A stretch of 64,000 bases of DNA from Parcubacteria bacterium C7867-004 (GTDB lineage Bacteria; Patescibacteriota; Minisyncoccia; Phycocordibacterales; Phycocordibacteraceae). This document shows, piece after piece, positions 1 to 64,000 of the stretch (the stretch's first letter is position 1; every line of letters begins with the position of its first letter). The notes below the pieces were generated by a model. The model saw only the letters and a list, made by a program, of their open reading frames with translations. It was not told the origin of the DNA and made no database searches. Both the position numbers and the translations under genes were made by a program. The DNA is taken from positions 386,041 to 450,040 of the forward strand of contig LFCN01000006.1 of assembly GCA_001189075.1 (NCBI GenBank), read 5' to 3'.

Positions 1-1
1 C

Positions 2-361
2 GAGGAGATCCTAAAGGTCCTCGATATTCCGTATCACGTCGTCGTGAACTGTGGTGGCGACCTCGGCCTGGGTCAGGTGAAGAAGTACGACATCGAAGCC
101 TGGATGCCGGGCGAGAATAAATATCGTGAGACGCACTCCTCCTCCTATTTCCATGATTTCCAGACACGCCGTCTAAACATCCGCTACCGTGATGAGGATG
201 GCACGTTGAAGTTCGCACACTCGCTCAACAACACCGCTCTCGCGATGCCGCGTTTCCTTGCTGTGCTTGTCGAGAACTATCAGCAGGAGGACGGCACCAT
301 ACGCGTCCCGGACGCACTCATCCCGTATGTCGGAAAGGAAATCCTGGGACATACAGCCTAG
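2..361 (+). CDS. serS: seryl-tRNA synthetase, C-terminal fragment (gene starts upstream of the window)
   Basis: The translation (NCGGDLGLGQVKKYDIEAWMPG...TRRLNIRYRDEDG...) matches the class II SerRS motif 3 / C-terminal region. The ORF is open to the window edge. Confidence 0.85.
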   Translation, partial: EEILKVLDIPYHVVVNCGGDLGLGQVKKYDIEAWMPGENKYRETHSSSYFHDFQTRRLNIRYRDEDGTLKFAHSLNNTALAMPRFLAVLVENYQQEDGTIRVPDALIPYVGKEILGHTA

Positions 362-422
362 AGCCAAGGCGAAGTCCTCGCCAACTCCAGCAAAGTCGAG
401 AAGCGCGAGCGCTCCGCGGTCG

Positions 423-1355
423 ATGAATGAGGTGAAGCCGCGTGCACGTGCTGTTGCACATGTACCCAAAGCCCGAGAGCAGGTCTCTGTCGCGCGGGTG
501 AGCGCGTCGAGCAAGAAGAACGTTACGATCTCCCGCGGAACGAAAGCCAAGCCGGAGAAGCGAGCGCCGCTCAAGAAAGTCCGCAAGGAGCGGAAGAAAG
601 CGATGCTCATATTTTTTGGCATACTCTCGGCGATTCTTATCCTGATCGGATTCTACGTCGTCTGGCTTCCCACACTCAGGATCAACGAGGTCGAGGCGAG
701 CGGACTCCATGCGGAAGAGGTGCGGGGCGTTGCGTTGCGTGCTACCTACGGAACCCATCTCTTCATCATCCCGAGGAACTCGATATTTTTCATACCGGAG
801 AGCGATATCCGCAAGGCGGTACTTGGCGCGTTCCCTGACATAGAAGCGATCTCGCTCTCGGCGAGCAACCTGAATACGCTCACGCTCACAAGTACGCCGC
901 GTGCGCTGGTGTTCGAGTGGTGCGGGACGTCGATCGAAGCGGCTTCGATCTGCTACTCCGCGAATGCGGAAGGCCTAGTCTTCGCGGAAGTCCCGCAAGG
1001 AGCTGCTACGACGTCGGTCCTTAAAGTGTATGGACCGCTTGATCGAGAGATAGGAGACTCGCCACTGCGTGCTCGCGTTTCGGTAGCGAATCGTCTTCCT
1101 GAAGTATTGCGCATGATACGCGCGGTTGAGACCCTCGGATCGGATGTAACGGCGCTCGCTATTCGCGAAGACGAAGCCGATCTCTATCTTCTTTCCGGAA
1201 CACGCGTGACGTATGTGATAGGGCGAGAAGAGCAGGCGGCAGGTCTTGCGGCGAGCGTATTCCCGCAGCTGAACTTGAATGACGGGTCAGTACTGTATGT
1301 CGATCTCCGATTCGACGGGAAGGTTTATTATCGAAAATCTCAGTCGCCGGAGTAA
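423..1355 (+). CDS. FtsQ/DivIB-like cell-division protein (basic N-terminal tail, one TM helix, POTRA-like region)
   Basis: A Lys/Arg-rich N-terminus is followed by a single TM helix (MLIFFGILSAILILIGFYVVWLP) and then a POTRA-like segment (LRINEVEASGLHAEEVRGV...). The start is uncertain; alternative in-frame ATGs lie at 258 and 327. Confidence 0.45.
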   Translation: MNEVKPRARAVAHVPKAREQVSVARVSASSKKNVTISRGTKAKPEKRAPLKKVRKERKKAMLIFFGILSAILILIGFYVVWLPTLRINEVEASGLHAEEVRGVALRATYGTHLFIIPRNSIFFIPESDIRKAVLGAFPDIEAISLSASNLNTLTLTSTPRALVFEWCGTSIEAASICYSANAEGLVFAEVPQGAATTSVLKVYGPLDREIGDSPLRARVSVANRLPEVLRMIRAVETLGSDVTALAIREDEADLYLLSGTRVTYVIGREEQAAGLAASVFPQLNLNDGSVLYVDLRFDGKVYYRKSQSPE

Positions 1356-1393
1356 ATAAAACAGCGCTTCAGGCAGAGACCTTAAAGCGCTGT
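1353..1393. terminator. hairpin (acagcgctt...aagcgctgt) between convergent genes; A/T runs on both sides
   Basis: A 9-bp perfect stem is followed on the minus strand by TTTTATTT. It overlaps the NUDIX stop codon. Confidence 0.4.
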
Positions 1394-1833
1394 AACAAAC
1401 GGGTGGTTGGCGGACCGAGGCACTTCAATCGACGGAGCATGCTCAGTTGCGCGACGTTGAAGTCGGAACGTGAGTGAACCTCGGCATAGGGAAGTATGTG
1501 AGTAATCTCACCTTCTTCACCGGTGGGCTTCAGGTGCCGCTCGATGACGTCAGCATCAAAGTGCGCTTCCCAGTAGTAGATGTCGTACTTGTTCCTTTTG
1601 CCTTGTCTGCTTGGTCGCGTAGTACGGAGCTTGAAGTCACCGCGGTTTCCCGGAAGTCCGGTCTCTTCGGCAAGCTCACGCTTTGCGGTGCATAAAGGCG
1701 TTCGGTCCTTTTCAATATCCCTCTTACCGCCAGGCAGATGCAAGATCGAGTTTTGCTCGACGGTAAGGATACCCTTTTGTGTCCGGACGATGACGCGGGC
1801 CGTCCAGTCATCCAAACGATTAAGTCTGGGCAC
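1369..1833 (-). CDS. NUDIX hydrolase
   Basis: Nudix box GGKRDIEKDRTPLCTAKRELAEETGL (GX5EX7REUXEEXGU). Confidence 0.8.
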   Translation of the reverse strand: MPRLNRLDDWTARVIVRTQKGILTVEQNSILHLPGGKRDIEKDRTPLCTAKRELAEETGLPGNRGDFKLRTTRPSRQGKRNKYDIYYWEAHFDADVIERHLKPTGEEGEITHILPYAEVHSRSDFNVAQLSMLRRLKCLGPPTTRLLQRFKVSA

Positions 1834-1942
1834 GCGACACCTCCTTTCCTTTTGGCGTAACGTTCGTTACGTGACACCCGTTCGCACTTTACTCGACGCG
1901 TCCCGCATTGTCGAACCAGACCCCTGCGGGTAGGATGACGCG

Positions 1943-2932
1943 ATGGATTCCTTCTGGAAAACACTCAAGAAACCGATATTTGCGCTCGCCCCGATGGCGG
2001 ACGTAACTGACCCCGCGTATCGCTCCCTCATAGCGGAATACGGGAAGCCGGACGTAACCTGGACCGAGTTTGTCTCGGCAGACGGCCTATACCATACGCG
2101 CGAGAAGAAAGGTCTATCCGATGCTGAGAATCCCCTTATGCGGGATCTCCTATATTCGGAGGCCGAGCGCCCGATAGTGGCACAGCTTTTTTCGAGTAAT
2201 CCCGAGATGATGGCGTACGCGTCCGAGCTTTGTGCGCGTCTGGGGTTCGACGGTATCGACATCAATATGGGCTGCCCGGATAAGTCCATCGAGAAACAGG
2301 GATGCGGCGCAGGCATGATAAAGACGCCGGAAGTCGCCAAGGCGATTATTCGTGCTGCCCGGGAAGGAGCGGCACGAGGAAAAGAGGGCGGATTGCCGGT
2401 CTCGGTTAAGACGCGCATCGGCTACAACCAGGAGACGATGGACGAGTGGCTCCCGCAGATCCTTTCGGAGAAGCCGGACGCACTCACGCTGCACCTGCGC
2501 ACCCGGAAAGAGATGTCGAAGGTGCCAGCACACTGGGACCTCATGCCTCGTGCGGTAGCCCTCAGGGATGAACACAGTCCTGAGACTGTTCTCCTTGGGA
2601 ATGGGGACATAATTGATCTTGCAGACGCACGCGCAAAGATTGCTGCGAGCGGATGCGACGGCGTAATGCTTGGTCGTGCAATATTCGGGAATCCGTGGCT
2701 GTTCACCGATCGCACGATGGAAGACGTCTCTCCGAAGGAACGGATCGAAGCACTCGCGCAGCTTGCTGAGCGATTCAGCGCACTTACACCCGCAAAGCAT
2801 TTCCATATCCTGAAGAAGCACTTCAAGGCTTTCATACAGGGCTGGCCGGGGGCAGCTGAGCTCCGTGGGAAGCTCATGGTAACGAATTCGCTCGAAGAGC
2901 TGCGAGAGATACTGTCCACATACAGGGTCTAA
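1943..2932 (+). CDS. dus: tRNA-dihydrouridine synthase
   Basis: N-terminal PIFALAPMADVTD motif and TIM-barrel flavoenzyme layout typical of DusB/Dus family. Confidence 0.85.
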   Translation: MDSFWKTLKKPIFALAPMADVTDPAYRSLIAEYGKPDVTWTEFVSADGLYHTREKKGLSDAENPLMRDLLYSEAERPIVAQLFSSNPEMMAYASELCARLGFDGIDINMGCPDKSIEKQGCGAGMIKTPEVAKAIIRAAREGAARGKEGGLPVSVKTRIGYNQETMDEWLPQILSEKPDALTLHLRTRKEMSKVPAHWDLMPRAVALRDEHSPETVLLGNGDIIDLADARAKIAASGCDGVMLGRAIFGNPWLFTDRTMEDVSPKERIEALAQLAERFSALTPAKHFHILKKHFKAFIQGWPGAAELRGKLMVTNSLEELREILSTYRV

Positions 2933-2946
2933 GTTATACTGTCCGC

Positions 2947-3975
2947 ATGGCACATCAGTCGCTCTACCGGCAGTATCGTCCCGCCTCTTTCAAGGACGTC
3001 ATCGGACAAGATCAGGTGGTGAAGCCGCTCGAGGAGCAAATAGCGAATGGGAAAGTCGCGCATGCGTACCTGTTCGCGGGCTCACGCGGATTGGGGAAGA
3101 CAAGCATCGCGCGCATCTTCGCTCGCGAGCTCGGCACGAACGAGCGCGACATCTATGAGATCGACGCCGCTTCGAACAACAGTGTCGAAGACATCCGTTC
3201 GCTCGCCGAGCAGATCTATACGTTGCCGTTCACTTCGACCCACAAGGTCTATATCCTCGACGAGGCGCACATGCTCTCCAAGAGCGCTTGGAACGCGTTC
3301 CTGAAGACGCTCGAGGAGCCGCCGGCCCACGCGATATTCATACTTGCGACTACCGAACTCGATAAGGTGCCGGAAACGGTACAGTCCCGCTGCCAGGTGT
3401 TCCAGCTTAAGAAACCGGCGCGCGCCGTACTTGCGAAGTTGATCATTGAGGTCGGAAAGAAGGAGACCTATGACGTCGAACCGGCAGCGGCAGATCTTAT
3501 AGCTATGCTTGGCGACGGTTCGTATCGCGATGCGCTCTCGGTGCTCGAGAAAGCGCTGGCGTCCGCGACAGGAAAAAAACTAACGCGCGAAACAGCCGAG
3601 CACGCCACCGGCGCGCCAAAGCACGCGCTTGTGCATGCGCTCGCGCTCGCGCTGTCGTCCGGTGACACCGCTACTGCCCTCGCGACCATACGACGCGTAT
3701 CAGAAGAGGGAATCGATATGCAGCTCTACTTAACGCTCGTGCTTGAGTATCTGCGGCAGATTCTCCTCCTTCGTCATGCGCCGGAGTTGCGTGCAGAGCT
3801 CGCGGAAGAGCTCGGCGAAGATAGCTCTAAGGAAGCGAACGAGCTTGCAGCTGACAGGGAATCAAAGCTCGATTACGGTACGCTCAAAGTGTTTCTTGAT
3901 GCCGCATCACGCATCCGGTTTGCTCCCATCCCTGCTCTACCGCTCGAGCTCGCGGTACTCGAGCTTTCGAAGTAA
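2947..3975 (+). CDS. dnaX: DNA polymerase III subunit gamma/tau (short form, 342 aa)
   Basis: YRQYRPASFKDVIGQ...HAYLFAGSRGLGKTSIARIFAREL (Walker A), ILDEAHML (Walker B), SRCQ sensor. There is no long tau C-terminal extension. Confidence 0.8.
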   Translation: MAHQSLYRQYRPASFKDVIGQDQVVKPLEEQIANGKVAHAYLFAGSRGLGKTSIARIFARELGTNERDIYEIDAASNNSVEDIRSLAEQIYTLPFTSTHKVYILDEAHMLSKSAWNAFLKTLEEPPAHAIFILATTELDKVPETVQSRCQVFQLKKPARAVLAKLIIEVGKKETYDVEPAAADLIAMLGDGSYRDALSVLEKALASATGKKLTRETAEHATGAPKHALVHALALALSSGDTATALATIRRVSEEGIDMQLYLTLVLEYLRQILLLRHAPELRAELAEELGEDSSKEANELAADRESKLDYGTLKVFLDAASRIRFAPIPALPLELAVLELSK

Positions 3976-4836
3976 ATGGCATCCTTTTCCCACAACACGC
4001 GGGAATCAGTCGTGTCGCTCATCGTGCTTGTGGTTGTTGGTGCCGGTAGCTATGCCTATTACAGCACTGTTATACATCCGCAGCCGTGCACGAGCGTAAA
4101 GACGTACACCATAGGGACATTCGATGCGAAGTTCGGCTTGAGTAAGGCGGACTTCATGGATGCGATCAATGACGCTGCGGCGGTATGGAATACTGCCGCG
4201 GGCAAGTCAGTGCTTGCGTATGACGAGCAGGGTACCATTCCTGTCAGTCTCGCCTATGACGAGCGACAGCAATCGGTCGAGCTTCGCGAATCGATCGACG
4301 CCGAGCAGGAGACGTACGAGTCGAAGGCGGCACGGGTGGATGCACGTAAGAAGGAACTCGATAAAGATCGTGAGGCATACGAGGTCTTGAAAGCGTCTAT
4401 AGAAGCGAGGAGCAAGAACGCCAACACCCTTACACCTGACGAGCGCGCAGAGCTTAATGCGGACATACGGTTGTTGAATACCATGGTCGGGAGGCTGAAC
4501 AATAATTCAGCGGAACTCAATGTGCAGATAAAGGCGCTGAACGCGCTTGCGGCAAATACGAATGAGAAGGTGAGCGCGTATAACAGCGTGAATGCCGGTA
4601 CGGATTTCGACCAGGGGCGGTATGTGCGGGATGGGGAGGGAGAGCGTATAACGATCTACGAATTCGAGAGCAAGAACGAGCTGACTCGCGCGCTCGCGCA
4701 TGAATTCGGGCATGCGCTCGGTCTGGATCATAACGAAGATCCTGCCTCGATAATGTATCCATACAACAAGGCAGGAAGCCTGACGCTGAGCGAGAATGAC
4801 TGGAACGCATTCATGGCTATCTGCAAGCTTAAGTAG
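3976..4836 (+). CDS. membrane-anchored matrixin-type metzincin zinc metalloprotease with coiled-coil insertion
   Basis: N-terminal TM helix, HEFGHALGLDHNEDPASIMYP (HExxHxxGxxH plus Met-turn). The matrixin-like N-terminal half is separated from the zinc site by a ~130-aa heptad-rich segment. Confidence 0.7.
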   Translation: MASFSHNTRESVVSLIVLVVVGAGSYAYYSTVIHPQPCTSVKTYTIGTFDAKFGLSKADFMDAINDAAAVWNTAAGKSVLAYDEQGTIPVSLAYDERQQSVELRESIDAEQETYESKAARVDARKKELDKDREAYEVLKASIEARSKNANTLTPDERAELNADIRLLNTMVGRLNNNSAELNVQIKALNALAANTNEKVSAYNSVNAGTDFDQGRYVRDGEGERITIYEFESKNELTRALAHEFGHALGLDHNEDPASIMYPYNKAGSLTLSENDWNAFMAICKLK

Positions 4837-4884
4837 AGTGCTTGTCCTCGACTCTCCATCGGATTAGAGTGAGGAAGTTCCAAT

Positions 4885-4955
4885 TGGGAGATCGTCTAAT
4901 GGTAGGACAGGGGCCTTTGAAGCCCTCAATCTAGGTTCGATCCCTAGTCTCCCAG
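4885..4955 (+). tRNA. tRNA-Gln (anticodon UUG), no encoded CCA
   Basis: Hand-folded cloverleaf: perfect 7-bp acceptor stem tgggaga/tctccca, D arm gtct-aatggta-ggac, anticodon loop cuUUGaa, T arm ctagg-ttcgatc-cctag, discriminator G. Confidence 0.8.
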
Positions 4956-5014
4956 CAGCTATCCAGTTAGTAGTTTGAGACCGTGCGCCAAGAACTGCTA
5001 TAGTGTGATGGTCT

Positions 5015-7063
5015 ATGGCTGACGCAAATCTCCTGGCCGCTATTACCGAAAAGCGCAAACAAGGCGCTACCGATGATCAGATCGTTGATCTCCTTAAGCA
5101 GCAGTGGACGTCTGGCGACATACGCGGCGCGCTCGCGCTCGAGGCGCTCGGAGAGATCGGCAAAAAGCGTGGCGACTATCGTCTCGTAACCGAAGTCGAG
5201 GGAATAACCGTACCGGTGAAAACCGTATCTGGTTCCTTGAGCGCACCTTTTATCGCGCTCGTAACTGTTCTCGTAGTAGTTGCGGCAGGCGCATATGCGT
5301 ATCTGGGTCCTGAAAACATCGGCAACGGCCTCCTCGGAATTGGGAAGACCGTAAAGGAGGTGCCGCTGATTACCGGGGAGCTTACCGATACAGAGCGTGC
5401 TTATACGCATACCTATACGTTTGCGAGCAGTGCCCCTGCGCAGTACTCAAATCCTTCTGCGCCGCGAGCGTCCTCGGGTGGCAGTACGAAGCCCGCGACG
5501 ACTCCCGCCGCTCCCTCGACTCCTGTTTCTCCTACCAAGCCTGCCGAAAGCCCGGCTACGGTTGCGGTTACGCCAAAACCGAGCGCTCGGCTCTCACTCA
5601 GTGTAAAGACTATCGCGCCGGGTGCGACAGCGACTCTGAGCTGGAGCTCGAAGAACGCGACGTCTTGCAGCTCGAGCGGATTTGATATTGCCGGAAAGCA
5701 AAGTGGCAGCCTTGTGGTAAGTCCATTGGTGAGCACAACCTTCACTGTTTCTTGTACGGGTGCTGGTGGCACCGATTCTGACTCGACGACTTTAACCGTT
5801 GCTGCAGCAGAAACCCCTACACCAACCCCGACACCCACTCCCACTCCCACTCCCACTCCCACCCCTACACCAACTCCTACCCCTACCCCTACACCTACAC
5901 CTACACCAACCCCGACACCGACACCGACGCCAACTCCTACACCAACCCCTACGCCGGGACCAGGCGGATCAATCTCCATCACCGCACCCGAACTTATGGC
6001 TGCTCTGCAGCGCGCAAGTCCCGGCGATACGATTACGGTATCTGGTGATGTTAGGTTCACTGACGCGTGGCCTGCGATAAACATAGCGGCCCCGGGCGTG
6101 ACGGTGCGTGCAGCGTCAGGAGCCACTCTCAATGGCTGGAAATTTACCGGTAGCGGTATCACCTTCGATCGCTTCAAGATCGAGTCCACCGGTCTTATCG
6201 GAACGAGCGTCGCGTCACCTATCGTCGTCAGTAACGCGGAAGTCACGAGTTCAGCAGGCGCAGTCCCGGGAAACGCTGTCGGTATCATACTTATGGGTAA
6301 GGGACTGACGGTAAAGGACAGCAACTTTCATGATCTGACCGGAGGGATCAGTCTCCAAGCAAATGATCACGTTACGATTAAGAACAACAATTTCCGGGAT
6401 CATTACCGGGATACTATCTCGGGGAGGATGGCCTCTGATTTGATCATAGAGGGGAATCATTTTACCGCCTTCATCGGTCCGGCCGAACACCTTGATGTGG
6501 TCCAGCTTATCGGCGGGATGAACAATGTGAAGATAAGTAAGAACGTCATAGAGCGCGGTACGACGCGATTCGGCGACCCTGGTACGCCAGCGCAAGGATT
6601 CTTCCTCACTGAAGGCAATTATCAGAATATCGATATCCGCGGTAACGCCATGCGCGGGACCGCGTGGCACGGTATCACCATAAGCCGTCCGATCTCGGGG
6701 TACGTAGAGGACAATTTCGTGCAGGGAGACGGAATTCCGTATGGATCGGTCGGGATCATAACGCCGTGGATCAGGCAGGATAACGCGGGTGATGCGTTCG
6801 AGATTCAGAATAATATTGCTACCGCATATAATGGCTGGCCATCAGATTGTTGTGGAAATCAACTTATATCGAATCCCGCAGCAGGAGACCGATCGGCCTT
6901 TGAGGCTTTCCTCAGCTCTCATGGGTTGCATGCTTCCGCTGCGTCTCCTTCCTATGCAGCGGAGGAAGACCCTGCTCAGCAGATGGCTGCGGTGGGTACG
7001 CTATTGCCGCTGCTCGAGATGCTGTATCAGAAGTTGATCGAATTCCTTCGGTCGCTACTATAA
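5015..7063 (+). CDS. secreted/surface protein: N-terminal TM or signal anchor, Pro/Thr-rich linker, right-handed parallel beta-helix (pectate-lyase-like) repeats
   Basis: A hydrophobic segment near the N-terminus is followed by a long (TP)n run. The C-terminal half has repeated NNNF/ISG/GN motifs typical of PbH1 beta-helix repeats. Confidence 0.6.
   Translation: MADANLLAAITEKRKQGATDDQIVDLLKQQWTSGDIRGALALEALGEIGKKRGDYRLVTEVEGITVPVKTVSGSLSAPFIALVTVLVVVAAGAYAYLGPENIGNGLLGIGKTVKEVPLITGELTDTERAYTHTYTFASSAPAQYSNPSAPRASSGGSTKPATTPAAPSTPVSPTKPAESPATVAVTPKPSARLSLSVKTIAPGATATLSWSSKNATSCSSSGFDIAGKQSGSLVVSPLVSTTFTVSCTGAGGTDSDSTTLTVAAAETPTPTPTPTPTPTPTPTPTPTPTPTPTPTPTPTPTPTPTPTPTPTPTPGPGGSISITAPELMAALQRASPGDTITVSGDVRFTDAWPAINIAAPGVTVRAASGATLNGWKFTGSGITFDRFKIESTGLIGTSVASPIVVSNAEVTSSAGAVPGNAVGIILMGKGLTVKDSNFHDLTGGISLQANDHVTIKNNNFRDHYRDTISGRMASDLIIEGNHFTAFIGPAEHLDVVQLIGGMNNVKISKNVIERGTTRFGDPGTPAQGFFLTEGNYQNIDIRGNAMRGTAWHGITISRPISGYVEDNFVQGDGIPYGSVGIITPWIRQDNAGDAFEIQNNIATAYNGWPSDCCGNQLISNPAAGDRSAFEAFLSSHGLHASAASPSYAAEEDPAQQMAAVGTLLPLLEMLYQKLIEFLRSLL
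5809..5958 (+). repeat. tandem hexanucleotide (ACN-CCN)n repeat of ~25 units encoding (Thr-Pro)n
   Basis: Direct reading shows acccctacaccaaccccgacacccactcccactccc... The mirror ORF on the minus strand reads (GV)n. Confidence 0.9.
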
Positions 7064-7078
7064 TCTGTCGCTCAGCAC

Positions 7079-7468
7079 ATGCACAAAGACATACGTTCCT
7101 ATAACGCAGCACAATCGAAGGAAGATACGAAGATCTGCAATCTCCTCATGGCGCAAATAGACCGTGAACTCCCCAATGCCGAAAGCAAGATATGGCACGC
7201 GCATCCGGTGTGGTTTCTTGAAGGGAATCCGATTGTCGGATACAGCAAGCTCAAGGATTCAGTGCGCCTGCTGTTTTGGAGCGGGCAGTCGTTTGATGAA
7301 AAAGATTTGAAGCCAGAGGGGAGCTTTAAGGCGGCTGAGGCTCGGTATACCGAAACAAGCCAGATACGGGAGAAGGATCTGCATCGATGGCTTACAAAAG
7401 CGAAAACGATCCAGTGGGACTACAAGAACATTGTAAAACGTAAGGGCACGCTAGTACGCCTCTCCTAG
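7079..7468 (+). CDS. DUF1801 (YdhG-like) domain protein
   Basis: A ~130-aa protein with a W..HP.W...G.P..GY....V.L.FW.G pattern resembling DUF1801. Product not recognised beyond this. Confidence 0.4.
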   Translation: MHKDIRSYNAAQSKEDTKICNLLMAQIDRELPNAESKIWHAHPVWFLEGNPIVGYSKLKDSVRLLFWSGQSFDEKDLKPEGSFKAAEARYTETSQIREKDLHRWLTKAKTIQWDYKNIVKRKGTLVRLS

Positions 7469-7478
7469 CTACCACAAC

Positions 7479-8213
7479 ATGAAAAGATTCAACCCTGCAC
7501 ATTTGTTCCATGCTTTTCCCACGAAGAAACGGTTGTATATAAGTCTGGCGCTACTCGTTAGCAGTATTGCTCTTGGTGGAGCGTATGCGTACCTGCAAAT
7601 GCAGGACTCAGCTCTTCCCAATGATGAGGTCATAGGGTTCTCGAATGCGTCCCTCGAAGCCATTGCCGAGGGTCAGACCATGACGCAGCTGATGCCCGAT
7701 GCGGACGGTCCGATCTCGGTCTATCTATACTCTCCGGACGACGCGGGGGACGGCGGACTGCATTTTCTCAGCATTGAGACCGGCGCCGAGTGCGATTTCA
7801 GAGGACACCTGATTAACGATGCGTACCTTTCTGCTGACTCAAAGAATGCCTACGTATTCAGCTATAGCGGATCAAATGAGTATCTCGACATTATCGATAC
7901 GGCCACCTGTATGCCGGTAGGAGCACGCTTGACCCTGACCGAATCCCCGCAAGCGGTGGTGGATCAGACCGACGCGCTTTCGACTGAAGAACTGAGGTCC
8001 GTCATTGTTGTTGGAGAGAAGCGAATACGAGCGCAGCATGCCTCGAAGGAAGATCGGACGCACCTACTCTTCTTCGAATACGCGATGATAGATGCATATA
8101 CTGGCCGCGTGAGCGACGACCCGACGGTCAATTCCACGTATTACTCGCTGGCCGCGTTGCTCGGGGATTGCTGGGCAACTACCGGGAGGTTGAAGTGTGG
8201 GGAAGACAGCTGA
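7479..8213 (+). CDS. hypothetical membrane-anchored/secreted protein
   Basis: N-terminal TM helix (LYISLALLVSSIALGGAYAY). No recognisable motif. Confidence 0.45.
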   Translation: MKRFNPAHLFHAFPTKKRLYISLALLVSSIALGGAYAYLQMQDSALPNDEVIGFSNASLEAIAEGQTMTQLMPDADGPISVYLYSPDDAGDGGLHFLSIETGAECDFRGHLINDAYLSADSKNAYVFSYSGSNEYLDIIDTATCMPVGARLTLTESPQAVVDQTDALSTEELRSVIVVGEKRIRAQHASKEDRTHLLFFEYAMIDAYTGRVSDDPTVNSTYYSLAALLGDCWATTGRLKCGEDS

Positions 8214-8467
8214 CCTATCTCTTGAAGCCTGAATGACCGACATGCCACCTGCGGCAGAACGGGCAGCGGTATGCATGAACCCCGCCGCCAAGACGCCGTA
8301 CTTCGCGCTCGGCATCCCGCTCATTCTTGTGCGTAACCTTGCGCCAGCAGGTCCGATGCCGCACCCAGAAGAAGCGGAAGATTGCTCGCAGAGTTCTCAT
8401 CAGGCAAGTATACGGCTTCGATAGTCTTCATGCTCCGTACAGCAAACTGCTATATACTCCTGCCACG

Positions 8468-9052
8468 ATGCAGTATTTTTTCGATTTCGACCGGACGGTC
8501 TTCGATACCGAAGCATTCAAGAAAGCCTTCAAGAAGCGACCACCCTTTCGCGATCTCCTGCGTCAGTTCCGGCATGTCATTGTTGAGGCGTTCGACCCGT
8601 CGTCAACGCTCTCGAAGCGACGTATCGCAGCGCGTACTCTTGGTACCTATGTAAGTCACCGGCGATTCGGGTTCATGCCCCAGGAGCTCAAAGAATACCT
8701 GTATCCCGATGCTGTAGCGTTCTTCACCGAGCACGGAAAGGATTGCACCATCGTTACCTATGGGGTACGCGCGTTCATAACCGCGAAGGTAGCCAACGCG
8801 CTCACGGATTTCCCGTTGAAGGACATCGTATATACGCACCAAAAGAAGGGCAGGACAATTCGCCGGCTTACCGCAGGCATAGAAGATCCCTGCATATTCG
8901 TTGATGATGCGGTTTTCCAGCTCGTCTCGGTCCGGAGAGCATGTCCGACCGTTTCCGTTATCGAGATACGTCGTGACGGTCGTCCGGGAGACGGCAGGTT
9001 TCCGGTTATAGCTTCGTTTGATGAGCTTCACAGTATTATCGCCTCAAAATGA
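8468..9052 (+). CDS. HAD-superfamily hydrolase
   Basis: N-terminal FDFDRTVFDTE (DxD motif I) and C-terminal FVDD motif. The long upstream in-frame extension from 8327 is probably non-coding. Confidence 0.55.
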   Translation: MQYFFDFDRTVFDTEAFKKAFKKRPPFRDLLRQFRHVIVEAFDPSSTLSKRRIAARTLGTYVSHRRFGFMPQELKEYLYPDAVAFFTEHGKDCTIVTYGVRAFITAKVANALTDFPLKDIVYTHQKKGRTIRRLTAGIEDPCIFVDDAVFQLVSVRRACPTVSVIEIRRDGRPGDGRFPVIASFDELHSIIASK

Positions 9053-9936
9053 CTATGAAAACACTTGCTATAGACCTCGCTACCGTACGCGTCTCCGCGA
9101 TCCTCAACACCGCAAGCGGCAGCTGTGACGTTGAGGCTGAGCAGGTCATGAGAGATCTGCTTGCGGACGCGGGCGTTAAGAACGCGACTCTGTGGTGCGG
9201 GGACGCCGGTCACATGGAGCAAGCATTCAAAGAAGCGAAAGCGCTCGCTCCCGATATCCTTATCGTCCTTGGCGGAGACGGCACCATCCGTGCGGGAGCA
9301 GAGGCCTGCTCAAGCGAAGGACCGTACTTGATCCCGCTTCCGGGAGGCACTATGAATATGTTGCCGAAAGCGCTATACGGGGATCGTTCATGGCAAGAGG
9401 CTCTGCGCGAGACGCTCGCCAATCCGTCGGTTAAGTCGGTCTCGGGAGGAACGGTAGGCGGTCGACAGTTCTTCATCGCCGCGATTGCCGGTGCACCGAC
9501 CCTATGGGCGCATGCGCGCGAGGCGCTACGCGAGGGAGACATCGGCGCAGCGATCGAGAAGGGGGTGCACGCATTTCAGAACATGCTCGCTATGACCATC
9601 AGCTACACATTCGGAACAGAACACGCCGGAGAGGCGGCAGCGGTTGCGATTATCTGTCCGCTGATCTCGGAGGTTATGCATGACGAAGAGCGCACGCTCG
9701 AGGCATGCGCCATCAGCGTGGAGAACGCGGGAGAAGTGCTCGGCTTCTGGTCTACTGCGGCATTCGGCGCCTGGAGGGATGATGCGAACGTAACGATTAC
9801 GAAGACACGCTCGATAACGCTTTCAGCTGCAGAACATTTGCCACTTATCCTGGATGGCGAAGCGATGGATCTAGGTGCGGAAGTTACCATCACGTTCGTG
9901 CCGGAGGCATTCAAGGCGCTCGTCCCTGTTTCCTAG
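9049..9936 (+). CDS. diacylglycerol-kinase-family lipid kinase (DAGK_cat/YegS-like)
   Basis: ILIVLGGDGTIRAGAEA (GGDGT motif) and overall size fit the family. Confidence 0.6.
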   Translation: MTMKTLAIDLATVRVSAILNTASGSCDVEAEQVMRDLLADAGVKNATLWCGDAGHMEQAFKEAKALAPDILIVLGGDGTIRAGAEACSSEGPYLIPLPGGTMNMLPKALYGDRSWQEALRETLANPSVKSVSGGTVGGRQFFIAAIAGAPTLWAHAREALREGDIGAAIEKGVHAFQNMLAMTISYTFGTEHAGEAAAVAIICPLISEVMHDEERTLEACAISVENAGEVLGFWSTAAFGAWRDDANVTITKTRSITLSAAEHLPLILDGEAMDLGAEVTITFVPEAFKALVPVS

Positions 9937-9979
9937 GAGTTACAGAAACTTCATGCTTATTCGGCTATAATTTGAGCAT

Positions 9980-10477
9980 ATGACCCTACAAAAGATCACC
10001 CCGAATCTCTGGTTCGCTGACCGGGCGGAAGAGGCTGCGAATTTCTACGCGTCCGTATTCAAGGACTCGAAAGTCGGTACGCCTACCCATTACGACAAGG
10101 CAAGCGCCGAAGTGTCCGGCATGAAGGAGGGAGAGGTGCTCACTGTGCCGTTTACGATAGCGGGCCAGGACTTCCTTGCCCTTAATGGAGGGCCGGTGTT
10201 CCATTTCACTGAAGCGGTTTCGTTCATAATCGACTGCAAGGATCAGGAGGAAGTGGACTACTTCTGGAATGCCCTAACGGCAGACGGCGGGCAAGAGAGC
10301 GTGTGTGGCTGGCTCAAGGATAAGTTCGGCCTTTCCTGGCAGGTCACACCTCGCGTCCTTACGGAGGCCATGATTGAATCTGCTGATTCCCCTACAAAGG
10401 AGCGGGTGATGAAAGCGATGCTCAAGATGAAGAAGATCGACGTCGCGGCTATCGAACGGGCGCGGGACGGAGAATAA
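9980..10477 (+). CDS. VOC/glyoxalase-superfamily protein (PhnB-like, 3-demethylubiquinone-9 3-methyltransferase domain)
   Basis: ITPNLWF...AANFYASVF...GGPVFHF...CGWLKDKFGLSWQV is a typical PhnB-like pattern. Confidence 0.65.
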   Translation: MTLQKITPNLWFADRAEEAANFYASVFKDSKVGTPTHYDKASAEVSGMKEGEVLTVPFTIAGQDFLALNGGPVFHFTEAVSFIIDCKDQEEVDYFWNALTADGGQESVCGWLKDKFGLSWQVTPRVLTEAMIESADSPTKERVMKAMLKMKKIDVAAIERARDGE

Positions 10478-10495
10478 TGTCCCGTTCGTGCTAGG

Positions 10496-11074
10496 GTGAG
10501 CGCAATGGACATAACCTCAGCAGAGTTCGTGAAGGGTGTCGTCGGATCCGACGGCATCCTGTTCGACGGGGTACCACAGGTGGCTTTCATCGGCCGCTCG
10601 AATGTAGGGAAGTCCAGCGTGATCAATTCGCTCGTGAACCGCAACAAGTTGGTGAAGGTCGGGAAGAAGCCGGGAAAGACTACGGAGCTCAACTTCTTCT
10701 CGATAAACGAGCGGCAGGTGTATTTCGTTGATCTTCCGGGATACGGCTATGCGAAGCTCGGTCCTTCTCAGCGAGAAAGCATCGAGAAGCTCATCTCCTG
10801 GTATCTGCTCTATTCAGAGGTGAAGCCGAAGATGGTCGTGCTGATACTAGATATCAAGGCGGGTGTAACGGACTTCGATCAGCAGACGATAGCGATGCTC
10901 AAAGAGCAAGGCCACTCGTTCGTTATCGTTGCGAACAAGATCGACAAGCTGAATCAGAAGGAGCGGTCGTTGCGGATGAGCGAGATTCGGAAGGAAGCGG
11001 GCACGGAGGAGGTAATCGCATACTCAGCGAAAGACAAGAAAGGAGTCGAAGAGCTTCTCGCGGCGATTTCCTAG
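10496..11074 (+). CDS. engB: ribosome biogenesis GTP-binding protein YsxC/EngB
   Basis: AFIGRSNVGKSSVINSL (G1), DLPGYGYAK (G3), NKIDKL (G4). Matches the EngB N-terminal pattern. Confidence 0.85.
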   Translation: MSAMDITSAEFVKGVVGSDGILFDGVPQVAFIGRSNVGKSSVINSLVNRNKLVKVGKKPGKTTELNFFSINERQVYFVDLPGYGYAKLGPSQRESIEKLISWYLLYSEVKPKMVVLILDIKAGVTDFDQQTIAMLKEQGHSFVIVANKIDKLNQKERSLRMSEIRKEAGTEEVIAYSAKDKKGVEELLAAIS

Positions 11075-11127
11075 AGAGACGGGTGCTAGAGCAAATTGCA
11101 AATTTGCGGTAATGTACTCCTATATAT

Positions 11128-12012
11128 ATGAGCTATCAGGTGCTGCTTTTCTATAAATACGTGACGATTAGTGACCCGGAAGCGCTCGCACAGCGCGTAC
11201 GGGAGCTTATCGCTACCCACGGGCTCAAGGGCCGCTGCATCATCGCTGAGGAGGGCATCAATGCCACGTTTGAGGGCGAGACTGAGGCTACGGAATCATT
11301 TGTTGCGGAATTCCTGCAGGATGCACGATTCAAGGACATGAAGGTGAAGCGTAGTGAGGGAGACGGGAAAGCCTTCGGGAAGGCGTACGTAAAAGTACGT
11401 GATGAGATCGTGGGTACGCACTTCGATAAGAAGATCGATCCGCGAGTACGTACGGCTCCGGCGATAACCCCTGAGGAACTTAAGAATTGGTATCAGGAAG
11501 AGAAGGACTTTGTCGTCATCGATATGCGCAACGACTACGAGTTCCAGTCAGGACACTTCAAGGGTTCGGTGAACCCAGGGCTTGGGAACTCGCGCGATCT
11601 GCCGGATGCTCTTCCTGCACTTGAGCAATACAAAGACAAGAAAGTCCTTACGGTCTGCACGGGCGGCATCCGTTGCGAAAAGATGTCGGCATTCCTGCTT
11701 GAGAACGGATTCAGCGATGTCTCGCAGCTCGAGAACGGCATGCACGGATACATGGAGAAGTATCCGGGAGAGGATTTCCTCGGGACGCTCTACACCTTCG
11801 ACAATCGCCTTACGATGGATTTCGGTGGGGAGCGTGAGATTGTTGGCCGGTGCAAGCTTTGTAACGAGAAGACCGAGACCTACGTGAACTGTGGCGATGA
11901 TTTCTGCCACCTGCATTTCCTCGTGTGCGATGCCTGCCAGAAGCCGGAAGGAGCGTTCTGCTCTCCTGCCTGCGAAGAAGCGGTGAAAGCTCGCGGATAT
12001 TCCCATGCCTAA
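11128..12012 (+). CDS. trhO: rhodanese-domain tRNA uridine(34) hydroxylase (UPF0176/YceA family)
   Basis: LLFYKY N-terminus, rhodanese active-site CTGGIRCEK, C-terminal Cys-rich tail. Confidence 0.75.
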   Translation: MSYQVLLFYKYVTISDPEALAQRVRELIATHGLKGRCIIAEEGINATFEGETEATESFVAEFLQDARFKDMKVKRSEGDGKAFGKAYVKVRDEIVGTHFDKKIDPRVRTAPAITPEELKNWYQEEKDFVVIDMRNDYEFQSGHFKGSVNPGLGNSRDLPDALPALEQYKDKKVLTVCTGGIRCEKMSAFLLENGFSDVSQLENGMHGYMEKYPGEDFLGTLYTFDNRLTMDFGGEREIVGRCKLCNEKTETYVNCGDDFCHLHFLVCDACQKPEGAFCSPACEEAVKARGYSHA

Positions 12013-13252
12013 GTCCCAGAACGCGTACGACGTTATCGTCGTCGGGGGAGGGGCCGCGGGAATGATGGCAGCAGCAACTAGTGCTGAACGCGGGAAGCGC
12101 GTACTCCTGCTCGAGAAGAATGCGGAGCTCGGGAAGAAGCTGTCGATATCGGGCGGTGGGCGCTGCAATATAACGAACGCGGAAGATGATGTGAAAGTGC
12201 TCCTCTCTAAGTTCGGGAAGGCCGAGCCATTCTTGTATTCGGCATTCTCAGAGTTCGGGACGCAGGAGACTTTCGCATTCTTCGATCGCCTTGAGTTGCC
12301 GCTTGTCATCCAGAAGAATAAGCGCGCGTTCCCGAAGACCGAGCGCGCCACTGACGTGGTGCGAGTACTTGAAGAGTACCTTGTAGAGAAAGGGGTTGAT
12401 ATCCGTCTCGAACTACCGGTCCAGCGCGTGAACGCACATGACGGAAAGATACGGTCGGTGCAGACCCAAGGATTCGAGTTCACGGCCGATTCGTACATCT
12501 TTGCTACCGGAGGAGTCTCGCATCCGGAAACGGGCTCGACCGGCGACGGCTTCAACTGGCTGCGGGATCTCGGGCATACGGTAGAAGAACCAACTCCGAC
12601 AATCGTTCCTCTAGCGGCTTCCGACAAATGGATCCCGAAACTCAAAGGGAAGACGCTTGAGGATGCGAAGATAACCTTCTTTCAGGATGGAGTACGGAAG
12701 TTCTCACAGAAAGGGAATATTCTGCTTACGCACTTCGGACTTTCAGGCCCCACTATTCTGAATCTCGCAGGGAGAGTACGCGAGCTTCTATACGGAGGAG
12801 AAGTTACTGCAGCGATCGATCTGTTCCCGAGTCTTGATCTGGGCATCCTCGACGCTAAGATCGTCGAACTGTTCGAAGCGAATAAGAACAAGCTCGTGAG
12901 AAACACGCTTCCGGAAATGCTTCCCAATGGCACGACAGATGTACTGCTCTCGCTTGTGCCGAGTCTCGATCCCGATACCAAGGTGCATAGCGTAACGAAG
13001 GAGCAACGTCGCGCGCTCATTGATCTACTGAAAGCACTTCCCGTCTCGATAGATGGACTCATGGGCTATGACCGAGCGGTGGTAGCTGATGGCGGTGTTC
13101 CGCTCGCTGAAGTCGATATGCGCACCATGCGATCGAACAAGGTGGAGAATTTGTTCATCATCGGCGATTTGCTCCATATCAGCCGACCCTCAGGCGGGTA
13201 CTCCCTCCAGCTTTGCTGGACGACGGGGTTCGTTGCGGGAGTGAACACATAG
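12005..13252 (+). CDS. HI0933-family FAD-dependent flavoprotein (YhiN-like)
   Basis: YDVIVVGGGAAGMMAA dinucleotide fold, GGGRCNITN motif of the HI0933 family. Confidence 0.75.
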   Translation: MPKSQNAYDVIVVGGGAAGMMAAATSAERGKRVLLLEKNAELGKKLSISGGGRCNITNAEDDVKVLLSKFGKAEPFLYSAFSEFGTQETFAFFDRLELPLVIQKNKRAFPKTERATDVVRVLEEYLVEKGVDIRLELPVQRVNAHDGKIRSVQTQGFEFTADSYIFATGGVSHPETGSTGDGFNWLRDLGHTVEEPTPTIVPLAASDKWIPKLKGKTLEDAKITFFQDGVRKFSQKGNILLTHFGLSGPTILNLAGRVRELLYGGEVTAAIDLFPSLDLGILDAKIVELFEANKNKLVRNTLPEMLPNGTTDVLLSLVPSLDPDTKVHSVTKEQRRALIDLLKALPVSIDGLMGYDRAVVADGGVPLAEVDMRTMRSNKVENLFIIGDLLHISRPSGGYSLQLCWTTGFVAGVNT

Positions 13253-13287
13253 CGCTACTGCTCTAAATATCGTATAATACCGAAAAC

Positions 13288-14793
13288 GTGGCGCTTAAAC
13301 AGAATACAGAACAAGGAGGACCTCCCCGCGAGGCCCTCGTCCGCTTCGAGAACGTGTCATTCGGATACGGTCACAATCACCCTATTCTGAACGAGGTGGA
13401 TTTCTCGCTGCGTCGCGGAATGAAGGTAACGCTCATGGGCCAGAACGGCGCAGGCAAGTCGACCCTCTTCAGCCTCATCACCGGTGCGCAGAAGACCGAG
13501 GACGGGAAGATTCAGATACCGCGCGGGCTTACTATCGCGCAGTCCTACCAAGTCATCGCCCAGGACGAGCGCGAGCTTACCGTCCGCGCCTTCTTCGAGA
13601 AGCGCTTTACGGATAAGGTCTATGACATCGACCCGAAGATCGCTTCGGTGCTTGAGGTGGTGAATCTTCCGGTAGGTCCTGATCAAGCAAAGTTCCTCGA
13701 GCGTATCATCAAGACGTTCTCTGGCGGACAGCAGGCGCGCCTCCTGCTCGCATCAGCACTCATCCAGGAGCCAGACCTGCTCCTGCTCGACGAGCCGACC
13801 AATAACCTCGATACCGCCGGTATCGAGCATCTTACGAAATTTCTTCAAGGCTACGAAAAGAGCGTGATGGTTATCTCTCATGATGCCGAGTTCTTGAACT
13901 CCTTCACTGAAGGCGTCTTGTACCTCGACGTGCACACGCACAAGATCGAGCAGTATATCGGCAACTACTACGACCTTCTCAAGGAGATCCAGGCTCGCAT
14001 CGAGCGCGAGAACCGCAAGAACGCGCAGCTCGAGAAGAAGATTCAGGACAATAAGGACAAGGCGAACTTCTTCGCGCAGAAGGGAGGCAAGATGCGCGTG
14101 GTTGCGAAGAAGATGCGTGACGAAGTGGAGGAGATGGAGGAGGCGAAGGTTGATGTCCGCAAGGAGGACAAGACCATCCGCCAGTTCGTGATTCCCGCGC
14201 AGCCGGAGATAAACGGCGAGCTCCTTACGATCACCTCGTTCTCAACGATGGATCCTAAGACCCATAAACCAAAGACGAACAAGGCGAACATCGCGCTTAA
14301 GAAGAAGCAGCACCTCCAGCTCAAGGGTCCGAACGGTATCGGAAAGACAACGCTCCTCGAATCCCTCGCGTCGGGAACCGCAGAAGGCGCACAGATCGCA
14401 AAAGGCGTCCGTGTCGGGTACTACCGACAGGACTTCTCGACCCTCGATTTTGAGCGCACAGTGCACGAAGAGTTACTCGCAGCAATGGACAAACCGGAAG
14501 AGGAGCAGATGCGCAAGATCGCGTCCGGGTTCCTCATAATGAATGAGACGATGGGAAAGAAGATCGGTTCGCTCTCCGAAGGTCAGAAAGGTCTCGTCGC
14601 ATTCGCGCGCCTCGTGCTCCTGCGTCCGGGACTCCTCATCCTCGACGAGCCGACCAACCACATCAACTTCCGTCACCTGCCGGTTATTGCCAAAGCACTC
14701 GACCAGTACGAAGGCGCTATGGTGCTCGTCTCCCACGTGCCTGAGTTCGTTGCGCAGATCAGGATCGACGACGTCCTTAATCTGGATAAATAA
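13288..14793 (+). CDS. ABC-F family ATPase (two tandem ABC domains, no TMD)
   Basis: Two Walker A/signature/Walker B sets: GQNGAGKST...FSGGQQARL...LLLDEPTNNLD and GPNGIGKTT...LSEGQKGL...LILDEPTNHI, joined by a charged linker. Confidence 0.8.
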   Translation: MALKQNTEQGGPPREALVRFENVSFGYGHNHPILNEVDFSLRRGMKVTLMGQNGAGKSTLFSLITGAQKTEDGKIQIPRGLTIAQSYQVIAQDERELTVRAFFEKRFTDKVYDIDPKIASVLEVVNLPVGPDQAKFLERIIKTFSGGQQARLLLASALIQEPDLLLLDEPTNNLDTAGIEHLTKFLQGYEKSVMVISHDAEFLNSFTEGVLYLDVHTHKIEQYIGNYYDLLKEIQARIERENRKNAQLEKKIQDNKDKANFFAQKGGKMRVVAKKMRDEVEEMEEAKVDVRKEDKTIRQFVIPAQPEINGELLTITSFSTMDPKTHKPKTNKANIALKKKQHLQLKGPNGIGKTTLLESLASGTAEGAQIAKGVRVGYYRQDFSTLDFERTVHEELLAAMDKPEEEQMRKIASGFLIMNETMGKKIGSLSEGQKGLVAFARLVLLRPGLLILDEPTNHINFRHLPVIAKALDQYEGAMVLVSHVPEFVAQIRIDDVLNLDK

Positions 14794-14812
14794 ATTCAGG
14801 TACACTTACCTG

Positions 14813-15061
14813 ATGGAGAAGCCCTGGTTCGTCTACTTGCTCGAGTGCGTTGACGGGACGCTGTATACGGGTGTGACGACGGATCTTGAGAGGCGAGTTG
14901 AGGAGCACAATTCTTCTATCAAAGGCGCAAAATATACGAAGGTCCGTCGCCCGGTAGTGCTTCGCTACTCGGAGTCATTTGAGAGCCGTAGCGAGGCGCA
15001 GAAGCGCGAATACGAGCTTAAGTCGCTGGATAGGGCAGAGAAACTAAGGCTTTTCTCGTAG
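14813..15061 (+). CDS. GIY-YIG nuclease-superfamily small protein (UPF0213/YhbQ-like)
   Basis: WFVYLLECVDGTLYTGVTTDLERRVEEHN is a GIY-YIG core. Confidence 0.7.
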   Translation: MEKPWFVYLLECVDGTLYTGVTTDLERRVEEHNSSIKGAKYTKVRRPVVLRYSESFESRSEAQKREYELKSLDRAEKLRLFS

Positions 15062-15133
15062 GTCGCGCACTCTCCACCGTTGCGGTCTTCATGAAAGGAG
15101 TACAATAAGGGAGTTACTTAATTAGTTATCTCT

Positions 15134-15565
15134 ATGAGGAATATCCTTATGTGCAATTGTGCGTCTCGGGCTGCGGACCTCGCTCCCTTCCTGCTTCGCG
15201 TCGTAGTCGGCGTCATCTTCGCCGTCCATGGTTATCAGAAGCTCATGATGGGCGTGCCGGGTGTCAGCGGTTTCCTCGGAAGTCTCGGATTCCCGGTTCC
15301 GGACGTCTTCGCGGTACTTCTTATCGCTGCTGAGCTCGTCGGCGGCATCCTGCTCATCCTCGGTCTCTTCACGCACTGGGCTGCGAAGATCCTCGCCTTC
15401 GTCGCTATCGTGGCTCTCGTAACAGTGCACCTGAAGAATGGCTTCTCGCTTGCAACTGGCGGATACGAGTACATCCTGCTCATCTTCGTTGCTTCCGTGT
15501 CGCTCATGATTACGGGACCAGGCAAGTGGTCGCTCGACAGCATGATGAAGAAGCACGCTCAGTAG
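15134..15565 (+). CDS. DoxX-family membrane protein
   Basis: Four predicted TM helices. LLRVVVGVIFAVHGYQKL is a DoxX hallmark. Confidence 0.65.
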   Translation: MRNILMCNCASRAADLAPFLLRVVVGVIFAVHGYQKLMMGVPGVSGFLGSLGFPVPDVFAVLLIAAELVGGILLILGLFTHWAAKILAFVAIVALVTVHLKNGFSLATGGYEYILLIFVASVSLMITGPGKWSLDSMMKKHAQ

Positions 15566-15657
15566 AAATTGCTTCTGTGAGACACGAAGAACGGCTCCTT
15601 AGGGGCCGTTCTTCGTGCATGCTTCATTCGCCTACGGTACTATCGAGCGATACTCAT

Positions 15658-16293
15658 ATGAAAGCAGCCTATGTTCTCATCAGTCTTGCAGCAATCGCGC
15701 TCATCGGAGGAGGTGTGTGGTTCTTCACGCGCTCTGAGAAAGTCGCGACGTGCGCCGAGCTTTCTATGAAGCCGGTTGTGGTTGCATTCGGAGACAGTCT
15801 GGTCGAAGGATACGGCGCGGGAAGCGGCGAGGATTTCGTCTCGGTCCTCTCAAGAGATACCGGCATCCCTATCCAGAATCTGGGGCGTAGTGGCGATACT
15901 ACCGCGACGGGACTGAAGAGAGTCAAAGACGTCGTCGCTCTTAAACCGGATATCGTCATCGTGCTTCTGGGTGGGAATGATGCGCTCCAGCGCATAAATG
16001 TCGCTGAGACCGAGCAGAATCTTACGGAGATACTCCGCACGATCAAGAATTCAGGCGCAACGCCGATACTCGTCGGCGTTATCGGCGGATTCCCAAGCGA
16101 TCCGTTCGCGCCCGTGTTCAAGCGTATAGCCGAGGGCGAGCGCGTTGTCCTCATTCCGAACATCCTCTCAGGACTTATCACGAACAAGTCGCTCATGAGC
16201 GATGCAATCCATCCGAATGCAGCAGGGTATACGAAAGTAGCTGAACGCATACGGCCGGAGCTTGATAAGGCGTGTACTGACTTTGGCGGGTAA
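15658..16293 (+). CDS. SGNH/GDSL hydrolase (TesA-like esterase)
   Basis: N-terminal TM/signal segment, then VVAFGDSLVEGYG (GDSL block I), LLGGNDAL (block III), DAIHPN (block V). Confidence 0.75.
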   Translation: MKAAYVLISLAAIALIGGGVWFFTRSEKVATCAELSMKPVVVAFGDSLVEGYGAGSGEDFVSVLSRDTGIPIQNLGRSGDTTATGLKRVKDVVALKPDIVIVLLGGNDALQRINVAETEQNLTEILRTIKNSGATPILVGVIGGFPSDPFAPVFKRIAEGERVVLIPNILSGLITNKSLMSDAIHPNAAGYTKVAERIRPELDKACTDFGG

Positions 16294-16397
16294 GGTGAAT
16301 GCTTCATGTGCGGGACATTCTCGTAAGTACAGTCTCGGAGTATCGTCTACTCTACTAGCTGTCCTTCCATAATCCGGACAGGAACTAATCTCTGATA

Positions 16398-17099
16398 ATG
16401 AGTACCTTCAAACACGCATTCCGTAGAGTTGCGCTCCTCGCACTCGCAGTAAGTATTCTGTTGCCCGTCCATGCAGAGGCTGCTACCTGGCAAGACTACG
16501 TACGCTCCTATTCGCGTAACCGGAGTGATGAAAGTACGGAAGTTCGACAGACCTCTTCTCGAGAACGGTATTCGAGCAGCATCCAGCGCGCGGTTAACAA
16601 GCTCGATGACGATAAGGTGGAGGATCTCCCGATCCCCGTGATGCTCGGCGTGTCGGTCCCGCAGCTCTCTAAGAACTTCGGGGATCCGCGAGACGGCGGT
16701 GCCCGCACGCATGAAGGACTCGACATTCTGGCTCCGCGCGGAGCATTCGTCGCATCTCCGACTGAGGCGGTCGTGGTGAAGGTGGGTACCGGATCAAGCG
16801 CGGGGAAGTACGTCACTACCGCGAATCCGGGCAAAGAGACCTTTACCTACATGCACCTTGATGACTTCGCAGACGGTATCAAGGCCGGCGTCAAGCTCGC
16901 GCCGGGCGACCTCATCGGATACGTCGGCGATACCGGAAACGCTAAAGGCGGGGTGACGCACCTTCATTTCGAGATACGGAAGAACCGGAAGGCCATGGAT
17001 CCGTACCCGAGGCTTACTCGAGAGTTCACGACCCAGCAGCGCATCGATCTGCTAACGGAAGTGCTCAAAGACCTGCAGGCGGAACTTAAGCGGAAGTAG
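16398..17099 (+). CDS. M23-family metallopeptidase (secreted)
   Basis: Signal peptide ending HAEAA; HEGLD...THLHFE (HxxxD and HxH zinc motifs of peptidase M23). Confidence 0.8.
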   Translation: MSTFKHAFRRVALLALAVSILLPVHAEAATWQDYVRSYSRNRSDESTEVRQTSSRERYSSSIQRAVNKLDDDKVEDLPIPVMLGVSVPQLSKNFGDPRDGGARTHEGLDILAPRGAFVASPTEAVVVKVGTGSSAGKYVTTANPGKETFTYMHLDDFADGIKAGVKLAPGDLIGYVGDTGNAKGGVTHLHFEIRKNRKAMDPYPRLTREFTTQQRIDLLTEVLKDLQAELKRK

Positions 17100-17562
17100 C
17101 GTCGGGCTTTACGCGAGGACGCGTATCATACGCATTCCAGATACCCCGCTCGTGCTCGATGATAACGAGATCAACCGGCTCATCGTGTGGCTGACGAAGG
17201 AGCGCGTCGGCTGAGAAATTCCTGGCTCGCGTGACGCCGATGCGAAGCCAATCGCTCGGAACCTTTGAGAGGAAGCGATCGTACCACCCGCCGCCACGTC
17301 CATGCCGTGTTCCTTGGGTATCAAATGCGGTTCCGGGAATGAGCAGCACTACGCGTTTGCCTGAATATGCTCCTGAGAGCGAATCGGCTATCGCGTACGG
17401 GTCGACGATACCGGCCACCGGAAGCTTCTGTGCACTCGCGCGCAGATGTTCGGGTAGCGGCGCAGTCTTCCATTCCGGTTCACCGGTTATAGGTGCGTAC
17501 GCGATGCACGCATCATAAGACGCAAGGAGTGCTTCGAGAGTTTCTGGTTCTATCGCGGTCAT
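17086..17562 (-). CDS. 5-formyltetrahydrofolate cyclo-ligase family protein
   Basis: GRGGGWYDR motif, characteristic of MTHFS. Confidence 0.7.
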   Translation of the reverse strand: MTAIEPETLEALLASYDACIAYAPITGEPEWKTAPLPEHLRASAQKLPVAGIVDPYAIADSLSGAYSGKRVVLLIPGTAFDTQGTRHGRGGGWYDRFLSKVPSDWLRIGVTRARNFSADALLRQPHDEPVDLVIIEHERGIWNAYDTRPRVKPDATSA

Positions 17563-17569
17563 GGATTGA

Positions 17570-18574
17570 TTATATGCGTTCCATAAGGCTTAAGGCCTTC
17601 CGGTACAGGTTCTCGACGATCTTTTCTTGCGCAGGGCCGTGGCTCACATAATGCGCGAGACCCGGCGAGGAGTTCACCTCGAGCACTACATACGTGCCCG
17701 GTGCTTCCGTTATCGATCCTTCAACCATCATGTCTACGCCACAGAGTTTGAGGCCCATCTCGCGGCTTATAGATACCGCAAGCCTCTTGAAGGCAGGATG
17801 AATAGTTTTAGTTACATCTTCTAGGTCGCCGCCGGACGAAAGGTTAGCGTTGTCACGAAGAAACACTCGTTCGTCCTTGGCAATCACGGAATCAAGCGTA
17901 AGACCGGCTCGCTTGAGTTTCTGGAGGATTGCGGGATCGCGTGCGTCGAGCGATACCTTCCGGCCGGAACGAACGAGTGTTCGCTTCTTTCGATCGATAA
18001 GGATACGCAGAGCGCTCTTCCCGTCTCCGGTAACGGAAACGGGTATGCGTTCATACGCACACATAACCTCTGTATCAAGCACCACGATCCGGTAATCTCT
18101 TCCTGAGACATACTTCTGAACGAGTGCGATGCGATCACGATTAAATACCGCTCGTAGTGCTTTGTTGAGTTCGCTCTTCATGTAAACCAGACGGACATCT
18201 ACTCCTTGGCTCCCGGAGTTGGGCTTTACGATAACGGGGAAGCCGAGTGTTTGTGCATAGTGGTAGGGAGCCTCCAGATCGTAGGGCATCTCAACCATCG
18301 CCGAGAGCTCCTTCGAGTAGAAGGCTTTCCCGGGCACAGTCGGGTATCCTGCTTTAGCGAGGAATAGATTCGCGTAGTCCTTGTCCTTCGCAATCTCGGA
18401 CGCGCCGAGCGTATTGAGGTCGAGGCTGTTGTACTTGAAATAGCCCTTCTTCCCGTTCTTGAAGGCAATCTGTCCGACGATGCCCCAGACAGGTTCGATT
18501 GATACCGTCGCGCCGATTGAGGGCGCGATTTTAGTGAGGAGCGGGCCCAAATATGGCTTTGAGGGCTTCTTCAT
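17570..18574 (-). CDS. ATP-grasp ligase (RimK/cyanophycin-synthetase-like)
   Basis: ATP-grasp blocks: FPVIVKPNSGSQGVDV, ALVQKYVSGRDYRIVVL, VLEVNSSPGL. Start set at MKKPSKPY; the ORF is open further to 18637. Confidence 0.6.
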   Translation of the reverse strand: MKKPSKPYLGPLLTKIAPSIGATVSIEPVWGIVGQIAFKNGKKGYFKYNSLDLNTLGASEIAKDKDYANLFLAKAGYPTVPGKAFYSKELSAMVEMPYDLEAPYHYAQTLGFPVIVKPNSGSQGVDVRLVYMKSELNKALRAVFNRDRIALVQKYVSGRDYRIVVLDTEVMCAYERIPVSVTGDGKSALRILIDRKKRTLVRSGRKVSLDARDPAILQKLKRAGLTLDSVIAKDERVFLRDNANLSSGGDLEDVTKTIHPAFKRLAVSISREMGLKLCGVDMMVEGSITEAPGTYVVLEVNSSPGLAHYVSHGPAQEKIVENLYRKALSLMERI

Positions 18575-18620
18575 ACGTGTGTCTATGCATAGTATAGGAA
18601 CGCTATATACTTTCCATGAT

Positions 18621-18932
18621 ATGGCTTCAGCCTTCACCGAGAAGATCTATGAGCTAACCCGGAAGATCCCGAAGGGCAAGGTAGCGACCTATGGCCAGCT
18701 AGCGGCGCTTGCGGGCAACGCAAAAGCAGCGCGCGCAGTTGGTATGGCAATGCGCACCAATCCGGACATACCGGCGACCCCTTGTCACCGGGTTGTGGCG
18801 TCCGACGGTTCGCTTACCGGCTACAGCGCGGGATACGGCATCCCCTCGAAGAAGAAGATGCTCATCGCTGAGGGAGTTGCGTTCAAGGGCGAGAAAGCGG
18901 ACTTGTCGCTTTCTCAGTGGAAGGGGAAGTAA
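18621..18932 (+). CDS. minimal O6-alkylguanine-DNA alkyltransferase (MGMT C-terminal DNA-binding/active-site domain only)
   Basis: ATYGQLAALAG...PCHRVV (PCHR active-site motif). Only ~100 aa long. Confidence 0.7.
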   Translation: MASAFTEKIYELTRKIPKGKVATYGQLAALAGNAKAARAVGMAMRTNPDIPATPCHRVVASDGSLTGYSAGYGIPSKKKMLIAEGVAFKGEKADLSLSQWKGK

Positions 18933-19826
18933 TTATCCCGCGAGGCCGAGCGAGGTAAGGAAGATCGCAAGTTCTTTCCCTTCGATGACGCGGTAGCCGC
19001 CGTCTTTGATGGGTCCCATCTTCACGTTCATGATGCTGAGGCGCTTCAGATCCGCGACTTCATTGAAGAGTGCTACCACCATGCGTCGTACTTGGTGCGT
19101 CTTTCCTTCGGTTAGCGTCACGCGGAAGCGGTTCTCATCAAGCACCTCGACTTTCGCCGGGCGGGTCACATACCCCTCGATGTTTACGCCCTCTTCCATC
19201 TTCTCCTTGAAGGAAGCGCGCAGCGGCTGCTTCGTGCGCACCTCGTACACTTTCTCGTGCTCGTATTTCGGATTCAGGAGACGATCGGTTACGCGGCCGT
19301 CGTTCGTGAGGATGATGAGGCCGTGCGAGTTCTTATCAAGCCTGCCAACCGGAAAGAGCGAGAGGCGCTTCAGATCGCTTGGGAGGGAATCGAGGACGTT
19401 CATGGTGCCGGTGTCTTCTTGGTGCGTATCGACGCCGGCCGGCTTGTTGAAGGCGATGTAGGCATACGCCTTTGGGCGCACGTTCCCTCGCACTTCGACA
19501 ACGTCAGACTCGGATACTTTGTCGCCGAGAGAAGCAACCCGCTCGTTTATATATACTTTCTTCTTTTCGACGAGGTCGTCTGCATCACGACGCGTTGCAT
19601 GGCCCTTGAGCGCTAGGTACTTATTGATGCGCATCGGGTAGGTCGGGACAGCGTCGGCATTCTCAGTTACTCGTGCGCGTGGCTTAACAATTTTACGCTT
19701 AGGCTTTGCGGCTGGACGAGCTGCCGCTGCTGCGCGGCGTTCAGGGCGCTTCGATCCTGCGCGCTTTATGGGCCCGCGCTTTGCACCTGGTCCGGTTGGC
19801 TTTCTCATACGGTCACAGTAGCGCAT
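18933..19826 (-). CDS. RsuA/RluB-family rRNA pseudouridine synthase with basic N-terminal extension
   Basis: S4 domain (RINKYLA), catalytic PVGRLD and THQVRRM motifs. The N-terminus is Lys/Arg/Ala-rich. Confidence 0.8.
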   Translation of the reverse strand: MRYCDRMRKPTGPGAKRGPIKRAGSKRPERRAAAAARPAAKPKRKIVKPRARVTENADAVPTYPMRINKYLALKGHATRRDADDLVEKKKVYINERVASLGDKVSESDVVEVRGNVRPKAYAYIAFNKPAGVDTHQEDTGTMNVLDSLPSDLKRLSLFPVGRLDKNSHGLIILTNDGRVTDRLLNPKYEHEKVYEVRTKQPLRASFKEKMEEGVNIEGYVTRPAKVEVLDENRFRVTLTEGKTHQVRRMVVALFNEVADLKRLSIMNVKMGPIKDGGYRVIEGKELAIFLTSLGLAG

Positions 19827-19852
19827 CCGGCTTGATTGGTATACTTGCCGGC

Positions 19853-20407
19853 ATGGAAGAGATCGAAGTGAAGGCAGTACTCAAAGATAAGGATGGCGTC
19901 ATAGCAAAGCTTAAGGAGCTCGGCTGCGAATTCGGCTCGGCGGTCGTGCAAGAGGATACGATCTACGCTAAAGAGGTCGGATCACTGAGTACATTCCTTT
20001 CAAACGAGCTATTCCTCAGGCTTCGCGTGCATGACGGCGGAAAGGTCATCTTCACCGCGAAATACCATAAAGATCGGGAGCGTTCGCTCCTCTCGGCTCC
20101 TACCGAGCATGAGGTCGGAGTCGATGATCGGGATACGATGGAACGGATACTCATGCTTCAGGGATATCAGGAAGCGATGCGGGTCAATAAGAAGCGAATG
20201 ACCGGACACTACAAGCAGTGGGAGATCTGCCTCGACGAAGTGGAAGGGCTCGGCTCGTTCATCGAAGTGGAGCAGCTCGCTGATACAAGCGTGTCGGTGA
20301 AGGAGGTCCAGGATGCGATGTACGAGTTCTTGGCAACGCTCGGCATCGAGAAAGAAGAGGGTACCGTCATGCGATACGACATAATGCTTTTAAATAAAAA
20401 TACATAA
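19853..20407 (+). CDS. CYTH-domain protein (class IV adenylyl cyclase / triphosphate tunnel metalloenzyme)
   Basis: EIEVKAVL N-terminus, acidic residues on alternating strands, ~180 aa. Confidence 0.6.
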   Translation: MEEIEVKAVLKDKDGVIAKLKELGCEFGSAVVQEDTIYAKEVGSLSTFLSNELFLRLRVHDGGKVIFTAKYHKDRERSLLSAPTEHEVGVDDRDTMERILMLQGYQEAMRVNKKRMTGHYKQWEICLDEVEGLGSFIEVEQLADTSVSVKEVQDAMYEFLATLGIEKEEGTVMRYDIMLLNKNT

Positions 20408-20409
20408 CT

Positions 20410-20646
20410 ATGGAAACCGTCCGAACCGGCATCTATTACCACTTCAAGGATCCTGAGAAGCTCTATCGGGTCCAAGGGACCGCGTTCCATACGGAGACCG
20501 AGGAGACCATGGTGGTATACCAGCCGCTTTACGACGATGCGGTCGCGCCGCTGTGCGTCCGTCCGCTTACCATGTTTCTCGAAGACGTTGATCGTCCCGA
20601 ACTGGGATACAAAGGACCCCGTTTCATCTTCGTTCGCGAATCCTGA
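20410..20646 (+). CDS. DUF1653 domain protein
   Basis: YYHFKDPEKLYRV...AFHTETEE..VVYQPLY pattern. Confidence 0.55.
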   Translation: METVRTGIYYHFKDPEKLYRVQGTAFHTETEETMVVYQPLYDDAVAPLCVRPLTMFLEDVDRPELGYKGPRFIFVRES

Positions 20647-20714
20647 TATCAGAGCTTTTCCTATCCACACCTCGGCTTGCGTCCCTACTGAGGCGGGCTA
20701 CCATAAGCACACGG

Positions 20715-21005
20715 ATGGATGACTTCCTCAAGATGGATATTTTCTTCGGCGTGACGACAGTCGCGGTCGTTTTGATAACCGTTCTCTTGTCGTTGGTGCT
20801 CATCCGGGTGCTGCGCCTTCTAAGCGTCGTCGAGCGGGTAACCCTGCTCGTCGAAGAAGAGGGCGAGCAGATCCGGGATGACATCCGGAATGTACGCGCG
20901 AAGGTAAAGGAAGAGGGAGTCCGGGTCGGGCAGATGCTCGGTTTGCTCGGTTCGTTCGCAAAGCCGAAACCTAGAACGCGTCGCAAGAAGGAATCATCAT
21001 CATAA
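20715..21005 (+). CDS. small single-TM membrane protein with charged C-terminus
   Basis: One TM helix (FFGVTTVAVVLITVLLSLVLI), basic tail. Confidence 0.4.
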   Translation: MDDFLKMDIFFGVTTVAVVLITVLLSLVLIRVLRLLSVVERVTLLVEEEGEQIRDDIRNVRAKVKEEGVRVGQMLGLLGSFAKPKPRTRRKKESSS

Positions 21006-21026
21006 AAACAAATCATTCAGCTATTT

Positions 21027-21503
21027 ATGGCAACGAAGAAAACAGCAAAGAAGAGCGCGCCGAAGAAAAGCAGCGGCAAGAAGATGACCAAGATGCAGGC
21101 AGCTGAGCTCGGTGCAGGCGTACTCGCAGCGGTAGCCGCTGCAGGTGCAGCCGGCTACTATTTCTATGGCAGCAAGAACGCGAAGAAGCATCGCTCCGCA
21201 ACGTCCAAGTGGGCGAAGGGCCTTAAGGCCGACGTTGTCCGCGAGGCGAAGAAGCTCAAGGATCTCGATGAGAAGGCGATGGCCGTCATCGTAGAGAACG
21301 CAGCGAAGGCATACAAGAACGCGAAGGACGTCACTCCTGCGGATCTCAAGGCAGCGGTAGATGAGCTCAAGGGCAACTGGCAGAGCGTTCAGAAGGAACT
21401 CCGCCGCACGGGTTCTAAGGCAAAGTCTTCCGTAAAGAAGACGGTGAAGAAGGCAGCGCCAAAAAAGGCTGCTAAGAAGCCGGCAGCTAAGAAGCGCAAG
21501 TAG
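21027..21503 (+). CDS. Lys/Ala-rich histone-H1-like / membrane-associated small protein
   Basis: KK-rich N- and C-termini (AKKAAKKPAAKKRK) with a central hydrophobic stretch. Confidence 0.5.
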   Translation: MATKKTAKKSAPKKSSGKKMTKMQAAELGAGVLAAVAAAGAAGYYFYGSKNAKKHRSATSKWAKGLKADVVREAKKLKDLDEKAMAVIVENAAKAYKNAKDVTPADLKAAVDELKGNWQSVQKELRRTGSKAKSSVKKTVKKAAPKKAAKKPAAKKRK

Positions 21504-21520
21504 GCAGAAACGTACGGAAA

Positions 21521-21552
21521 CCGCCGGCCGAGCGCCGGCGGTTTTTCGTTTT
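21521..21552 (+). terminator. rho-independent terminator
   Basis: GC-rich hairpin ccgccggc-cgag-cgccggcgg, immediately followed by tttttcgtttt. Confidence 0.75.
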
Positions 21553-21631
21553 ACGCCGCTCATGAACGCTTCATTCCGCATTCGTATAGTGGCCTGATGC
21601 ACGCCCCCATGCGATTATTGGATGACCGCCA

Positions 21632-22222
21632 GTGCCGCGGCCTATGAGCTACGCCATGTTGGTAGCTGATAAGACCTGGGCTGGCGGTACGTCATACCTT
21701 ATGGACCAGGACGATACCAAAGCCTACTTCCTCCAGATTCACGACACCTACGCGAACGACATCTTCCGCTTCTGCCTTATGAAGGTTAGCAGCCGTGAGC
21801 TTGCGCAGGACCTCACCCAGGAGGTATTTATGCGCTTCTGGCAGGCGCTCCGGGAGGGTACGAAGATGCGTAGCGAACGCGCGCTCCTCTACACCATGGC
21901 CCGGAACCTGGTTATCGACTGGTACCGCAAGAAGAAGGAATCGTCACTCGATTCCTTAACCGAACAGGGTGTTGATTTCATGGGAGAAGACGGCTCCTCA
22001 ATCGAGCAGTCCGCTCAGATGCGCGAGGCCCTCGATTGCATCCGCGAACTTGATGAGTCCTCCCGCGAAGCGCTCACGCTCCGGTTTGTCGACGGCCTCT
22101 CGCCGAGCGACATCGCCAGCTTGTCCGGAGAATCAGCGAACGCCGTCTCCGTCCGCATCAATCGCGCCCTGAAGAAAGTCCGCACGCTCATGCATACCGA
22201 TGAACAACGAACACAAGACTAA
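21632..22222 (+). CDS. ECF-type RNA polymerase sigma factor (sigma-70 family, group 4)
   Basis: Region 2 (AQDLTQEVFMRFWQ...LYTMARNLVIDWYR) and region 4 HTH (LSPSDIASLSGESANAVSVRINRALKKVR). Alternative start at 21701. Confidence 0.8.
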   Translation: MPRPMSYAMLVADKTWAGGTSYLMDQDDTKAYFLQIHDTYANDIFRFCLMKVSSRELAQDLTQEVFMRFWQALREGTKMRSERALLYTMARNLVIDWYRKKKESSLDSLTEQGVDFMGEDGSSIEQSAQMREALDCIRELDESSREALTLRFVDGLSPSDIASLSGESANAVSVRINRALKKVRTLMHTDEQRTQD

Positions 22223-23225
22223 TCCCATTACTTTCATACAGACGCTCCGCGAGCTGAAACTTCCACCGGAAGCGCTTGCCCGTATGCGCGAAGAACTATC
22301 CGCCTATGCCGACCTGCATGCGGTGCCTGCCGCCGCGCCTGCTGTTTTTCCGGCCTTCTCATTCTCGTTCATGCGCAGTCGCGGGTTCCTCGCAGGAGCT
22401 CTCGCGCTGGTGCTCGTCGTTGCAACCGGAGGCGAAGCGGCGCTCGCTTCCGAGAAGGCGCTTCCCGGCGACATCCTTTATTCGGTGAAGGTCTCGTTCG
22501 CTGAGCCCGTCGCGCTTGCGCTTGCGTCTCATGGTGAGAGCAAAGCTGAGCTTTCAACGGTATTTGCCACCCGCCGTATCGAAGAAGCGACGGCACTTTC
22601 CGAGATAGGCGAGCTTACCGACGAGCGTGCGGAGGAACTCGCTTCCCGGTTCGAGGCGCACCTAGATGTTGCTGATGAAGAGGCGAAGTCTATTGAAGCT
22701 AGTGGCAATGTGAGTGGCTCGCTCGCTGTACGCGCCGATATAGAGAAGGGCATAACCGAGCAGATCCGGGTTCTCGCTCCTGAAGATGCTTCCGCCGCAA
22801 GAGGAACGAGTGTCATGATGATGGGCGCGCCTGCTCCGAGCGAGTCTGCGCCCATGATGGCGAAGATGGCCGTTACGGAACCCGCCGTCGAGGACACCAT
22901 AGTTGCGGAGCCTGCAGAACCGAGCGTTGCCGAGGAACCAACGCCTAAGGACCGCTTCTTCGCGCGCATACAGGTGAAGGCGCAGGAGTTCACGCTCGCG
23001 CGTGAAGAACTTGAGAGCGCGCTATCGGTACAAGTCGATTCTTCAACGGAGGTGACTGGGGGTCTTGAGGATACCGACGCGGGAAGCCCGACATTCATTG
23101 TCGATGACAACCTTTTCTCCACAACGACCGTTGAAGCTACCAGCACGATTGAAGTGATGAAGTCGGAAGCAGGGACCGAGCCTTCCGCGGCTTCACGCTT
23201 CTTTACGCCGTTCTACAAGAAGTAG
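22200..23225 (+). CDS. putative membrane-anchored anti-sigma factor (DUF5667-like)
   Basis: Overlaps the sigma-factor stop. Short cytoplasmic N-terminus, one TM helix (FLAGALALVLVVA), Ala/Glu-rich helical ectodomain. Confidence 0.5.
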   Translation: MNNEHKTNPITFIQTLRELKLPPEALARMREELSAYADLHAVPAAAPAVFPAFSFSFMRSRGFLAGALALVLVVATGGEAALASEKALPGDILYSVKVSFAEPVALALASHGESKAELSTVFATRRIEEATALSEIGELTDERAEELASRFEAHLDVADEEAKSIEASGNVSGSLAVRADIEKGITEQIRVLAPEDASAARGTSVMMMGAPAPSESAPMMAKMAVTEPAVEDTIVAEPAEPSVAEEPTPKDRFFARIQVKAQEFTLAREELESALSVQVDSSTEVTGGLEDTDAGSPTFIVDDNLFSTTTVEATSTIEVMKSEAGTEPSAASRFFTPFYKK

Positions 23226-23268
23226 AAGGAACGCCAAGGATATACGGGCGATGTGATAGCATGGGCCT

Positions 23269-24840
23269 ATGTTTTGGGCAGATCGTATAGGGAAGGAGAT
23301 TGAGGAACGCGTGCCATCAACCGATGGCGCGCCGCTTCTCGTTCGTGATGAAAAGACGCTTTCCGGTCGTGTACATATCGGTTCTATGCGCGGTGTGGCA
23401 ATCCATGGCCTTGTCTCCGAGGTCCTTTCTGAGCGAGGTATCAAGAACACGTATCGCTACGAGCTGAATGACTTTGATCCCTTCGATTCGATACCCGGCT
23501 ATCTAGACGAAGCGGTGTTCACCGAACACCTCGGAAAGCCGCTCTACCTGGTTCCTTCGCCAGAACCGGGGTTCGCGAACTATGCTGAGTACTTTGGTGC
23601 GGAGCTTCAGGAGGTTATCAAGAAGGCGGGCTTCAATCCCGAATACTACAAGGCCTATGCTGATCTCTATGCACCGGGAAAGATGGACGAGTGCATACGC
23701 ATCGCTCTTGATAGGGCGTCGGAAGTGCGAAGGATCCTGAAGGAGGTTTCTGGATCCGTAAAGGATGAGACGTGGCTGCCGATCTCGGTAGTCTGCGAAT
23801 CCTGCTCAAAGATGATGACGACGCGCGCTTCGGATTGGGATGGTGAGACGGTAGCGTATACATGCGACAAGGGTCCGGACGGGACCGTCCCGTGTGGGAA
23901 TACGGGACGCGTGTCGCCGTTTGGCGGCCGCGGAAAGCTGTTCTGGAAAGTGGACTGGGCGGCGAAGTGGACGGTGCAGGGAGTCGACGTCGAAGGCGCC
24001 GGCAAGGATCACTCCACAAAGGGCGGGTCTCGCGATGTGGCCAATCATGTCGCAAAGGAATTGTATGGGCTCGAGACGCCGTTCGATATCCCCTACGAGT
24101 TCTTCCTCGTGGGAGGGAAGAAGATGTCGTCTTCAAAGGGGCGCGGTTCTTCTGCACGGGAGATAAGCGAGTTGTTTCCGCCGGAAGTCTTTAGGCTCGC
24201 CCTTATTGGCAAAGACATCAATCAGCAGACAGACGTCGACCCTTCCGGGGATTCGGTACCGCGTATGTTCGATTGGTATGACGACTTGGCTGAGCGCGTC
24301 CGCGAGGGCGTTGCGGATGACTTCACTCGTCTCTATGCGCTTTGCCAGCTTCCCGAGAATCAGGCGGAGATACCGACTCCGTGGCAGCTCAGGTTCGGCC
24401 AGGTGGCATTCATCGTGCAGATGCCGCACTTGGTACTCGCGGATGAAGCTGAGCGTATTAAGGGTTCTCCCCTTAGCGAGGAAGAAAAAGAGAAGCTTGA
24501 GGAACGCGCCGAGTACGCTCGCTTCTGGCTTACGACCTACGCGCCTGAACAGTTCCGCTTCGTGCTTCAGGATCAGCCATCCGATTTTGCATATACTGAT
24601 GCGCAGAAGCGCGCATTCTCGCTGCTCGCTGATTTCATGGAGGAAGACGATCGAACGGGGGAAGAAGTGCATGCGCGCCTACACGAGCTCAAGACCGAGG
24701 CTGACATCAAGCCGTCGGAGCTTTTCGTCGGTCTCTATCAGGCATTCCTTGCTCGGGACTCAGGACCTAAAGCCGGCTGGTTCCTGTCGGTACTGCCGCG
24801 CGAGTTCGTCGTACGGAGTCTTCGTGAGGCGGGCCGATAA
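23269..24840 (+). CDS. lysK: class I lysyl-tRNA synthetase
   Basis: GRVHIGSMRG (HIGH-like), KMSSSKG (KMSKS variant), Cys-rich insertion (CESCSK...C). Fits the archaeal-type LysRS-I architecture. Confidence 0.75.
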   Translation: MFWADRIGKEIEERVPSTDGAPLLVRDEKTLSGRVHIGSMRGVAIHGLVSEVLSERGIKNTYRYELNDFDPFDSIPGYLDEAVFTEHLGKPLYLVPSPEPGFANYAEYFGAELQEVIKKAGFNPEYYKAYADLYAPGKMDECIRIALDRASEVRRILKEVSGSVKDETWLPISVVCESCSKMMTTRASDWDGETVAYTCDKGPDGTVPCGNTGRVSPFGGRGKLFWKVDWAAKWTVQGVDVEGAGKDHSTKGGSRDVANHVAKELYGLETPFDIPYEFFLVGGKKMSSSKGRGSSAREISELFPPEVFRLALIGKDINQQTDVDPSGDSVPRMFDWYDDLAERVREGVADDFTRLYALCQLPENQAEIPTPWQLRFGQVAFIVQMPHLVLADEAERIKGSPLSEEEKEKLEERAEYARFWLTTYAPEQFRFVLQDQPSDFAYTDAQKRAFSLLADFMEEDDRTGEEVHARLHELKTEADIKPSELFVGLYQAFLARDSGPKAGWFLSVLPREFVVRSLREAGR

Positions 24841-24935
24841 CGTTTTTGCATCGTGCCGGTACGTGAAAGAAATGAACGTCTCATCCGTGTCTCTCGTTCA
24901 TCCGCAGGACAGGCACGTTTCCGTATAGTGCGTAC

Positions 24936-25385
24936 ATGAGCGTTGCACTGAAGATTATCGCCGCCTTGCTCGTGCTCGGCGGTTTATACGTCTGGGTGAG
25001 CGGACACTCTATAACGGCAGCGAAGCGGGATGCGGCAAAGACAACCGCATCCGTTCCCTCCGGATCCCTTACGGCGAGTGTCGTTACCGCAGTATCTCCT
25101 GAAGAAGGGAGATTCGAGGAAGAGGGCACTATCGTCCTTGATACGAGCCATGGTAGTCCTGGCACCCCCTTCATCCTCTATACCCGGTATGCGGAGAACG
25201 GGAAGCCGTCCATCCGTACGAAGCGTCTAGTATTCACCAACCAGGACCGCTGCGGCGAGAGTAACCTGCCGTGCGCGACGAACCAGCCGGGCGCTCCGGT
25301 TAATCCGGATGAGAAAGTGCGCGTAATCGGAACGGTGGAAGACGATACGGTAACGGTAGAGCAGCTGATACGTCTTTCTTCGTAG
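24936..25385 (+). CDS. hypothetical membrane-anchored protein
   Basis: N-terminal TM helix only. Confidence 0.4.
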   Translation: MSVALKIIAALLVLGGLYVWVSGHSITAAKRDAAKTTASVPSGSLTASVVTAVSPEEGRFEEEGTIVLDTSHGSPGTPFILYTRYAENGKPSIRTKRLVFTNQDRCGESNLPCATNQPGAPVNPDEKVRVIGTVEDDTVTVEQLIRLSS

Positions 25386-25425
25386 TCACCAGTTAAAAAC
25401 CGCCTTCTTCCCGTATACTTCTCCT

Positions 25426-26103
25426 ATGAACCGCGCTACGTTCCTTACCTTCCTTGCGCTCATACTCCTCATTGCAGGAGGTACTATCTGGTACCTCACG
25501 TCTTCGCATGAGAAGGCGATTGAGAATCGGCAGCCTATCGTTGGGGAAGGTGCAACCGTTGCGGAGGGGCAAGCTATCTATACCAATGGCACGCACGGGT
25601 TCTCTGTTTTTTATCCGGAGTCCGCGACTGTCGATTACTCCTTCGATCCTACCTATCATCTTGCTTCTACCTGGCGCGCGAGCGCGCTTCCGGACTCAAC
25701 GGGTACACCGGTTGTCTCCTTCATTCCGTATTCTGTAAAGAGCGATTCAACCTACCCACGCTATTACATCGCTATGGTGCGCATCGGTGTCTCGGAAGAT
25801 CCTAAGGAAATCGCTTCTTGTCTTGAGCCGACGAAGGACCAAGGAGAGACGGAACTTCCGGACCGCGTTATCAATGGAACTACGTGGAAGGCATTCTCGT
25901 TCGAAAATGCCGGGATGATGCAGTACGCCCGCGGCATAAGCTATCGGAGCATCCATGAAGAGAAGTGCGTTGCCCTCGAGCAGATCCGCACCGGTTCGAG
26001 CTATCGCGATGAGCCGAAGGCTGAAGACATTGACGACAGCGTTCTGGATAAGGCGTATGAGGATTTGGATGCGATAGTCGCAGGAGTTACCTTCGTTCGC
26101 TGA
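25426..26103 (+). CDS. hypothetical secreted protein
   Basis: N-terminal TM/signal anchor. No recognisable motif. Confidence 0.4.
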   Translation: MNRATFLTFLALILLIAGGTIWYLTSSHEKAIENRQPIVGEGATVAEGQAIYTNGTHGFSVFYPESATVDYSFDPTYHLASTWRASALPDSTGTPVVSFIPYSVKSDSTYPRYYIAMVRIGVSEDPKEIASCLEPTKDQGETELPDRVINGTTWKAFSFENAGMMQYARGISYRSIHEEKCVALEQIRTGSSYRDEPKAEDIDDSVLDKAYEDLDAIVAGVTFVR

Positions 26104-26311
26104 TTGACTCAGGCGCCGACGCTTGCTACGTTCGTTTAGGGAATGTCGTGAGCATTCCGGGAATACCAGGGGAGGTTCGTATGGCGACCCAGAAGAAGAA
26201 GCAGCGGAAGCAACAGCAACCGGGCTGGAAGCCCAACAAGAACAAGCGGACCGCGTAGCCCGCATACCCGACGACCCTAGGTCGTCGTTTTCTTTTGCTA
26301 TACTCGACTCA

Positions 26312-26815
26312 ATGGATATCAAGAAGGGCTCGTCGCTCTATGTCCGCAACATCATATTCGGCATTGAAGACAGTCTTGTCTCGACAGTCGGTCTCCTTTC
26401 CGGTATCGCGGTGGTGAACGTACCGCACCGTATAATTCTCGCTACCGGTCTTATCCTCATATTCGTCGAGGGCGTTTCCATGGCCATCGGAAGCTTTCTT
26501 TCTGAGGAGTCGGTGGAGGAATATGAGAGCGGCATGGCAGCCAAGGTGCTGCAGCCGATGCTCGGTGCTTTCGCGATGTTCTTGTCATACGTCATTGCAG
26601 GTTTTATCCCGCTCGCGCCGTACCTAATCTCTACGGGCGATACGGCTTTCTACTGGTCAATAGGGCTTTCCGTACTCGCTCTCGCCGTTGTCGGTTTCGT
26701 CCAGGCTAAAATATCAAAGGTTCCGGCGTTTTCTCGAACCGTCCGCATGGTGCTCCTTGGCGGATTTGCAATAGGTATTGGTATCCTGGTGGGCAGGCTA
26801 TTCGGTATTACTTAA
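26312..26815 (+). CDS. VIT1/CCC1-family Fe/Mn transporter (short form)
   Basis: GIEDSLVSTVGLLSGIAV motif and C-terminal TM helices. Confidence 0.6.
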   Translation: MDIKKGSSLYVRNIIFGIEDSLVSTVGLLSGIAVVNVPHRIILATGLILIFVEGVSMAIGSFLSEESVEEYESGMAAKVLQPMLGAFAMFLSYVIAGFIPLAPYLISTGDTAFYWSIGLSVLALAVVGFVQAKISKVPAFSRTVRMVLLGGFAIGIGILVGRLFGIT

Positions 26816-27001
26816 AAAGAGTCAATATATAGGCCATATTTTGGTCAGTCTCGAGCTTTGTATGCCTTGACTTATTGTCATCTATATGCTAAAACAATGG
26901 GGAAGTTCGAAGTTCGTTGACTTCTTGTTATAACCCGATACCTGACTGCAAGGCATGCAGACTCACGAGCCCAAGGGCTCTAAAACTCGTGGAGACCACA
27001 A

Positions 27002-28093
27002 ATGACCAATTCGCTTCAAGCCGCGCTCATCGCCGCGAACTTGGCCACCGAGGCCCAGATCGACAAGGCGCTCGAGCGCAGCCCTCCCCGCAAGTGCCGC
27101 AAGGCGCATCGCAAGTACGGGAGGTCGCACAGCGTTCGTTCGTTCAGGTGGGATCATCCCATGTTCGGCGCGCTGACCGTCTCGACTCTCAACTTCAACA
27201 TGTTGGAGTCGAAGCAGAACGGGCCCAACACCTGGGCTCGGCTCCACTCGCAAAAGAGGGAGCCCCGATCCGTCGACTTCACGCTCATGGACGAGCTGGC
27301 GGACGGTGTCCGTCTGCTCGTCATCGACTCGGGCAAAGTCACTGAGACCGAAACCCTGGACACCCTGCCGGAGTTCAACGTGCCGATCCGGTACGAAGGG
27401 GAACATCGTGTTCCGGCGACCCACGCCAAGACGGGGGACGACCGGGACCTGGTCTTCATCCGCCCAGACGGCAGCTTCGTGAACTTCGAAGTCTCCGTGG
27501 TCACCCGCAAGGGCGTCCACTGGGTCTGCGGCCAGGAAACCTACTGCGGCCAGATCGTCATCATGGAAGTCGGAGTCGCGCAAACGCTCGACCTCGACTG
27601 CTACGAAATCGACGGGATGGCCCTGTCGGTCGTCCCGCTCTACGAAGAGAACGCGTACCCCGACCACGAGAACCCGACGCGCTTCAGGAACTTCCTGAAG
27701 ATCCTGCCGGGCGCCACCGAGGTCCTCAAGTACGCGTACCGGCACAACGCCTACACTCCCGTCGAGGAGTGCGATCCGGCGGAATGGAAGCCCGAATGGC
27801 CCGAGCTCACCGAGCAACAGGTCAAGAAGGGCCTGAAGGCCGGCGTCGTCACCTTCTTCAACATGGTGATGGGCTGGGGCTTCGCGGTCTGCAAGGACGG
27901 CGAGGAACTGAAGTACTGCCAAGTCCACTTCGCTCAGATGATCGACGACGCTGGCGTCCCGATCGCCACCAAGGGCGAACTGCCAGTGCTCCAGCCGATG
28001 AGCGGCGTTCTCCTGAAGTACAAGGCGAACGAGGAGGGTAAGCTCGCGGCAACCGTGATCCGGGTGCCCGCCGCGCCGACCGAATCGGAATAA
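27002..28093 (+). CDS. hypothetical protein, compositionally atypical orphan (363 aa)
   Basis: Clean ATG after an AT-rich spacer, and its own terminator. GC ~62% with strongly C-ending codons, unlike its neighbours. No recognisable domain. Confidence 0.5.
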   Translation: MTNSLQAALIAANLATEAQIDKALERSPPRKCRKAHRKYGRSHSVRSFRWDHPMFGALTVSTLNFNMLESKQNGPNTWARLHSQKREPRSVDFTLMDELADGVRLLVIDSGKVTETETLDTLPEFNVPIRYEGEHRVPATHAKTGDDRDLVFIRPDGSFVNFEVSVVTRKGVHWVCGQETYCGQIVIMEVGVAQTLDLDCYEIDGMALSVVPLYEENAYPDHENPTRFRNFLKILPGATEVLKYAYRHNAYTPVEECDPAEWKPEWPELTEQQVKKGLKAGVVTFFNMVMGWGFAVCKDGEELKYCQVHFAQMIDDAGVPIATKGELPVLQPMSGVLLKYKANEEGKLAATVIRVPAAPTESE

Positions 28094-28128
28094 CAAGAAA
28101 AGCAGCCGTAAAGAACGGCACCCAACTC

Positions 28129-28164
28129 GAGCGGAACCCCACCAGGTTCCGCTCTTTCTTTTTA
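28129..28164 (+). terminator. rho-independent terminator
   Basis: Hairpin gagcggaacc-ccacca-ggttccgctc followed by tttctttttat. Confidence 0.75.
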
Positions 28165-28208
28165 TGGTTCACGCGTATTCGCGTGGTATTTTTGAGATAC
28201 GAGAATCT

Positions 28209-30443
28209 ATGGAAAAATCCTTTAATCCAGAAGAAGTTAAGGATGCGCTACTTCGCGTATGGGAAGAGAGCGGATACGCTACTCCCCGCATCAATCAAAA
28301 CAGTAGACGGTATTCGATGTTCTTGGTTCCGCCGAATGCGAGCGGTCCTCTGCATGTGGGTAACGCGCTCATGATCGCAATCCAAGACATCTTGGCTCGG
28401 TATCATCGCGCTAAGGGTGATGCGACGCTTTGGATTCCTGGTACTGATCATGGCGGATATGAGACGCAGGTAACCTTCGAGCGTGAACTAGAAGCTGCGG
28501 GCAGGAGCAAGGATGAATTCACCCGGACAGAGTTCGTGGATGCCGTAGAGGATTTTGTCGCTAAGAACAATGAGACGATAGTTCGGCAGGTAAAAGCGAT
28601 GGGAGCCAGCGTCGATTGGTCCCGTTTCCGCTACACGCTCGATAAGGATTCGCTGCGGTTCGTCGACCGCATGTTCAGGAAGATGATTGCGGACAAGCTT
28701 ATTTACCGTAGCTCATACATGGTGAATTACTGTTCCGAGTGCACGACGATGCTCGCGGATATAGAGCTTAAGGAGGTGCCGAGCAATTCGCCATTATACG
28801 TAGTGAAGTTTCCCTTCAGGGAGGCTGACGGGTATCTCCCGCTCGCAACGACCCGTCCAGAGTTTCTGTTTGCAGTTACGCATATACTCGTGCATCCCCG
28901 TGACGAACGGTACGCAGAACATATCGGTTCAACGCTCCTTAATCCCGTTACGGGAGAAGAAGTACTGGTGATTGAAAGTAAACGGAAGCATGACCCCGAT
29001 TCTCTGGAGTCACCGCTCTTTGTATTCTCACCGTCAAGCAGGAAATATGATTTTGAGTACGCGATACGTAATGGGCTCCCGGTACGCAATCTGCTTGATT
29101 GGAAGGGATTGCTGATTGAGCGTAACCCGGGCATGACGCCGGAAGAAGCCCGTTCGGTTACAGTCGACTTCTGTACGAAGGAAGGCTTATTGGAGCGGGT
29201 CGACGAAGCATTCGAAGGAACGAAATCCATCTGCAAGAAAGGCCATCCGGTTGAAAGCGTGATTCGCATGACCTGGTTCATGCGCCTTGATGACGAGCAG
29301 GTGCCGTTGCGAAAACCAGCACTCGAGATGCTTGAACGTGAACGTCTCGTTGTTCAACCGCACTGGAGGAAGAAAGGCCTCGCGGATTGGATAGGAAAGA
29401 TGCACGATTGGCCTATCGCGCGCCAGAACGCGTGGGGCATTCGGATCCCCATCTGGTATGAGGTTACCGATCCGTCCTTGTTCACGGTGTGGTATCGAGA
29501 TTCGGAAAGGGTACTGCGGCACGGCAATCTCAAGGCTCTTCTGGAAGAAGGGATATTGTTCGAGGAGGTGGTACAGGGTTTGGAACGAGTGTACGTCGCC
29601 GAGCGCTGTAACTGGACGCTCGAGCCTGCGGCTGGAAAAAAGTATCTTCCCGAGACCGATACGTTCGATACCTGGTTCTCGTCAGGGGCCTGGAGCGCAA
29701 TGGTGTTCGAGAATAGTGCCTCATCTGAAACCTCTCACGCGTATCCGTCCGATGTCCTGGTTATCGGGCATGATCTCCTGCGGCTCTCGATTTCGCGGGA
29801 GATTATCCTCGGGGTGTATATGACCGGAAGACTCCCGTTCAGAAGAGTCTATTTCCATCAACTCCTTAAGAGCGCCGACGGGCAGAAGATGTCAAAGAGT
29901 CTCGGCAATGCGATTACCCTTGATACCTATCTAGAAAAGTTTGGTGCTGATGTCACGAGGATGGCTCTCGTCTCATATACCGGCCTCCAGGAAGACTTCG
30001 CTATTTCAGACGAACGTCTTGAGAGGTTCAAGTCCTTTTCCGATCGTCTCTGGAAGATCGGCAGGGCACTGGATGCCATAACTGCACATAATCCTCAGAT
30101 ATCAGTGTTTAGAGAATCGGCATCGCTCTCCGCAGACGATCAGGCACTTCTTTCAGGCCTGGAGGAAGTACGGGTATTGGCAGCTTCCTCGATTGAACGA
30201 TATGCGCTCGCTGACGCGCAAGAGAAAGCGGTCTCATTTCTCCCGCGTCTTGAAGAGTTTGTTCTCGGGATCTTATCCAGGAACGATCCCGAGGGCGGAG
30301 CGGCAATCTTTTCGAAGGTATTGCGAAGCTATCTCATGATCCTGCATCCGTTCATGCCGTTTGAGACTGAAGAGCTGTCACGGACGCTATATCCTTCAGA
30401 CGGACTACTAGCATCATTCGGATCGAACACCCGCCTTCATTAA
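28209..30443 (+). CDS. valS: valyl-tRNA synthetase (compact, ~745 aa)
   Basis: PPNASGPLHVGNA (HIGH region), DTWFSSGAW, KMSKSLGN. The N-terminus YATPRIN... resembles ValRS. Confidence 0.7.
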   Translation: MEKSFNPEEVKDALLRVWEESGYATPRINQNSRRYSMFLVPPNASGPLHVGNALMIAIQDILARYHRAKGDATLWIPGTDHGGYETQVTFERELEAAGRSKDEFTRTEFVDAVEDFVAKNNETIVRQVKAMGASVDWSRFRYTLDKDSLRFVDRMFRKMIADKLIYRSSYMVNYCSECTTMLADIELKEVPSNSPLYVVKFPFREADGYLPLATTRPEFLFAVTHILVHPRDERYAEHIGSTLLNPVTGEEVLVIESKRKHDPDSLESPLFVFSPSSRKYDFEYAIRNGLPVRNLLDWKGLLIERNPGMTPEEARSVTVDFCTKEGLLERVDEAFEGTKSICKKGHPVESVIRMTWFMRLDDEQVPLRKPALEMLERERLVVQPHWRKKGLADWIGKMHDWPIARQNAWGIRIPIWYEVTDPSLFTVWYRDSERVLRHGNLKALLEEGILFEEVVQGLERVYVAERCNWTLEPAAGKKYLPETDTFDTWFSSGAWSAMVFENSASSETSHAYPSDVLVIGHDLLRLSISREIILGVYMTGRLPFRRVYFHQLLKSADGQKMSKSLGNAITLDTYLEKFGADVTRMALVSYTGLQEDFAISDERLERFKSFSDRLWKIGRALDAITAHNPQISVFRESASLSADDQALLSGLEEVRVLAASSIERYALADAQEKAVSFLPRLEEFVLGILSRNDPEGGAAIFSKVLRSYLMILHPFMPFETEELSRTLYPSDGLLASFGSNTRLH

Positions 30444-30498
30444 GCCTTAATCAAAAGGTAGTATGCTGATCTTCATACTCGCGTAGCATCCAATCCTC

Positions 30499-30831
30499 AT
30501 GACCATCGTTCACTGGCTTATAACCGCAGTCGCTATCGGCATTGCTGCCTACCTTATTCCAGGTATCGAGGTGACCCTTGTTGGTGCGCTCGTACTTGCG
30601 GTGGTGCTTGGTATCATCAACGCCTTCATCAAGCCGGTCATCGGACTGCTCACGCTCCCTATTAACATCCTCACGCTTGGGCTCTTCTCGCTCGTGGTGA
30701 ACGCGCTCCTCATCATGCTTGCAGGAATGATCGTCCCGGGATTCGTCGTGGCGGGATTCTGGCCGGCATTCTTCTTCGCGATCGTCGTCGCTCTTGTCTC
30801 AGCGCTCTTCGGCTCGGTCGTGAAGAACTAA
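30499..30831 (+). CDS. YvlD/DUF360 (phage-holin-4 superfamily, PF04020-like) 4-TM membrane protein
   Basis: 110 aa with four hydrophobic helices. The pattern LIPGIEV...INAFIKPVIGLLTLPINILTLGLFSLVVNAL is typical of this family. Confidence 0.6.
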   Translation: MTIVHWLITAVAIGIAAYLIPGIEVTLVGALVLAVVLGIINAFIKPVIGLLTLPINILTLGLFSLVVNALLIMLAGMIVPGFVVAGFWPAFFFAIVVALVSALFGSVVKN

Positions 30832-30842
30832 GCTTCCTAAAG

Positions 30843-30886
30843 TAAAAAAGAAAGGCCCGAGCGCGAGGTGCGTTCGGGTCTTTTAC
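30843..30886. terminator. bidirectional rho-independent terminator between convergent genes
   Basis: Hairpin ggcccgagcgc-gaggt-gcgttcgggtc, with an A-run upstream and a T-run downstream. Confidence 0.65.
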
Positions 30887-30906
30887 GTTGCGAGTTCGCT
30901 GTTCAC

Positions 30907-31440
30907 CTAGAAGCCGGGATGACTCCTGCTGCCAAGCGAAAGGACGATGCTGGCAGCGCGCCACGGTGGCTGTTCGTCCAGGACGTGTGCATCGAACTCG
31001 ATCCGTTCGTCTTCCGGATCGAAGGTGATGGTTCCAGCTGCGTGAACCGCGCAGCTCGGATAGAAGATCACGTCCACGACGAGTCCGGTTGGACGGACCC
31101 GCTCAGGTTCCTGCACGAAGCGTGCAGTCTCTGAAAGGTCGAGACCATAGGGCGTCGGGAGCACCGCCAGGATCGTCAGATCGTCGCCGGGAATGGTCAG
31201 CTCGTGGCCGTGCACGAGAGCATTCCACTCGGTGATTGCCGCCGGAGAGTGTTGCAGAATGAGAGAGCGGAAATCCGCCGTCACCTTGATTAGCGGGCCG
31301 TCCTTGAAGAATTCCGCGGGGCGGAAGATCTCCTTGCGTGCGGGAAGCTCGAATCTGGTCGCGGGTTCCATTTTGTCGAAAACCGGAGGACCCGTCTCGG
31401 ACCCCCTACGCCACGCGGTATGGCCTACGGTGTCAGTCAT
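30907..31440 (-). CDS. hypothetical protein (177 aa), compositionally atypical
   Basis: Clean ORF on the minus strand, ending at the bidirectional terminator. No motif recognised. Confidence 0.45.
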   Translation of the reverse strand: MTDTVGHTAWRRGSETGPPVFDKMEPATRFELPARKEIFRPAEFFKDGPLIKVTADFRSLILQHSPAAITEWNALVHGHELTIPGDDLTILAVLPTPYGLDLSETARFVQEPERVRPTGLVVDVIFYPSCAVHAAGTITFDPEDERIEFDAHVLDEQPPWRAASIVLSLGSRSHPGF

Positions 31441-31672
31441 GACATACTCCTTGCTTACAATGCTGTACGAAGGGGATTAAGCCCCAGCAGACAGCGTGCG
31501 AATGTGCACTCGCTCGCTGCTAGGGCCAACTACTATAAAAAGAACTAGAGGCGCACTATCGCGCCGTATTGTGTGTAAGTCAAGTCACCTTAGAAAAAGT
31601 GGACGCAGAAATTTTAGATCTTTTGTTCGCAACTCGGCATATTTAAACATTCATACCGTATACTTGTCTGTA

Positions 31673-34414
31673 ATGGCACTGGAAGTTCCCGCACGGCCGA
31701 TTGCTTCGCCTGCAGACGAGCTGGCATACCTGCGTGCGCAGGTAGCGATGAAGGAGGCGGAATTGCTTACGCTCAAGCAAGAACGTCCGCGCGAGGAGAT
31801 CGCCCATGAGCGCATCCTCCATCACCGCATGAGCGCGAACGAGGAAGTGCTCGCTCCGGCGTATCGCATGACCGACGCGGAAGCCGCCAACCACTCGCTT
31901 ACGCTCGACCTTGATCCTGAACAGAACGACGAGACCATCGCGGAACTGCGGGGTGTTATGGAGGAGAAGGGTGTGCATAATGCCTTCACCATCCTCGAGA
32001 AGCTGAATAATCCGCACCTTGAGGACGATTTCCATCGTTTCCTCGTGCAGTACTTGGTAGCCGGCATGCAGCCGAAGGGTCTGGGAGAGAATCAGCCCGA
32101 ATGGAAGGCGCTGCATATGACGCTCTATGAGATCTCGCTTCCGGAGATGAGCGGAGAGAGTAAGGACGGAAGGGTAAAGACACTCAAGGAGCTGGTTTCC
32201 TCTATGGAACAGTTCTATTCGGGAATGCTCGCGGTTGAGAACGCGGGCCGTGGAGAGCCGCCCTATATGACGCTTGAGCTTGCAGTGCCGGTTGATAAGC
32301 CGCATCTCATGTTCTATGCGGCGATCCCAAATACGCGTCGCGACCTCTTCGAGAAACAGCTCCTCGCTATCTTCCCGAACGCGAGCGTTATCGCGCAGCC
32401 CAACGATTACAACGTGTTCGTGGAGAATGGATTCTCTCATGCGAGCGTCGCGTCCTTTAAGGATAAGGCGATGCTTCCGCTCAAGGACTACCAGGACTTC
32501 GATTACGATCCCCTCAATTCCCTCCTGAACGCCTTTGCGAAAGTAGCTCCCGAGGACGAGGGCGTCTCGCTCCAGATAGTCTTCAAGCCGCAGACGGATC
32601 ACTACGTCCATTACTATCGCCGGGTCCTCCACGCACTGCGCCAGGGAGAGCATCGTTCGCGTGCGTTCACGCTCCCGGAGACGTTCGTAGGGGATCTGGC
32701 TCGTGAAGCGTTCGGCCTCATCGCGACTTCCAAGAAACAGAGCGCGAACGAGCCAGTGGATCAGAAGGCGATAGAGATGGTTGAGAAGAAGATACAGGCG
32801 CCGGTAGTCTCGACGAATATCCGTCTCGTAGTATCGACGCCGGTGGAGTCCCGAACGCAACAGATCCTTTCGGAGCTCGAGTCTTCGTTCAACCAGTTCG
32901 AGCACACCACGGGCAATCGTCTGGAATTCCTCCGGCCCAATCGTGCCGGAATGAAGCAACTCCTCCGTGATTTCTCGTTCCGTCTCTTCAGGCAGGCGAC
33001 TAATCTCCCGCTCTCACTGCGCGAGCTTACGACGATGTATCACTTCCCACCGAACGGCATCGAGTCCGCGCCGAACCTGAAGCAGTCCCGCTTCGCAGCC
33101 GCTGCAGCCCCTGCCGATCTACCGCACGAGGGAACAAGTATCGGAACCAATACCTTCCGTGGACAGACTACCGAGGTACGCATCGCTCCCGAAGACCGTC
33201 TTCGACATCTCTACGCAATCGGTCAGACGGGGGCCGGAAAGACCGGCTTCCTGAAGACCCTCATCGAGCAGGACATCAAGGCTGGGAACGGTGTCTGTTT
33301 CATCGATCCGCACGGCAACGACATCCTCGATGTGCTCGCTATGATCCCGCCTGAGCGGTATGAGGATGTGATCTACTTCGACCCGGCTAATATTGACCGA
33401 CCGTTCGGGCTCAACATGCTTGAGTACGATCCAAATCGTCCAGAGCAGAAAACGTTCATCGTTAACGAGATGCTCGCCATCTTCCGTCAGCTGTACGGCG
33501 ACGTGCCGGAGTCGATGGGCCCGGCCTTCGAGCAGTATTTCCGTAACGCAACACAGCTGGTTATGGAAGATCCATCCTCAGGCTCAACGCTTATGGATAT
33601 CGGCCGCGTTCTTTCGAATAAGCCGTTCCGGGATCTCAAGTTGTCGCGCAGTAACAACCCGATCATAAATCAGTTCTGGAACGAGATCGCGACCCAAGCG
33701 GAAGGCGAGGCGAGCCTGCAGAACATCGTCCCGTATATCACGAACAAGTTCGATGAGTTCACCGGAAGCGACTTTATGCGTCCTATAATCGGCCAGCAAG
33801 AAAGCTCCTTCAAGTTCCGCGAGGTTATCGACACCAAGAAGATCCTGCTCGTTAATCTCTCGAAAGGAAGGCTCGGCGAGCGCAACGCGAACCTGCTCGG
33901 ACTCATTATCGTGGGCAAGCTCTTCATGGCGGCGCTCTCCAGAGTTGATGATCCGCGCGGCAACTTCCCGCCGTTCTATCTCTATATCGACGAGTTCCAG
34001 AACATCACCACCAATTCCATCCCGGGCATCCTCTCAGAAGCCCGCAAGTACAAGCTTTCGCTCACTATCGCGCACCAGTACTTGGCACAGATCGATGAGA
34101 AGATCCGTGATGCGGTCTTCGGCAACGTCGGCTCGATGGCGGTGTTCCGCGTCGGCCAGGAAGACGGGGAATTCTTTGGAAAGCTCTTCGCGCCATCATT
34201 CGCAGCGAGCGACTTCATCAACATCGAGAATCGCAACGCGTATGTCCGCATCCTAGCCCGTGGCGTTCCGCAGAAGCCGTTCAACATAAAGACGCTCGAT
34301 CTGGCACCCGGGAATCTCGGCCAGGTAGATGACTTGCGCGAGCTTTCGTATCTCACGTACGGACGGGACCGTGCTACAGTTGAAGCATCGATACGGGCAC
34401 GCTATCTCTCATAA
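31673..34414 (+). CDS. large P-loop ATPase of the FtsK/HerA/TraG superfamily (VirB4/VirD4-like AAA_10 domain) with ~500-aa unknown N-terminal domain
   Basis: IGQTGAGKTGFL (Walker A) ...VCFIDPHGND (the xDPxGE box of TrwB/VirB4-type ATPases) ...FYLYIDEFQN (Walker B) ...IAHQYLAQI. There is no TM segment. The start is chosen at MALEVPARP; the ORF is open from 31496. Confidence 0.6.
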   Translation: MALEVPARPIASPADELAYLRAQVAMKEAELLTLKQERPREEIAHERILHHRMSANEEVLAPAYRMTDAEAANHSLTLDLDPEQNDETIAELRGVMEEKGVHNAFTILEKLNNPHLEDDFHRFLVQYLVAGMQPKGLGENQPEWKALHMTLYEISLPEMSGESKDGRVKTLKELVSSMEQFYSGMLAVENAGRGEPPYMTLELAVPVDKPHLMFYAAIPNTRRDLFEKQLLAIFPNASVIAQPNDYNVFVENGFSHASVASFKDKAMLPLKDYQDFDYDPLNSLLNAFAKVAPEDEGVSLQIVFKPQTDHYVHYYRRVLHALRQGEHRSRAFTLPETFVGDLAREAFGLIATSKKQSANEPVDQKAIEMVEKKIQAPVVSTNIRLVVSTPVESRTQQILSELESSFNQFEHTTGNRLEFLRPNRAGMKQLLRDFSFRLFRQATNLPLSLRELTTMYHFPPNGIESAPNLKQSRFAAAAAPADLPHEGTSIGTNTFRGQTTEVRIAPEDRLRHLYAIGQTGAGKTGFLKTLIEQDIKAGNGVCFIDPHGNDILDVLAMIPPERYEDVIYFDPANIDRPFGLNMLEYDPNRPEQKTFIVNEMLAIFRQLYGDVPESMGPAFEQYFRNATQLVMEDPSSGSTLMDIGRVLSNKPFRDLKLSRSNNPIINQFWNEIATQAEGEASLQNIVPYITNKFDEFTGSDFMRPIIGQQESSFKFREVIDTKKILLVNLSKGRLGERNANLLGLIIVGKLFMAALSRVDDPRGNFPPFYLYIDEFQNITTNSIPGILSEARKYKLSLTIAHQYLAQIDEKIRDAVFGNVGSMAVFRVGQEDGEFFGKLFAPSFAASDFINIENRNAYVRILARGVPQKPFNIKTLDLAPGNLGQVDDLRELSYLTYGRDRATVEASIRARYLS

Positions 34415-34420
34415 TTATCT

Positions 34421-37400
34421 ATGGCACGAGGCAAAGGACCGGGAGGAGGATTGAATAGAGGACCATCGGCGCGTGCAGGCGGCGGAGGCAAAGGCGGTGG
34501 GGAGCGACCGCATGATTTGTCAGAGGGTCAGCGGACGGCGCTCAATGAGTGTGTACGAGCACATGAGTCTATCGAAAAACAATTCGAATCTGCAAAAATA
34601 AGAGTGATGCAACTTGGCGCAGAGGCGAAGATGCGAACTAAATCGATAGATGTCTCTTTAGCACTCTTAAAACTTAAGAGTGCGCTTAATGAATTTAGTT
34701 TCAATACCGGTACTAATCGAAACCAGCTACTGAAGGAGCTTCAGTCAATGGCTGAGGCTGCTGATGCAGCTATGACCGCCTTCAGTACCGCAATCGAAGC
34801 GGCAATAAGAGATGCGGCGCTTGGAGAAGAGGTAGGGAAAACGGGTGCCGATTCCGAAAAAGGATCAGAAGCAGCTCGGGAACAGATGGATGCAAGAAGA
34901 AGTTTGCTTGATCAGAGATTTACCGATGCGATCCATCGTTATAATAAAACTCTCGATAGATCGAGCGGTGTTACTACGAGACCCGTCTTCTTGGCTGAGT
35001 GTGAGGTTGTCGATGCCGAGATTAGGGCACTCACCCCGGCATTCACAGAATTTCTGCGCGGAGAGCACTGGAATGATTTGGCGCGTGAAGATGAGCTTCT
35101 TGCTGAAGCTGAAAGGAGACTTGCTGAGTACGACGCAGTAGTGGCGCGCAGCGAATCAGCGACGGAGGCGATGCTCCGCCGGACTGCTCTTGAGAATGAG
35201 AGTAAAGAGAAGAGGGCTGAAATTGACGCAGTACCAACCGAGCTGAAGTCATCCAGGCCTTTGCTAAAAGCATTTTTCAGCTTTTCGAACCTCCGGAGTG
35301 CCGCCGGCATGCTCAGTCTGGATGCTTCCAATAAGGAGCTGACCCCTGAGGCAAAGATTGGTCTGGCCTCTCAGCTCGAAGCTGCGTATCAAGCGGAAAT
35401 CGATGCTGCCAAAGAATTCCTTGCCGCTCTCTCAAGTGTGCCCGAAGAAGCAACGGCAGAGATGAGTCCAGAGGAAGCCGGCTGGAGAGCGCTGCTCCAG
35501 AAGCTCGAGTCAGACGGTTCGGTCAGCCTGAATCCGAAAGCCAAGCAGGAGCTTCAGGCCATCGCTAACGCACGCCTTGCAGAGCTCAAGAGCATGCCCG
35601 GTCTTTCCGCTAAGGACCGTAAGCAAGCAGAGGCAGTGCTTCGCCAGATCATCGCCGAGACGAAGAAGCCCGGGCTCGTTAAGGCAGGGCTCATCGCGCG
35701 CAGGATCAATCAGCTTCTGGCGCTCATCTATCCTGCTGCTGTCGCAGAGGAGCCTCCGGCAGCTGAAGCTGCGCCTCCGGAGGAGCCTCTTACGCTCGAG
35801 GCGCTCCAAGATCCACCTACTCCGCCAGATTCGGGTGTCGACAACACGCCGCTCGAGAACAGGGAGGCTCTGCGCAAGTCGCTCAAGGATTCGTTCGATG
35901 ACCTTGCGAAAAGCACCGGCGTCGAAGCTGCACGCACTGATATGCAAGCAAAGGAAGCTGCGTACCTAGCGGCATACAAGGCGCTCGAGAAAGAGCGCGG
36001 ACTCAAAGGTGGAATGTCGCGTCTTTTTTCCAAAAAGGCCAAGGAAGCATTCGCGCAACAAGAAGCCGATCTCGTACGCTTGAAGCAAGAATTCGACGAA
36101 TCTCGTGCTGCGTATTCTGCTGCACTTGAAGGTGCGCATACTATAAGCGACGACGACGCGCGCGCAGCTCATGCCCAGCGGATGGAAGAACGCTTCGCGC
36201 GGCTCAAGAAGAGCGGAGCGCTTCCGAAGGGCTCTGGTGGCAAGCCGGTCACGCTCGCTGAATACCTCGAACGTAACAAATTCGAGAAGTTTGCCGAGAA
36301 ACACGGAAAGGTCGAGAACTACCTGCGCTTCCGCGAGATCGTCCGCCCGCTTGCAGAGAAGAAGCTTCAGGCACGCTACGAAGCGCTTGATGAACGTCGG
36401 TTCCTTGCGCTCAATAAGGCCTTCGCGTGGGTAGCAATGAAGAACCAGGAATTCGAGAAGCATGTCGGTGGAAAGAACATGGCTCGTCTCATCCGCATTG
36501 TAGTTAGCGCCACGGTTATAACCGGCGGCGCAGCAGCATTCGGAGGCCTTGCTGGCGCCGGTATGGGAGCTATCCTCGGAGCTGGAGCGTTCCGGATGGG
36601 AAGGGCTGGGCTCGGTCTGATCGCGGGTGCCATCGCCGGCGAAGGTACGGGCCTCGCGTTCGAAGGGCTTTATCGCGGAGGTCAGAAAAAAGCAGGAAAA
36701 GATCTTCGCAAGGCTGGAGCGGAACTCGAGAGGCTGGTATTTGAAGACTTCGCTCGTATCGATAAGGAGCGCGGGAAGTTGGCGCTCAAGGCTGATGAAG
36801 TGAGATTCCTCAAGCAGAAGGCCGTCTGGCGGGCCACCGCCGCGGTTCTCGTCGGAGCCGGCACATCCTTCGCGTTCTCGGAGCTCGCCTCAGCTGCTTC
36901 CGTCGAAGCAGGAATCTCGGATGCGGCAAAAGCGCCAGGTTCAGTTCCGGGGAACGTTCCATCGGGTCCCGGTGCAGACGCTCCTGCAGCAGAGGCTGCT
37001 GGTTCAGGTAATCCAAGCACTCCCAATGCGGCGCCATCCGCTCCGGCCGCAAGCCCTGAGGCCGGACCGCAGGGGTCGTCCGCCGGAGGCCCTAACGCTT
37101 CTTCATCCGAATCTGGAGCTGCGAGTACCGCAGGCACTCCAGGAGGCGCACCAAGCACGCCGGGAGAGACACTCAAGAGCGTTTCCATAGACAAGAAGGG
37201 CGAAGGCATGGCGCAGATGTTTGTTGACCTGCGCGAATCCCTCAAGGCTGATCCGTCCCTTAAAGTATCTCCTCAGCTTACGGAGCTTCTCAGCAAGAAT
37301 CCGAACGCGCTCACGCATGAACTCGGCGCTGCCGCGGACGGTAAGAGTATAACCATGCAGCCGGGCGACCAGCTGATAGTCGACAAGGACCAGAATATTC

Positions 37401-38203
37401 TGCTCAAGCAGGGTACTGGCGAGCCGAAGCTTCTGTATAAGCACGAAGCTGATGGTGGATACAAAGCGGACACTGAAGCGCTCAAGGATGCGCACAAGCA
37501 GCCCGACGGCCCGGTTCGTCCGAAGGTCGAGGTCGGGAACACTCCTACTTCAGCTCCGGAGGATATGGTGAAGTTCACACCGAAGGAAGAACTTCCAGCT
37601 GACGGCGACTACATGAAAGAGAATCTGAACACGAAGCTGCCGTACGAATATCACACGTCGGAAAACGCGCCTACGACAGCCGAGATCGCACCTCCTGAGG
37701 TTTCTCCTGAAGAAGCTGCCGCAATCGACGCCGGAGCTATAGGACCTGCTCCTGAACCCGCGGCGCCTGCAGCGGCTCCTGCCCCAGAAGCTCCACGTCC
37801 TTCTGCGCCAACTCCGTCGGAGTCAGTACCTGAAGCAACTGCAGACAGGCCTCAAGCGGAAGCAGCGCCTGAAGTGTTTACGAACAAGCATGGTATCGCT
37901 ATTGATCCCGCTACGCCGACCGTTTTCGTTGATGATACGGGGAGGCAGGTGGCGCACGGAGGAACATTCGATGATCGTTTCAACACCGCGAAGAAGTATG
38001 CGCTCGCACATCCTGGCCCGATGGTCCTATTTGATGCGTCGTACACTGATCAGCTAACCGGGCAAAGAATCGCTGCGGTAGGCGGCATATCATCGACGCC
38101 AGACGGAAAGCTACAGATCGCTCCTGGAAGCCTTACCGGACCAGACGGTAAGCCGCTGCCAATTCCAAACACTGACACCTTTATCCGTAAGCTGAATTCC
38201 TAA
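34421..38203 (+). CDS. giant (1260 aa) coiled-coil membrane protein with glycine-zipper TM hairpin and Pro/Ala/Ser-rich stalk
   Basis: Starts 7 nt after the ATPase stop. Gly-rich N-terminus and ~650 aa of heptad/Ala-Glu-Lys-rich sequence. TM region LIRIVVSATVITGGAAAFGGLAGAGMGAILGAGAF...GLGLIAGAIAG (GxxxG repeats) and a second TM near WRATAAVLVGAGTSFAF. Then low-complexity P/A/S/G tracts and a ~130-aa C-terminal globular region. Confidence 0.6.
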   Translation: MARGKGPGGGLNRGPSARAGGGGKGGGERPHDLSEGQRTALNECVRAHESIEKQFESAKIRVMQLGAEAKMRTKSIDVSLALLKLKSALNEFSFNTGTNRNQLLKELQSMAEAADAAMTAFSTAIEAAIRDAALGEEVGKTGADSEKGSEAAREQMDARRSLLDQRFTDAIHRYNKTLDRSSGVTTRPVFLAECEVVDAEIRALTPAFTEFLRGEHWNDLAREDELLAEAERRLAEYDAVVARSESATEAMLRRTALENESKEKRAEIDAVPTELKSSRPLLKAFFSFSNLRSAAGMLSLDASNKELTPEAKIGLASQLEAAYQAEIDAAKEFLAALSSVPEEATAEMSPEEAGWRALLQKLESDGSVSLNPKAKQELQAIANARLAELKSMPGLSAKDRKQAEAVLRQIIAETKKPGLVKAGLIARRINQLLALIYPAAVAEEPPAAEAAPPEEPLTLEALQDPPTPPDSGVDNTPLENREALRKSLKDSFDDLAKSTGVEAARTDMQAKEAAYLAAYKALEKERGLKGGMSRLFSKKAKEAFAQQEADLVRLKQEFDESRAAYSAALEGAHTISDDDARAAHAQRMEERFARLKKSGALPKGSGGKPVTLAEYLERNKFEKFAEKHGKVENYLRFREIVRPLAEKKLQARYEALDERRFLALNKAFAWVAMKNQEFEKHVGGKNMARLIRIVVSATVITGGAAAFGGLAGAGMGAILGAGAFRMGRAGLGLIAGAIAGEGTGLAFEGLYRGGQKKAGKDLRKAGAELERLVFEDFARIDKERGKLALKADEVRFLKQKAVWRATAAVLVGAGTSFAFSELASAASVEAGISDAAKAPGSVPGNVPSGPGADAPAAEAAGSGNPSTPNAAPSAPAASPEAGPQGSSAGGPNASSSESGAASTAGTPGGAPSTPGETLKSVSIDKKGEGMAQMFVDLRESLKADPSLKVSPQLTELLSKNPNALTHELGAAADGKSITMQPGDQLIVDKDQNILLKQGTGEPKLLYKHEADGGYKADTEALKDAHKQPDGPVRPKVEVGNTPTSAPEDMVKFTPKEELPADGDYMKENLNTKLPYEYHTSENAPTTAEIAPPEVSPEEAAAIDAGAIGPAPEPAAPAAAPAPEAPRPSAPTPSESVPEATADRPQAEAAPEVFTNKHGIAIDPATPTVFVDDTGRQVAHGGTFDDRFNTAKKYALAHPGPMVLFDASYTDQLTGQRIAAVGGISSTPDGKLQIAPGSLTGPDGKPLPIPNTDTFIRKLNS

Positions 38204-38206
38204 GGT

Positions 38207-38506
38207 ATGAACACCGAACTTCCAACAACCATCCTCGAAGCTCTGGATATTGCGGAACTTCCGGCAGAAGAGCGGGAGGAACTGCTCCTTGACCTGAGTT
38301 CGCTCATATCTCGCGGAACGCTCGTGCGCCTCATCGAGCAGATGGACGACACTACAAGTGAGGCTTTCTCAAAGCTGATGGACACGAATCCTGATGAGGA
38401 AGCGGTTGAAGCTTTTCTGCTTGAGCGCGTACCAAATGCTGATCAGGCAGCGAGGGATGCCCTCAAAGAGCTTACGGATGATATAGTAGCTGCTACCAAA
38501 GCTTAA
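38207..38506 (+). CDS. small acidic helical protein (99 aa)
   Basis: Starts 4 nt after the giant ORF. pI clearly acidic (E/D-rich), no TM. Confidence 0.45.
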   Translation: MNTELPTTILEALDIAELPAEEREELLLDLSSLISRGTLVRLIEQMDDTTSEAFSKLMDTNPDEEAVEAFLLERVPNADQAARDALKELTDDIVAATKA

Positions 38507-38517
38507 CGAATACCGCT

Positions 38518-39060
38518 ATGAACGTTACAGGAAACGGAGTCGCTATAGCCCTTGCTGTAGCACTTGCAGGAGCATTCTTGTTCTTCGGCTCGTCCTTCCT
38601 AACATTGCCATTCGGCAGCCAGGACGCGGCGGTTGAAGTAGCGACTGAAGAGGCCAGTTCGACAGGCGCATTGGTATTACCGGTTAATCAGAATGCAATG
38701 GATCCACAAGAACAGATGGCGCAAGGAGAGCTCCCTACCGTACTTACCGCGAGTGACACGGTTATTGGTACAGGCGCCGAAGCGAAGACCGGCGACACCG
38801 TTATCGTCACGTATATCGGTGCGCTCCCAGACGGCACCGTCTTCGATGCGTCTAAGAACCATGGAGATGGAACCTTCTCCTTCACGCTCGGTGAAGGGAG
38901 GGTGATTCAGGGATGGGACAAGGGTGTTGTAGGCATGAAAGTAGGCGGAACCCGTCAGCTCGTTATCCCACCGGATATGGGATATGGCGCGGGAGGCCAG
39001 GGACCCATACCGCCGAATGCGACGCTTCTCTTTGAAATCGAGCTCGTCGGTATCAAATAG
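38518..39060 (+). CDS. membrane-anchored FKBP-type peptidyl-prolyl cis-trans isomerase
   Basis: N-terminal TM helix. C-terminal FKBP domain (TVIVTYIGALPDGTVFD...GEGRVIQGWDKGVVGMKVGGTRQLVIPPDMGYG...ATLLFEIELVGI). Confidence 0.8.
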   Translation: MNVTGNGVAIALAVALAGAFLFFGSSFLTLPFGSQDAAVEVATEEASSTGALVLPVNQNAMDPQEQMAQGELPTVLTASDTVIGTGAEAKTGDTVIVTYIGALPDGTVFDASKNHGDGTFSFTLGEGRVIQGWDKGVVGMKVGGTRQLVIPPDMGYGAGGQGPIPPNATLLFEIELVGIK

Positions 39061-39079
39061 GGAAGCCGAAGAATAGAGA

Positions 39080-39120
39080 TAAGAAAAACCGCCGGGCCCA
39101 TTGGGTCCGGCGGCTAAGTT
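39080..39120. terminator. bidirectional terminator between convergent FKBP and lipoprotein genes
   Basis: Hairpin ccgccgg-gcccattgggt-ccggcgg. gaaaaa on the + strand upstream gives a T-run on the minus strand; taagttt follows on the + strand. Confidence 0.6.
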
Positions 39121-39137
39121 TGTTGTCTTCCCCTTGG

Positions 39138-39791
39138 TTAGGGGAGGACGGCGGGTAGGGGTGCAGCTGCTCCCGGTGCGGAAGGTGGCTCGTTGGTCGC
39201 CTTGCCGACCGTTGTGGTCGGCATGGACATCTGCTTCGCTGGCCCGCTTCCGGCCCAGGGGATGATGACCACCCCCTTGAGCTGTCCCCTCTGCTGCGCA
39301 CGGGCGACGAAGCCGACCATGCACGCGTACTGGACGTAGCGGATTGCAAGCTGGTAGCGGTCGATGCGCGCATCGAACTGGCCGGCTGCGTTGAGGATGC
39401 CACCCAGCTTGAGGAACTGGCTGAAGGAGACGCCGGTGTAGGCAGTCGTGTAGGCGATTGCCGTACCCGTGCCGCCGATGACAGCACCACGAGCAGTTGG
39501 AATCACGATTTCCGACGCGATGCCGGGAATGTAGGGATCCAGCTGCTTGTGGCAAGCGTAGTCCAGTTCCTGCATCTGCCGGAATTGGTCGGGGCCGTAG
39601 AGGTCGCCGGCCACCGCAGGCGTGGTCGCGGTGGCCTTGAGGCCCGGGAACACGCCGGTGAGGTAGCTGCCACCGAGCTTCCCTTGGTCAGTGACCGGGG
39701 GAGGCGGCCGCATGGTCGTCTGGCAAGCCGCGAGGCTCAGAGCCATAGACGCGGAGGCGAGCCCCCGCATCGCCTTTTGAGAGATGTTCAT
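39138..39791 (-). CDS. lipoprotein with glycine-zipper segment, compositionally atypical
   Basis: Lipobox MALSLAAC|Q and a glycine-zipper-like GAVIGGTGTAIAYTTAYTG. GC ~64% with C-ending codons. Start chosen at MNISQKAM. Confidence 0.55.
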   Translation of the reverse strand: MNISQKAMRGLASASMALSLAACQTTMRPPPPVTDQGKLGGSYLTGVFPGLKATATTPAVAGDLYGPDQFRQMQELDYACHKQLDPYIPGIASEIVIPTARGAVIGGTGTAIAYTTAYTGVSFSQFLKLGGILNAAGQFDARIDRYQLAIRYVQYACMVGFVARAQQRGQLKGVVIIPWAGSGPAKQMSMPTTTVGKATNEPPSAPGAAAPLPAVLP

Positions 39792-39966
39792 TGGGGTCTC
39801 TTTCCTAACTCTACAAGAGGTTGCTGCAGCCCTATTTCCGCACATGGAAAGAACTACGTAAAGGTACTGTACCCATTTTAAATAGGCTTGTCAAGTACGT
39901 ACAGACTTGAAGAATCGATGGAGAAAGACTTGTTCGCGAGCATATTCAAAGCTACCTTAAGAACAC

Positions 39967-41184
39967 ATGAAGCCTATTTCCTATACGGTAGAGACCAAAA
40001 GCGGCAGAGCCCGCACTGGCGTTATACATACGCCCCATGGCGATGTACAAACCCCTGCATTCGTTCCTGTAGGCACTAAGGCCGGGGTTAAGGGAATCCT
40101 CCCTAGTCAGCTTAAGGACCTCGGCGCTCAGGTAGTGCTCGCAAACACGTATCACCTCTACCTTCAGCCGGGAGAACAGGTGGTAAAAGGCGCGGGCGGG
40201 CTAGGGAAATTCATGGGATACGATGGACCAACCATGACGGACTCTGGCGGGTTCCAGGTGTTCTCACTTGGAAGCGCGTTCGGCCGCACCATAACCAAGA
40301 TCGCGAAAGGCGAAGAGAATGCGCGAGATCAAGGAGTTGCGGTTGTGGATGAGGACATGCGCAGCCAGCATGGACAGCTCGCGGTCATCGACGAAGAGGG
40401 TGTCACCTTCACCTCGCACCATGACGGCTCTCTGCATCGCTTCACGCCGGAACGCTCCATCGAGATACAGCATGCGCTCGGCGCGGATATGTTCTTCGCG
40501 TTCGATGAGTGCACCTCGCCAACCGAGCCGTACGAGTATCAGAAGGAAGCTATGGAGCGTACGCACAAGTGGGCATTGCGCTCACTCAAGGCGCATCGTC
40601 AGAATATCGAAGCTAATCGCTCGCAGGGCATATTCGGCATCGTGCAGGGCGGCAGATTTGAAGATTTACGAGAGGAGAGTGCCAAGGAGATCGCTTCGAT
40701 GGATTTCGACGGCTTCGGTATCGGCGGCTCCTTCAGCAAGGAGGACATGGAAGGAGCGCTCCAGGCTGCCGTGAAGCATCTGCCGGAAGAGAAGCCGCGA
40801 CATTTCCTCGGGATAGGTGAGCCGGGCGATCTCCTGCTTGGTATCGCGGAAGGTATGGATACCTTTGACTGCGTTGCTGCGACGAGACTCGGCCGCCATG
40901 GCTCCATTTACACGAAGAACGGACAGATCAATCTGAAGAACGAGAAGTATCGTTCGGATTATTCGTTACTGAACGAAGGTGGGGTAGCTATTCCGGGAAC
41001 CGAAGGCTTCACGAAGGCCTACGTCTCGCACCTTATCCGCTCGAACGAGATCCTCGGCCAGATAATTGCGTCTATGCACAATCTTGGATTCATCATTGCG
41101 CTCGTGGATGGTGCAAGGGAAGCGATACGGAACGGAACGTTCGAGCAGTATCGGGAGGATTTCAGTCGGGGATACTATGGCTAG
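39967..41184 (+). CDS. tgt: queuine tRNA-ribosyltransferase
   Basis: TPAFVPVGT, DSGGFQV, zinc-site residues near the C-terminus. Confidence 0.85.
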   Translation: MKPISYTVETKSGRARTGVIHTPHGDVQTPAFVPVGTKAGVKGILPSQLKDLGAQVVLANTYHLYLQPGEQVVKGAGGLGKFMGYDGPTMTDSGGFQVFSLGSAFGRTITKIAKGEENARDQGVAVVDEDMRSQHGQLAVIDEEGVTFTSHHDGSLHRFTPERSIEIQHALGADMFFAFDECTSPTEPYEYQKEAMERTHKWALRSLKAHRQNIEANRSQGIFGIVQGGRFEDLREESAKEIASMDFDGFGIGGSFSKEDMEGALQAAVKHLPEEKPRHFLGIGEPGDLLLGIAEGMDTFDCVAATRLGRHGSIYTKNGQINLKNEKYRSDYSLLNEGGVAIPGTEGFTKAYVSHLIRSNEILGQIIASMHNLGFIIALVDGAREAIRNGTFEQYREDFSRGYYG

Positions 41185-41231
41185 CCGGAGTCTTCTTTTT
41201 TATTTCATCCGGCAAAGGTAGACTGATACGA

Positions 41232-43298
41232 ATGGCCTTATTCAACCTCCACTCCCCCTTCCCGCCAGCAGGCGACCAGCCTGCCGCTATCAAGAAGCTT
41301 ACTGAGGGGATTGAAAAGGGCATGCGCCATCAGACGCTGCTCGGCGTTACTGGTTCCGGCAAGACCTATACGATAGCGAACGTCATCCAGAACGTGGGGA
41401 AGCCGACTCTCGTGCTCGCGCATAACAAGACGCTAGCAGCCCAGCTCGCGCAAGAATACCGCGAGTTCTTCCCGGAGAACCAGGTGCACTACTTCGTTTC
41501 CTATTACGACTACTACCAGCCGGAAGCCTACATCGCGCACTCGGATACCTATATAGAGAAGGAGGCGCAGATCAATGCGGAGATCGATCGTCTTCGTCAT
41601 GCTGCGACGCAGTCACTCCTCACTCGCAAAGACGTGATTATCGTCGCCTCAGTATCTGCTATCTATGGTCTCGGCTCGCCGGAGCAGTACGAGAAGGTAC
41701 ATGTGAAGCTGCAGGTAGGAGGGGAAGAGAATCGCGCGGCGCTCATCCGCAAGCTGGTGCGGATCTATTTCGAGCGCACGAATGCCGATCTTGAGCCGGG
41801 AAAGCTGCGGGCGGTAGGGAACGCGGTAGAGCTCATGCCGGTGAACGAGAGGGCGATCTACCGCATCACGTTTGATGAGGATACGGTCGCCGCTATAGAG
41901 TGCCTTGATCCGGTCTCACGCGCGAATACCGGCAATCCCGAATCCCTCTTCGTCTTCCCTGCCAAGCACTTCGTCTCAAGCGAGGACGAGCGCGCTCGTG
42001 CGCTCGAGGACATCAAGCGAGAGCTCGACGAGCGTCTCGAGGTCCTGAAGCGCGAGGAGAAGGTGCTTGAGCACGAGCGGCTCAAGCGCCGTACGCTCCA
42101 TGACATCGCGCTCATCCGAGAGATCGGCTACTCAGGTGGTATTGAGAACTATTCCCGCCATTTCGATGGACGTAGTCCTGGAGAACCGCCGCACACACTC
42201 CTTTCCTACTTCCCGCACAACAAGGACGGGAGCGCCGATTTCCTTACGGTTATCGACGAGTCCCACGTAACCGTCACCCAGATCGGCGGCATGTACGCGG
42301 GCGACAAGTCCCGCAAGGACATCCTCATCGAGCACGGATTTCGGCTGCCTTCCGCTCGTGATAACCGTCCGCTCAGGTTCGAGGAGTTCGAGGAGCGTAT
42401 CGGCCAGGTTATCTATACGTCAGCGACCCCAGGTAACTACGAGCGCGAGCACAGCGTGGCTCCGGATGGCCAGGTAGCGGAGCAGATCATCCGCCCGACC
42501 GGTCTCATCGATCCAGAGCTCATCGTCCGGCCTATCGTCGAGAAGGGAGACTACAAGGGCCAGATCGCCGACTTCATCCATGAAGCGGAGATAGTTATCA
42601 AGCGAGATGGACGTGCGCTTGCGACAACCCTCACCAAGCAGATGGCCGAGGATCTTTCTGAGTTCCTTAAGGAGCGCGGGATGAAGGCTGAATATCTCCA
42701 CTCTGACGTAAAGACGATCGACCGCATCGACATACTTACGAACTTCCGCAAAGGTAACTTCGACGTGCTGGTGGGTGTGAACCTGCTGCGCGAGGGCCTG
42801 GATCTTCCTGAGGTGGAGTTGGTCGGTATACTCGATGCCGACAAGGAAGGATTCCTCCGCTCGGAAACCTCGCTCATCCAGACCATCGGGCGCGCCGCGC
42901 GCAACGTGCTCGGTCGCGTGATCCTCTACGCGGACGTGATGACCGGCTCGATGGAGCGGGCGATAGGAGAGACCAACCGCCGTCGCACCATACAGCTCGC
43001 CTACAACGAGAAGCACGGCATAACTCCCCTCACCATCAAGAAGGAGATCCGCGACATCGCCGAATCGATGCGCAGCGAGCACCAGAAGACCGTACAGGGC
43101 ATGCTCGACCTCGACGCGAAGCTCTATGAGGAAGACCCGACTGGCTTCATAAAGGATAAACGCCTCCAGATGGATGCAGCAGTAGAGGCGCTCGATTTCG
43201 AGACCGCGGCGATCCTGCGGGATGAGATCTATGAGCTTGAGGGAACGCCAAACCCGAACAAGAAGAAGAATCCTCGGAAGAAGCGATTCGGCTCGTAA
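41232..43298 (+). CDS. uvrB: excinuclease ABC subunit B
   Basis: GDQPAAI...LLGVTGSGKT (helicase motif I), C-terminal UVR domain (AAILRDEIYEL). Confidence 0.9.
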   Translation: MALFNLHSPFPPAGDQPAAIKKLTEGIEKGMRHQTLLGVTGSGKTYTIANVIQNVGKPTLVLAHNKTLAAQLAQEYREFFPENQVHYFVSYYDYYQPEAYIAHSDTYIEKEAQINAEIDRLRHAATQSLLTRKDVIIVASVSAIYGLGSPEQYEKVHVKLQVGGEENRAALIRKLVRIYFERTNADLEPGKLRAVGNAVELMPVNERAIYRITFDEDTVAAIECLDPVSRANTGNPESLFVFPAKHFVSSEDERARALEDIKRELDERLEVLKREEKVLEHERLKRRTLHDIALIREIGYSGGIENYSRHFDGRSPGEPPHTLLSYFPHNKDGSADFLTVIDESHVTVTQIGGMYAGDKSRKDILIEHGFRLPSARDNRPLRFEEFEERIGQVIYTSATPGNYEREHSVAPDGQVAEQIIRPTGLIDPELIVRPIVEKGDYKGQIADFIHEAEIVIKRDGRALATTLTKQMAEDLSEFLKERGMKAEYLHSDVKTIDRIDILTNFRKGNFDVLVGVNLLREGLDLPEVELVGILDADKEGFLRSETSLIQTIGRAARNVLGRVILYADVMTGSMERAIGETNRRRTIQLAYNEKHGITPLTIKKEIRDIAESMRSEHQKTVQGMLDLDAKLYEEDPTGFIKDKRLQMDAAVEALDFETAAILRDEIYELEGTPNPNKKKNPRKKRFGS

Positions 43299-43319
43299 GC
43301 GCGTGATACCATACGCGTA

Positions 43320-44402
43320 ATGACTTTGCGGGTCTATATCGGCGTCGTGCTTCTGTGCGTCCTCATCGTATCGCTCGGCTTCATCGGCGCGACGATTCTC
43401 TTCCTGAACAAGGAGCTCGCGATGCTGCTCACCACCTCCGTGGAGGCAGAAGCGCTGCGCACTCTGCTACTCGGCAACGCCGCGCTATCGATCATCTTCT
43501 CGGTCGTGATGATCGGGTTCTTGTTCTGGGTTATCGGATGGGTGGTAGCGCATCCGCTCCGTCTCATCGTGTCCGCGATGCGCGAATTCTCAGAGACGGA
43601 GAAGCCGGTCGAGCTTCCGTCCTTCAGGACCGCACCCGCGGAAGTGCGCGAGCTTGCCTCGGCGTTCACGACTTTCTCGCAGCGGGTCGGCGAAAGCCAT
43701 AAGCGGGATCAGGAAATCTCTCGGGTGAAGTCAGATTTCATATCCACTGCGGCCCACCAGCTACGCACCCCGCTTACGGGCATCCGCTGGGCACTCGAGG
43801 CGCTGCAGAAGGAAGCCCTCACGGATTCGCAGAAGGCGCTGCTCGGAAGCGCAACCGAGAAGAGTCATCAGCTGGTGGCGATCGTGGGAACGCTTCTTGA
43901 TATATCGGCGATCGAGTCGGGCAAGTACAAGTACGTGTTCGAGAACGTGGACGTAAACGCGTTCCTCGCCCAGATAGCGAAGGATTTCCAGCCGATGGCG
44001 CTTGAAGCCAAGATCTCGCTTTTCTTCGAGCAATCAGAGAGCGAGGTATTGCAGGTGCGAGCTGACCGCGAGCGGATCCGATGGGTCTTGAATAACCTCA
44101 TCGAGAATGCCATCCGCTATACCCCCGCAGGAGGCCGGGTGCGTCTTACGACCGAGTCCTCGCAGCAGCGCACTTTCATTCATGTCGAAGACAACGGCAT
44201 CGGTATCGCGCCGTCCGACCAAGGGAATATCTTCGAGCGGTTCTACCGGGCGCCGAACGCTATCGCAAAAGAGAACGGCGGCAGCGGTCTCGGCCTCTAT
44301 ATCGCCCGCACCATCGCTACCGATCACGGAGGAGATCTTAGCTTCACCTCGAACGCAGCCGGCCACGGCACGACGTTCACGTTGTCACTTCCCGTAACCT
44401 AA
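43320..44402 (+). CDS. sensor histidine kinase (2 TM, HisKA, HATPase_c)
   Basis: H-box SDFISTAAHQLRTPLT, N-box NLIENAIRYT, G-boxes DNGIGI and GGSGLGL. Confidence 0.85.
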   Translation: MTLRVYIGVVLLCVLIVSLGFIGATILFLNKELAMLLTTSVEAEALRTLLLGNAALSIIFSVVMIGFLFWVIGWVVAHPLRLIVSAMREFSETEKPVELPSFRTAPAEVRELASAFTTFSQRVGESHKRDQEISRVKSDFISTAAHQLRTPLTGIRWALEALQKEALTDSQKALLGSATEKSHQLVAIVGTLLDISAIESGKYKYVFENVDVNAFLAQIAKDFQPMALEAKISLFFEQSESEVLQVRADRERIRWVLNNLIENAIRYTPAGGRVRLTTESSQQRTFIHVEDNGIGIAPSDQGNIFERFYRAPNAIAKENGGSGLGLYIARTIATDHGGDLSFTSNAAGHGTTFTLSLPVT

Positions 44403-44410
44403 CCCTACCC

Positions 44411-44998
44411 ATGGAAAAACCCGTCATAGATGCAATTGCGCTCGACGCTTCATTGCCGCTCGATCTGTACGAGGAGAAGCCGATAGGGACCATGAACATG
44501 CCCGACGGCAGGAAGCTGCATGCCGTGCTCGGTCTCTCAAAGACCCATGCCGAGAAGCTCAAGGAACGATCTTTGGATGAGCAGGATCAGGATCTACAGC
44601 GCAATACGTCCGATCGGGAACGGTTCGGTCTGGGCTCGTACGAGGATTGGTACGCGAAAGGACGCTATCCGTTCGCGCTTATCGATGAGAACGACAATCT
44701 CGCGGCGCTCGTGTGGCTAGGGCATGTACCGAACCCGCTCCCGTCGGATGTCGGGTCGTCGCTATGGGACACCATCGCATTTCGTGCCTATCCGCCGTAT
44801 CGAGGCCAGGGAATCATGTCGCCATTCAGCCGCTTCGTGCTCCGGACCTATGAGGTTATGGCACCCGGACGGTCTATCTGGCTTGCCACCGATCAGTCGA
44901 ACGAATCGGGAATCGCGCTCTATACGAAGCTCGGGTTCGTGGACCGGGGACATGCCGAACGGGAGTCTCGGCGTATACTTGTGCTCGAACGAATGTAA
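44411..44998 (+). CDS. GNAT-family N-acetyltransferase
   Basis: The C-terminal Q/RxxGxG/A-like core and GIALYTKLGF fit the GNAT motifs A/B. Confidence 0.55.
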   Translation: MEKPVIDAIALDASLPLDLYEEKPIGTMNMPDGRKLHAVLGLSKTHAEKLKERSLDEQDQDLQRNTSDRERFGLGSYEDWYAKGRYPFALIDENDNLAALVWLGHVPNPLPSDVGSSLWDTIAFRAYPPYRGQGIMSPFSRFVLRTYEVMAPGRSIWLATDQSNESGIALYTKLGFVDRGHAERESRRILVLERM

Positions 44999-45005
44999 CG
45001 CACTC

Positions 45006-46163
45006 ATGTCACGTGTAAAGCTAACCGAATACCGCGCGAAGTCCCTCATCCTCGGTGAGGGATATCGAGGTGTATCGCTTAGAGCTTGCGATGCGGTCCA
45101 GTTCCCGAGCGGCGCGAAGCTCGTGCTCAAGGTGGATCAGGGCGTGAAGAAGCGCATGAAGCAGGGACTGGTCGCGGTAGGTATCGAGGCGACCGAGATA
45201 CCGGTCTTCATTGACGAATGGTCCTCACGCGGCTACTCGAACTTCATAGTCGAAGAGCTCTTCCCGCACGAAGAAAAGGAAGAGCAGTACCTGAGTCTTG
45301 AGCGGGTTCGGGACGGCTACCGGCTCCTCCATGCCGCCGAGGGCGGTATCGATATCGAGGAGCATCCGGAGAAGGTGACGAAACTCGTCGCATCCGGAGA
45401 AGGAGTAGCAACGGCGTTCGCGGAAGCTACCGGTCTTCCGGAAACCTTCCTGCAGGACCTGCTCGATTGCTTCGCCACAAAGCACTTCGCGTTTGTCGAG
45501 ATAAACCCGCTTGTTGTGCGCGGCACTGAGGTGTATCTCCTTGATGCCGCGGTTCTTGTTGATAGTGCCGGGCAGTTCTCAGTTAAGGACGCGTGGAGCG
45601 AATCAGACATTCCGGAGAAGAACGCGGCGCATGCGGCTGAAGCTACCGTTGCCGCTCTGCAGAAGACCACGCCTGCATCGCTTAAGCTTACGGTGCTCAA
45701 TCCGGATGCCAGCCTGTTCTTCCTTCTCTCCGGAGGCGGCGGCAGCATCGTGATAGCGGATGAAGCGGCACTACGGGGCGCAGGGAACGAGATAGGCAAT
45801 TACGGAGAATACAGCGGCGGACCGACGCGCGAAGAGACCTACCTCTATGCGAAAGAGGTTATCGCGCTCCTGCTCGCTTCCAAAGCAACGAAGAAGGCAC
45901 TGGTTATCGCCGGCGGCGTTGCGAATTTCACCGACGTCGGCAAGACGTTCGCGGGCATTATCGACGCTCTGTCCGAAGAGGTTTCCCGACTTCAGACAGC
46001 AGGAGTGAAAGTATTCGTCAGGCGGGGGGGACCGAACGAGAAGGCGGGACTTGCGCACATGCGATCCTACCTTGAAGAGCACGGACTGCTGGGAAGCGTG
46101 TATGGGTCCGATACGGTTATTACACAGGCGGTTGATGATGCTGTAGATTTCATACAAGGCTGA
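45006..46163 (+). CDS. ATP-grasp beta-type subunit of an ATP-citrate lyase / succinyl-CoA-synthetase-family enzyme (AclB-like)
   Basis: N-terminal LTEYRAKSL (compare SucC NLHEYQAK), ATP-grasp fold, C-terminal ligase-CoA domain (VLVIAGGVANFTDV). 385 aa. Confidence 0.6.
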   Translation: MSRVKLTEYRAKSLILGEGYRGVSLRACDAVQFPSGAKLVLKVDQGVKKRMKQGLVAVGIEATEIPVFIDEWSSRGYSNFIVEELFPHEEKEEQYLSLERVRDGYRLLHAAEGGIDIEEHPEKVTKLVASGEGVATAFAEATGLPETFLQDLLDCFATKHFAFVEINPLVVRGTEVYLLDAAVLVDSAGQFSVKDAWSESDIPEKNAAHAAEATVAALQKTTPASLKLTVLNPDASLFFLLSGGGGSIVIADEAALRGAGNEIGNYGEYSGGPTREETYLYAKEVIALLLASKATKKALVIAGGVANFTDVGKTFAGIIDALSEEVSRLQTAGVKVFVRRGGPNEKAGLAHMRSYLEEHGLLGSVYGSDTVITQAVDDAVDFIQG

Positions 46164-46164
46164 T

Positions 46165-47949
46165 ATGACACTACTTGATTCGATACGAGCGGGTGAACGC
46201 GGCATACTGGTCTCCGGTATTCACCTGCAGGTGATCCAGTCGATACTCGACTTCGATTATCTCTCCGGAAAGGAACGATCGATACTCGGTATTGTTGCGG
46301 GAGGCCGCAAGTCCGTGAAGCTGTTCTGGGGACCAGAGGAGTTCCTCATGCCCTGTTTTGCTTCCTTTGCTGACGTGCCGGAACAGTTCCGCGCCCAGGT
46401 CCGGTTCCTGCTGAACGTGCAGTCGGGACGGCGCGCGTACGAGTCCACCGTGGCATTCTTTGAAGCTTTTCCCGAAGCATACGGTGCACATATCTTCGCG
46501 GAGAATGTGCCTGAAGCAAGCGCGACCATGCTCATCGAGCAGTACGGAAAGACAAAAGTGATTGCAGGGCCCTCAGGGGTAGGGTTCGTTGTTCCGGGAC
46601 TGCTTAAGCTCGGCGCGATCGGGGGAGTCGATGCTACTCAGTTGTGGACGAACAAGCTCATGACTTCCGGATCGGTCGCAGTAGTCTCAACGTCCGGCGG
46701 TATGACGGGCGAACTCATCAACGCGGTTGCGGGAGCGGATAAGCGTCTCTCGTTCGCCTTCTGTATCGGCGGCGACCGCTTCCCAGTTACGGCGCTCTCC
46801 GAGGTTCTCAAGCTCGCTCAAGAGGATCCAAGCACAAAAGGTATCGCGTACTTCGGCGAGCTCGGCGGCGTAGACGAGTACGAGATCGTGGAACTCATCA
46901 AGAGCGGAACGCTCACGAAGCCGGTAGCGGCCTATATTGCCGGTATCATCGACGAATCCTTCGAGGAGCACGTCCAGTTCGGACATGCCAAAGCGCTGGT
47001 TGCGACTAATGACGAAAGTGCGCGAGCCAAGCGCGAGGCGCTGCGGGCTTGCGGAGTTGATGCGCCTGATACGTTCCCAGAATTTCTTGAGGCGCTCAAA
47101 AAGCTGCCGGGTGCCGATCACAAGGATGTTCCCGTCGATATCGCTCCCTTGCTTTCCCGTCGCTCAAGTATCCTCTCGACGCGGGAGATCATCGATCTCA
47201 AAAGCATTCCGGTATTCGTCGCAGAGGGGAAGTTGGTTACGCCTGAAACGGGCTTTATGTCAGCCGTAACGGGCGCGCTTCTGGGTCGCCCGCTTACCTC
47301 GCCTATTAGCCAGGCATTCTTCGAAGCGGTTGCGACGCTCCTTATCGATCATGGCGGGAATGTTTCTGGCGCTGTGAACTCCATGATAACGGCGCGTGCC
47401 GGAAAGGATCTGGTTTCGTCGCTCGTGAGCGGTCTCTTAACGATAGGTCCGCGCTTCGGAGGAGCTATCAACGAAGCGGCAGGGCTCTGGCTTACTGGAG
47501 CGCAGGGGGGACTTTCAGCAAGCGAATTCGTTACGCTCGAGACGAGTGGTGGACGAGTTATTCTCGGTATCGGCCATAAGAAGTATCGCGTGGGTATGCC
47601 GGATCCACGCGTAGCAGCGCTCTCGGAATTTGCGACGCTGCTCGATTCCCATCCGCACTATGACTTCGCTCGGAGTGTTGAAGCGGTAACTATCGGAAAG
47701 AACGGCTCGCTCATACTGAACGTCGATGGCGTTACGGCAGCACTTGCGCTCGATATCCTCAGCGAGTGCGAAGGATATACCCGTAGCGAGCTGACTGCGC
47801 TCAAGGATGCGGAGTTCTTCAATGCGCTCTTCATTCTTCCGCGGAGCGCAGGCTTCATGGCCCACATACTCGAACAGAAGCGCAACGATGAGGGCCTCTT
47901 CCGTCTCCCGGATAATCTCCTGTACACTCGCCCAGCTGGCGAGGAATAG
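46165..47949 (+). CDS. CoA-binding alpha-type subunit fused to citrate-synthase-like (citryl-CoA lyase) domain (AclA-like)
   Basis: Starts 2 nt after the beta subunit. SucD-like CoA-binding/ligase part, and C-terminal GIGHKKYRVGMPDPRV resembling the citrate synthase GxGHxVY...DPR signature. 594 aa. Confidence 0.55.
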   Translation: MTLLDSIRAGERGILVSGIHLQVIQSILDFDYLSGKERSILGIVAGGRKSVKLFWGPEEFLMPCFASFADVPEQFRAQVRFLLNVQSGRRAYESTVAFFEAFPEAYGAHIFAENVPEASATMLIEQYGKTKVIAGPSGVGFVVPGLLKLGAIGGVDATQLWTNKLMTSGSVAVVSTSGGMTGELINAVAGADKRLSFAFCIGGDRFPVTALSEVLKLAQEDPSTKGIAYFGELGGVDEYEIVELIKSGTLTKPVAAYIAGIIDESFEEHVQFGHAKALVATNDESARAKREALRACGVDAPDTFPEFLEALKKLPGADHKDVPVDIAPLLSRRSSILSTREIIDLKSIPVFVAEGKLVTPETGFMSAVTGALLGRPLTSPISQAFFEAVATLLIDHGGNVSGAVNSMITARAGKDLVSSLVSGLLTIGPRFGGAINEAAGLWLTGAQGGLSASEFVTLETSGGRVILGIGHKKYRVGMPDPRVAALSEFATLLDSHPHYDFARSVEAVTIGKNGSLILNVDGVTAALALDILSECEGYTRSELTALKDAEFFNALFILPRSAGFMAHILEQKRNDEGLFRLPDNLLYTRPAGEE

Positions 47950-47967
47950 GAGTGGTATACTTTTGAT

Positions 47968-48375
47968 ATGACCGACGCCCCAAAATCCATCCTCGTTGTC
48001 GAGGACGATCCTATACTTAAGAACCTCCTCGGGCATACGCTCGCGGGCAAGTATGAGACGCTCTATGCCTCTGACGGCGCAGAAGCGCTCAAGCTCTTTG
48101 AGGAGCACAAGCCCGTACTGATTTTGCTCGATCTCATGCTCCCGACCATGAATGGCTTCGAGGTTGTCGAGACGCTCAGGAAGCGAGAAGACGAAGGCAA
48201 GACGGTTCCCGTTATCGTTGTGTCTAATCTCGGCCAGATCGGTGACAAGGAGAAGGCAAAGACACTTGGCGCAACCGAATACCTCGTAAAGGCGGAAGTC
48301 TCTGTTGAAGAGATTGTCGCGAAGATGGAGAGTTTGCTCGCTGCGGCCCCCACTCCGGTAGCGCCAACAATGTAG
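47968..48375 (+). CDS. single-domain response-regulator receiver protein (CheY-like)
   Basis: ILVVEDD...LDLMLP (phospho-acceptor Asp) ...VVSNL...K. Confidence 0.85.
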   Translation: MTDAPKSILVVEDDPILKNLLGHTLAGKYETLYASDGAEALKLFEEHKPVLILLDLMLPTMNGFEVVETLRKREDEGKTVPVIVVSNLGQIGDKEKAKTLGATEYLVKAEVSVEEIVAKMESLLAAAPTPVAPTM

Positions 48376-48449
48376 CTTCATTCGTTCTTCGTCTTCTGTG
48401 CTATAATACTTGTGTACCTGCCCCGCCACGGGCAGGACATTTCCGTACT

Positions 48450-51116
48450 ATGGCGACTGCAAAGAAACCTCATCCCAAGACCGGAGACAAGCATCACGCG
48501 AGCGCGGACGAATGGATCCGCGTGAAAGGTGCCCGTACCCATAACCTCAAGAACCTCTCTACCGAGTTCCCTCGAGGAGCGATGACGGTTGTTACCGGAC
48601 TCTCTGGTTCCGGCAAGTCCTCCTTCGCCTTTGATACTGTATTCGCCGAAGGACAGCGCCGGTATGTCGAGTCTCTTTCAGCGTATGCGCGTCAGTTCCT
48701 CAACCAGATGCAGAAGCCGGATGTGGATGAGATTAGCGGACTCTCGCCCGCCATTTCCATAGACCAGAAGTCCCGTTCCAATAACCCGCGCTCCACCGTT
48801 GCGACCGTTACCGAGATCTATGACTACCTCCGCGTGCTCTATGCGCGCGCCGGTCAGCCGTACTGCGTGAATCACGATGTCGCTATCGAGAAGCTCTCGA
48901 AGGAAGAGATGATCCGCATCGTGCAGGAGCATGTAAAGGCCCGCACCGATCTCAAGGCGAAGGACGAGGTTATGGGCGTTGCGGTCGATAAGACGGCGAT
49001 AGCTATCTATGCGCCGGTTGTGGTGGGCCGTAAGGGCGAGTATTACCAGCTCCTCTATGATCTTCTCGGCAAAGGCTATGAGAAGGTGCTTATCGACGGG
49101 AAGCCCCATGCGCTCCGCGAGAAAGTAGAGCTCGATCGCAACAAGCGCCATGATATCGATGCCATCGTCGATACCATTTACGTATCCGAGTTTGAACGCA
49201 GCCCTGATGCAGCTCGTGAGCGTCTCTCAGAGGCCCTTGAGCTCGCGCTTAAGGAAAGTGATGGGCTCGTTAAGATAAAGCACGCAGACGGGGAGATTGA
49301 GACCCTCTCGGCGAAGTTCATCTGTCCGGATGACGGCACCTCGTTCCCGGAGGTTGAGCCACGCCTCTTCTCATTCAATAGCCCGTATGGCGCGTGTCCG
49401 AACTGTAACGGTCTCGGTACCAAGTCGCTCTTCTCTGACGAGCCGTGCCCAGTCTGTGAAGGGAAGCGATTGCGTCCCGAAGCGCTCCGTGTGTATCTCT
49501 CGGGCAAGAAGAATCCGAAGATCAACAACGGCCTGGGTATCAATGTCGTCGATTTCACGAACTTCTCCATCCGCGAAGCGAAGGAGTTCATGGACCAGCT
49601 CGAGCTCTCGGAGATGCGCATGGAGATCGCGCGTCCGATTATCCGCGAGATAACGAGCCGTCTCGATTTCATGCTGAACGTCGGTCTCGACTACCTCACG
49701 CTCAACCGCTCAGCGGCGACGCTCTCTGGCGGCGAGGCGCAGCGCATCCGCCTGGCGTCCCAGCTCGGTACGGGACTTGTTGGCGCGCTCTATGTGCTTG
49801 ACGAGCCGACGATCGGTCTCCACCAGCGGGATAACGATCGCCTCATTCAGACCCTGCTTACGCTCAAGGAACTCGGCAATACCATCCTCGTGGTCGAGCA
49901 CGATGAGGACACTATCTATGCTGCCGACTACCTCCTCGATATTGGTCCGGGAGCGGGTGTTCACGGCGGGAACGTCGTTGCTGAAGGATGGCTCGAAGAT
50001 CTCCTCACCGCACCCAAGAACGATAGCGGTTCGCTTACCCTTTCATACCTGCGCGACGAGACGAGAATCGAGATCCCTGAGGAACGTCGCACGAGCGAGA
50101 AGGGCTCTATCAAGGTCCGTGGTGCGACTCTGCATAACCTGAAGAATCAGAACGTCGACATTCCACTCGGGAAGCTCGTCTGTATAACGGGTGTGTCCGG
50201 CTCAGGCAAGTCGACCTTCCTTTACGACGTGCTGCATAAGAACGTTGCTGCTCGTTTCGGCAAGCGAGAAGCGAAGCTCGAGAACTGCGCGTCGATGACC
50301 GGCACCGAATACCTCGGCCGTGTCGTCCTTATCGACCAGTCCGCTATCGGCCGTACCCCGCGCTCGAATCCCGCGACCTATACGGGTGCGTTCACGCATA
50401 TCCGCGATCTGTTTGCTGCAACGTCTGAGGCTCGTGCTCGCGGTTGGAAGCCGGGACGTTTCTCCTTCAATGTCGCCGGCGGCCGCTGCGAAGCGTGCCA
50501 GGGTAATGGAGTTATAGCGGTCGAAATGCACTTCCTTCCGACGGTGTATGTGGTCTGCGATGTCTGCAACGGCACCCGATTCATGAAAGAGACGCTTGAG
50601 GTCACCTTCAAGGGCAAGAATATTTATGAAGTACTCCAGATGACTATCGAAGAGGCCGAGGTGTTCTTCAAGGATATCCCTGCGATCTCTGACCGTCTCG
50701 AGTCGCTGAACGCAACCGGACTCCAATACCTCACACTCGGACAATCAGCGACGACGCTTTCCGGCGGAGAGGCGCAGCGGGTGAAGATCGCGTCTGAGCT
50801 CTATCGCCCTATCACGATGAAGACGCTCTACCTGCTCGACGAGCCGACCGTGGGTCTTCATTACGAAGACGTACGTAAGCTGCTTGAGATCCTGCAGGAG
50901 CTGGTTCGTCGCGGAAACACCGTCGTTGTTATCGAGCACAATCTCGATATCGTGAAATCCGCCGATTATCTCATCGACTTTGGTCCGGAAGGAGGTATCA
51001 AGGGCGGGAAAGTCATTGCGAAGGGAACGCCGGAGGAAGTTGCGGAGATCGAGGACTCCTTTACGGGCGAATACCTCGCCAAGATATTCAAGAAAGCTAA
51101 GAAGCGCGCGAAGTAG
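48450..51116 (+). CDS. uvrA: excinuclease ABC subunit A
   Basis: Two ABC ATPase modules (GLSGSGKSS and GVSGSGKST), LSGGEAQR signatures x2, Zn-finger Cys clusters. Confidence 0.95.
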
Positions 51117-51554
51117 GTACCTGTGCATAGTGCTTTATATAAGTGCTATCGTTAGGCTTTAGGATAGTTCCTGGAGGTACGGTCATGCGGGACACCCGCG
51201 AACTAACACCACCCCGGCCGTATGTCTCTCAGCCGGTCTCTCCGAATCCCACGTTCGACGGCTCGCTCGAGCATCTTCGCGAGAAGCTCTGCATTCCGAG
51301 GAGAATGAGTCGGAGATTCTTATTCTTCGTCGCGTTTACACTTGGAAACAGGCTTGACTCGTATCCGGAAAGCGCGAAGGAGTGGTCCGAACGAAACTTC
51401 CTGCGATATAGGGAATTCGGTTGGACGCCCGATTTTTTCTACGTCGCCTTCCGTGCCGCGCCCTCGCGAGCCGCAAAGCTTCGCGCCTTCTGGTAGGTCC
51501 GTCTCGGCGGGCCTTTTCATTTACGGCTTTCACGCCGAGCGGTACGATGGCTGT

Positions 51555-52811
51555 ATGCAGCGCGAAGACCTCAAAAAGTTCGACCTCCCTGACTGCCCCG
51601 GCGTGTATCTCTTTACGCACGGGAAGGGGAAGAATAAGAAGATCCTCTACGTCGGGAAGGCGACGTCCCTTCGTGATCGCGTGCGCTCCTATTTCGATAT
51701 CGATCTTATCGCGACCCGCGGTCCTCGGATTGTGGACATGGTCACTCGCGCCGATGGACTGATGCATGAGCCTACTCCCACCGTGCTTGAGGCCTTGGTG
51801 CGCGAGGCGGCTCTCATTCGCGAGCATATCCCGAGCGCGAACGCGATGGGCAAGGATGATAAGACGTTCCTCTATGCCGTTATAACGGACGAGGAGATAC
51901 CCCGCGTGCTCGCCATACGCGGCGCTGAGCTCGATTTCAAAGCAAAGAAGGTAATCATGACGGGCCTCAAGCTGAAAGCCATCCACGGGCCGTTCCCGTC
52001 CGGGTATCAGCTGCGCGAGGGACTCCGGCTCATACGGAAGATATTCCCGTTCTTTGATACGCCGAAGCCGGTTGGCGAGGGGAATCGGCATACGCAAGGG
52101 AAGATTGAATTCAATCGGCAGATCGGGCAGTATCCGCGCGATATGAATCGTTCGGGATACATGCGTTCGATACGGAATGTGTCACTCTTTCTTTCAGGAC
52201 GAGTGAAGACGCTTCGTGCGACGCTTACCCGCGATATGAAGCAGGCGGCAAAAGAAGAACGATTCGAGGACGCGGGAACTATCCGTCGGCAGCTGTTCGC
52301 GCTCGACCATATCCAGGATGTCTCGCTCATCAAGGAAGATCGAGGTGAAGATACGGGTCCGAGGCTTGAGGCATACGACACAGCCCATATCTCAGGCACG
52401 AACGCTATCGGCGTGATGTGTGTGGTTGAGAACGGCGTATCCGTGAAGCGTGACTATCGTACCTTCAAGATCCAAGGCCGGGGCGGAAAGTCCCTGAATG
52501 ACGACATCGCCTCGCTCAAGGAGATACTCTCGCGCAGGCTCGGGCATACCGAATGGCCGCTCCCGAAAGCGTTCGTGGTTGATGGTGGGAAGACCCATAA
52601 GAAAGCGGCGGAGGATGTATTGAAGGAAGTGGGTATCGGCATTCCAGTGGTTGCGGTTGTGAAGGATGAGAAGCATCGACCGCGTGAAGTGCTTGGGGGA
52701 CTCCGTGCGGGGGTGCCAGACGCTGATGCGGTTCTGGCAAATTCCGAAGCGCATCGCTTCTCTCTCGCCAATCACCGGAAGGCTCGGTCCCGCGCTATGC
52801 GCAAGGCGTAG
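51555..52811 (+). CDS. uvrC: excinuclease ABC subunit C, short form lacking C-terminal (HhH)2
   Basis: GIY-YIG (PGVYLFT...ILYVGKATSLRDRVRSY), UVR motif (FEDAGTIRRQLFAL), RNase-H-like endonuclease region. Ends at ~418 aa. Confidence 0.7.
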   Translation: MQREDLKKFDLPDCPGVYLFTHGKGKNKKILYVGKATSLRDRVRSYFDIDLIATRGPRIVDMVTRADGLMHEPTPTVLEALVREAALIREHIPSANAMGKDDKTFLYAVITDEEIPRVLAIRGAELDFKAKKVIMTGLKLKAIHGPFPSGYQLREGLRLIRKIFPFFDTPKPVGEGNRHTQGKIEFNRQIGQYPRDMNRSGYMRSIRNVSLFLSGRVKTLRATLTRDMKQAAKEERFEDAGTIRRQLFALDHIQDVSLIKEDRGEDTGPRLEAYDTAHISGTNAIGVMCVVENGVSVKRDYRTFKIQGRGGKSLNDDIASLKEILSRRLGHTEWPLPKAFVVDGGKTHKKAAEDVLKEVGIGIPVVAVVKDEKHRPREVLGGLRAGVPDADAVLANSEAHRFSLANHRKARSRAMRKA

Positions 52812-53228
52812 CTTGCGCAAACCCACTACAGGTATAGGATTGCTTCGGGTGGCCACTCATCGACTATTGATGAGTCGCTGGTCGTCCAGACAAAGGGCGC
52901 ATACAGGGGAGAAATAGCACATTTCCAGAAACAAAACCGCAGCGTGCATCTAGTCCGCGCACGGACGTCGCAGATCATTTCCAGGAGGTCCCTTCTGAGA
53001 AAACTGCATGCAATGCTGCTGTGCGACTGTCTTTATATCTGCTAGATATCTACAGGGGCTACAAGGCTTTCGGCTTCGGCCCACTTGCCGTGCCCAGTTT
53101 GATTGAACGCACACCGAGATGATCGGAACCGCGTATTGCTAGCAGTTGGTAGAGATTGCAGAGGCCAGGGACATTTCGTTCCTGGCCTTCGCTCATTTCA
53201 GGTATTGCCCTGCTATACTTCCTTCATC

Positions 53229-54203
53229 ATGCGTGGAACGGTCGTCGGAGTATTGCGGGGCGGTCCATCTAAGGAGCACGAAGTGTCGCTTGCGACCGGT
53301 CACGCCGTCATCACGAACCTTCCCGAGGACCGCTTCACGGTAAGGGATATTTACATAGACAAGGACGGTATCTGGCATGAGCGTGGGCGGCCCGTGATGC
53401 CGGCGAATGTGCTCCCCTCGATGGATGCGGTTGTTGTGGGGCTGCATGGGGAATACGGAGAGGATGGGGAAGTACAGAAGCTGCTTGAGCGGTTCGGTGT
53501 TCCCTACACCGGCTCGGACTCATTCGGTTCGTACCTCGCAATGCATAAGGTGCTTTCCAAGGAGCGCGCGAAGGAGATGGGACTGCTCACCCCGAAGTAT
53601 CGATTCATCGAACGAGCTGACGATGCAGAAGCTATTGCGCAAGACATCATCCGTTCGTTCCATCAGCCGGTTGTCGTAAAGCCGATTCGGTGGGGTTCTT
53701 CAGTTGGCATATCGATTGTCGGCGGATACCAGCCGGTGCATTCGGCGATCCTTGAGCTTCTTGAGGCTGGAGCAGGAGGAGTGCTCGTCGAGGAACTTAT
53801 TCGCGGTACGGAAGCTACGGCAGGCGTCGTTGAGGGTCTTCGCGGTGAAGAGCTCTATATGCTCCCGCCGATTGAGATCATCCCGCCCAACGGCAGCTTC
53901 TTTTCGTACGACGTGAAGTATTCGGGGGCTACAGAGGAGATCGTACCGGGCCGCTTCCAGAAGTACGTGCAGAACGACCTCATGAAAGCGGCAAAGACCA
54001 TGCACGAAGCACTCGGACTTAGGCATTATTCCCGCTCCGACTTTATCGTCTCTCCTAAGGGCATCTATTATCTCGAGACCAATACGCTTCCCGGCATGAC
54101 TAAGGAATCGCTTCTCCCTAAATCGCTCGCTGCCGTCGGCGTTTCGCTCCCCGACTTCCTTACGCACGTGGTTGATCTCGCGCTAACCGGAAAGAAACGA
54201 TGA
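53229..54203 (+). CDS. ddl: D-alanine--D-alanine ligase
   Basis: N-terminal GGPSKEHEVSL, ATP-grasp motifs, LETNTLPGMT near the C-terminus. Confidence 0.85.
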   Translation: MRGTVVGVLRGGPSKEHEVSLATGHAVITNLPEDRFTVRDIYIDKDGIWHERGRPVMPANVLPSMDAVVVGLHGEYGEDGEVQKLLERFGVPYTGSDSFGSYLAMHKVLSKERAKEMGLLTPKYRFIERADDAEAIAQDIIRSFHQPVVVKPIRWGSSVGISIVGGYQPVHSAILELLEAGAGGVLVEELIRGTEATAGVVEGLRGEELYMLPPIEIIPPNGSFFSYDVKYSGATEEIVPGRFQKYVQNDLMKAAKTMHEALGLRHYSRSDFIVSPKGIYYLETNTLPGMTKESLLPKSLAAVGVSLPDFLTHVVDLALTGKKR

Positions 54204-54532
54204 GCGAGTACAGTGACAAGAAGTGCGTACCCTGCGAAGGCGGATTTCCGGCACTGACGCTCGCGCAGGCGCAGGATCTCATGGAGCATGCACCAGGCTG
54301 GAGCCTGAACGAGGCAGGTACTGAGATCCATCGAGACTATGCGTTTCCAGACTTCGCTACCGCGCTTTCGTTCGTGAACGAGGTAGGTGCGCTTGCCGAG
54401 GAGGAGGGTCATCATCCCGATATCACGCTTAGCTGGGGCAAGGTAGGAATTACCCTCACGACGCATTCAATAGGGGGACTCTCTGAGAACGATATTATCC
54501 TTGCGGCCAAGATAGGGCTTTTGCAGCCGTAA
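54200..54532 (+). CDS. pterin-4a-carbinolamine dehydratase
   Basis: EEGHHPD catalytic motif. ~110 aa. Confidence 0.8.
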   Translation: MSEYSDKKCVPCEGGFPALTLAQAQDLMEHAPGWSLNEAGTEIHRDYAFPDFATALSFVNEVGALAEEEGHHPDITLSWGKVGITLTTHSIGGLSENDIILAAKIGLLQP

Positions 54533-54565
54533 CGGGTATGGTATAAATCATACGTTCCCGAATAG

Positions 54566-54638
54566 GGGCCGTTAGCTCAGTTGGTAGAGCATCTCATTTG
54601 CAATGAGAGGGTCGCAGGTTCGAATCCTGTACGGTCCA
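54566..54638 (+). tRNA. tRNA-Ala (anticodon UGC), G3:U70 present, no encoded CCA
   Basis: Hand-folded: acceptor gggccgt/acggtcc with G3:U70, D arm gctc-agttggta-gagc, anticodon loop uuUGCaa, T arm gcagg-ttcgaat-cctgt, discriminator A. Confidence 0.85.
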
Positions 54639-54672
54639 CATTTGTTCACGAAGTCAAGGTTTCCGTCATTCC

Positions 54673-54710
54673 GTATTGGCGCGCTTAAGTTTCGGGAGGT
54701 TCTAATCTCA
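54673..54710 (+). repeat. left imperfect direct repeat flanking AT-rich islet
   Basis: gtattggcgcgcttaagtttcgggaggttctaatctca compared with 56901-56938 gtattggccgcgattcaatgaggggagttctaatacga. The gtattggc(c)gcg and gg(g)ag(g)ttctaat blocks are shared. Confidence 0.45.
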
Positions 54711-56900
54711 CAGAACCTAAAAACGATAAGAATGGTATTTTATGCTCATTCCTAGGATGAGAATCTTAAAATATTTTCGGCAAAAGTTTGGAGATAGAAG
54801 GCAACAAAAAGTTGTACCTTCTCTTAACGAGAAAGTTGTATGTATTACAACGCGAGACAACTACATTCTTCCCGCTCTCGTTTCCTCATATTTTTCCTCA
54901 AAAACTGAATACTTTAGTTTATTTGTATTTCCCAATATTGATGCTCCTTACGAGGAGTATATTGAAATGAGTGGGGAGAAGTTTGTGGCAAAGCTCATAG
55001 GGCGTGAAGCAAAGGTTCTTTTTAACAATGCTTTCTTCAAACTTAAGCCCAAGCGCTACCTCTTAGTAGGTCTAAATGAAGCAGAGAAAACCTACTTTGA
55101 TTCTCTCTCTCCAAAGAAGAAGATATTTATAGATAACGAAACTGAAATCCAAGAGAAACTCAAGTCTCTTAAGAAGAAACCGAGACGAGAAATCCGTTGC
55201 AGGGAGTCTGACTTACTAAAGGGTTTGTACATAGCAAAACAGAAGAAACTTGCATTGGTAATAGACGAGAACGCAAAGGCAATAAATGTTAGGGATTTCC
55301 TTAGTGTGAGCACAGGAATTCTGGTTATTGAAGAAGATAAGAAAGCAACAGATATTGTCGCTATTAACTTAGCTCACGCTCTTAATTCTGATATTGCGAT
55401 TGTTGAACCATTCAACGAAGACAGAAAGGAGCTAACCACGCTCCAGAAAGACATCTATAAATGGAAGAAAGGTGGAGATAACGAAGCTCATGCGAGAGTG
55501 ATTAAACTCTTGGGAGACAGATTAAACGGAATAGATTTTAGCCCATATCACTACGCAACATTCTTCACAGACGGACTTCCATACTCGTTGGTATTGGAAA
55601 AACTATCCATTTCTTACATCAACCCAAATCTGAGATGTGATTTGTTTATATTCAATGAACTTTTTTCTCAATATGACAAACAAACAGAGGGGGTAATCGT
55701 TTTCTCTCCTGAAGAATTTGGACAGAAAGAGGAGACTCCTTTCGTTGTAGCAACTCTTAAGAAGTTAGGATTCTATGTAAAAGAACTCATTGGCAAGAAC
55801 GCAACTGTACATAATTTTGAGCATTATTCTCAACATTATCCTTACGATTTAATGCACATCTGTAGCCATGGTGGACAAACAGATGGATATTTCGCAATAG
55901 AGAAATTTACGGACAGAGATGGTAAAGAACATACCGTCGAGTATGAGGAGGTTGTTGGCTTCTCTCCTGTGCCAGGGAAAGATCTAATAGCAGTTAGCAG
56001 AAAAGCATTCTTTAAGAGATTTGATGGTTTTGAGTGGATGAGCCCAGAACTCAAAGCTCAGCATATCCCGAGCTATATCTTCGAAGACATGACCCGCAAT
56101 CTTTTTTCAGGAGATGGCGGAGAGAAAGCGCAACGATTTCCTGCTAACTACCCCATAGCAAACTCTTGCCATATAAAGTGTTACGACAGTATCCATCAAG
56201 GCACAATGCAGTCTATTGCTTTGTACAATCATCCCATTATTTTCAATAATACCTGCTGTTCGTGGCATGAGATTTCAAACTTCTTTATTACTGCTGGCGC
56301 AAGAGGATATATTGGTACTCTTTGGTCAATTAAGAATATAAACGCCGTGAGAGCAGCGGCTTTTTTCTACTCAAAAATTCACGAGCTCAACATTGCTGCT
56401 CTATGCCGTTTAATGAATACCTTCCTTAAGGGAACGTCAGACGAGGGAGTGTATATGTACTGGGGATTACCTTTTTCAAAAGTTTATTTACCAACTTCAG
56501 AAAATAGTCGACTCAAAATTTTGGGAGAACTATTTTATGGTCTATGGAGATGGGTTGGTCATTATCGCTCCTTGCCAGAGGGAGAAGTGAGGAAAAACAC
56601 GAATGACGTGGTTCGTTTCATTCACAGTGAGATTGCAGGCAACTTCAAGCAGGAAGATTTAAAAGGCCTGATTGGAGACAAGGCATATAAAAAGTTGGAG
56701 ACCACTGTTGCTGAGGTACAAGCCAAAGCACCAAAAGAGAGCACAACTTCAGACACTGAAGCTTCTAATCTTGAAAGAGGAGCTATAGACCTTGGTACTG
56801 AATACCGAGGGAAGGAGGTTCTAATCTCCGAGCGTCTCTAGGCTCTCAAGCCCATTTTGATCCTTCAGACCATCCCACGAGTCCACTAGCCTAAGGAAAT
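54711..56900 (+). mobile_element. 2.2-kb AT-rich genomic islet (~38% GC vs ~58% flanks) inserted 3' of tRNA-Ala; no integrase
   Basis: Abrupt compositional shift visible in sequence, tRNA-adjacent position, flanking imperfect direct repeats, single cargo ORF. Confidence 0.55.
54742..56841 (+). CDS. caspase-like (CHAT/peptidase clan CD) His-Cys protease domain protein with ~330-aa unknown N-terminal region
   Basis: LMHICSHGGQTDGYF (His block) then ~125 aa later IIFNNTCCSWHEIS (Cys block). Spacing and context resemble the caspase/CHAT catalytic dyad. Lys/Ile/Asn/Phe-rich, AT-rich codons. Confidence 0.45.
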   Translation: MLIPRMRILKYFRQKFGDRRQQKVVPSLNEKVVCITTRDNYILPALVSSYFSSKTEYFSLFVFPNIDAPYEEYIEMSGEKFVAKLIGREAKVLFNNAFFKLKPKRYLLVGLNEAEKTYFDSLSPKKKIFIDNETEIQEKLKSLKKKPRREIRCRESDLLKGLYIAKQKKLALVIDENAKAINVRDFLSVSTGILVIEEDKKATDIVAINLAHALNSDIAIVEPFNEDRKELTTLQKDIYKWKKGGDNEAHARVIKLLGDRLNGIDFSPYHYATFFTDGLPYSLVLEKLSISYINPNLRCDLFIFNELFSQYDKQTEGVIVFSPEEFGQKEETPFVVATLKKLGFYVKELIGKNATVHNFEHYSQHYPYDLMHICSHGGQTDGYFAIEKFTDRDGKEHTVEYEEVVGFSPVPGKDLIAVSRKAFFKRFDGFEWMSPELKAQHIPSYIFEDMTRNLFSGDGGEKAQRFPANYPIANSCHIKCYDSIHQGTMQSIALYNHPIIFNNTCCSWHEISNFFITAGARGYIGTLWSIKNINAVRAAAFFYSKIHELNIAALCRLMNTFLKGTSDEGVYMYWGLPFSKVYLPTSENSRLKILGELFYGLWRWVGHYRSLPEGEVRKNTNDVVRFIHSEIAGNFKQEDLKGLIGDKAYKKLETTVAEVQAKAPKESTTSDTEASNLERGAIDLGTEYRGKEVLISERL

Positions 56901-56938
56901 GTATTGGCCGCGATTCAATGAGGGGAGTTCTAATACGA
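56901..56938 (+). repeat. right imperfect direct repeat flanking AT-rich islet
   Basis: See left repeat; about 28 of 38 positions are shared. Confidence 0.45.
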
Positions 56939-57071
56939 TGTACTAAAAACCACCCCAGAGGACAAGGCGCTGTAATCAAACAGTTTCGTTTACCTGTCCG
57001 CTCACGTACATTGACGAACGTTCAAGTCGTTATACTCTTACTGCTATAGCACTATCATCTCTGTACGACCT

Positions 57072-57545
57072 ATGAGCTTCGATAAGATTCCTACTGCGCG
57101 CCCTACACAGGCAACTGAATCGTTGCGGGAACCTATTCAAGAAGAGCTCGCTGCAAGGCTCGACGAGGTCGCAAAAATGAACAAGATGTCGCTTGAGGAG
57201 CTTCGGAGTGTACGACGCAGGGAAGACAGAGAACTCCAAACGACCTTTTTTGAAGGAACCATTGCTGGTGTACGTGTTGTTGCATGGAAAGATAAAGCTC
57301 AGACTGCGGCCCCGTGGAGCTCAATAGGAACGAACAGTTATATCTATCGTGCAACGGTGGATGGTCTTGAGGTTGCGTCGGATCTCGATAAGCCACAAAA
57401 ACTCTATTTAAAACTGTTGATTGCTAATAGCGATTATTCCCGCACATATCAAGAGTCCGGTATACCGATGCCCGAGTCCCCCGACGCAGAAGCCTTGGCT
57501 GACCAGGTACTTGCAACTGGTGTTCCAACGGAAGATCCTGAATAG
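57072..57545 (+). CDS. hypothetical protein (157 aa)
   Basis: Clean ORF. No motif recognised. Confidence 0.4.
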   Translation: MSFDKIPTARPTQATESLREPIQEELAARLDEVAKMNKMSLEELRSVRRREDRELQTTFFEGTIAGVRVVAWKDKAQTAAPWSSIGTNSYIYRATVDGLEVASDLDKPQKLYLKLLIANSDYSRTYQESGIPMPESPDAEALADQVLATGVPTEDPE

Positions 57546-57571
57546 GCTTTTCGTATGCAACCGGGCTTTCT

Positions 57572-58150
57572 ATGACCAACCGACCGCCAAGCCGCCAACC
57601 TATGCCGACTGATGCCGTACAAGTGTTCAAGGGCATCCTTTTTGACGTCTATCAATGGCAGCAGGAGCTGTTCGATGGCTCGTTCGCTACCTTCGAGAAG
57701 CTCAGCCGGAACGATTCGGCGGTTATTATCCCGATACTCCCGAACGGCAAGCTGTTGCTTGCGTATGATGAGCAGCCGGGACGCGACCCAGTGATAACGT
57801 TCCCGGGCGGCCAGGGAGAGGAAGGCGAGAGTTCGGAAGTAATGGCTCGTCGCGAACTGCTTGAAGAGACCGGATATGAGGCGGACGAACTCATACTGCT
57901 TCGTGCCAGCCAGCCTTCCTCGAAGATAGACTGGGCGATCTATACCTTCATCGCTCGCGGTCTCCGGAAAGTGCAGGAAGCAGAGCTAGACGCCGGGGAG
58001 CGCATTACGCTGCGCGAGGTGACGCTCGACGAGCTCATCGACATGGCCGAGGATCCTCTGTTCCAGAACCGGGAACTCGTTATCGACCTGGTGAAGGCGA
58101 GGTATGATACAGAGGCACGCGCTTCCCTCGAGAAGCTTTTATTCGGCTAG
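57572..58150 (+). CDS. NUDIX hydrolase
   Basis: Nudix box GGQGEEGESSEVMARRELLEETGY. Confidence 0.75.
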   Translation: MTNRPPSRQPMPTDAVQVFKGILFDVYQWQQELFDGSFATFEKLSRNDSAVIIPILPNGKLLLAYDEQPGRDPVITFPGGQGEEGESSEVMARRELLEETGYEADELILLRASQPSSKIDWAIYTFIARGLRKVQEAELDAGERITLREVTLDELIDMAEDPLFQNRELVIDLVKARYDTEARASLEKLLFG

Positions 58151-58159
58151 GCATATCCC

Positions 58160-58567
58160 ATGAAGAATCTCACGCTCGCGGCTATTTCAATCCCGGTGCT
58201 CCTCGTACTCGATCTGCTCTGGATCGGCGTTATTGCCGCAGGTTTTTACAAGGCCGAGCTCGGTCCTCTGCTACGCCCAGACATCGTCTGGCAGGCGGCG
58301 GTCTTGTTCTATGTGATCTATGCGTTCGGACTCGCCTTCTTCGTTGTGCGACCGGCACTCGAGAGCGGCCAGGCATTCAAGCGCACGGCGCTCGCGGGCG
58401 CGTTCTTTGGCCTCGTTGCCTTCGCGACCTGTGACCTCACCAATCTCGCCACCATCGCGGGCTGGTCCACGCTCGAGACCTTCGTCGACATGGGGTGGGG
58501 CGTGATAGCGACCACCATCGCAACTACGGTCTCGTATTTTGCAGGAAAGAAGCTTCTTGGCTACTAA
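58160..58567 (+). CDS. DUF2177-like 4-TM membrane protein
   Basis: Four hydrophobic helices, ~135 aa. Confidence 0.4.
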   Translation: MKNLTLAAISIPVLLVLDLLWIGVIAAGFYKAELGPLLRPDIVWQAAVLFYVIYAFGLAFFVVRPALESGQAFKRTALAGAFFGLVAFATCDLTNLATIAGWSTLETFVDMGWGVIATTIATTVSYFAGKKLLGY

Positions 58568-58571
58568 TCGT

Positions 58572-59042
58572 ATGCGTCTGCGCTCATTCTTGGCGCTCGT
58601 TGGATTCGTCGGGGTATCTCTTGCTGCCGGTTTCCTCGGATCAATGGCGGTTGTGGGCAGTGTGAACGGCTGGTACGCAACGCTTATAGCACCGGCTTGG
58701 ACACCGCCGAACGCGGTCTTCGGACCAGTGTGGACGATCCTGTACGTTCTTATGGGTAGCGCGGCATACCTCGTCTCGCGCTCGCCAAGAATAGGCAAGG
58801 TCTTCGCTATCTGGCTTTTCCTTGCGCACCTCCTCTTGAACGCGTTCTGGAGCATCGCGTTTTTCGGCATGCACGAGATTTTGCTCTCGTTGGTTGTTAT
58901 CGTCCTACTGCTCTCGATTGTAATCGTGTTAGCAGCTTTGTTTTATAGATATTCAAGAACTGCGGGGTATCTCATGATTCCGTACGTGCTCTGGGTGGCC
59001 TACGCAACGACGCTCAATATCGGCTTTCTCGTTTTGAATTAA
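58572..59042 (+). CDS. tspO: TspO/MBR family tryptophan-rich sensory protein
   Basis: WYATLIAPAWTPPNAVFGPVWTILYVLMG and five TM helices. Trp-rich. Confidence 0.75.
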   Translation: MRLRSFLALVGFVGVSLAAGFLGSMAVVGSVNGWYATLIAPAWTPPNAVFGPVWTILYVLMGSAAYLVSRSPRIGKVFAIWLFLAHLLLNAFWSIAFFGMHEILLSLVVIVLLLSIVIVLAALFYRYSRTAGYLMIPYVLWVAYATTLNIGFLVLN

Positions 59043-59074
59043 GTGCCGCGCCGCGTGCTATCATCGCCATACCT

Positions 59075-60373
59075 ATGCGCACCGATATCGTCCATCCGGG
59101 AGCTGATAAGCTCCGCTACGAGATCCGGCGCATCGTCGAGGTAGCTAAATCCGTACAGGCGCTCGGCACCCCGATTATCTGGGAGAATATCGGCGACCCG
59201 GTAGCAAAAGGCGAGCAGGTGCCGGAATGGATAAAGGAGTACGTGAAGAACGCAGCGAGCGAGAACGCTTCGTTCGGCTACTCACCGACGCAGGGTCTCG
59301 ACGTCGCACGCGACTACATCCGCGATGAGCGGAACCTTGAAGACGGTATCAACATAACTTCTGACGACATCCTCTTCTTCAACGGCCTCGGGGACGCTAT
59401 CTCGACGCTCTACGGGAACCTGCACCCAAAAGCGCGCGTTATAGGACCGAATCCGGCGTACCCCACGCATTCCTCAGCCGAAGCCGCGCATGCGGACTCC
59501 GCACATATCACGTACAAACTAGATCCGGCAAACGGCTGGAAACCGGACCTAGAGGATCTACGCACAAAGATAGAGGCGAACCCTGACATTGCCGGCATCC
59601 TCATCATCAATCCGGATAACCCGACCGGTTTCGTGTATCCGGAAGAAACGCTGCGCGAGATGGTCGCAATCGCGAAGGAGCACAACCTCTTCATGATCTC
59701 GGATGAGATCTACTCGAACCTCGCATACGCCGGGAGCGGCATGAAGAAACTCGCCTCCGTTATCGGAGACGTTCCCGGTATCGCCATGCGCGGCATCTCG
59801 AAGGAGTTTCCGTGGCCGGGCGCACGCTGCGGCTGGGTGGAGTTCTATAACCGGGACAAGGACGACTCGTTCGACCGGTACGCCCGCTCTCTGCTCGATT
59901 CGAAGATGCTCGAGGTCTGCTCGACTACGCTTCCTCAGGCGGTCCTGCCGAGGGTAATGGGGGATTCGAGATACTATCCGTACCTCGACGATCGGGTCGC
60001 AAACTATGCCCGGAAGTCTGCAAAGGCGGTTGAGATACTCTCATCCATTCCTGAACTTGTCATTCATCCAGCACAGGGTGCCTTCTATATGACTGCAGTC
60101 TTCGCAGAAGGATCACTTACCGATACTCAGACACTTTCCGTTACTCCCGAAGCAGAAGCGGTTATCAATCCGCATCTAGCGGATGCGAGACCGGATCAGC
60201 GCTTCGTGTACTACCTCCTTGCCTCAACGGGAATCTGCATAGTCCCGCTTTCGCTCGGGTTCAATTCGGATCTGAACGGTTTCCGCTTCACGCTCCTGGA
60301 GTCGGATGAAGGGAAGTTCGAACAGATCGTATCGACGATCAGAGATTCTATCCAGACGTATCTCGCCTCATAG
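59075..60373 (+). CDS. class I/II PLP-dependent aminotransferase
   Basis: Fold-type I layout (about 430 aa) and the family's N-terminal pattern. A Lys-containing SKEF segment may be the PLP site. Confidence 0.65.
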   Translation: MRTDIVHPGADKLRYEIRRIVEVAKSVQALGTPIIWENIGDPVAKGEQVPEWIKEYVKNAASENASFGYSPTQGLDVARDYIRDERNLEDGINITSDDILFFNGLGDAISTLYGNLHPKARVIGPNPAYPTHSSAEAAHADSAHITYKLDPANGWKPDLEDLRTKIEANPDIAGILIINPDNPTGFVYPEETLREMVAIAKEHNLFMISDEIYSNLAYAGSGMKKLASVIGDVPGIAMRGISKEFPWPGARCGWVEFYNRDKDDSFDRYARSLLDSKMLEVCSTTLPQAVLPRVMGDSRYYPYLDDRVANYARKSAKAVEILSSIPELVIHPAQGAFYMTAVFAEGSLTDTQTLSVTPEAEAVINPHLADARPDQRFVYYLLASTGICIVPLSLGFNSDLNGFRFTLLESDEGKFEQIVSTIRDSIQTYLAS

Positions 60374-60397
60374 AAAAACCGCCTGAAGGCGGTTTCT

Positions 60398-61429
60398 TTA
60401 TTTGCCCTGCCCGTAGTACTTCTTTAGAAGTCGTACGTGCTCTTTGTAGTTCTCGGTGCAGTGCATCTCTCCATACTTGTCATGGAAATAGAAGAGGCAA
60501 TCGGTCTTCTTCGGATTGAGCGCAGCGAGAACCGCTGCGGTTGAAGGATTTGAGATAGGGCCCGGAGGAAGACCTCCGTATTTGTATGTGTTGTATTCGG
60601 ACTTCACGTACTTGTCGTTCGGCACCACCTTCGGCCACCATGAACCCGTCTTTGATTTCGTTGCCTTTGCGTACTGGAGTGTCGCATCGATCTGCAGGTT
60701 CATGCCTGCCCAAAGCCTGTTCCAGATGATGCCGGAGATAAGGCGCATCTCGGCTGGATCGCGGGTTTCGCGCTCGAGCATGGAGGCGATAGTAAGCATC
60801 TCTTCTACCGGAACGAGCTCTTCGGTGGTAGTGCTGTAGCGGGCAAGGATGTCCTTCTTGAAGCGATCGGAGAGGAGTTCCTGCACGTAGGTAGCGTTCG
60901 CCGCTCCGCTAACCATGTAGGTACCCGGTACGAATTCCCCTTCAGAGAGCTCGGGCTCTTCGGTGTGCACTTGCTTAAGGAATTCCGCCTGTTCCTTAGC
61001 GCTCCAGCCGAGTTCCTGTCCAAATACGTAGGCTACTTCTTCTTCCCGGTATCCGGGCTTTATCTCTACGAACGCGATACTGCTTCCCGCGATCTGCTGA
61101 TAGCCGGGAACGGAGACGATGAGATTGGCGAGCCAGGAGAACGCGCCTCCCACGAAGCCGAGTGCCGCTGCGCGCTCGCCATGGGTCTCCTCGAGGAGTG
61201 CCTCGACGGTAGGGTCTTCGGTTATGACCTCGTTGATGGGATCAACCGTAACAGGAAACGGATCCTTCGGCGGCTCAGCAATGGCGAGCTTGAGATCGGT
61301 CGCAAGCACGGTAGGAATGGAGAAGACACCGACACCGACGATCAGGAAGGTGAGGAGGGCAGGCGCGAGCGAGGCGAGTGGCGCAACAAAGTTTCGGCGC
61401 CGCTTGGGCGTCGAGAACTTGTGGGGCAT
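60398..61429 (-). CDS. mltG: endolytic murein transglycosylase MltG (YceG-like)
   Basis: N-terminal TM anchor. C-terminal YceG block: WNRLWAGMNLQIDATLQYA...YNTYKYGGLPPGPISNPS. Start uncertain; the ORF is open to 61504. Confidence 0.75.
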   Translation of the reverse strand: MPHKFSTPKRRRNFVAPLASLAPALLTFLIVGVGVFSIPTVLATDLKLAIAEPPKDPFPVTVDPINEVITEDPTVEALLEETHGERAAALGFVGGAFSWLANLIVSVPGYQQIAGSSIAFVEIKPGYREEEVAYVFGQELGWSAKEQAEFLKQVHTEEPELSEGEFVPGTYMVSGAANATYVQELLSDRFKKDILARYSTTTEELVPVEEMLTIASMLERETRDPAEMRLISGIIWNRLWAGMNLQIDATLQYAKATKSKTGSWWPKVVPNDKYVKSEYNTYKYGGLPPGPISNPSTAAVLAALNPKKTDCLFYFHDKYGEMHCTENYKEHVRLLKKYYGQGK

Positions 61430-61512
61430 AAGCGGTCGGAAGTTTCCGGGCACTTGATGCATTGTATCCATGATTTCTTCCGGCGGAAACCCTCGGTTGC
61501 GCACAACGATGA

Positions 61513-62088
61513 ATGGACAGGCAGCAACCGACAGTGCTACGGTTCGAGGATATGAAGGACTCCATCCAGAAAGAACCTACCGGAGTCGAGCGCATCGTCG
61601 CTTCAATTGGCTCGGTAGGCTCCCTCGTCGTGCACACGCTCGCGTTCGCACTCTTCTTCATGCTGTCGCTCTTCGGGGTCATCTCCTGGGAGACGATGCT
61701 CCTGGTACTTACGACTCTGGTCTCGCTCGAGGCCATCTATCTTGCGATCTTCATCCAGATAACCGTTAACCGGCACACGCAGTCCCTCAAAGAGGTCGAG
61801 GAAGACATCGACGAGATTCAGGAGGACGTCGAGGAACTCGGCGAGGACATGGAGGATATCCAGGAAGATCTGGAGGAGATATCCGAGGACATCGAGGAGA
61901 TTTCGGAGGATATCGATGAGATTCAAGAGGACGTCGAGGAGCTGAACGAGGAGGAGGGAGACGCTCCTACGGCAAAGACCGAAAAGCCGAAGAAAAAGGA
62001 GATGACCCAAGCTGATGCGCTCGAACAGCTGACGAAAGATGTCGCGCGCGTGCTCAAGGACCTTGAGGAGCTGAAGAAGTCGAAGTAG
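61513..62088 (+). CDS. DUF1003-like 2-TM membrane protein with acidic D/E-I-Q-E repeat tail
   Basis: Two TM helices followed by repeated EEDIDEIQEDVEEL units and a Lys-rich C-terminus. Confidence 0.5.
   Translation: MDRQQPTVLRFEDMKDSIQKEPTGVERIVASIGSVGSLVVHTLAFALFFMLSLFGVISWETMLLVLTTLVSLEAIYLAIFIQITVNRHTQSLKEVEEDIDEIQEDVEELGEDMEDIQEDLEEISEDIEEISEDIDEIQEDVEELNEEEGDAPTAKTEKPKKKEMTQADALEQLTKDVARVLKDLEELKKSK
61795..61950 (+). repeat. imperfect tandem ~21-24-nt repeats encoding acidic (E-D/E-I-x-E-D-x) heptad-like units
   Basis: Units gaggaagacatcgacgagattcag / gaggacgtcgaggaactc / gaggacatggaggatatccag ... are visible in sequence. Confidence 0.7.
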
Positions 62089-62100
62089 AGTGAGGGAATC

Positions 62101-62171
62101 GGGCCTATAGTGAAGCGGTATCACGCATCCATGGCATGGATGAAGTCGGGGTTCGACTCCCCGTAGGTCCA
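62101..62171 (+). tRNA. tRNA-Ala (anticodon GGC), G3:U70 present, no encoded CCA
   Basis: Hand-folded: acceptor gggccta/taggtcc with G3:U70, D arm gtga-agcggta-tcac, anticodon loop auGGCau, T arm cgggg-ttcgact-ccccg, discriminator A. Confidence 0.8.
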
Positions 62172-62208
62172 CTTTGTTTATTAAGTAGCTGTTTGCTAGA
62201 CTGGCTAT

Positions 62209-63051
62209 ATGACAGGGGTACTGGCCCAGGCAGGGTCTTTTTTCAATATGCTGTTCAGCGTGCCGGTGGCGTATGCTGCCGAGGAGGCGGCTGGCGAGCA
62301 CGCAAGCGGCATTCATGTCGTCCTTAAAGCCGAGGAGATCGGGAGCCTTTTCGGTTTCCCTATCACCAACTCGCTCCTGATGACGTGGATTGTCGTCGCG
62401 CTCCTTATCGGCTTCGCGGTCCTGTTCCGTCGGAAAATAGCGCTGGTGCCAGGAAAGCTCCAGGCAGGTATCGAGATGCTCTTCGAAGGAGTGCTCAATT
62501 ACATGAGCGAGACGCTCGAGGACGAGAAGCTTGCACGCAAGTTCTTCCCGCTCATCATGACGATCTTTCTCTTCGTCCTCATTGCCAACGAGCTCGCATT
62601 CCTTCCGGGTGTGGGATCGATTCTCATTGAGCATATGGGGGAATCGGTACCGTTCCTTAGGGCGCCTGCAGCTGACCTGAACCTCACGCTCGCGCTTGCC
62701 ATTATCTCGTTCCTCGTGATCGAGATAACCGGCGTCGTGGTCCTCGGATTCTTCAAATACGCCGGGAAATATGTTAATTTCAGTTCACCGGTCAACTTCG
62801 TTGTAGGCATCATCGAGCTGCTCTCGAACGTCGGGCGCCTCATCTCGTTCTCGTTCCGTCTCTTCGGAAACGTCTTCGCGGGCGAGGTCATGATAGCGGT
62901 GGCGGTATTCTTCGTAGCATATCTGCTGCCGGTGCCACTCATGGCGTTTGAGGTGTTCGTGGGCTTCATTCAGGCAGTCGTGTTCTCGATGCTCACGCTG
63001 TTCTTCATCAAGTTGTCGATCATGGACCCGCACGGGGACGAGGCGCACTAG
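62209..63051 (+). CDS. atpB: F0F1 ATP synthase subunit a
   Basis: Multi-TM protein with the conserved RLFGNVFAGE motif (essential Arg). Confidence 0.9.
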   Translation: MTGVLAQAGSFFNMLFSVPVAYAAEEAAGEHASGIHVVLKAEEIGSLFGFPITNSLLMTWIVVALLIGFAVLFRRKIALVPGKLQAGIEMLFEGVLNYMSETLEDEKLARKFFPLIMTIFLFVLIANELAFLPGVGSILIEHMGESVPFLRAPAADLNLTLALAIISFLVIEITGVVVLGFFKYAGKYVNFSSPVNFVVGIIELLSNVGRLISFSFRLFGNVFAGEVMIAVAVFFVAYLLPVPLMAFEVFVGFIQAVVFSMLTLFFIKLSIMDPHGDEAH

Positions 63052-63087
63052 CGCCGGTCTCGATGCGGCTCCGGGATGGAGCATTAA

Positions 63088-63336
<249 letters not shown>

Positions 63337-63397
63337 GGCGCTTGGCATCAGCGCTCGACGCTGATCCAACCGCTGTACCAGCCTCTTAGTACTCATC

Positions 63398-63841
63398 ATG
63401 GAACAACTCTTCGACGCATTCGGCATAGACGGGAAGCTGCTCATCGCGCAGCTGATCAATTTCGGCGTGCTCTTCGTCGCGCTTACCTGGCTTCTCTACA
63501 AGCCGGTTATGAAGACGCTGGACGAGCGCCGGGAGAAGATCGCCAAAGGCGTCGAAGACGCTGAGCTCGCTACCGCAAAGCTCGAAGGCGCTGATGAGGA
63601 GGTGTCTCGTCGTGTACAGGGTGCGGAAACGGAAGCTGAAGGCATCGTTGCTTCGGCTCGCGACGCGGCAAACACGGAGAAGGCACGCATCATGAAGGAG
63701 GCTGACGCTCGAGCCGCACAGATCGCCGTTGATGCTGATCTGCGCGCTAAGGAAGCGGCCGCACAGGCGCTCAAAGAGAGCGAGAAGGAAGTAGCACGTC
63801 TTGCGGTACTCGCTGCTGAGAAGGTGCTCCGCAAATCATAA
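63398..63841 (+). CDS. atpF: F0F1 ATP synthase subunit b
   Basis: One N-terminal TM helix, then a long charged helix (KPVMKTLDERREKI...). Confidence 0.85.
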   Translation: MEQLFDAFGIDGKLLIAQLINFGVLFVALTWLLYKPVMKTLDERREKIAKGVEDAELATAKLEGADEEVSRRVQGAETEAEGIVASARDAANTEKARIMKEADARAAQIAVDADLRAKEAAAQALKESEKEVARLAVLAAEKVLRKS

Positions 63842-64000
63842 TGGAACGCGAGTACGCACAAGCTCTGAGAGAAATGGTTGCCGGTGGCACCGATGAGGCT
63901 GCTATCGTCGACGGTCTTGTAAAACACCTCAAGCTTGAAGGGCGTCTGAAGCTTCTGCCCGGTATCCTCCGGGAACTCAAGGGACTGCAGGCTCGAGCGG
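63841..64000 (+). CDS. atpH: F0F1 ATP synthase subunit delta, N-terminal fragment (runs off window)
   Basis: ATG overlaps the atpF stop. The YAQAL...LKLLPGIL pattern is typical of OSCP/delta N-termini. Confidence 0.6.
   Translation, partial: MEREYAQALREMVAGGTDEAAIVDGLVKHLKLEGRLKLLPGILRELKGLQARA

Follow-up and report, generated by a model that had tools for sequence, protein, structure and literature searches.

A chromosomal, vertically inherited Parcubacteria module around a VirD4/TrwB-type ATPase outside a conjugation context

The CPR/Patescibacteria account for a considerable part of bacterial diversity, whereas the interaction of Parcubacteria with their hosts is almost uncharted. On the chromosome of Parcubacteria bacterium C7867-004, four open reading frames on the + strand, separated by gaps of 6, 3 and 11 nt, encode a large ATPase, a giant membrane protein, a small acidic protein and an FKBP. 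What is an ATPase of conjugative ancestry doing among housekeeping genes, and which of its neighbours belong with it? A preliminary description had proposed a secretion, attachment or DNA-transfer apparatus, a role that stays putative. We addressed these questions in a 64-kb window, the whole stretch of 64,000 nucleotides analysed, and in related loci from other genomes.

The genes flanking the locus specify tRNA synthetases, TGT, UvrABC and Ddl, and the GC content (0.53–0.58 over 28–44 kb of the window) is even across it. No gene for VirB6, VirB8, a pilin, a relaxase or an integrase was found in the 64-kb window, nor were MPF genes or tRNA-flanked boundaries detected there at the locus; relaxase and MPF genes are also absent from loci L081–L085, at about 50% identity. 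The order holin-ATPase-...-FKBP-TGT-UvrB is collinear in 80 of 80 close loci, and in the sister clade (about 50% identity) the ATPase gene closes the ribosomal operon, after SecY-Adk-Map. An integrative conjugative element was rejected, as integrase, relaxase, MPF genes and boundaries are missing from the window and there is collinearity across 80 species instead of a patchy distribution. We regard the locus as a module of the Parcubacteria chromosome, inherited vertically and built around a VirD4/TrwB-type ATPase outside a conjugation context. This agrees with the preliminary description, which could not assign it to a described T4SS, T4P or conjugation layout, had noted the lack of VirB6/VirB8/pilin-like partners and had seen no known defence system in it. 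Concerning defence, the ATPase matches the mad8/HerA P-loop weakly in PADLOC (E 2.4e-10), no partner genes of PADLOC systems are present, and a PADLOC search of the giant, DUF5663, FKBP and holin proteins gave no matches.

The ATPase and its fused partner

At the core of the module is a highly conserved gene (31673..34414, + strand). It encodes a DUF8128-T4CP ATPase of 913 aa which is 100% identical to the NCBI entry [quoted passage not shown]. The reading frame extends upstream to a GTG at 31496; homologues and NCBI protein P0001 begin at M31673. The C-terminal part (33125..34411, + strand) is a nucleotide-binding domain of TrwB/VirD4 type into which an all-alpha domain is inserted. This P-loop domain of the FtsK/HerA superfamily includes Walker A (GQTGAGKT, aa 517–524, 33221-33244, + strand), Walker B (YIDEFQN, with its DE pair D773/E774 at 33989-33994, + strand) and C-terminal "HQ" motifs. 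FIDPHGN and AHQYL are also present, and all four boxes first read from the sequence were thus recovered. The key motif residues are invariant in 51 relatives at 30–50% identity, and the TrwB-like motor can be called catalytically intact as judged from its sequence. In the AF2 model, helices at aa 592–700 between Walker A and Walker B form the all-alpha insertion, a region which aligns with TrwB in hhalign; PF10412 (TrwB_AAD_bind) matches many homologues.

Profile searches point in the same direction. Pfam TraG-D_C matches the ATPase at 24 bits (cut-off 22) and DUF87 at 23.1 bits (cut-off 23.2, P-loop only). These are the only two to do so: AAA_10 and CagE_TrbE_VirB gave no match in the Pfam search, and the AAA_10 label initially given to the protein has to be abandoned. 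NCBIfam TraD and VirD4-like models reach 24–40 bits, far below their cut-offs of 250–800, and homologues bear DUF8128 plus TrwB_AAD_bind, T4SS-DNA_transf and TraG-D_C. The hhalign probability is 95.9% for TrwB versus 12% for VirB4 (TrwK), the latter alignment covering the Walker B region only. By sequence, the ATPase is a VirD4/TrwB-type coupling protein and neither VirB4 nor FtsK; the VirD4 half of the earlier term "VirB4/VirD4-like" is retained and the VirB4 half is not. It lacks the combination of FtsK motor (alpha/beta), gamma domains and multi-pass N-terminal TM domain that would make it an FtsK/SpoIIIE. Of the two outcomes that would have refuted the preliminary description, a housekeeping FtsK or ordinary conjugative T4CP within an ICE, and the three genes occurring together in this genome alone, neither applies. 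HerA was rejected as well, with DUF87 under threshold and limited to the P-loop, and no NurA-like neighbour.

A crude hydropathy screen revealed no hydrophobic segment in the N-terminal ~700 aa, as expected of the "soluble" ATPase described before. A single segment passes the screen, around aa 740; it is part of the ATPase domain and has an equivalent in homologues. Distant relatives of ~800 aa possess an N-terminal TM anchor.

The ~500-aa region preceding the motor, for which no match had been recognized, is made up of a described, uncharacterized Pfam domain, DUF8128, and a fused partner protein. DUF8128 (PF26449), an alpha/beta domain at about aa 150–480 (32120..33112, + strand), is a precomputed Pfam match (PF26449.1) in the identical NCBI protein and in every listed homologue, and is modelled by AF2 with pLDDT 85–97. 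Part of the domain, from aa ~176–267, can be aligned with T4CPs of actinobacteria and archaea, as well as with gp156 of phage G. The N-terminal helical module (aa 1–135; 31673..32077, + strand) carries a coiled-coil segment plus the motif NPHLxDDFHRFLVQY. Membrane-anchored relatives of the ATPase have instead a separate gene of ~137 aa just upstream (-1), whose family occurs in 27 distant loci. An HMM of this family matches aa 10–128 of the ATPase (28.5 bits, 1e-10), and the motif is common to both proteins in the alignment. This homology identifies the N-module, at the sequence level, as the fused form of a ~130-aa helical partner protein, i.e. a gene fusion.

Homologues 59–90% identical occur in 80 species genomes, a conservation comparable to that of UvrB and TGT. 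The DUF8128-T4CP family as a whole is very large: among 50%-identity cluster representatives, E ≤ 1e-3 is reached by 20,171 and E ≤ 1e-30 by 5,088. Its nearest non-CPR relatives are true conjugative T4CPs, those of an Embleya cluster (where PrgI, an ATPase, the T4CP, a relaxase-like gene and NlpC/P60 are found together) and of Sulfolobus pMGB1.

The giant protein, DUF5663 and neighbouring genes

The second gene (34421..38203, + strand) encodes a giant hypervariable membrane protein of 1260 aa, annotated 109 codons shorter by NCBI (P0121). The features of its proposed plan (Gly-rich N-terminus, hairpin, second TM, P/A/S-rich stalks and C-terminal domain) were all found. Following the Gly-rich N-terminus, the region up to aa 687 has a helix-favouring composition (aa 1–687, 58% A/E/K/L/R/Q). 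A crude heptad test flags ~420 aa as coiled coil, so the ~650 aa of coiled coil originally given are an upper estimate. A conserved juxtamembrane and membrane module (aa 600–830; 36218..36910, + strand) contains the helix RY.R..RF.EV..P.AE.K..AR.EAL, a G/A-rich hydrophobic hairpin of 37 aa (688–724) and a ~78-aa basic segment between this hairpin and the TM (803–826); the second "TM" of the hairpin region (729–750) is charged in most homologues. P/A/S-rich linkers (827–915 and 1081–1145) precede two conserved domains. Domain 1 (aa 915–1050; 37163..37570, + strand; GEG...LF.DLR...GD.LFVD..QN.WF) is common to at least 22 giants and has no Pfam or PDB sequence match. The C-terminal domain (aa 1145–1260; 37853..38200, + strand; FTN..G..ID...P.VY.D..G...AYGG) is common to about 20 and has no PDB match. 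The charge distribution is compatible with an N-in/C-out topology: using only hydropathy and the positive-inside rule, aa 1–687 are predicted to be cytoplasmic and the two C-terminal conserved domains to lie outside the cell.

BLAST coverage among giants marks the membrane module as conserved. With jackhmmer it matches 38 close loci and distant L108, L143 and L154, and phmmer ties the giants of L095 and L104 to the same region. Otherwise the protein changes extremely fast, by divergence or by swapping: the closest relative has an ATPase 90% identical and a giant without similarity (best E 0.77), and in pairs whose ATPases are 80–89% identical the giants share a median of 12% identical residues. 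A short N-terminal "aromatic-PP-basic" motif nevertheless occurs in 40 of 65 giants versus 66 of 908 other ORFs.

The third gene (38207..38506, + strand) encodes a small acidic helical protein of the DUF5663 family (99 aa, net charge -16), single-copy in the window. Pfam DUF5663 (PF18908) matches it at 22.1 bits versus a cut-off of 23.7, nearly over its full length (2–82 of 84), and matches 29 of 36 orthologues at E ≤ 0.01 (best 7e-7). The protein is a candidate adaptor or chaperone. Two orthologues match IcmW weakly, below threshold (E 5e-4 at best), which we take as a hint; comparison with solved structures gave no significant match and no WXG motif was found.

How regularly do these proteins accompany the ATPase? 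In 64 of 80 related species (~80%) the gene directly 3′ of it encodes a large protein whose TM segment(s) are in mid-sequence, and DUF5663 lies within 5 kb downstream in 49 of the 80 close loci (61%) and nowhere else in these loci. Synteny within the close clade could be largely a matter of inheritance, since TGT and UvrB are equally syntenic. In distant loci, 12 of 12 DUF5663 genes (11 metagenome loci and L083) are at most three genes from the ATPase. Two orders occur, in both of which DUF5663 follows the large TM protein: the ATPase stands either ahead of this pair or behind it, in the latter case with a small protein between DUF5663 and ATPase; in L083, DUF5663 adjoins the ATPase without a giant. 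This recurrence beside distant ATPases in two gene orders argues for a functional link, and the co-occurrence of the three genes extends well beyond C7867-004. Around ten close relatives keep the ATPase without giant and DUF5663, and the pair is absent from most ~50%-identity loci and most TM-anchored loci, which implies an ATPase function independent of both. Seen from their sequences and distribution, giant and DUF5663 clearly behave as a dispensable pair tracking the ATPase family through differing gene orders; they are facultative, hypervariable accessories rather than fixed parts.

The fourth gene (38518..39060, + strand) encodes a peptidyl-prolyl isomerase of 180 aa with FKBP_C (PF00254, 4e-31, 107.6 bits) behind an N-terminal hydrophobic anchor, as previously proposed. 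It lies directly 3′ of the ATPase in loci without a giant, and the ~50%-identity sister clade has no such gene at its ATPase locus. Upstream, a 4-TM small membrane protein of the Phage_holin_4_2 family (30499..30831, + strand; Pfam 2.5e-30) precedes the ATPase in most of the 80 close loci; it is not among the called genes of five ~50%-identity loci, nor among the recurrent neighbour families of distant loci. As their adjacency is lost outside the close clade, both genes are neighbours through local synteny only, and the holin-like gene is probably not part of the module. The FKBP gene is probably co-transcribed with those upstream. No terminator-like site above chance expectation was found between the four genes. 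The idea of a four-gene operon holds for direction and tight spacing, with the FKBP as a mere neighbour.

Possible roles of the module

The interpretation we tentatively prefer, at slightly less than an even chance, is that of an exapted T4CP motor which works together with a small adaptor and with a diversifying membrane protein exposed at the surface. The ATPase would be a hexameric, membrane-proximal motor or substrate receptor which would have lost its own TM anchor in this clade and might be recruited to the membrane by the giant, through either its long cytoplasmic helical arm or its conserved juxtamembrane module. The C-terminal linkers and two conserved domains of the giant would reach out of the cell and serve as a diversifying element for contact with a host, partner or phage, and the DUF5663 protein may bridge ATPase and giant as adaptor or chaperone. 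Such a machine could move a macromolecule (protein or DNA) or energize assembly or remodelling of a surface protein; FKBP and the holin-like gene would be bystanders. It is a more doubtful proposition that DUF8128 ATPase, helical partner, giant and DUF5663 form an undescribed CPR-specific envelope machine independent of VirB4-type T4SS, whose exapted motor would export, display or exchange a diversifying surface or host-contact protein, or move DNA or protein through it.

It is conceivable, if on balance unlikely, that the ATPase is the coupling protein of a VirB4-type (MPF-FATA-like) T4SS encoded elsewhere, with the giant as substrate or effector and DUF5663 as chaperone or adaptor. T4CP genes are often apart from virB4, chromosomal T4SS are common in CPR, often near dnaA, and the nearest non-CPR relatives of the ATPase are real conjugative T4CPs. 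A large, fast-evolving protein followed by an acidic one of ~100 aa is the classic effector-chaperone arrangement, modelled on VirE2/VirE1 and IcmSW-dependent effectors. Giant and DUF5663 resemble it, the weak IcmW match fits, and the "aromatic-PP-basic" motif could be a recognition peptide. However, T4SS signals are mostly C-terminal, a conserved membrane module lies inside the giant, which shows no soluble-effector feature, the window holds no T4SS gene, and the ATPase is without the TM anchor by which canonical T4CPs dock at the channel. In Southlakia the T4CP homologue is reported to be non-essential and the T4SS genes essential.

A housekeeping DNA translocase, for instance in FtsK-like chromosome segregation or in DNA uptake in nucleotide-scavenging CPR, with giant and DUF5663 an unrelated co-transcribed surface cassette, seems unlikely. 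It would suit the UvrB- and TGT-like conservation of the ATPase, its place at the end of the ribosomal-SecY-Adk-Map operon in the sister clade and its retention where the giant is lost; but the linkage of giant and DUF5663 outlasts gene-order change and large evolutionary distance, and at least some CPR bacteria (Saccharibacteria TM7x) reportedly own an ftsK. We give little credence to the absence of any functional unit, adjacency being regional synteny among close genomes and tight spacing a trait of a compact CPR genome. The collinearity of all 80 close loci, the short intergenic spacing common all along the window and the loss of FKBP and holin adjacency outside the close clade can be read in this way, and for FKBP and holin this reading stands. 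For ATPase, giant and DUF5663 it is largely refuted by the 12 distant DUF5663 genes in two arrangements and by the fusion of the small upstream partner to the ATPase. It is highly improbable that the locus is what remains of an integrated conjugative element or of a defence island (HerA- or MADS-like), an idea to which the T4CP ancestry and the weak PADLOC P-loop match could point, and context and synteny effectively refute it: integrase, relaxase, MPF genes, tRNA-flanked boundaries and PADLOC partner genes are absent from the window, GC is even and inheritance is vertical across 80 species.

If the link between the preferred motor and its accessory pair is functional, the locus would provide a candidate host-contact or translocation device, a working context for two DUF domains and an example of a conjugation ATPase put to new use. 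The envelope-machine reading, if true, would help to explain the way in which Parcubacteria attach to their hosts or exploit them.

Comparison with known systems

Type VII secretion, with EssC/EccC, the large EsaA and the ~100-aa helical WXG100 proteins, offers an analogy only, and no homology. EssC/EccC has an FHA+TM+3xFtsK layout, whereas the ATPase of the locus has a single T4CP-type domain; EssA/EssB/EccB/D/E homologues were not detected. Legionella Dot/Icm (DotL with IcmS/IcmW) resembles the locus weakly, at a sub-threshold level, in joining a T4CP to small acidic helical adaptors, but the locus is without equivalents of DotM/DotN/LvgA. With VirB4/TrwK the ATPase shares a two-domain layout, in which a C-terminal motor comes after an alpha/beta N-domain, and Foldseek aligns ~900 columns with full-length TrwK (E 1.6e-14). 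Its all-alpha insertion, however, aligns with that of TrwB in profile comparison and is T4CP-like.

VirD4-like proteins are widespread in CPR: 5,713 T4CP homologues have been counted in 2,918 CPR genomes, just 148 of them near virB4, and their exaptation has been raised as a possibility (bioRxiv 10.1101/2025.01.22.634366). For these "orphan" genes the locus supplies a testable anatomy, in which a Rosetta-stone fusion joins small partner, DUF8128 and TrwB-like motor, together with a housekeeping-like position and a recurrent accessory pair. The TrwB-like domain with its all-alpha insertion and the Walker A, Walker B and "HQ" motifs are common to the ATPase and to T4CPs (VirD4/TrwB/TraG/TraD, and PcfC-like ones of monoderm MPF-FATA). 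In contrast to these, it carries DUF8128 as an additional domain as well as the fused helical partner of ~130 aa, and it lacks the N-terminal TM anchor which T4CPs and its own distant relatives have. It is also vertically inherited in a housekeeping setting and, in place of nearby relaxase and MPF genes, is linked to the hypervariable giant of the membrane and to DUF5663.

The ATPase and its genomic setting

The gene encoding the 913-aa ATPase (31673–34414) is followed on the same (+) strand by those for a 1260-aa membrane protein, referred to here as the giant (34421–38203), a 99-aa DUF5663-family protein (38207–38506) and a 180-aa FKBP (38518–39060), with intervening gaps of 6, 3 and 11 nt. 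The open reading frames, coordinates, orientation and spacing agree with the preliminary description, which had proposed a four-gene operon, and every ATPase motif quoted there is present in the sequence. Terminator-like sites are no commoner in the region than in shuffled sequence and none lies convincingly between the four genes.

The ATPase is 100% identical to an NCBI entry under the name [quoted passage not shown], which identifies the window as part of a CPR/Patescibacteria chromosome. It is a relative of the coupling proteins (T4CP; VirD4/TrwB) with two extra N-terminal parts. Direct Pfam searches, suggested earlier as a check, gave marginal matches to TraG-D_C (24 bits) and DUF87 (23.1 bits), and NCBIfam TraD and VirD4-like matches were sub-threshold; precomputed matches on homologues include DUF8128 (PF26449), TrwB_AAD_bind, T4SS-DNA_transf and TraG-D_C. 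When a profile built from 51 diverse family members was compared with R388 TrwB, the match had 95.9% probability and spanned 273 columns, starting ahead of Walker A and reaching past the "HQ" motif; against R388 TrwK/VirB4 the probability was only 12%. Of the "VirB4/VirD4-like" assignment made initially, the VirD4/TrwB part is retained on this sequence evidence and the VirB4 part is not. The key motif residues G517, G520, K523, D773, E774, R791 and Q802 are invariant in 51 relatives (30–50% identity). A good AF2 model was obtained from 96 sequences (pLDDT 83.7, pTM 0.66) and used in place of a first model from 32 close homologues, which was discarded (pLDDT 57.6). Foldseek aligned it with TrwB at a TM of 0.65; full-length TrwK alignments were long (~900 columns) with low TM. 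Among solved structures, a single-sequence search with the ATPase returned nothing and its profile only weak P-loop matches. Since the uncharacterised family to which it belongs (DUF8128/T4CP-like) is already catalogued, the ATPase is not categorically new; no paper on DUF8128/PF26449 or DUF5663/PF18908 was found in the literature.

The neighbours of the locus are ordinary core genes, which encode class I LysRS, another-type entry annotated as class I aminoacyl-tRNA synthetase, TGT, UvrB, UvrA, UvrC and Ddl as well as ATP-synthase subunits, a DnaX-like clamp loader and a sigma factor. Along the locus, GC content stays even. Integrase, relaxase, VirB4/6/8 and pilin genes were sought in the 64-kb window and none was found, in line with the lack of VirB6, VirB8 and pilin partners noted at the outset, and PADLOC detected no defence system. 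The context of the ATPase is non-mobile and housekeeping-like.

Elsewhere in the window, a low-GC island (54000–58200; GC 0.43–0.48 against ~0.56 elsewhere) encodes a 699-aa CHAT-domain (caspase-like) protein (54742–56841), an ORF without a Pfam match (57072–57545) and a NUDIX protein (57572–58150). It may have been horizontally acquired and is possibly defence-related; PADLOC gave no match in it. Two adjacent genes (44724–47949) resemble ATP-citrate lyase subunits, the first with Citrate_bind and ATP-grasp domains and the second with Citrate_synt and CoA-ligase domains. To our knowledge, such a pair is unusual in a metabolically reduced Parcubacterium. An ECF-type sigma factor gene (Sigma70_r2/r4) overlaps the start of that of a 341-aa DUF5667 protein by 23 nt (21632–23225) in what looks like a sigma/anti-sigma-style pair. 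Clustered genes for proteins that are probably secreted or surface-located (3976–8213) include those for a matrixin-like metallopeptidase (3976–4836), a 682-aa beta-helix protein containing a proline-rich stretch (5015–7063) and a protein with a borderline match to Tsi1, a T6SS immunity family (7479–8213; 26.9 bits for a cut-off of 27). Finally, a 177-aa ORF (30907–31440, − strand) between a holin-like gene and the ATPase, with no family match and no counterpart in any of 80 related loci, represents either an orphan insertion or a spurious gene call.

The ATPase family, its ancestry and its small partner

Representatives of 50%-identity clusters were searched exhaustively and yielded 20,171 ATPase relatives at E≤1e-3, of which 5,088 reach E≤1e-30. 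Most are ~800 aa long, have one N-terminal TM helix and align to the window ATPase only from residue ~145–210 on; one TM-anchored relative comes from Candidatus Wolfebacteria. In 27 of 80 metagenomic loci, a ~137-aa gene lies directly upstream of a TM-anchored ATPase. An HMM of this small family matches residues 10–128 of the window ATPase (28.5 bits, 1e-10), and the two have in common a coiled-coil segment and the motif "KG..A...A...NP.LLD.FHD.LVD". By this similarity, the first ~130 residues of the window ATPase are the small partner in fused form. Both the window clade and the sister clade at ~50% identity have this fusion, together with loss of the TM anchor. The N-terminal domain, originally described as without recognisable match, can thus be assigned to DUF8128, matched on homologues, and to the fused partner. 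Pfam scans of the ~137-aa protein and of a coiled-coil protein from one sister-clade locus (L081) gave no informative match.

Relatives of 1,200–2,000 aa were considered as possible ATPase–giant fusions and rejected: their long P/A-rich tails, which include no further conserved hydrophobic segment, have their own "GEVYVDExGNVxxGE" ending, and HMMs of giant domain 1 and the giant C-terminal domain did not match them. A TM-anchored DUF8128 subgroup (P0180–P0207) carries such tails of 300–1,200 aa, apparently disordered and terminating in the conserved motif "GE(V/I)(Y/F)(V/I)DExGNVxxGE".

Outside the CPR, tblastn revealed relatives with 22–28% identity over ATPase residues ~180–890 in Streptomyces and Embleya replicons, in Priestia, Sulfolobus and haloarchaeal plasmids and in Bacillus phage G. 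The Embleya gene order (PrgI, XF1762, ATPase, T4CP, relaxase-like, NlpC/P60) is that of a typical monoderm conjugation cluster, and in Sulfolobus pMGB1 the relative is the plasmid's TraG-like gene. The ancestry of the ATPase is therefore a conjugative T4CP; its present context is not conjugative. At least 563 stretches from GTDB species representatives code for relatives. The 80 best of these are 59–90% identical over their full length, a conservation comparable to that of UvrB (75–94%) and TGT (64–88%) at the same loci. In the ~50%-identity clade (L081–L085 and many of L111–L162), the gene lies elsewhere, at the end of the ribosomal spc operon, immediately behind SecY-Adk-Map and ahead of NDK, which is again a strikingly housekeeping placement for a T4CP homologue. 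More generally, 5,713 VirD4-like T4CP homologues have been reported in 2,918 CPR genomes, only 148 of them near virB4, and the authors consider that exaptation "cannot be ruled out" (bioRxiv 10.1101/2025.01.22.634366).

A hypervariable giant and its facultative linkage

The giant is hypervariable. In the closest relative, whose ATPase, UvrB and DUF5663 protein are 90%, 94% and 64% identical to those of the window, a 997-aa giant occupies the same position with a BLAST E against the window giant no better than 0.77; for pairs with 80–89% identical ATPases, the median between giants is 12% identical residues. Only three parts are conserved: a juxtamembrane helix and membrane module (aa ~550–830), domain 1 (aa ~915–1050) and a C-terminal domain (aa ~1145–1260). 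The N-terminal ~550 aa show no detectable similarity between giants; in the window protein this region favours helix (A/E/K/L/R/Q make up 58%), with ~420 aa flagged by a crude heptad test. Many giants (L002–L080) carry within their first 25 residues a "PP" motif, often aromatic or hydrophobic-PP followed by basic residues; it lies 5–18 residues from the start in 40 of 65 giants and in 66 of 908 other ORFs, sequences which are related, making the p-value indicative only. The window giant begins with a Gly-rich variant without PP (34421–34500), and its NCBI start is 109 codons further downstream. A word-indexed search with the C-terminal 721 aa returned only four proteins, no part of the giant has a Pfam, PDB or PADLOC match, and a Pfam scan of distant giants was uninformative.

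In giant homologues, basic residues concentrate ahead of a G/A-rich 37-aa hairpin and within the ~78 residues that follow, segment 729–750 is charged in most, and the last TM (803–826) is clean. By the positive-inside rule, this suggests that the N-terminus is inside, that the chain then forms a re-entrant or hairpin segment and crosses the membrane fully once, and that the C-terminal ~430 aa lie outside the cell.

In 64 of the 80 close loci, an ORF of 446–1417 aa, nearly always with one or more hydrophobic segments in mid-sequence, starts from a few to ~100 nt past the stop codon of the ATPase gene or has a slight overlap with that gene. A DUF5663-family ORF comes next in 49, and none occurs elsewhere in these loci (~20 kb each). 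In ~10, the FKBP gene directly follows the ATPase and both giant and DUF5663 are absent. Adjacency among such close loci could be inherited synteny, which is why more distant loci matter. Of 80 metagenome loci, 11 have a DUF5663 gene at most three genes away from the ATPase, as does L083 of the sister clade; most of these 12 loci carry a TM-anchored ATPase. Two arrangements are seen: either the ATPase precedes a large mid-TM protein (471–1106 aa) and DUF5663, or a large mid-TM protein (592–1040 aa) is followed by DUF5663, a ~145–181-aa partner and the ATPase; in L083, DUF5663 adjoins the ATPase and there is no giant. The membrane module is common to the window giant and these large proteins. 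The co-occurrence that the preliminary description proposed to survey thus reaches beyond the close clade, with DUF5663 near the ATPase in 12 distant loci. Because the linkage survives gene rearrangement, it argues for a functional connection of the ATPase with the giant and DUF5663. Their patchy presence shows that this pair is accessory, the core being the ATPase and its small partner: the linkage is conserved but facultative.

The FKBP, a genuine FKBP_C protein anchored at its N-terminus, and the upstream holin-like gene (Phage_holin_4_2) were rejected as members because their adjacency is limited to the close, fully syntenic clade. The FKBP gene, initially placed in the operon, is treated as a neighbour: it follows the ATPase even without the giant and is missing from the sister-clade locus. 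In TM-anchored loci L086–L119, a GtrA-like ~210-aa multi-TM gene, probably unrelated, is often found downstream of the ATPase, and a large multi-TM protein (~480–650 aa, 8–10 predicted TM segments) two genes upstream; both may be coincidental cell-envelope context.

A candidate motor module and known systems

We infer a T4CP-derived hexameric motor acting with a surface-exposed giant and a small acidic adaptor. The ATPase would be membrane-proximal and work with the diversifying giant, and DUF5663 would be the third partner. The envelope apparatus first envisaged is partly supported: the genetic linkage of the motor to a membrane protein holds; membership of the FKBP does not. As the chief alternative, the ATPase may still serve a VirB4-type T4SS, encoded outside the 64 kb analysed, as its coupling protein; the giant and DUF5663 would then be a substrate–chaperone pair. 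A purely housekeeping DNA translocase would account for ATPases kept without a giant but leaves the rearrangement-proof linkage unexplained. The whole module (fused partner, orphan T4CP, hypervariable giant and DUF5663) appears undescribed.

The 99-aa protein has a net charge of −16 and scores just below the DUF5663 threshold, the family being matched in 29 of 36 orthologues; against solved structures it gave nothing significant. Two DUF5663 orthologues match IcmW weakly (best E 5e-4). Although far from significant, this resemblance is suggestive because the best PDB profile match of the ATPase is DotL (E 0.012).

Follow-up and report, generated by a model that had tools for sequence, protein, structure and literature searches.

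The gene pair at 45006..47949 of the window (the whole 64-kb stretch of Parcubacteria bacterium C7867-004 DNA that was analysed) almost certainly encodes a heteromeric ATP-citrate lyase (ACL, EC 2.3.3.8), judging from its sequence, and we consider it probable, at roughly 60%, that this enzyme cleaves citrate and so supplies acetyl-CoA for acetylation by a small GNAT acetyltransferase encoded just upstream. The assignment to ACL is based on ACL-specific domains, the ranking of matches in the PDB, the conservation of catalytic and citrate-binding residues, and two intact, tightly coupled reading frames; domains, ranking and residues all agree with the two-subunit ACL that had been predicted. The identity of the genes is already known, since the exact AclA sequence (P0001) carries the database name 'ATP citrate (pro-S)-lyase [Parcubacteria bacterium C7867-004]', relatives of aclBA occur in 80 Patescibacteria species genomes, and aclAB of the type found here has been noted in CPR genomes, including papers on Patescibacteria. 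For the GNAT gene beside aclBA, and for the settings in which this GNAT occurs away from ACL, we found no earlier description in the literature.

All the genes of the locus lie on the + strand. The GNAT gene (44411..44998, 195 aa, of the type here called c2) encodes a GNAT fold with an acetyl-CoA-binding motif and is followed, after a gap of 7 nt, by aclB (45006..46163, beta subunit), which begins MSRVKLTEY and ends with a TGA stop at 46163. A single base (A) then precedes the ATG of aclA at 46165 (46165..47949, alpha subunit). The positions and sizes given earlier, an ATP-grasp subunit of 385 aa followed by a SucD-like subunit of 594 aa, were thus borne out. The aclB start at 45006 agrees with where 57 of 71 homologues begin and with the NCBI/JGI gene call; an alternative, longer frame from 44724 would overlap the upstream gene. 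A scan of 41000..48600 for promoters and terminators gave sites no more numerous than in shuffled sequence, consistent with one tightly packed, co-directional string of genes.

AclB matches the Pfam models PF24948 (1.1e-28; 100.6 bits, cut-off 83) and PF16114 (7.2e-52; 175.9 bits, cut-off 26.8), and comprises an ACL-type ATP-grasp domain (residues 31-197; 45096..45596) and an ACL-specific citrate-binding domain (residues 209-381; 45630..46148). In the PDB it matches human ACLY (3e-56) and Methanosaeta ACLY (5.8e-56), then Chlorobium AclB (1.3e-35) and, far behind, citryl-CoA synthetase (CCS; 1.3e-9). Its K42 and R50 align with K58 and R66 of human ACLY, and its G271, N307, F308, T309 and R340 with human G309, N346-T348 and R379 (G309, N346, F347, T348 and R379 being the citrate-binding residues of the human enzyme); all of these AclB residues are kept in 71-72 of 72 CPR homologues.

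AclA has an N-terminal CoA-binding/CoA-ligase part (Ligase_CoA, 6.6e-11; 42.9 bits, cut-off 24.5), to which a C-terminal, citrate-synthase-like citryl-CoA lyase module is fused (residues ~367-594; 47263..47949). As predicted, this C-terminal domain aligns to citrate synthase (Citrate_synt, PF00285, 6.4e-21; 75.2 bits, cut-off 27) and contains the GxGHxxY...DPR signature, present as GIGHKKYRVGMPDPRV (47566..47613), a citrate-synthase-type motif that includes H471 and R482. It matches the lyase module of human ACLY much better than it does citrate synthase, and the NCBIfam citrate-synthase models score far under their cut-offs for the pair. AclA matches residues 500-1096 of human ACLY over its full length at 3.9e-97 and Methanosaeta ACLY-B at 8.7e-87, compared with 1e-21 to 1e-16 for the alpha subunit of succinyl-CoA synthetase (SCS) and 6e-9 or weaker for citrate synthase, so that the PDB ranking for the pair puts ACLY well ahead of Chlorobium ACL, and that in turn well ahead of CCS and SCS. 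The catalytic set of the lyase module is intact: H396, H471, R482 and D521, which align with H900, H975, R986 and D1026 of the human enzyme, do not vary. The predicted phosphohistidine, H274 (human H760; codon 46984..46986, placed by the ACLY alignment and the translation), and D521 (codon 47725..47727), the base that catalyses citryl-CoA cleavage, are present without exception in the 75 sequences compared. The phosphohistidine loop reads QFGHAKA where the usual form is GHAGA, and GHAKA is confined to the CPR clade of ACLs.

The distant homology of the pair to SucC/SucD and CcsA/CcsB lends next to no credence to its being an ordinary SCS, or a CCS with a separate lyase, misread as ACL: with the NCBIfam models the pair reaches 41.7 bits for SucC (cut-off 370) and 97.6 bits for SucD (cut-off 336), the CCS chains are distant matches (1.3e-9 and 2.5e-19, where ACLY gives 3e-56 and 3e-97), the Citrate_bind domain found only in ACL is present, and some 230 extra residues with a citrate-synthase fold form a lyase module fused to the alpha subunit. 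The pair thus lies outside the ordinary succinyl-CoA synthetases, as had been proposed, and the citryl-CoA synthetase/lyase offered as an alternative is excluded by the fused lyase and the weak CCS scores.

In a tree whose ACL clades were labelled through their PDB matches, the window's AclA falls in a clade of CPR-type ACLs with 100% bootstrap support, separate from the groups of eukaryotes and of the Methanosaeta and Chlorobium types. The best 120 of more than 7,000 scored relatives are all CPR-type, with at least 62% identity. ACL was originally called unexpected here, which is true against textbook expectation only, since the enzyme occurs widely among Paceibacteria and Saccharimonadia, and earlier papers have described it.

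A small GNAT adjoins aclBA in 66 of the 73 evaluable species loci. A c2 or c3 GNAT lies directly upstream and co-directional in 56 of the 73, mostly with gaps of 4-16 nt, and in 10 further loci the GNAT is elsewhere in the ACL locus; the linkage persists through four or more distinct flanking syntenies. Where the GNAT is missing, the ACL loci have a hexapeptide transferase, sugar nucleotidyltransferases or a GDP-mannose dehydratase. The linkage is one-sided: aclB is absent from 37 of 62 evaluable c2-GNAT loci (~60%, for downstream sequence examined over at most 4 kb and often less). From this conserved linkage we infer that acetyl-CoA made by ACL would be passed to the GNAT.

The pair had also been placed between a histidine kinase and a receiver protein. 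Both genes are confirmed by Pfam, one for a membrane histidine kinase (HAMP-HisKA-HATPase; 43320..44402) and the other for a receiver-only response regulator of 135 aa (47968..48375; Response_reg, 1.4e-21), but the kinase gene does not directly adjoin the pair, the GNAT gene lying between them. They flank the ACL cluster only in close relatives of the window's organism, 6 of 80 species loci: both are present at L005, L006, L007, L014 and L053, and at L046 the receiver lies 3.5 kb away. The kinase is upstream only in near relatives (L003, L005-L007, L014 and L053), and the distribution of the receiver across loci matches its own. The next clade has no kinase and keeps the order uvrB-GNAT-aclB-aclA-uvrA. 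The two genes are accordingly rejected as core parts of the ACL system and regarded as clade-specific flanks only. The recurrent neighbours of ACL are housekeeping genes: IleRS, RecO, GlyRS, an AI-2E-type permease, PRPP synthase, YceG and a type IV pilus ATPase. The rest of the window holds DNA repair, tRNA synthetase and cell-wall genes, a single aminotransferase (59075..60373) and the first part of an F-type ATPase operon; gene calls and Pfam across the 64 kb gave no further TCA or central-carbon genes, in keeping with the original prediction. PADLOC found no matches for a low-GC ORF at 54742..56841 and the two ORFs adjoining it.

The surroundings of c2 GNATs at loci with no ACL suggest, tentatively, that the acceptor is an amino-sugar phosphate, a step drawn purely from gene context. 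Such GNATs sit in TrmB-glmS-GNAT-glmM-NTP-transferase operons, the last gene of which resembles GlmU in its uridylyltransferase half only; glmS is directly upstream of the c2 GNAT in 8 of 63 loci, and the series glmS-GNAT-glmM-glmU (N-terminal half) is complete in three (L123, L150 and L151). At other loci with no ACL, the c2 GNAT directly adjoins Pta and phosphoketolase, or Kbl, which are alternative acetyl-CoA-forming routes. Beside the ACL cluster itself, glmS occurs at 7 genome loci, which represent two CPR classes, whereas Kbl does so at one. More tentatively, the GNAT would N-acetylate glucosamine phosphate in a 'split GlmU' route to UDP-GlcNAc, and ACL would thereby feed the synthesis of cell-wall precursors. 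Somewhat more speculative again is the idea that ACL, Pta with phosphoketolase, and Kbl are interchangeable acetyl-CoA 'supply modules' attached to a dedicated GNAT that replaces the acetyltransferase half of GlmU, so that citrate scavenged from a host could serve to acetylate glucosamine phosphate for peptidoglycan. A literature search found no paper that treats GlmU together with the 'candidate phyla radiation', nor one on GlmU that covers both Patescibacteria and acetyl-CoA.

The structure predicted for the GNAT from an alignment of 13 database homologues is RimJ/RimL-like, and comparison of this modelled fold favours protein acetyltransferases. The GNAT may be of the Pat/PatZ or RimJ/RimL type, using or sensing acetyl-CoA, with the acetyl-CoA-forming enzyme itself as its target (a feedback control like the inactivation of acetyl-CoA synthetase by Pat) or else the N-termini of ribosomal or other proteins. 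ACL would still cleave citrate, and the cassette would serve regulation or protein modification instead of amino sugars. We regard this as rather unlikely; gene context speaks for the amino-sugar phosphate, the fold comparison for proteins.

The reaction that we propose follows established ACL chemistry. In AclB, the ATP-grasp domain would bind ATP and the citrate-binding domain citrate; His274 of AclA would be phosphorylated and would pass its phosphate to citrate; attack by CoA would give citryl-CoA; and the C-terminal module of AclA, through H396, H471, R482 and D521, would split this into acetyl-CoA and oxaloacetate. Citrate from the surroundings or a host would in this way be turned into biosynthetic acetyl-CoA at the cost of one ATP, as in the eukaryotic cytosol, and the product handed to the GNAT encoded 7 nt upstream of aclB. 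Neither the window nor the set of conserved ACL neighbours yielded a citrate transporter, nor were malate dehydrogenase or PEP carboxykinase found conserved beside it.

The ACL reaction is chemically reversible, and in a fermentative cell the enzyme might run in the citrate-forming direction, conserving ATP (acetyl-CoA + oxaloacetate + ADP + Pi -> citrate + ATP + CoA). The reliance of Parcubacteria on substrate-level phosphorylation (PMC4508563) would suit such a role, which we nevertheless consider quite improbable: there is no TCA cycle and no other visible use of citrate, the conserved GNAT partner consumes acetyl-CoA, and the alternative neighbours of the GNAT produce it. A consumer whose other neighbours are producers argues for acetyl-CoA supply, not disposal.

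Since ACL is the classical marker of the reductive TCA (rTCA) cycle, and metagenome pipelines count aclA/aclB towards 'carbon fixation', the pair could also be read as the key enzyme of that cycle in an organism that fixes CO2, a role raised with the original prediction. This is very improbable, and gene content and the literature lead us to reject it. Neither 2-oxoglutarate:ferredoxin oxidoreductase, fumarate reductase, PFOR nor any other rTCA enzyme was found in the 64-kb window and 10 kb beyond each of its ends, and the window's sequence lies outside the clade of Chlorobium-type autotrophs. The TCA cycle is described as lacking in Parcubacteria (PMC4508563), and the other rTCA genes are missing from published Patescibacteria MAGs that have aclAB (PMC9671151). 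For a groundwater parcubacterium with a genome of ~0.78 Mb and no TCA cycle, carbon fixation by this ACL is therefore unlikely, and matches to aclA/aclB from the abundant Patescibacteria of groundwater and soil are not to be counted as rTCA carbon fixation in metagenome surveys.

The ACL gene pair alone adds little, its type having already been noted in CPR genomes. The GNAT-aclB-aclA cassette bears on the question of where ultra-small symbiotic bacteria obtain their acetyl-CoA and what their hosts provide, and together with the GNAT in glmS-glmM-truncated-glmU operons it yields a biochemical hypothesis that is both specific and cheap to test, leading from citrate through acetyl-CoA to an N-acetylated cell-wall sugar. 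If true, prokaryotes would have their own counterpart of the link between cytosolic ACLY and acetylation in eukaryotes, and a concrete metabolic dependency of a TCA-less bacterium on its host.

The window's pair shares its domain order with human ACLY and with the two-subunit enzyme of Methanosaeta (Methanothrix) concilii (PDB 6hxh, 6poe, 6hxi): ATP-grasp, citrate-binding, CoA-binding/ligase, citryl-CoA lyase module. AclA is ~36% identical to residues 500-1096 of the human enzyme over trimmed alignment columns, human E599, H760, H900, H975, R986 and D1026 as well as the citrate residues are all conserved in the pair, and the two-gene layout is like that of Methanosaeta. However, the window's AclB is ~40 residues shorter, the phosphohistidine loop of AclA is GHAKA in place of GHAGA, the lyase motif (GIGH[RK]KY...PDPR) is nearer to citrate synthase, and the organism has neither a TCA cycle nor lipid synthesis. 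The heteromeric AclBA of Chlorobium limicola (PDB 6hxj), the rTCA ACL of autotrophs, has the same domains as the pair and matches it far less well (1.3e-35 for AclB; 2.4e-48 and 28% identity for AclA), in a different clade; its setting is carbon fixation, whereas that of the window's ACL is a minimal, symbiont-type genome. Hydrogenobacter thermophilus carries out the same chemistry with homologous modules split over two enzymes, citryl-CoA synthetase and lyase (PDB 6hxq, 6hxp; E-values 1.3e-9, 2.5e-19 and 5.6e-12), in contrast to the fused lyase of the window.

For the GNAT, the known parallel is the route through bifunctional GlmU or eukaryotic GNA1, in which glucosamine phosphate is N-acetylated from acetyl-CoA between GlmS and the uridylyltransferase. 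Related CPR loci likewise hold glmS, the GNAT, glmM and a GlmU-type uridylyltransferase, but the candidate GNAT is RimJ/RimL-like; it differs from the left-handed beta-helix domain of GlmU and is not closely related to GNA1.

Within CPR, a two-subunit ACL was described in a Gracilibacterium by Sieber et al. (2019), who proposed citrate import followed by ACL (PMC6851277). This ACL and the Patescibacteria aclAB of PMC9671151 and PMC12577380 occur, like the window's, in CPR organisms without an rTCA cycle, and the role proposed, the conversion of imported citrate to acetyl-CoA and oxaloacetate, is the one suggested here; none of the three papers mentions a GNAT link. PMC6851277 describes ACL as 'rarely detected in CPR', the Gracilibacterium enzyme having a GHAGA loop and archaeal affinity. 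The type found in the window is, by comparison, common in CPR, forms its own clade, has the GHAKA loop and is linked to a GNAT.

The two open reading frames of the original prediction are present exactly as it described them: aclB (45006..46163, +; 385 aa) ends in TGA, and after one further base comes the ATG of aclA (46165..47949, +; 594 aa). A longer reading of aclB, from 44724, would overlap the upstream gene, and the start at 45006 matches 57/71 homologues as well as the NCBI/JGI gene call. The citrate-synthase-type motif claimed for the C-terminus of AclA is also real (GIGHKKYRVGMPDPRV, 47566..47613, +). In Pfam, AclB shows an ATP-citrate lyase (ACL)-type ATP-grasp domain (PF24948, 1.1e-28) and the ACL citrate-binding domain (PF16114, 7.2e-52), and AclA a Ligase_CoA domain (6.6e-11) followed by a C-terminal citrate-synthase domain (6.4e-21). 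The top solved-structure match of both proteins is human ACLY (3e-56 for AclB and 3.9e-97 for AclA, the latter spanning human residues 500-1096); the two-subunit ACLY of Methanosaeta concilii is among the best matches too (5.8e-56 and 8.7e-87, respectively), and Chlorobium limicola ACL is next in the ranking (1.3e-35 and 2.4e-48). Citrate synthases fall far below these, at 6e-9 or weaker.

Residue correspondences to human ACLY were taken from HMMER alignments. AclA E113, H274, H396, H471, R482 and D521, equivalent to human E599, H760 (the phosphohistidine), H900, H975, R986 and D1026, are invariant in 75/75 homologues, while AclB K42, R50, G271, N307-F308-T309 and R340, equivalent to human K58, R66, G309, N346-T348 and R379, are kept in 71-72 of 72. 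As far as such alignments can tell, the enzyme is intact, with all catalytic residues present. Succinyl-CoA synthetase (SCS) is a much poorer description of the pair, with SCS alpha matching at 3e-21 or weaker vs 3.9e-97 for ACLY, and the curated SucC and SucD models giving 41.7 and 97.6 bits vs cut-offs of 370 and 336; a separate citryl-CoA synthetase/citryl-CoA lyase pair is ruled out, the synthetase being only a distant match (1.3e-9 and 2.5e-19). The domain, structure-match and residue evidence therefore upholds the original prediction at both points where it might have failed, since the C-terminus does resemble citrate synthase and the pair is no ordinary SCS. Judged from sequence, the two genes almost certainly encode ATP-citrate lyase, rather than SCS or a separate synthetase and lyase.

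This finding, real and rightly interpreted, is not new. AclA is 100% identical to an existing database protein annotated as ACL and encoded on a 686-kb contig, and earlier literature on this bacterial group mentions aclAB in passing, so that both the identity of the genes and citrate cleavage outside the reductive TCA cycle were already known. The source genome (Parcubacteria C7867-004, GenBank LFCN00000000), a bin recovered from the Hanford aquifer, measures 0.78 Mb at 56% GC and is described in a paper in which Parcubacteria are said to be without a TCA cycle and citrate goes unmentioned (PMC4508563); the sequence is also present on contig DGYM01000008.1 of GCA_002398375.1. Patescibacteria MAGs with aclAB have been reported to lack the other genes of the reductive TCA cycle (PMC9671151). 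Enrichment of aclAB has been reported in Saccharimonadia (PMC12577380), and for the ACL of a Gracilibacterium the conversion of imported citrate to acetyl-CoA and oxaloacetate was proposed, the enzyme being termed "rarely detected in CPR" (the candidate phyla radiation; PMC6851277).

More than 7,000 AclA relatives pass E <= 1e-10 in a database search; the 120 top-scoring ones all share 62-78% identity with the query, the named entries among them being Patescibacteria, Paceibacterota or Kaiserbacteria. Only 121 clusters reach 1e-30 among 1.8 billion cluster representatives. A one-genome-per-species scan yielded 80 ACL loci, nearly all labelled Patescibacteria, with identities to the window of 56-78% in Paceibacteria, Kaiserbacteria and Uhrbacteria and 48-52% in Saccharimonadia. 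Two of the 80 (L055 and L062) are labelled Gammaproteobacteria and Gemmatimonadetes; given their 58-59% identity to the window and the CPR-type synteny glmS-YvcK-GNAT-aclBA of L055, mis-binning or mislabelling of the contigs is the probable explanation.

The pair had been placed between a histidine kinase and a receiver protein. Both genes are real by Pfam (43320..44402, +, and the receiver-only response regulator at 47968..48375, +), but the kinase does not adjoin aclB: a GNAT acetyltransferase gene of 195 aa (44411..44998, +) had been overlooked in between. The rest of the window, which holds uvrB, uvrA, uvrC, TGT, tRNA synthetases, Ddl, a PLP aminotransferase and, from about 62.2 kb on, the beginning of an F-type ATPase operon, contains no further TCA gene, in agreement with the central-metabolism absence noted originally. 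The ATP synthase operon is complete, beginning near the window end (62209..64000 and beyond; L087:13135-19261 in our locus collection). An ATP-grasp ligase (17570..18637, -), adjoined by a 5-formyltetrahydrofolate cyclo-ligase gene, shows similarity to RimK-family proteins and to cyanophycin synthetase (C-terminal half), its match to TIGR02068 (5e-48) lying far under the cut-off. GC content drops sharply to 0.43-0.47 at 54001..58000, vs about 0.56, and the 699-aa ORF in this stretch (54742..56841) has only a faint CHAT-domain match and no match in PADLOC; a syntenic relative (L003) has other genes at this position, so the stretch may be acquired DNA.

The kinase and receiver flank the cassette only in close relatives of the window, and a sister clade has uvrB-GNAT-aclB-aclA-uvrA, without either. 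In 71/75 loci with upstream sequence, aclB lies directly upstream of aclA. Two GNAT families occur at ACL loci: c2, of about 195 aa, to which the window's protein belongs, and c3, of about 145 aa, a classical GNAT (Pfam Acetyltransf_1, 5e-21). Of the 73 species loci whose sequence extends far enough to judge, 66 have one or the other next to aclBA: c2 directly upstream and co-directional in 28, with gaps mostly of 5-13 nt; c3 in the same position and direction in another 28; and either family elsewhere in the locus in 10 (immediately 3' of aclA, upstream in divergent orientation at 42-46 nt, or upstream at 0.6-1.6 kb). Neither was found in the other 7, and GNAT-less ACL loci carry a hexapeptide-repeat transferase, sugar nucleotidyltransferases or GDP-mannose dehydratase. 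The linkage is kept across at least four flanking syntenies (uvrB/uvrA; IleRS-RecO ... membrane protein-GlyRS; PRPP synthase-YceG; type IV pilus genes), and GNAT-aclB-aclA is therefore a conserved unit; in the IleRS-RecO context a single slot is occupied by c2 in some genomes and c3 in others.

In the reverse test, a c2 profile search of metagenome contigs gave 73 loci. Among the 62 with downstream sequence, aclB lies directly downstream of the GNAT in 19 and within about 1 kb in a further 6, while the available downstream sequence of the remaining 37 holds no aclB; the c2 GNAT is therefore not dependent on ACL. Its other neighbours include glmS (present in 14 loci, directly upstream in 8; TIGR01135, 776 bits vs a cut-off of 418), glmM (directly downstream in 4; TIGR01455, 498 vs 447.6), phosphate acetyltransferase with phosphoketolase (8 loci; PF01515 1.6e-89, XFP_N 2e-181) and the glycine C-acetyltransferase Kbl (6 loci; NF005394, 577 vs 460). 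Pta plus phosphoketolase, or Kbl, is directly beside the c2 GNAT in nine loci (L089, L090, L091, L136, L143, L149; L104, L148, L061). These are loci or genomes that lack ACL, apart from L061 and L148, where Kbl and ACL occur together; in one species-genome locus Kbl is directly upstream of aclB. Three acetyl-CoA-forming enzymes (ACL, Pta + phosphoketolase and Kbl) adjoin the GNAT in different genomes.

Two Patescibacteria contigs carry the full string of TrmB-like regulator, glmS, c2 GNAT, glmM and a nucleotidyltransferase of 246-250 aa (L123:495-6836 and L151:1135-6529), and a third, which starts just upstream of the GNAT, has GNAT, glmM and a 245-aa nucleotidyltransferase (L150:508-3374). 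The two nucleotidyltransferases tested, those of L150 and L151, match GlmU models only at positions 2-237 of 452 (4e-47 and 2e-61), which covers the uridylyltransferase part of GlmU but not its acetyltransferase part. Taken with the other gene contexts, this suggests that the GNAT may provide the acetylation that a split UDP-GlcNAc pathway would otherwise lack. In seven species-genome loci glmS is beside the ACL cluster itself, as glmS-YvcK-like-GNAT-aclB-aclA in three Paceibacteria and aclB-aclA-glmS in four Saccharimonadia.

From what is established for ACL chemistry, AclA His274 would be phosphorylated at the expense of ATP, leading through citryl phosphate to citryl-CoA, which the H396/H471/R482/D521 site would split by retro-Claisen cleavage to acetyl-CoA and oxaloacetate. 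Because there is neither a TCA cycle nor lipid synthesis, the enzyme would be expected to run towards cleavage, with scavenged citrate as its substrate, as genome context and literature suggest; no citrate transporter is found near the cluster. The linkage points to the neighbouring GNAT as user of the acetyl-CoA so made, and to this reading, of citrate cleavage supplying acetyl-CoA for acetylation by the GNAT, we give a probability of about 0.6. That the acceptor is an amino-sugar phosphate is a more tentative proposal, glucosamine phosphate for peptidoglycan precursors being the candidate. A PLP aminotransferase 11 kb downstream of ACL (59075..60373; NCBIfam PRK06855, 634 bits, next best alanine aminotransferase) is a possible user of oxaloacetate or pyruvate derived from the cleavage. 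We found no description in the literature of the near-universal GNAT-aclB-aclA cassette or of the split-GlmU context of its GNAT; together they offer, for a marker gene so far unexplained, a testable hypothesis of how minimal symbionts gain and spend acetyl-CoA.

A neighbour-joining tree built from 55 full-length representatives places the window's AclA with CPR-type sequences (one named Dojkabacteria) in 100/100 bootstraps, in a clade separate from the eukaryote group, the Methanosaeta-type group and the Chlorobium type. The lyase module of this clade bears the signature GIGH[RK]KY...PDPR, and its phosphohistidine loop (46981..46995, G273-A277) is GHAKA throughout, whereas the eukaryotic, Methanosaeta-type and Chlorobium-type enzymes have GHAGA or GHAGS.

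Follow-up and report, generated by a model that had tools for sequence, protein, structure and literature searches.

The DNA directly 3' of the tRNA-Ala(UGC) gene of Parcubacteria bacterium C7867-004 (positions 54640-56969 of the 64,000-nucleotide stretch analysed in this study, hereafter the window) is, taken as a whole, best explained as a horizontally acquired single-gene cassette with a role as a conflict effector, an interpretation in which we have moderate confidence. The cassette appears to belong to a family of small cassettes that occupy this tRNA-Ala site in six or more genomes of Paceibacteria, in which a conserved left end (LE) and right end (RE) would enclose unrelated, low-GC cargo co-oriented with the tRNA gene. 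An 11-15-nt T-arm-like core (GGTTCTAATCT), present as a direct repeat, presumably sets the limits of the cargo. Judged from its sequence and a structure model, the cargo in the window is an intact, stand-alone CHAT cysteine protease of clan CD, with a predicted His376/Cys505 dyad.

Table 1. Features of the tRNA-Ala locus (positions refer to the window)
Feature	Positions	Strand	Remarks
tRNA-Ala(UGC)	54566-54639	+	ARAGORN (tgc); Rfam tRNA, 72.9 bits; insertion-site anchor
Left end (LE)	54640-54709	+	69-70 nt; begins at first base 3' of tRNA; ends in B1
Core B1, GGAGGTTCTAATCTC	54695-54709	+	left copy of direct repeat bounding the cargo
Dyad AGGTTCT-AATCTCAC-AGAACCT	54697-54718		perfect 7-bp inverted arms, 8-bp spacer; LE/cargo junction
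CHAT protease gene (cargo)	54742-56841	+	699 aa; 694 aa from ATG at 54757
N-terminal region, aa 24-300	54811-55641	+	tandem small alpha/beta modules, family-specific
CHAT / caspase-haemoglobinase fold domain, ~aa 310-585	55669-56496	+	His/Cys invariance, model
Core B2, GGAGGTTCTAATCTC	56814-56828	+	right copy; within last codons of the ORF; first conserved bases of RE
Right end (RE)	56814-56969	+	~155 nt; blastn, nhmmer, alignment
157-aa ORFan (orf157)	57072-57545	+	GC 0.494, GC3 0.443; outside cassette

The insertion 3' of tRNA-Ala

Synteny analysis of 80 loci revealed that the gene order uvrC-ddl-(pcd)-tRNA-Ala is kept in relatives of the strain. The CHAT gene and the 157-aa ORFan were missing in all 80 of these syntenic relatives, and in the closest of them (L016; Ddl 81% identical) the tRNA-Ala gene is followed, after 81 bp, by DUF2177. 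The segment was thus inserted, as had been proposed in the initial annotation. The abrupt decrease in GC content 3' of the tRNA was also confirmed, with values of 0.52-0.60 upstream and of 0.37-0.44 from ~54650 to 56600 in the GC scan of the window. The recovery that had been placed at ~56940 was not observed: the GC content remains at 0.46-0.51 until ~57570, because orf157 comes next. In a comparison of 57 long ORFs in the window, the CHAT ORF alone is more than two standard deviations low in GC (GC 0.396 and GC3 0.381, versus 0.557±0.033 and 0.631±0.067, respectively). The segment therefore combines the hallmarks of a genomic island, i.e. a position adjacent to the 3' end of a tRNA gene, deviant composition and absence from close relatives.

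The ORFan constitutes a second strain-specific segment, located between RE and a conserved NUDIX gene, outside the LE/RE unit. In a database of 5.8 billion proteins its sole match was itself, and a Pfam search gave no match; the lack of a homologue anywhere and the position beyond RE rule it out as co-cargo.

The CHAT protease and its family

As originally predicted, a 699-aa ORF is the lone cargo. Both sequence blocks that had suggested a caspase-like dyad are present (H372-I-C-S-H376-G-G and N-N-T-C505-C-S-W), but the histidine initially numbered 378 is His376 (codon 55867-55869), and it is separated from Cys505 (codon 56254-56256) by 129 residues. Profile and fold agreed in relating this region to clan CD. 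The Pfam CHAT family (PF12770) matched residues 332-403 (29 bits versus a cut-off of 24; E 9.6e-7) and was detected in all 38 aligned homologues (best E 7.5e-12). In these 38 sequences, which are 32-55% identical to the query, residues H372, H376, G377, G378, C505 and S507 are invariant. In the structure model (pLDDT 87, pTM 0.88), the His follows strand 370-373 and the Cys lies at the end of strand 499-506, which corresponds to the alpha/beta fold of clan CD, with the His after strand 3, the Cys after strand 4 and a His-Gly/Cys dyad. Searches for relatives of solved structure, using either the single sequence or a profile, yielded just chance haemagglutinin matches (E>0.2).

The N-terminal region proved as difficult to place as had been reported, with no Pfam, NCBIfam or PADLOC match over ~300 aa. 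Its modelled fold resembles CWB2-like repeats and not SAVED, and is alpha/beta and not TPR. Residues 24-300 presumably form the sensor or regulatory part of the protein; only in the bolder, doubtful reading considered in the last section would the triple alpha/beta region represent a new kind of sensor. The N-terminal alignment alone, used as a query for fusions with other effectors, returned nothing, the word index probably being the limiting factor. The closest clade of the family has a conserved C-terminal tail, ERGV(I/M)DL, which in the same bolder reading would serve as a pseudosubstrate or as a site of autoprocessing.

The family comprises ~190 clusters at 50% identity (below E 1e-30), with a patchy phyletic spread that includes Parcubacteria, Terriglobia, Bacillus and Chryseobacterium, and in 58 of 66 loci the GC content of the gene is lower than that of its flanks. 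No neighbour family occurs in more than 2 of the 148 neighbours (64 distinct loci), and a conserved partner gene was identified neither by neighbour clustering (95 loci) nor by Pfam and PADLOC scans of the 148 neighbours. An AAA_15/OLD-like ATPase encoded upstream in L008 and L011 was considered as a partner and looks like a separate defence gene. Type I RM (Bacillus), SNF2-NOV_C-PIN (Chryseobacterium) and genes for OLD/AriA-like ATPases were encountered beside the CHAT gene, recognisable defence genes being found at a minority of the loci only. The CHAT gene is located on or near large serine recombinase elements in five locus groups, L012 among them, and within 300 nt of a tRNA gene in L112, L155 and L118. 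The earlier picture of a stand-alone gene on tRNA-linked islets is supported: the gene stands alone, is often lower in GC than its flanks, and in some loci is found beside RM or OLD-like genes or on recombinase-bearing elements at tRNAs. Homologues were absent from 72,556 plasmids and 50,697 phage records, and one distant match (23% identity) was detected in viral contigs. None of the PADLOC models (2023 set, which does not cover this CHAT family) matched the 38 family members at E<=0.01.

On the basis of the fold, the family distribution and analogy, we propose that the CHAT protein acts as a single-protein conflict or anti-phage effector. Its N-terminal part would keep the protease inactive until a cue derived from the invader is sensed, whereupon the activated enzyme would cleave host or viral proteins, by analogy with Borvo, SAVED-CHAT, Craspase and type IV Thoeris; its role may be abortive infection. 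A non-immune function, either as a regulatory or housekeeping protease or as an addiction toxin stabilising the cassette, seems unlikely. The CHAT domain of DdvA processes a sigma/anti-sigma pair, and the CHAT gene of L010 resides among housekeeping genes, with an ECF sigma factor gene directly upstream (sigma-70 domains occur in 2 of the 148 neighbours); the null PADLOC result and the lack of known defence neighbours at most family loci also fit such a function. However, no conserved partner or substrate gene accompanies the protease across the 64 distinct loci, and neither the patchy spread across phyla, nor the GC content below that of the flanks, nor the carriage on recombinase elements and beside RM or OLD-like genes would be expected of it. 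Moreover, the gene is dispensable, since it is missing in 80 close relatives.

The predicted effector shares with Borvo (BovA), a single-gene CHAT defence system, the one-gene organization, the C-terminal CHAT domain, a presumed role in abortive infection and independence of any obligatory partner (bioRxiv 10.1101/2024.10.26.620412). However, the PADLOC BovA model matched the window protein with E 0.01 (12.9 bits, 66 residues around the His block) and none of the 38 family members at E<=0.01, and the two families are considered separate because their N-terminal regions differ. Unlike SAVED-CHAT proteins of type III CRISPR/CBASS, the window protein contains neither SAVED nor any Pfam domain in residues 1-330, and its family has no cyclase neighbour, nor any conserved neighbour at all. 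It also differs from the Craspase TPR-CHAT protein (Csx29) in lacking TPR and a Cas7-11 neighbour (TPR_2 was found in just 2 of 148 neighbours, and none of the 25 commonest neighbour families listed was a cas family), and from the caspase-like effector of type IV Thoeris in that the cassette consists of one gene without a TIR neighbour (TIR was likewise absent from the 25 most frequent families listed). Gingipains, separase and metacaspases display 7-12% sequence identity to the window protein and a different N-terminal region; the window protein, in contrast, is bacterial, has no signal peptide evident by eye in the N-terminus, and has its His and Cys separated by a long inserted beta-hairpin. 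This widespread stand-alone CHAT family is uncharacterised in every library searched, and if it is defensive, Borvo would no longer be the only single-gene caspase-like system, the new one having another sensor region.

The cassette ends and their occurrence in other genomes

The imperfect direct repeat initially reported to bracket the segment is not a product of chance. Segments 54673-54706 and 56901-56934 agree at 26 of 35 aligned positions, with two 1-nt gaps, a score equalled in 2 of 2000 shuffles, and the repeats mark conserved ends of the element. The cargo itself, however, is bounded not by this pair but by cores B1 and B2 (Table 1), whose exact 15-nt identity was obtained in none of 2000 shuffles; B2 is a third repeat copy, absent from the initial annotation. 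LE includes the previously noted block GTATTGGCGCG (54673-54683), and RE includes the second repeat of the earlier pair, i.e. GTATTGGCCGCG at 56901-56912 and a core-like sequence, B3, at 56920-56934. The family consensus of RE terminates in GATGTACTAATGACCAC, which is represented in the window by GATGTACTAAAAACCAC. The dyad at the LE/cargo junction looks like a recombinase core site. Its TTCT...AGAA elements are equally spaced in all cassettes but that of L047, where there is a one-base shift, and the dyad is perfect in the window copy only.

Paired LE and RE were identified by blastn and nhmmer in the window and in L073, L022, L047, L032 and L065. In blastn, the LE of the window is 91% identical to that of L073 (76 nt) and 94% identical to that of L022 (53 nt), and LE was also found in L047, L032 and L065 (nhmmer, blastn, alignment); RE is 72-80% identical to the copies in all five genomes (nhmmer E 1e-24 to 1e-35). 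The window fits the family in both profiles, in the core at ~+59 and in the core-bounded cargo. Its own nhmmer scores (LE E 1.8e-37, RE E 4.4e-33) come from profiles with the window in the seed alignment, and pairwise blastn against the five genomes backs the assignment independently. The sample is small, because LE was seen in just 7 of 81 genomes. The core is located 58-59 nt past the end of tRNA-Ala or, in L047, L032 and L065, past a 13-17-nt tRNA-Ala 3' fragment that precedes the left end (slightly closer in L065); in these three loci, later insertions have therefore displaced the left end outward. The B2-B3 distance is ~109 nt in four cassettes.

Alignments of the six cassettes showed that conservation ends a few bases past B1 and resumes at B2, with unrelated sequence upstream of B2. 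The cassettes span 0.75-2.3 kb and share the same ends, and none carries a recombinase gene. Their cargos are mutually unrelated, five of the six lack a known domain (Pfam, PADLOC), and the GC content of the cargo (0.38-0.44) is lower than that of the locus (0.47-0.55). All cargo is co-oriented with the tRNA, and LE and RE always occupy the same chromosomal position in the same orientation. In four of the six cassettes, the core is abutted or overlapped by the stop codon of the cargo; the ORF in the window runs 10 nt beyond the core. The core motif was not found beside the CHAT genes of other loci, so the frame is not tied to the CHAT gene; LE and RE had no match in viral contigs. As a static picture, the arrangement would be given equally by homologous exchange of cargo between conserved flanks. 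An ATG-led 15-codon frame in RE, present in three copies, was rejected as a small peptide (L073 lacks the ATG and contains a stop).

The most likely mechanism would be site-specific recombination between a circular, one-core cassette and a core located in the frame; the dyad sequence given in Table 1 is the reconstructed core site of the circular form. The recombinase would be encoded elsewhere, and the serine recombinase elements of relatives use the same tRNA-Ala locus. Neither an empty frame (LE joined to RE) nor a circular form nor a cognate recombinase was encountered. Large serine recombinase elements are intact at the ddl-tRNA-Ala locus of L012, L038 and L052, that of L054 is cut by the contig end, and C-terminal recombinase remnants abut tRNA-Ala in L017, L018, L019, L045, L053, L055 and L070. 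The L012 element, at tRNA-Ala(tgc) after ddl, carries a CHAT homologue and an OLD-like ATPase. In L052, a core-like GGTTCTAAT at +61 lies within the recombinase reading frame, which continues into the tRNA. It is tempting to speculate that LE is what is left of the 3' end of a gene for a serine recombinase; the window LE and the 3' end of the L052 gene, with the tRNA part removed, share the core only (E 7).

The occurrence of these elements and remnants, one of them with a CHAT homologue aboard, is in line with the initial view that an integrase element entered tRNA-Ala at its 3' end, with duplication of a part of the tRNA, that the repeats are worn att scars, and that the integrase and all else except the CHAT gene were later lost, which we regard as having a low probability. 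The outward-displaced left ends, comparable with those of additive islands (bioRxiv 10.1101/2020.12.28.424599), and the likeness of the core to the tRNA T-arm agree with it as well. This likeness stands at 10 of 11 positions (AGGTTCTAATC versus AGGTTCGAATC), but by itself does not exceed chance, being matched for the left end in 179 of 1000 shuffles. The right end of the window is collinear in its likeness to the 3' half of the tRNA (6 of 1000 shuffles); the value for L073 was 35 of 1000, and the other four right ends resemble the tRNA no better than chance. Local alignment of the tRNA with positions 54000-59000 revealed no tRNA fragment at the right border; the only local match (12 of 13 positions), rejected as an att repeat, lies within the TspO gene. 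An att-like duplication of the tRNA 3' end could thus not be demonstrated. The reported absence of an integrase was confirmed, with CHAT as the sole ORF between the ends and no similarity to three serine recombinase queries in the window (tblastn), and no remnant of a recombinase was present in the segment. Serine recombinases are not known to produce long direct repeats. Random decay would not be expected to yield, in each of six genomes, a cassette with these 69-nt and ~155-nt ends, a common core spacing and cargo that stops exactly at the core; a cargo in a conserved, integrase-less frame is the better fit.

Some of the same regularities could arise without dedicated mobility, if LE and RE were host non-coding sequences (e.g. 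a tRNA trailer or promoter and a terminator or regulatory element) around a hypervariable slot, with cargo swapped by homologous recombination from other Paceibacteria with the same flanks. The constant position and orientation of the ends, the orientation of all cargo with the tRNA, as though using its transcription, and the lack of a known recombinase or circular form would suit this explanation, which we nevertheless consider quite improbable. LE and RE are missing in the five closest relatives (Ddl 72-81% identical), whereas both are present in more distant genomes (Ddl 56-72% identical) at 72-94% nucleotide identity, LE reaching 91-94%. Replacement mediated by flanks would not need a core direct repeat, which here is exact over 15 nt. 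A promoter scan made no sigma-70 call, TTGGCG and TCTAAT being separated by a long, 19-nt spacer, and no structured RNA was indicated in RE or in joined LE+RE (RNAalifold -4.45 and -5.7 kcal/mol, little covariation; only the tRNA was found in an Rfam scan). Although the genome is metagenome-assembled and the GC shift is sharp, a chimeric assembly or binning error that set low-GC DNA beside the tRNA, with repeats by chance, is extremely improbable, as the same frame and tRNA-Ala junction occur in five independent assemblies, the repeats beat all or nearly all shuffles, and synteny is restored past the insert in a 686-kb contig.

Relation to known mobile elements and implications

The LE/RE locus may be a small, apparently undescribed gene-swapping site that trades defence genes. 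A bolder joint reading, possible though doubtful, is that LE/RE constitutes a cassette-acquisition platform peculiar to Paceibacteria and the CHAT family a new single-protein antiviral protease. Such a platform would follow an integron-like logic with unrelated sequence and structure, an 11-15-bp T-arm-like core and a tRNA-Ala anchor, and its recombinase, acting in trans, would possibly come from among the serine recombinases for which this tRNA is the target. Genomes of Parcubacteria/Paceibacteria are ~0.7 Mb in size and their acquisition of accessory genes is little described, and a recombinase-free frame with varied low-GC genes at one tRNA would offer a concrete and testable way for members of the Candidate Phyla Radiation to gain genes. 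If the platform reading is true, it would supply accessory or defence genes to ultra-small genomes. The frame could also serve as a source of candidate conflict genes, since all but one of the six cargos are without a known domain.

Like integron cassettes and CALINs, the LE/RE cassettes contain one or two genes without their own recombinase, at a fixed platform and with unrelated cargo, the stop codon of which lies mostly at or over the core. They differ in that their cores are direct repeats and not the inverted R''/R' pair of a hairpin attC, no attC-like structure or IntI was detected, and each locus holds a single cassette, not an array, anchored at a tRNA gene. With tRNA-linked additive islands (e.g. 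tycheposons) they share the tRNA-adjacent position, small cargo and streamlined hosts, as well as the displacement of older insertions by newer ones, which leave partial tRNA copies. However, a tyrosine recombinase is encoded within such islands and partial repeats of the tRNA form their borders, whereas the LE/RE cassettes have conserved non-coding ends and a core that is only T-arm-like. The window cassette is distinguished from the L012, L038 and L052 elements by the absence of a recombinase gene or remnant, but shares with them the ddl-tRNA-Ala locus and, with that of L012, a CHAT gene.

Composition and acquisition of the segment

All of the elements described in the initial annotation were found in the window (see the table below). 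GC content, which is 0.52-0.60 upstream of the segment, drops to 0.37-0.44 between ~54650 and 56600. The ORF encoding the CHAT protein, a caspase-like clan CD cysteine protease, has a GC of 0.396 and a GC3 of 0.381 (means of the 57 long ORFs of the window, 0.557+-0.033 and 0.631+-0.067, respectively), and is the only one of these 57 ORFs that lies more than 2 sd low in GC. The right boundary of the proposed AT-rich islet is less sharp than initially described: GC stays at 0.46-0.51 until ~57570, because this part is occupied by orf157, a 157-aa ORF of intermediate composition (GC 0.494, GC3 0.443).

Features of the window around tRNA-Ala(UGC), in order
Feature	Position	Remark
uvrC-like gene	51342-52811	
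ddl	53103-54203	
pterin-4a-carbinolamine dehydratase gene (pcd)	54200-54532	
tRNA-Ala(UGC)	54566-54639	
Left end (LE)	54640-54709	extends to 69-70 nt after the tRNA
Imperfect repeat, left copy	54673-54706	
Exact 15-mer, left copy (B1)	54695-54709	
CHAT ORF	54742-56841	699 aa; cargo
C-terminal motif of CHAT protein	56779-56808	aa 680-689
Exact 15-mer, right copy (B2)	56814-56828	within last codons of CHAT ORF
Right end (RE)	56814-56969	~155 nt
Imperfect repeat, right copy	56901-56934	
orf157	57072-57545	157 aa
NUDIX gene		
DUF2177 gene	58160-58567	
TspO gene	58539-59042	
Class I/II aminotransferase gene	59075-60373	normal GC
tRNA-Ala(GGC)	62101	

A set of 80 syntenic loci was obtained via the Ddl protein (48-81% identity), and the order uvrC-ddl-(pcd)-tRNA-Ala(tgc) is kept in most of them. 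In L016, the closest relative that is informative (Ddl 81% identical), only 81 bp separate tRNA-Ala from DUF2177-TspO-o368-o191-tRNA-Ala(ggc)-o280-o147, i.e. the order of the window minus the CHAT gene, orf157, NUDIX and the aminotransferase. NUDIX is host DNA, since it also adjoins DUF2177 in another relative (L039). Neither the CHAT ORF nor orf157 gave a tblastn match in any of the 80 loci, and none of these carries the same gene at the same position with uniform GC, as an ancestral gene would be expected to appear. The segment was therefore acquired. The stretch 3' of tRNA-Ala(tgc) differs in nearly every relative and often contains low-GC ORFs without a Pfam match.

Several further differences were noted in this region. 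In a close relative (L017), the variable stretch contains a gene of the HEPN_AbiU2 (abortive infection) type (11494-12174; GC 0.376), which suggests that the hotspot gathers defence-type genes. The product of orf157, located between the right end of the segment and NUDIX, matches only itself among 5.8 billion proteins; the ORF is either a second foreign fragment, a fast-evolving ORF or a spurious one. The aminotransferase gene, placed between TspO and a 368-aa minus-strand ORF, does not occur there in L016 and L017, the closest relatives, and lies beside the same 368-aa ORF in L024, which makes it a second presence/absence difference between the two tRNA-Ala genes of the window. The DUF2177 and TspO ORFs share 29 nt when called from the first start codon. 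They probably form a conserved operon, since the pair is also adjacent in L016 and L017, and in reverse order in L023 and L047.

Conserved ends around different cargo

The imperfect repeat reported in the initial annotation matches at 26/35 positions (with two 1-nt gaps), a score reached in only 2/2000 shuffles. A stronger repeat had been missed: the exact 15-mer GGAGGTTCTAATCTC, for which 0/2000 shuffles were as good. The claim that the ends carry non-chance repeats therefore holds.

When the 12-mer GGAGGTTCTAAT was searched in all 175 fetched loci, three matches were found, each 3' of tRNA-Ala in a Ddl-syntenic locus. LE has counterparts in L073 (91% identity over 76 nt) and L022 (94% over 53 nt), and was found also in L047, L032 and L065. 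RE shares 72-80% identity with a stretch in each of the same five loci (nhmmer E-values 1e-24 to 1e-35). The two ends are always paired, in the orientation of the tRNA, and spaced 0.75-2.3 kb. The DNA which they enclose encodes (i) the CHAT protein in the window, (ii) a 229-aa ORF in L073, (iii) 282 + 72 aa in L022, (iv) 101 + 212 aa in L047, (v) 173 aa in L032, and (vi) 282 aa in L065. These six cargos are mutually unrelated, and those of the five other loci have no Pfam or PADLOC match; several resemble small membrane proteins, as judged by eye. GC of the cassettes is 0.38-0.44, compared with 0.47-0.55 for the whole loci. The main new result is thus that the ends of the segment are conserved in other genomes around different cargo: six Paceibacteria genomes have in common a recombinase-free conserved cassette frame at tRNA-Ala.

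Alignment of the frame ends revealed that conservation ceases a few bases past B1 and resumes exactly at B2. The core ends 68-69 nt past the end of tRNA-Ala or, in L047, L032 and L065, past a displaced tRNA 3' fragment. A third, weaker core copy (B3), contained in the second copy of the imperfect repeat, lies ~109 nt after B2 in 4/6 cassettes. In four cassettes, the stop codon of the cargo lies against B2 or overlaps with it; the CHAT ORF runs through B2 and stops 10 nt further, which fits its non-conserved C-terminal tail. The frame-bearing hosts are distant (Ddl 56-72% identical to that of the window), and the five closest relatives lack the frame. In a seventh genome (L052), the left end is divergent and the core lies at +61.

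Since six assemblies independent of each other contain the frame, chimeric assembly is ruled out. Apart from the tRNA, Rfam gives no match, and the frame was not found in viral contigs and shows no link to CHAT genes at other loci. Two other explanations of the conserved sequence were rejected: a structured RNA (no convincing consensus fold for RE, nor for LE joined to RE) and a promoter (the frame was not called in the promoter scan).

Relation to the tRNA and possible movement of the cassette

The core and the tRNA T-arm are alike at 10/11 positions, and RE of the window shows collinear similarity to the tRNA 3' half (6/1000 shuffles). The other RE copies show this signal weakly or not at all, so that the duplicated tRNA 3' end, which the initial annotation had read as att-like, remains unproven. 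In L047, L032 and L065, a piece of the tRNA-Ala 3' end (13-17 nt) is located upstream of LE, with other DNA between this fragment and the real tRNA. This matches the known pattern in which newer tRNA-targeting insertions push older ones outward (bioRxiv 10.1101/2020.12.28.424599).

Other tRNA-derived copies were also observed. L012 contains a degenerate copy of the tRNA-Ala 5' part (551-576; 26/28 aligned positions, two 1-nt gaps), 48 nt upstream of the intact tRNA-Ala (624-697), and in L013 12 nt of the tRNA-Ser 5' end recur 67 nt past that tRNA; both are possibly recombination scars on the 5' side. In L018 (~9120-9145), L045, L055, L025, L064 and L047, the tRNA-Ala 3' end recurs in inverted orientation (GG(G/A)CCGTACAGGATTCGAA) ~45-85 nt after tRNA-Ala, behind a terminator-like hairpin. 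This copy gives no ARAGORN tRNA call and may represent either an inverted att scar or the terminal part of a convergent tRNA-like gene.

Cargo bounded by directly repeated copies of a short core within a conserved frame may be the footprint of site-specific recombination between a site on a circular cassette and a site in the frame. Under this model, the circular cassette would have the junction ...GGGAAGGAGGTTCTAATCTC|ACAGAACCTAAAAACG... and the empty site ...TTTCGGGAGGTTCTAATCTC|CGAGCGTCTCTAGGC...; the cassette-side halves, if rejoined, would give AGGTTCT-AATCTCAC-AGAACCT, a perfect 7-bp dyad with an 8-bp spacer (54697-54718). The TTCT...AGAA spacing is the same in 5/6 cassettes and shifted by one base in L047. 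None of the six cassettes encodes a recombinase, so any such enzyme would have to act in trans. Candidates are the large serine recombinases whose genes abut the same tRNA-Ala in L012, L038, L052 and L054; the recombinase ORF of L052 traverses the core-like GGTTCTAAT at +61 (codons G-I-L-E-P) and then enters the tRNA.

One main rival of site-specific recombination is a decayed classical islet. Decayed recombinase elements are indeed common at the locus, as indicated by a second conserved sequence type 3' of tRNA-Ala (L017 9012-9299; L070, L019, L018, L055, L045, L053), with the core GGTTCGATAG at +61. This sequence (86-94% identity among L017, L070 and L019) is what remains of the C-terminal part of a large serine recombinase gene reading into the tRNA, and shares 56% aa identity over 96 aa with the L012 recombinase. 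The other main rival is an exchange of cargo by homologous recombination between the conserved flanks. Both account less well than site-specific recombination for cargo bounded exactly by the core.

The nearest analogues of the DNA element are tRNA-linked additive islands and integron cassettes; however, the cassette of the window lacks the integrase and partial-tRNA repeat of the former and the attC hairpin and IntI of the latter.

The CHAT protein and its family

Assignment of the cargo protein to CHAT/clan CD proteases, as initially proposed, is borne out by profile, model and dyad. The Pfam CHAT profile matches residues 332-403 (29 bits, gathering score 24) and 38/38 aligned homologues; NCBIfam gave no match, and solved structures gave none at the sequence level, even with the family profile. 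In an AlphaFold2 model built from the 38 homologues (mean pLDDT 87.1, pTM 0.88), H376 of the His block (H372-ICS-H376-GG) follows strand 370-373 and C505 of the Cys block (NNT-C505-CSW) ends strand 499-506, which is the caspase arrangement, with a beta-hairpin-rich insert between them. H372, H376, G377, G378, C505 and S507 are invariant. The CHAT domain is followed by a helical bundle (589-662) and a short C-terminal strand. The N-terminal region has no evident catalytic motif and may be a sensor, regulatory or oligomerisation part. The public annotation AB199_02705 (624 aa; 100% identical), on a 685,965-bp contig of Parcubacteria bacterium C7867-004, begins at Met76 (54967) and drops a conserved N-terminal stretch within 54742-54969, where almost every family member has C34, S48, Y57 and F61. 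Since homologues align from residue 24, the true start is Met1 (54742) or Met6 (54757).

Exhaustive phmmer analysis of 1.84 billion cluster representatives yielded 572 matches at E<=1e-3 (189 at E<=1e-30), nearly all of which are 610-670 aa long and collinear with the query from its residue 24 on. Terriglobia, Bacillus sp. JJ1773 and Chryseobacterium are among the named sources. The genetic contexts are diverse: the homologue is (i) a lone gene near a ParE/RHH pair in Terriglobia, (ii) 3' of SNF2-NOV_C-PIN_12 in Chryseobacterium, (iii) 3' of hsdR-hsdM-hsdS in Bacillus, and, in one case, (iv) amid housekeeping genes, adjoining an ECF sigma factor. In L008/9 and L011/12, the CHAT gene lies 7-16 nt downstream of an OLD/AriA/GajA-like ATPase gene, in elements that carry a large serine recombinase directly adjoining tRNA-Asn or tRNA-Ala; the L012 element, from a Paceibacteria-like genome, occupies tRNA-Ala(tgc) directly after ddl, i.e. 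the locus of the window. Serine recombinases flank the CHAT gene in L013/14 and L117 and are close to it in L134/L137, and in L112, L155 and L118 a tRNA is <300 nt away. GC of the CHAT gene is below that of its flanks in 58/66 loci (by >0.05 in 30). No Pfam family occurs in more than 2/148 neighbours (64 distinct loci). Homologues were absent from 72,556 plasmids and 50,697 phage records; viral contigs contained one distant match (23% identity). Taken together, these features are those of an accessory gene that is mobile and self-sufficient; they agree with a defence role without constituting proof.

The known kinds to which the finding relates are tRNA-linked islets or cassettes and stand-alone CHAT effectors. 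Borvo, which consists of a single CHAT gene, comes closest in its logic, but membership was rejected because none of the 38 family members has a match to a PADLOC model. The fold is common also to SAVED-CHAT, Craspase and type IV Thoeris, but these need partners or domains absent from the system of the window. Of the initial interpretation, the islet, the protease and the non-chance end repeats stand; the abortive-infection role, like the tRNA-derived att, is unproven.

The ATPase genes (L008 4209-5984, L011 3739-5325) encode AAA_15-AAA_21(-TOPRIM) proteins, whose best PADLOC match is AriAB (E 3e-53). The ATPase gene appears to be a separate defence gene that is stacked with CHAT, and not its partner; operon coupling is possible. 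L112 (2324-3224, 6634-8995) provides another tRNA-bracketed single-gene arrangement: a lone family member lies between tRNA-Pro, at a distance of 145 nt on its upstream side, and tRNA-Leu, at 87 nt on its downstream side, and an array of 11 tRNA genes is located 3.4 kb away. Finally, the variable linker of the CHAT protein is followed by the short C-terminal motif (L)ERG(V/A)(I/M)DL, a beta-strand (681-690, ERGAIDLGTE) in the model, which may serve as an Arg-type autoprocessing site or as a pseudosubstrate. It was detected in 25/164 full-length family members, all of them higher-scoring relatives, at ~10x the background rate.
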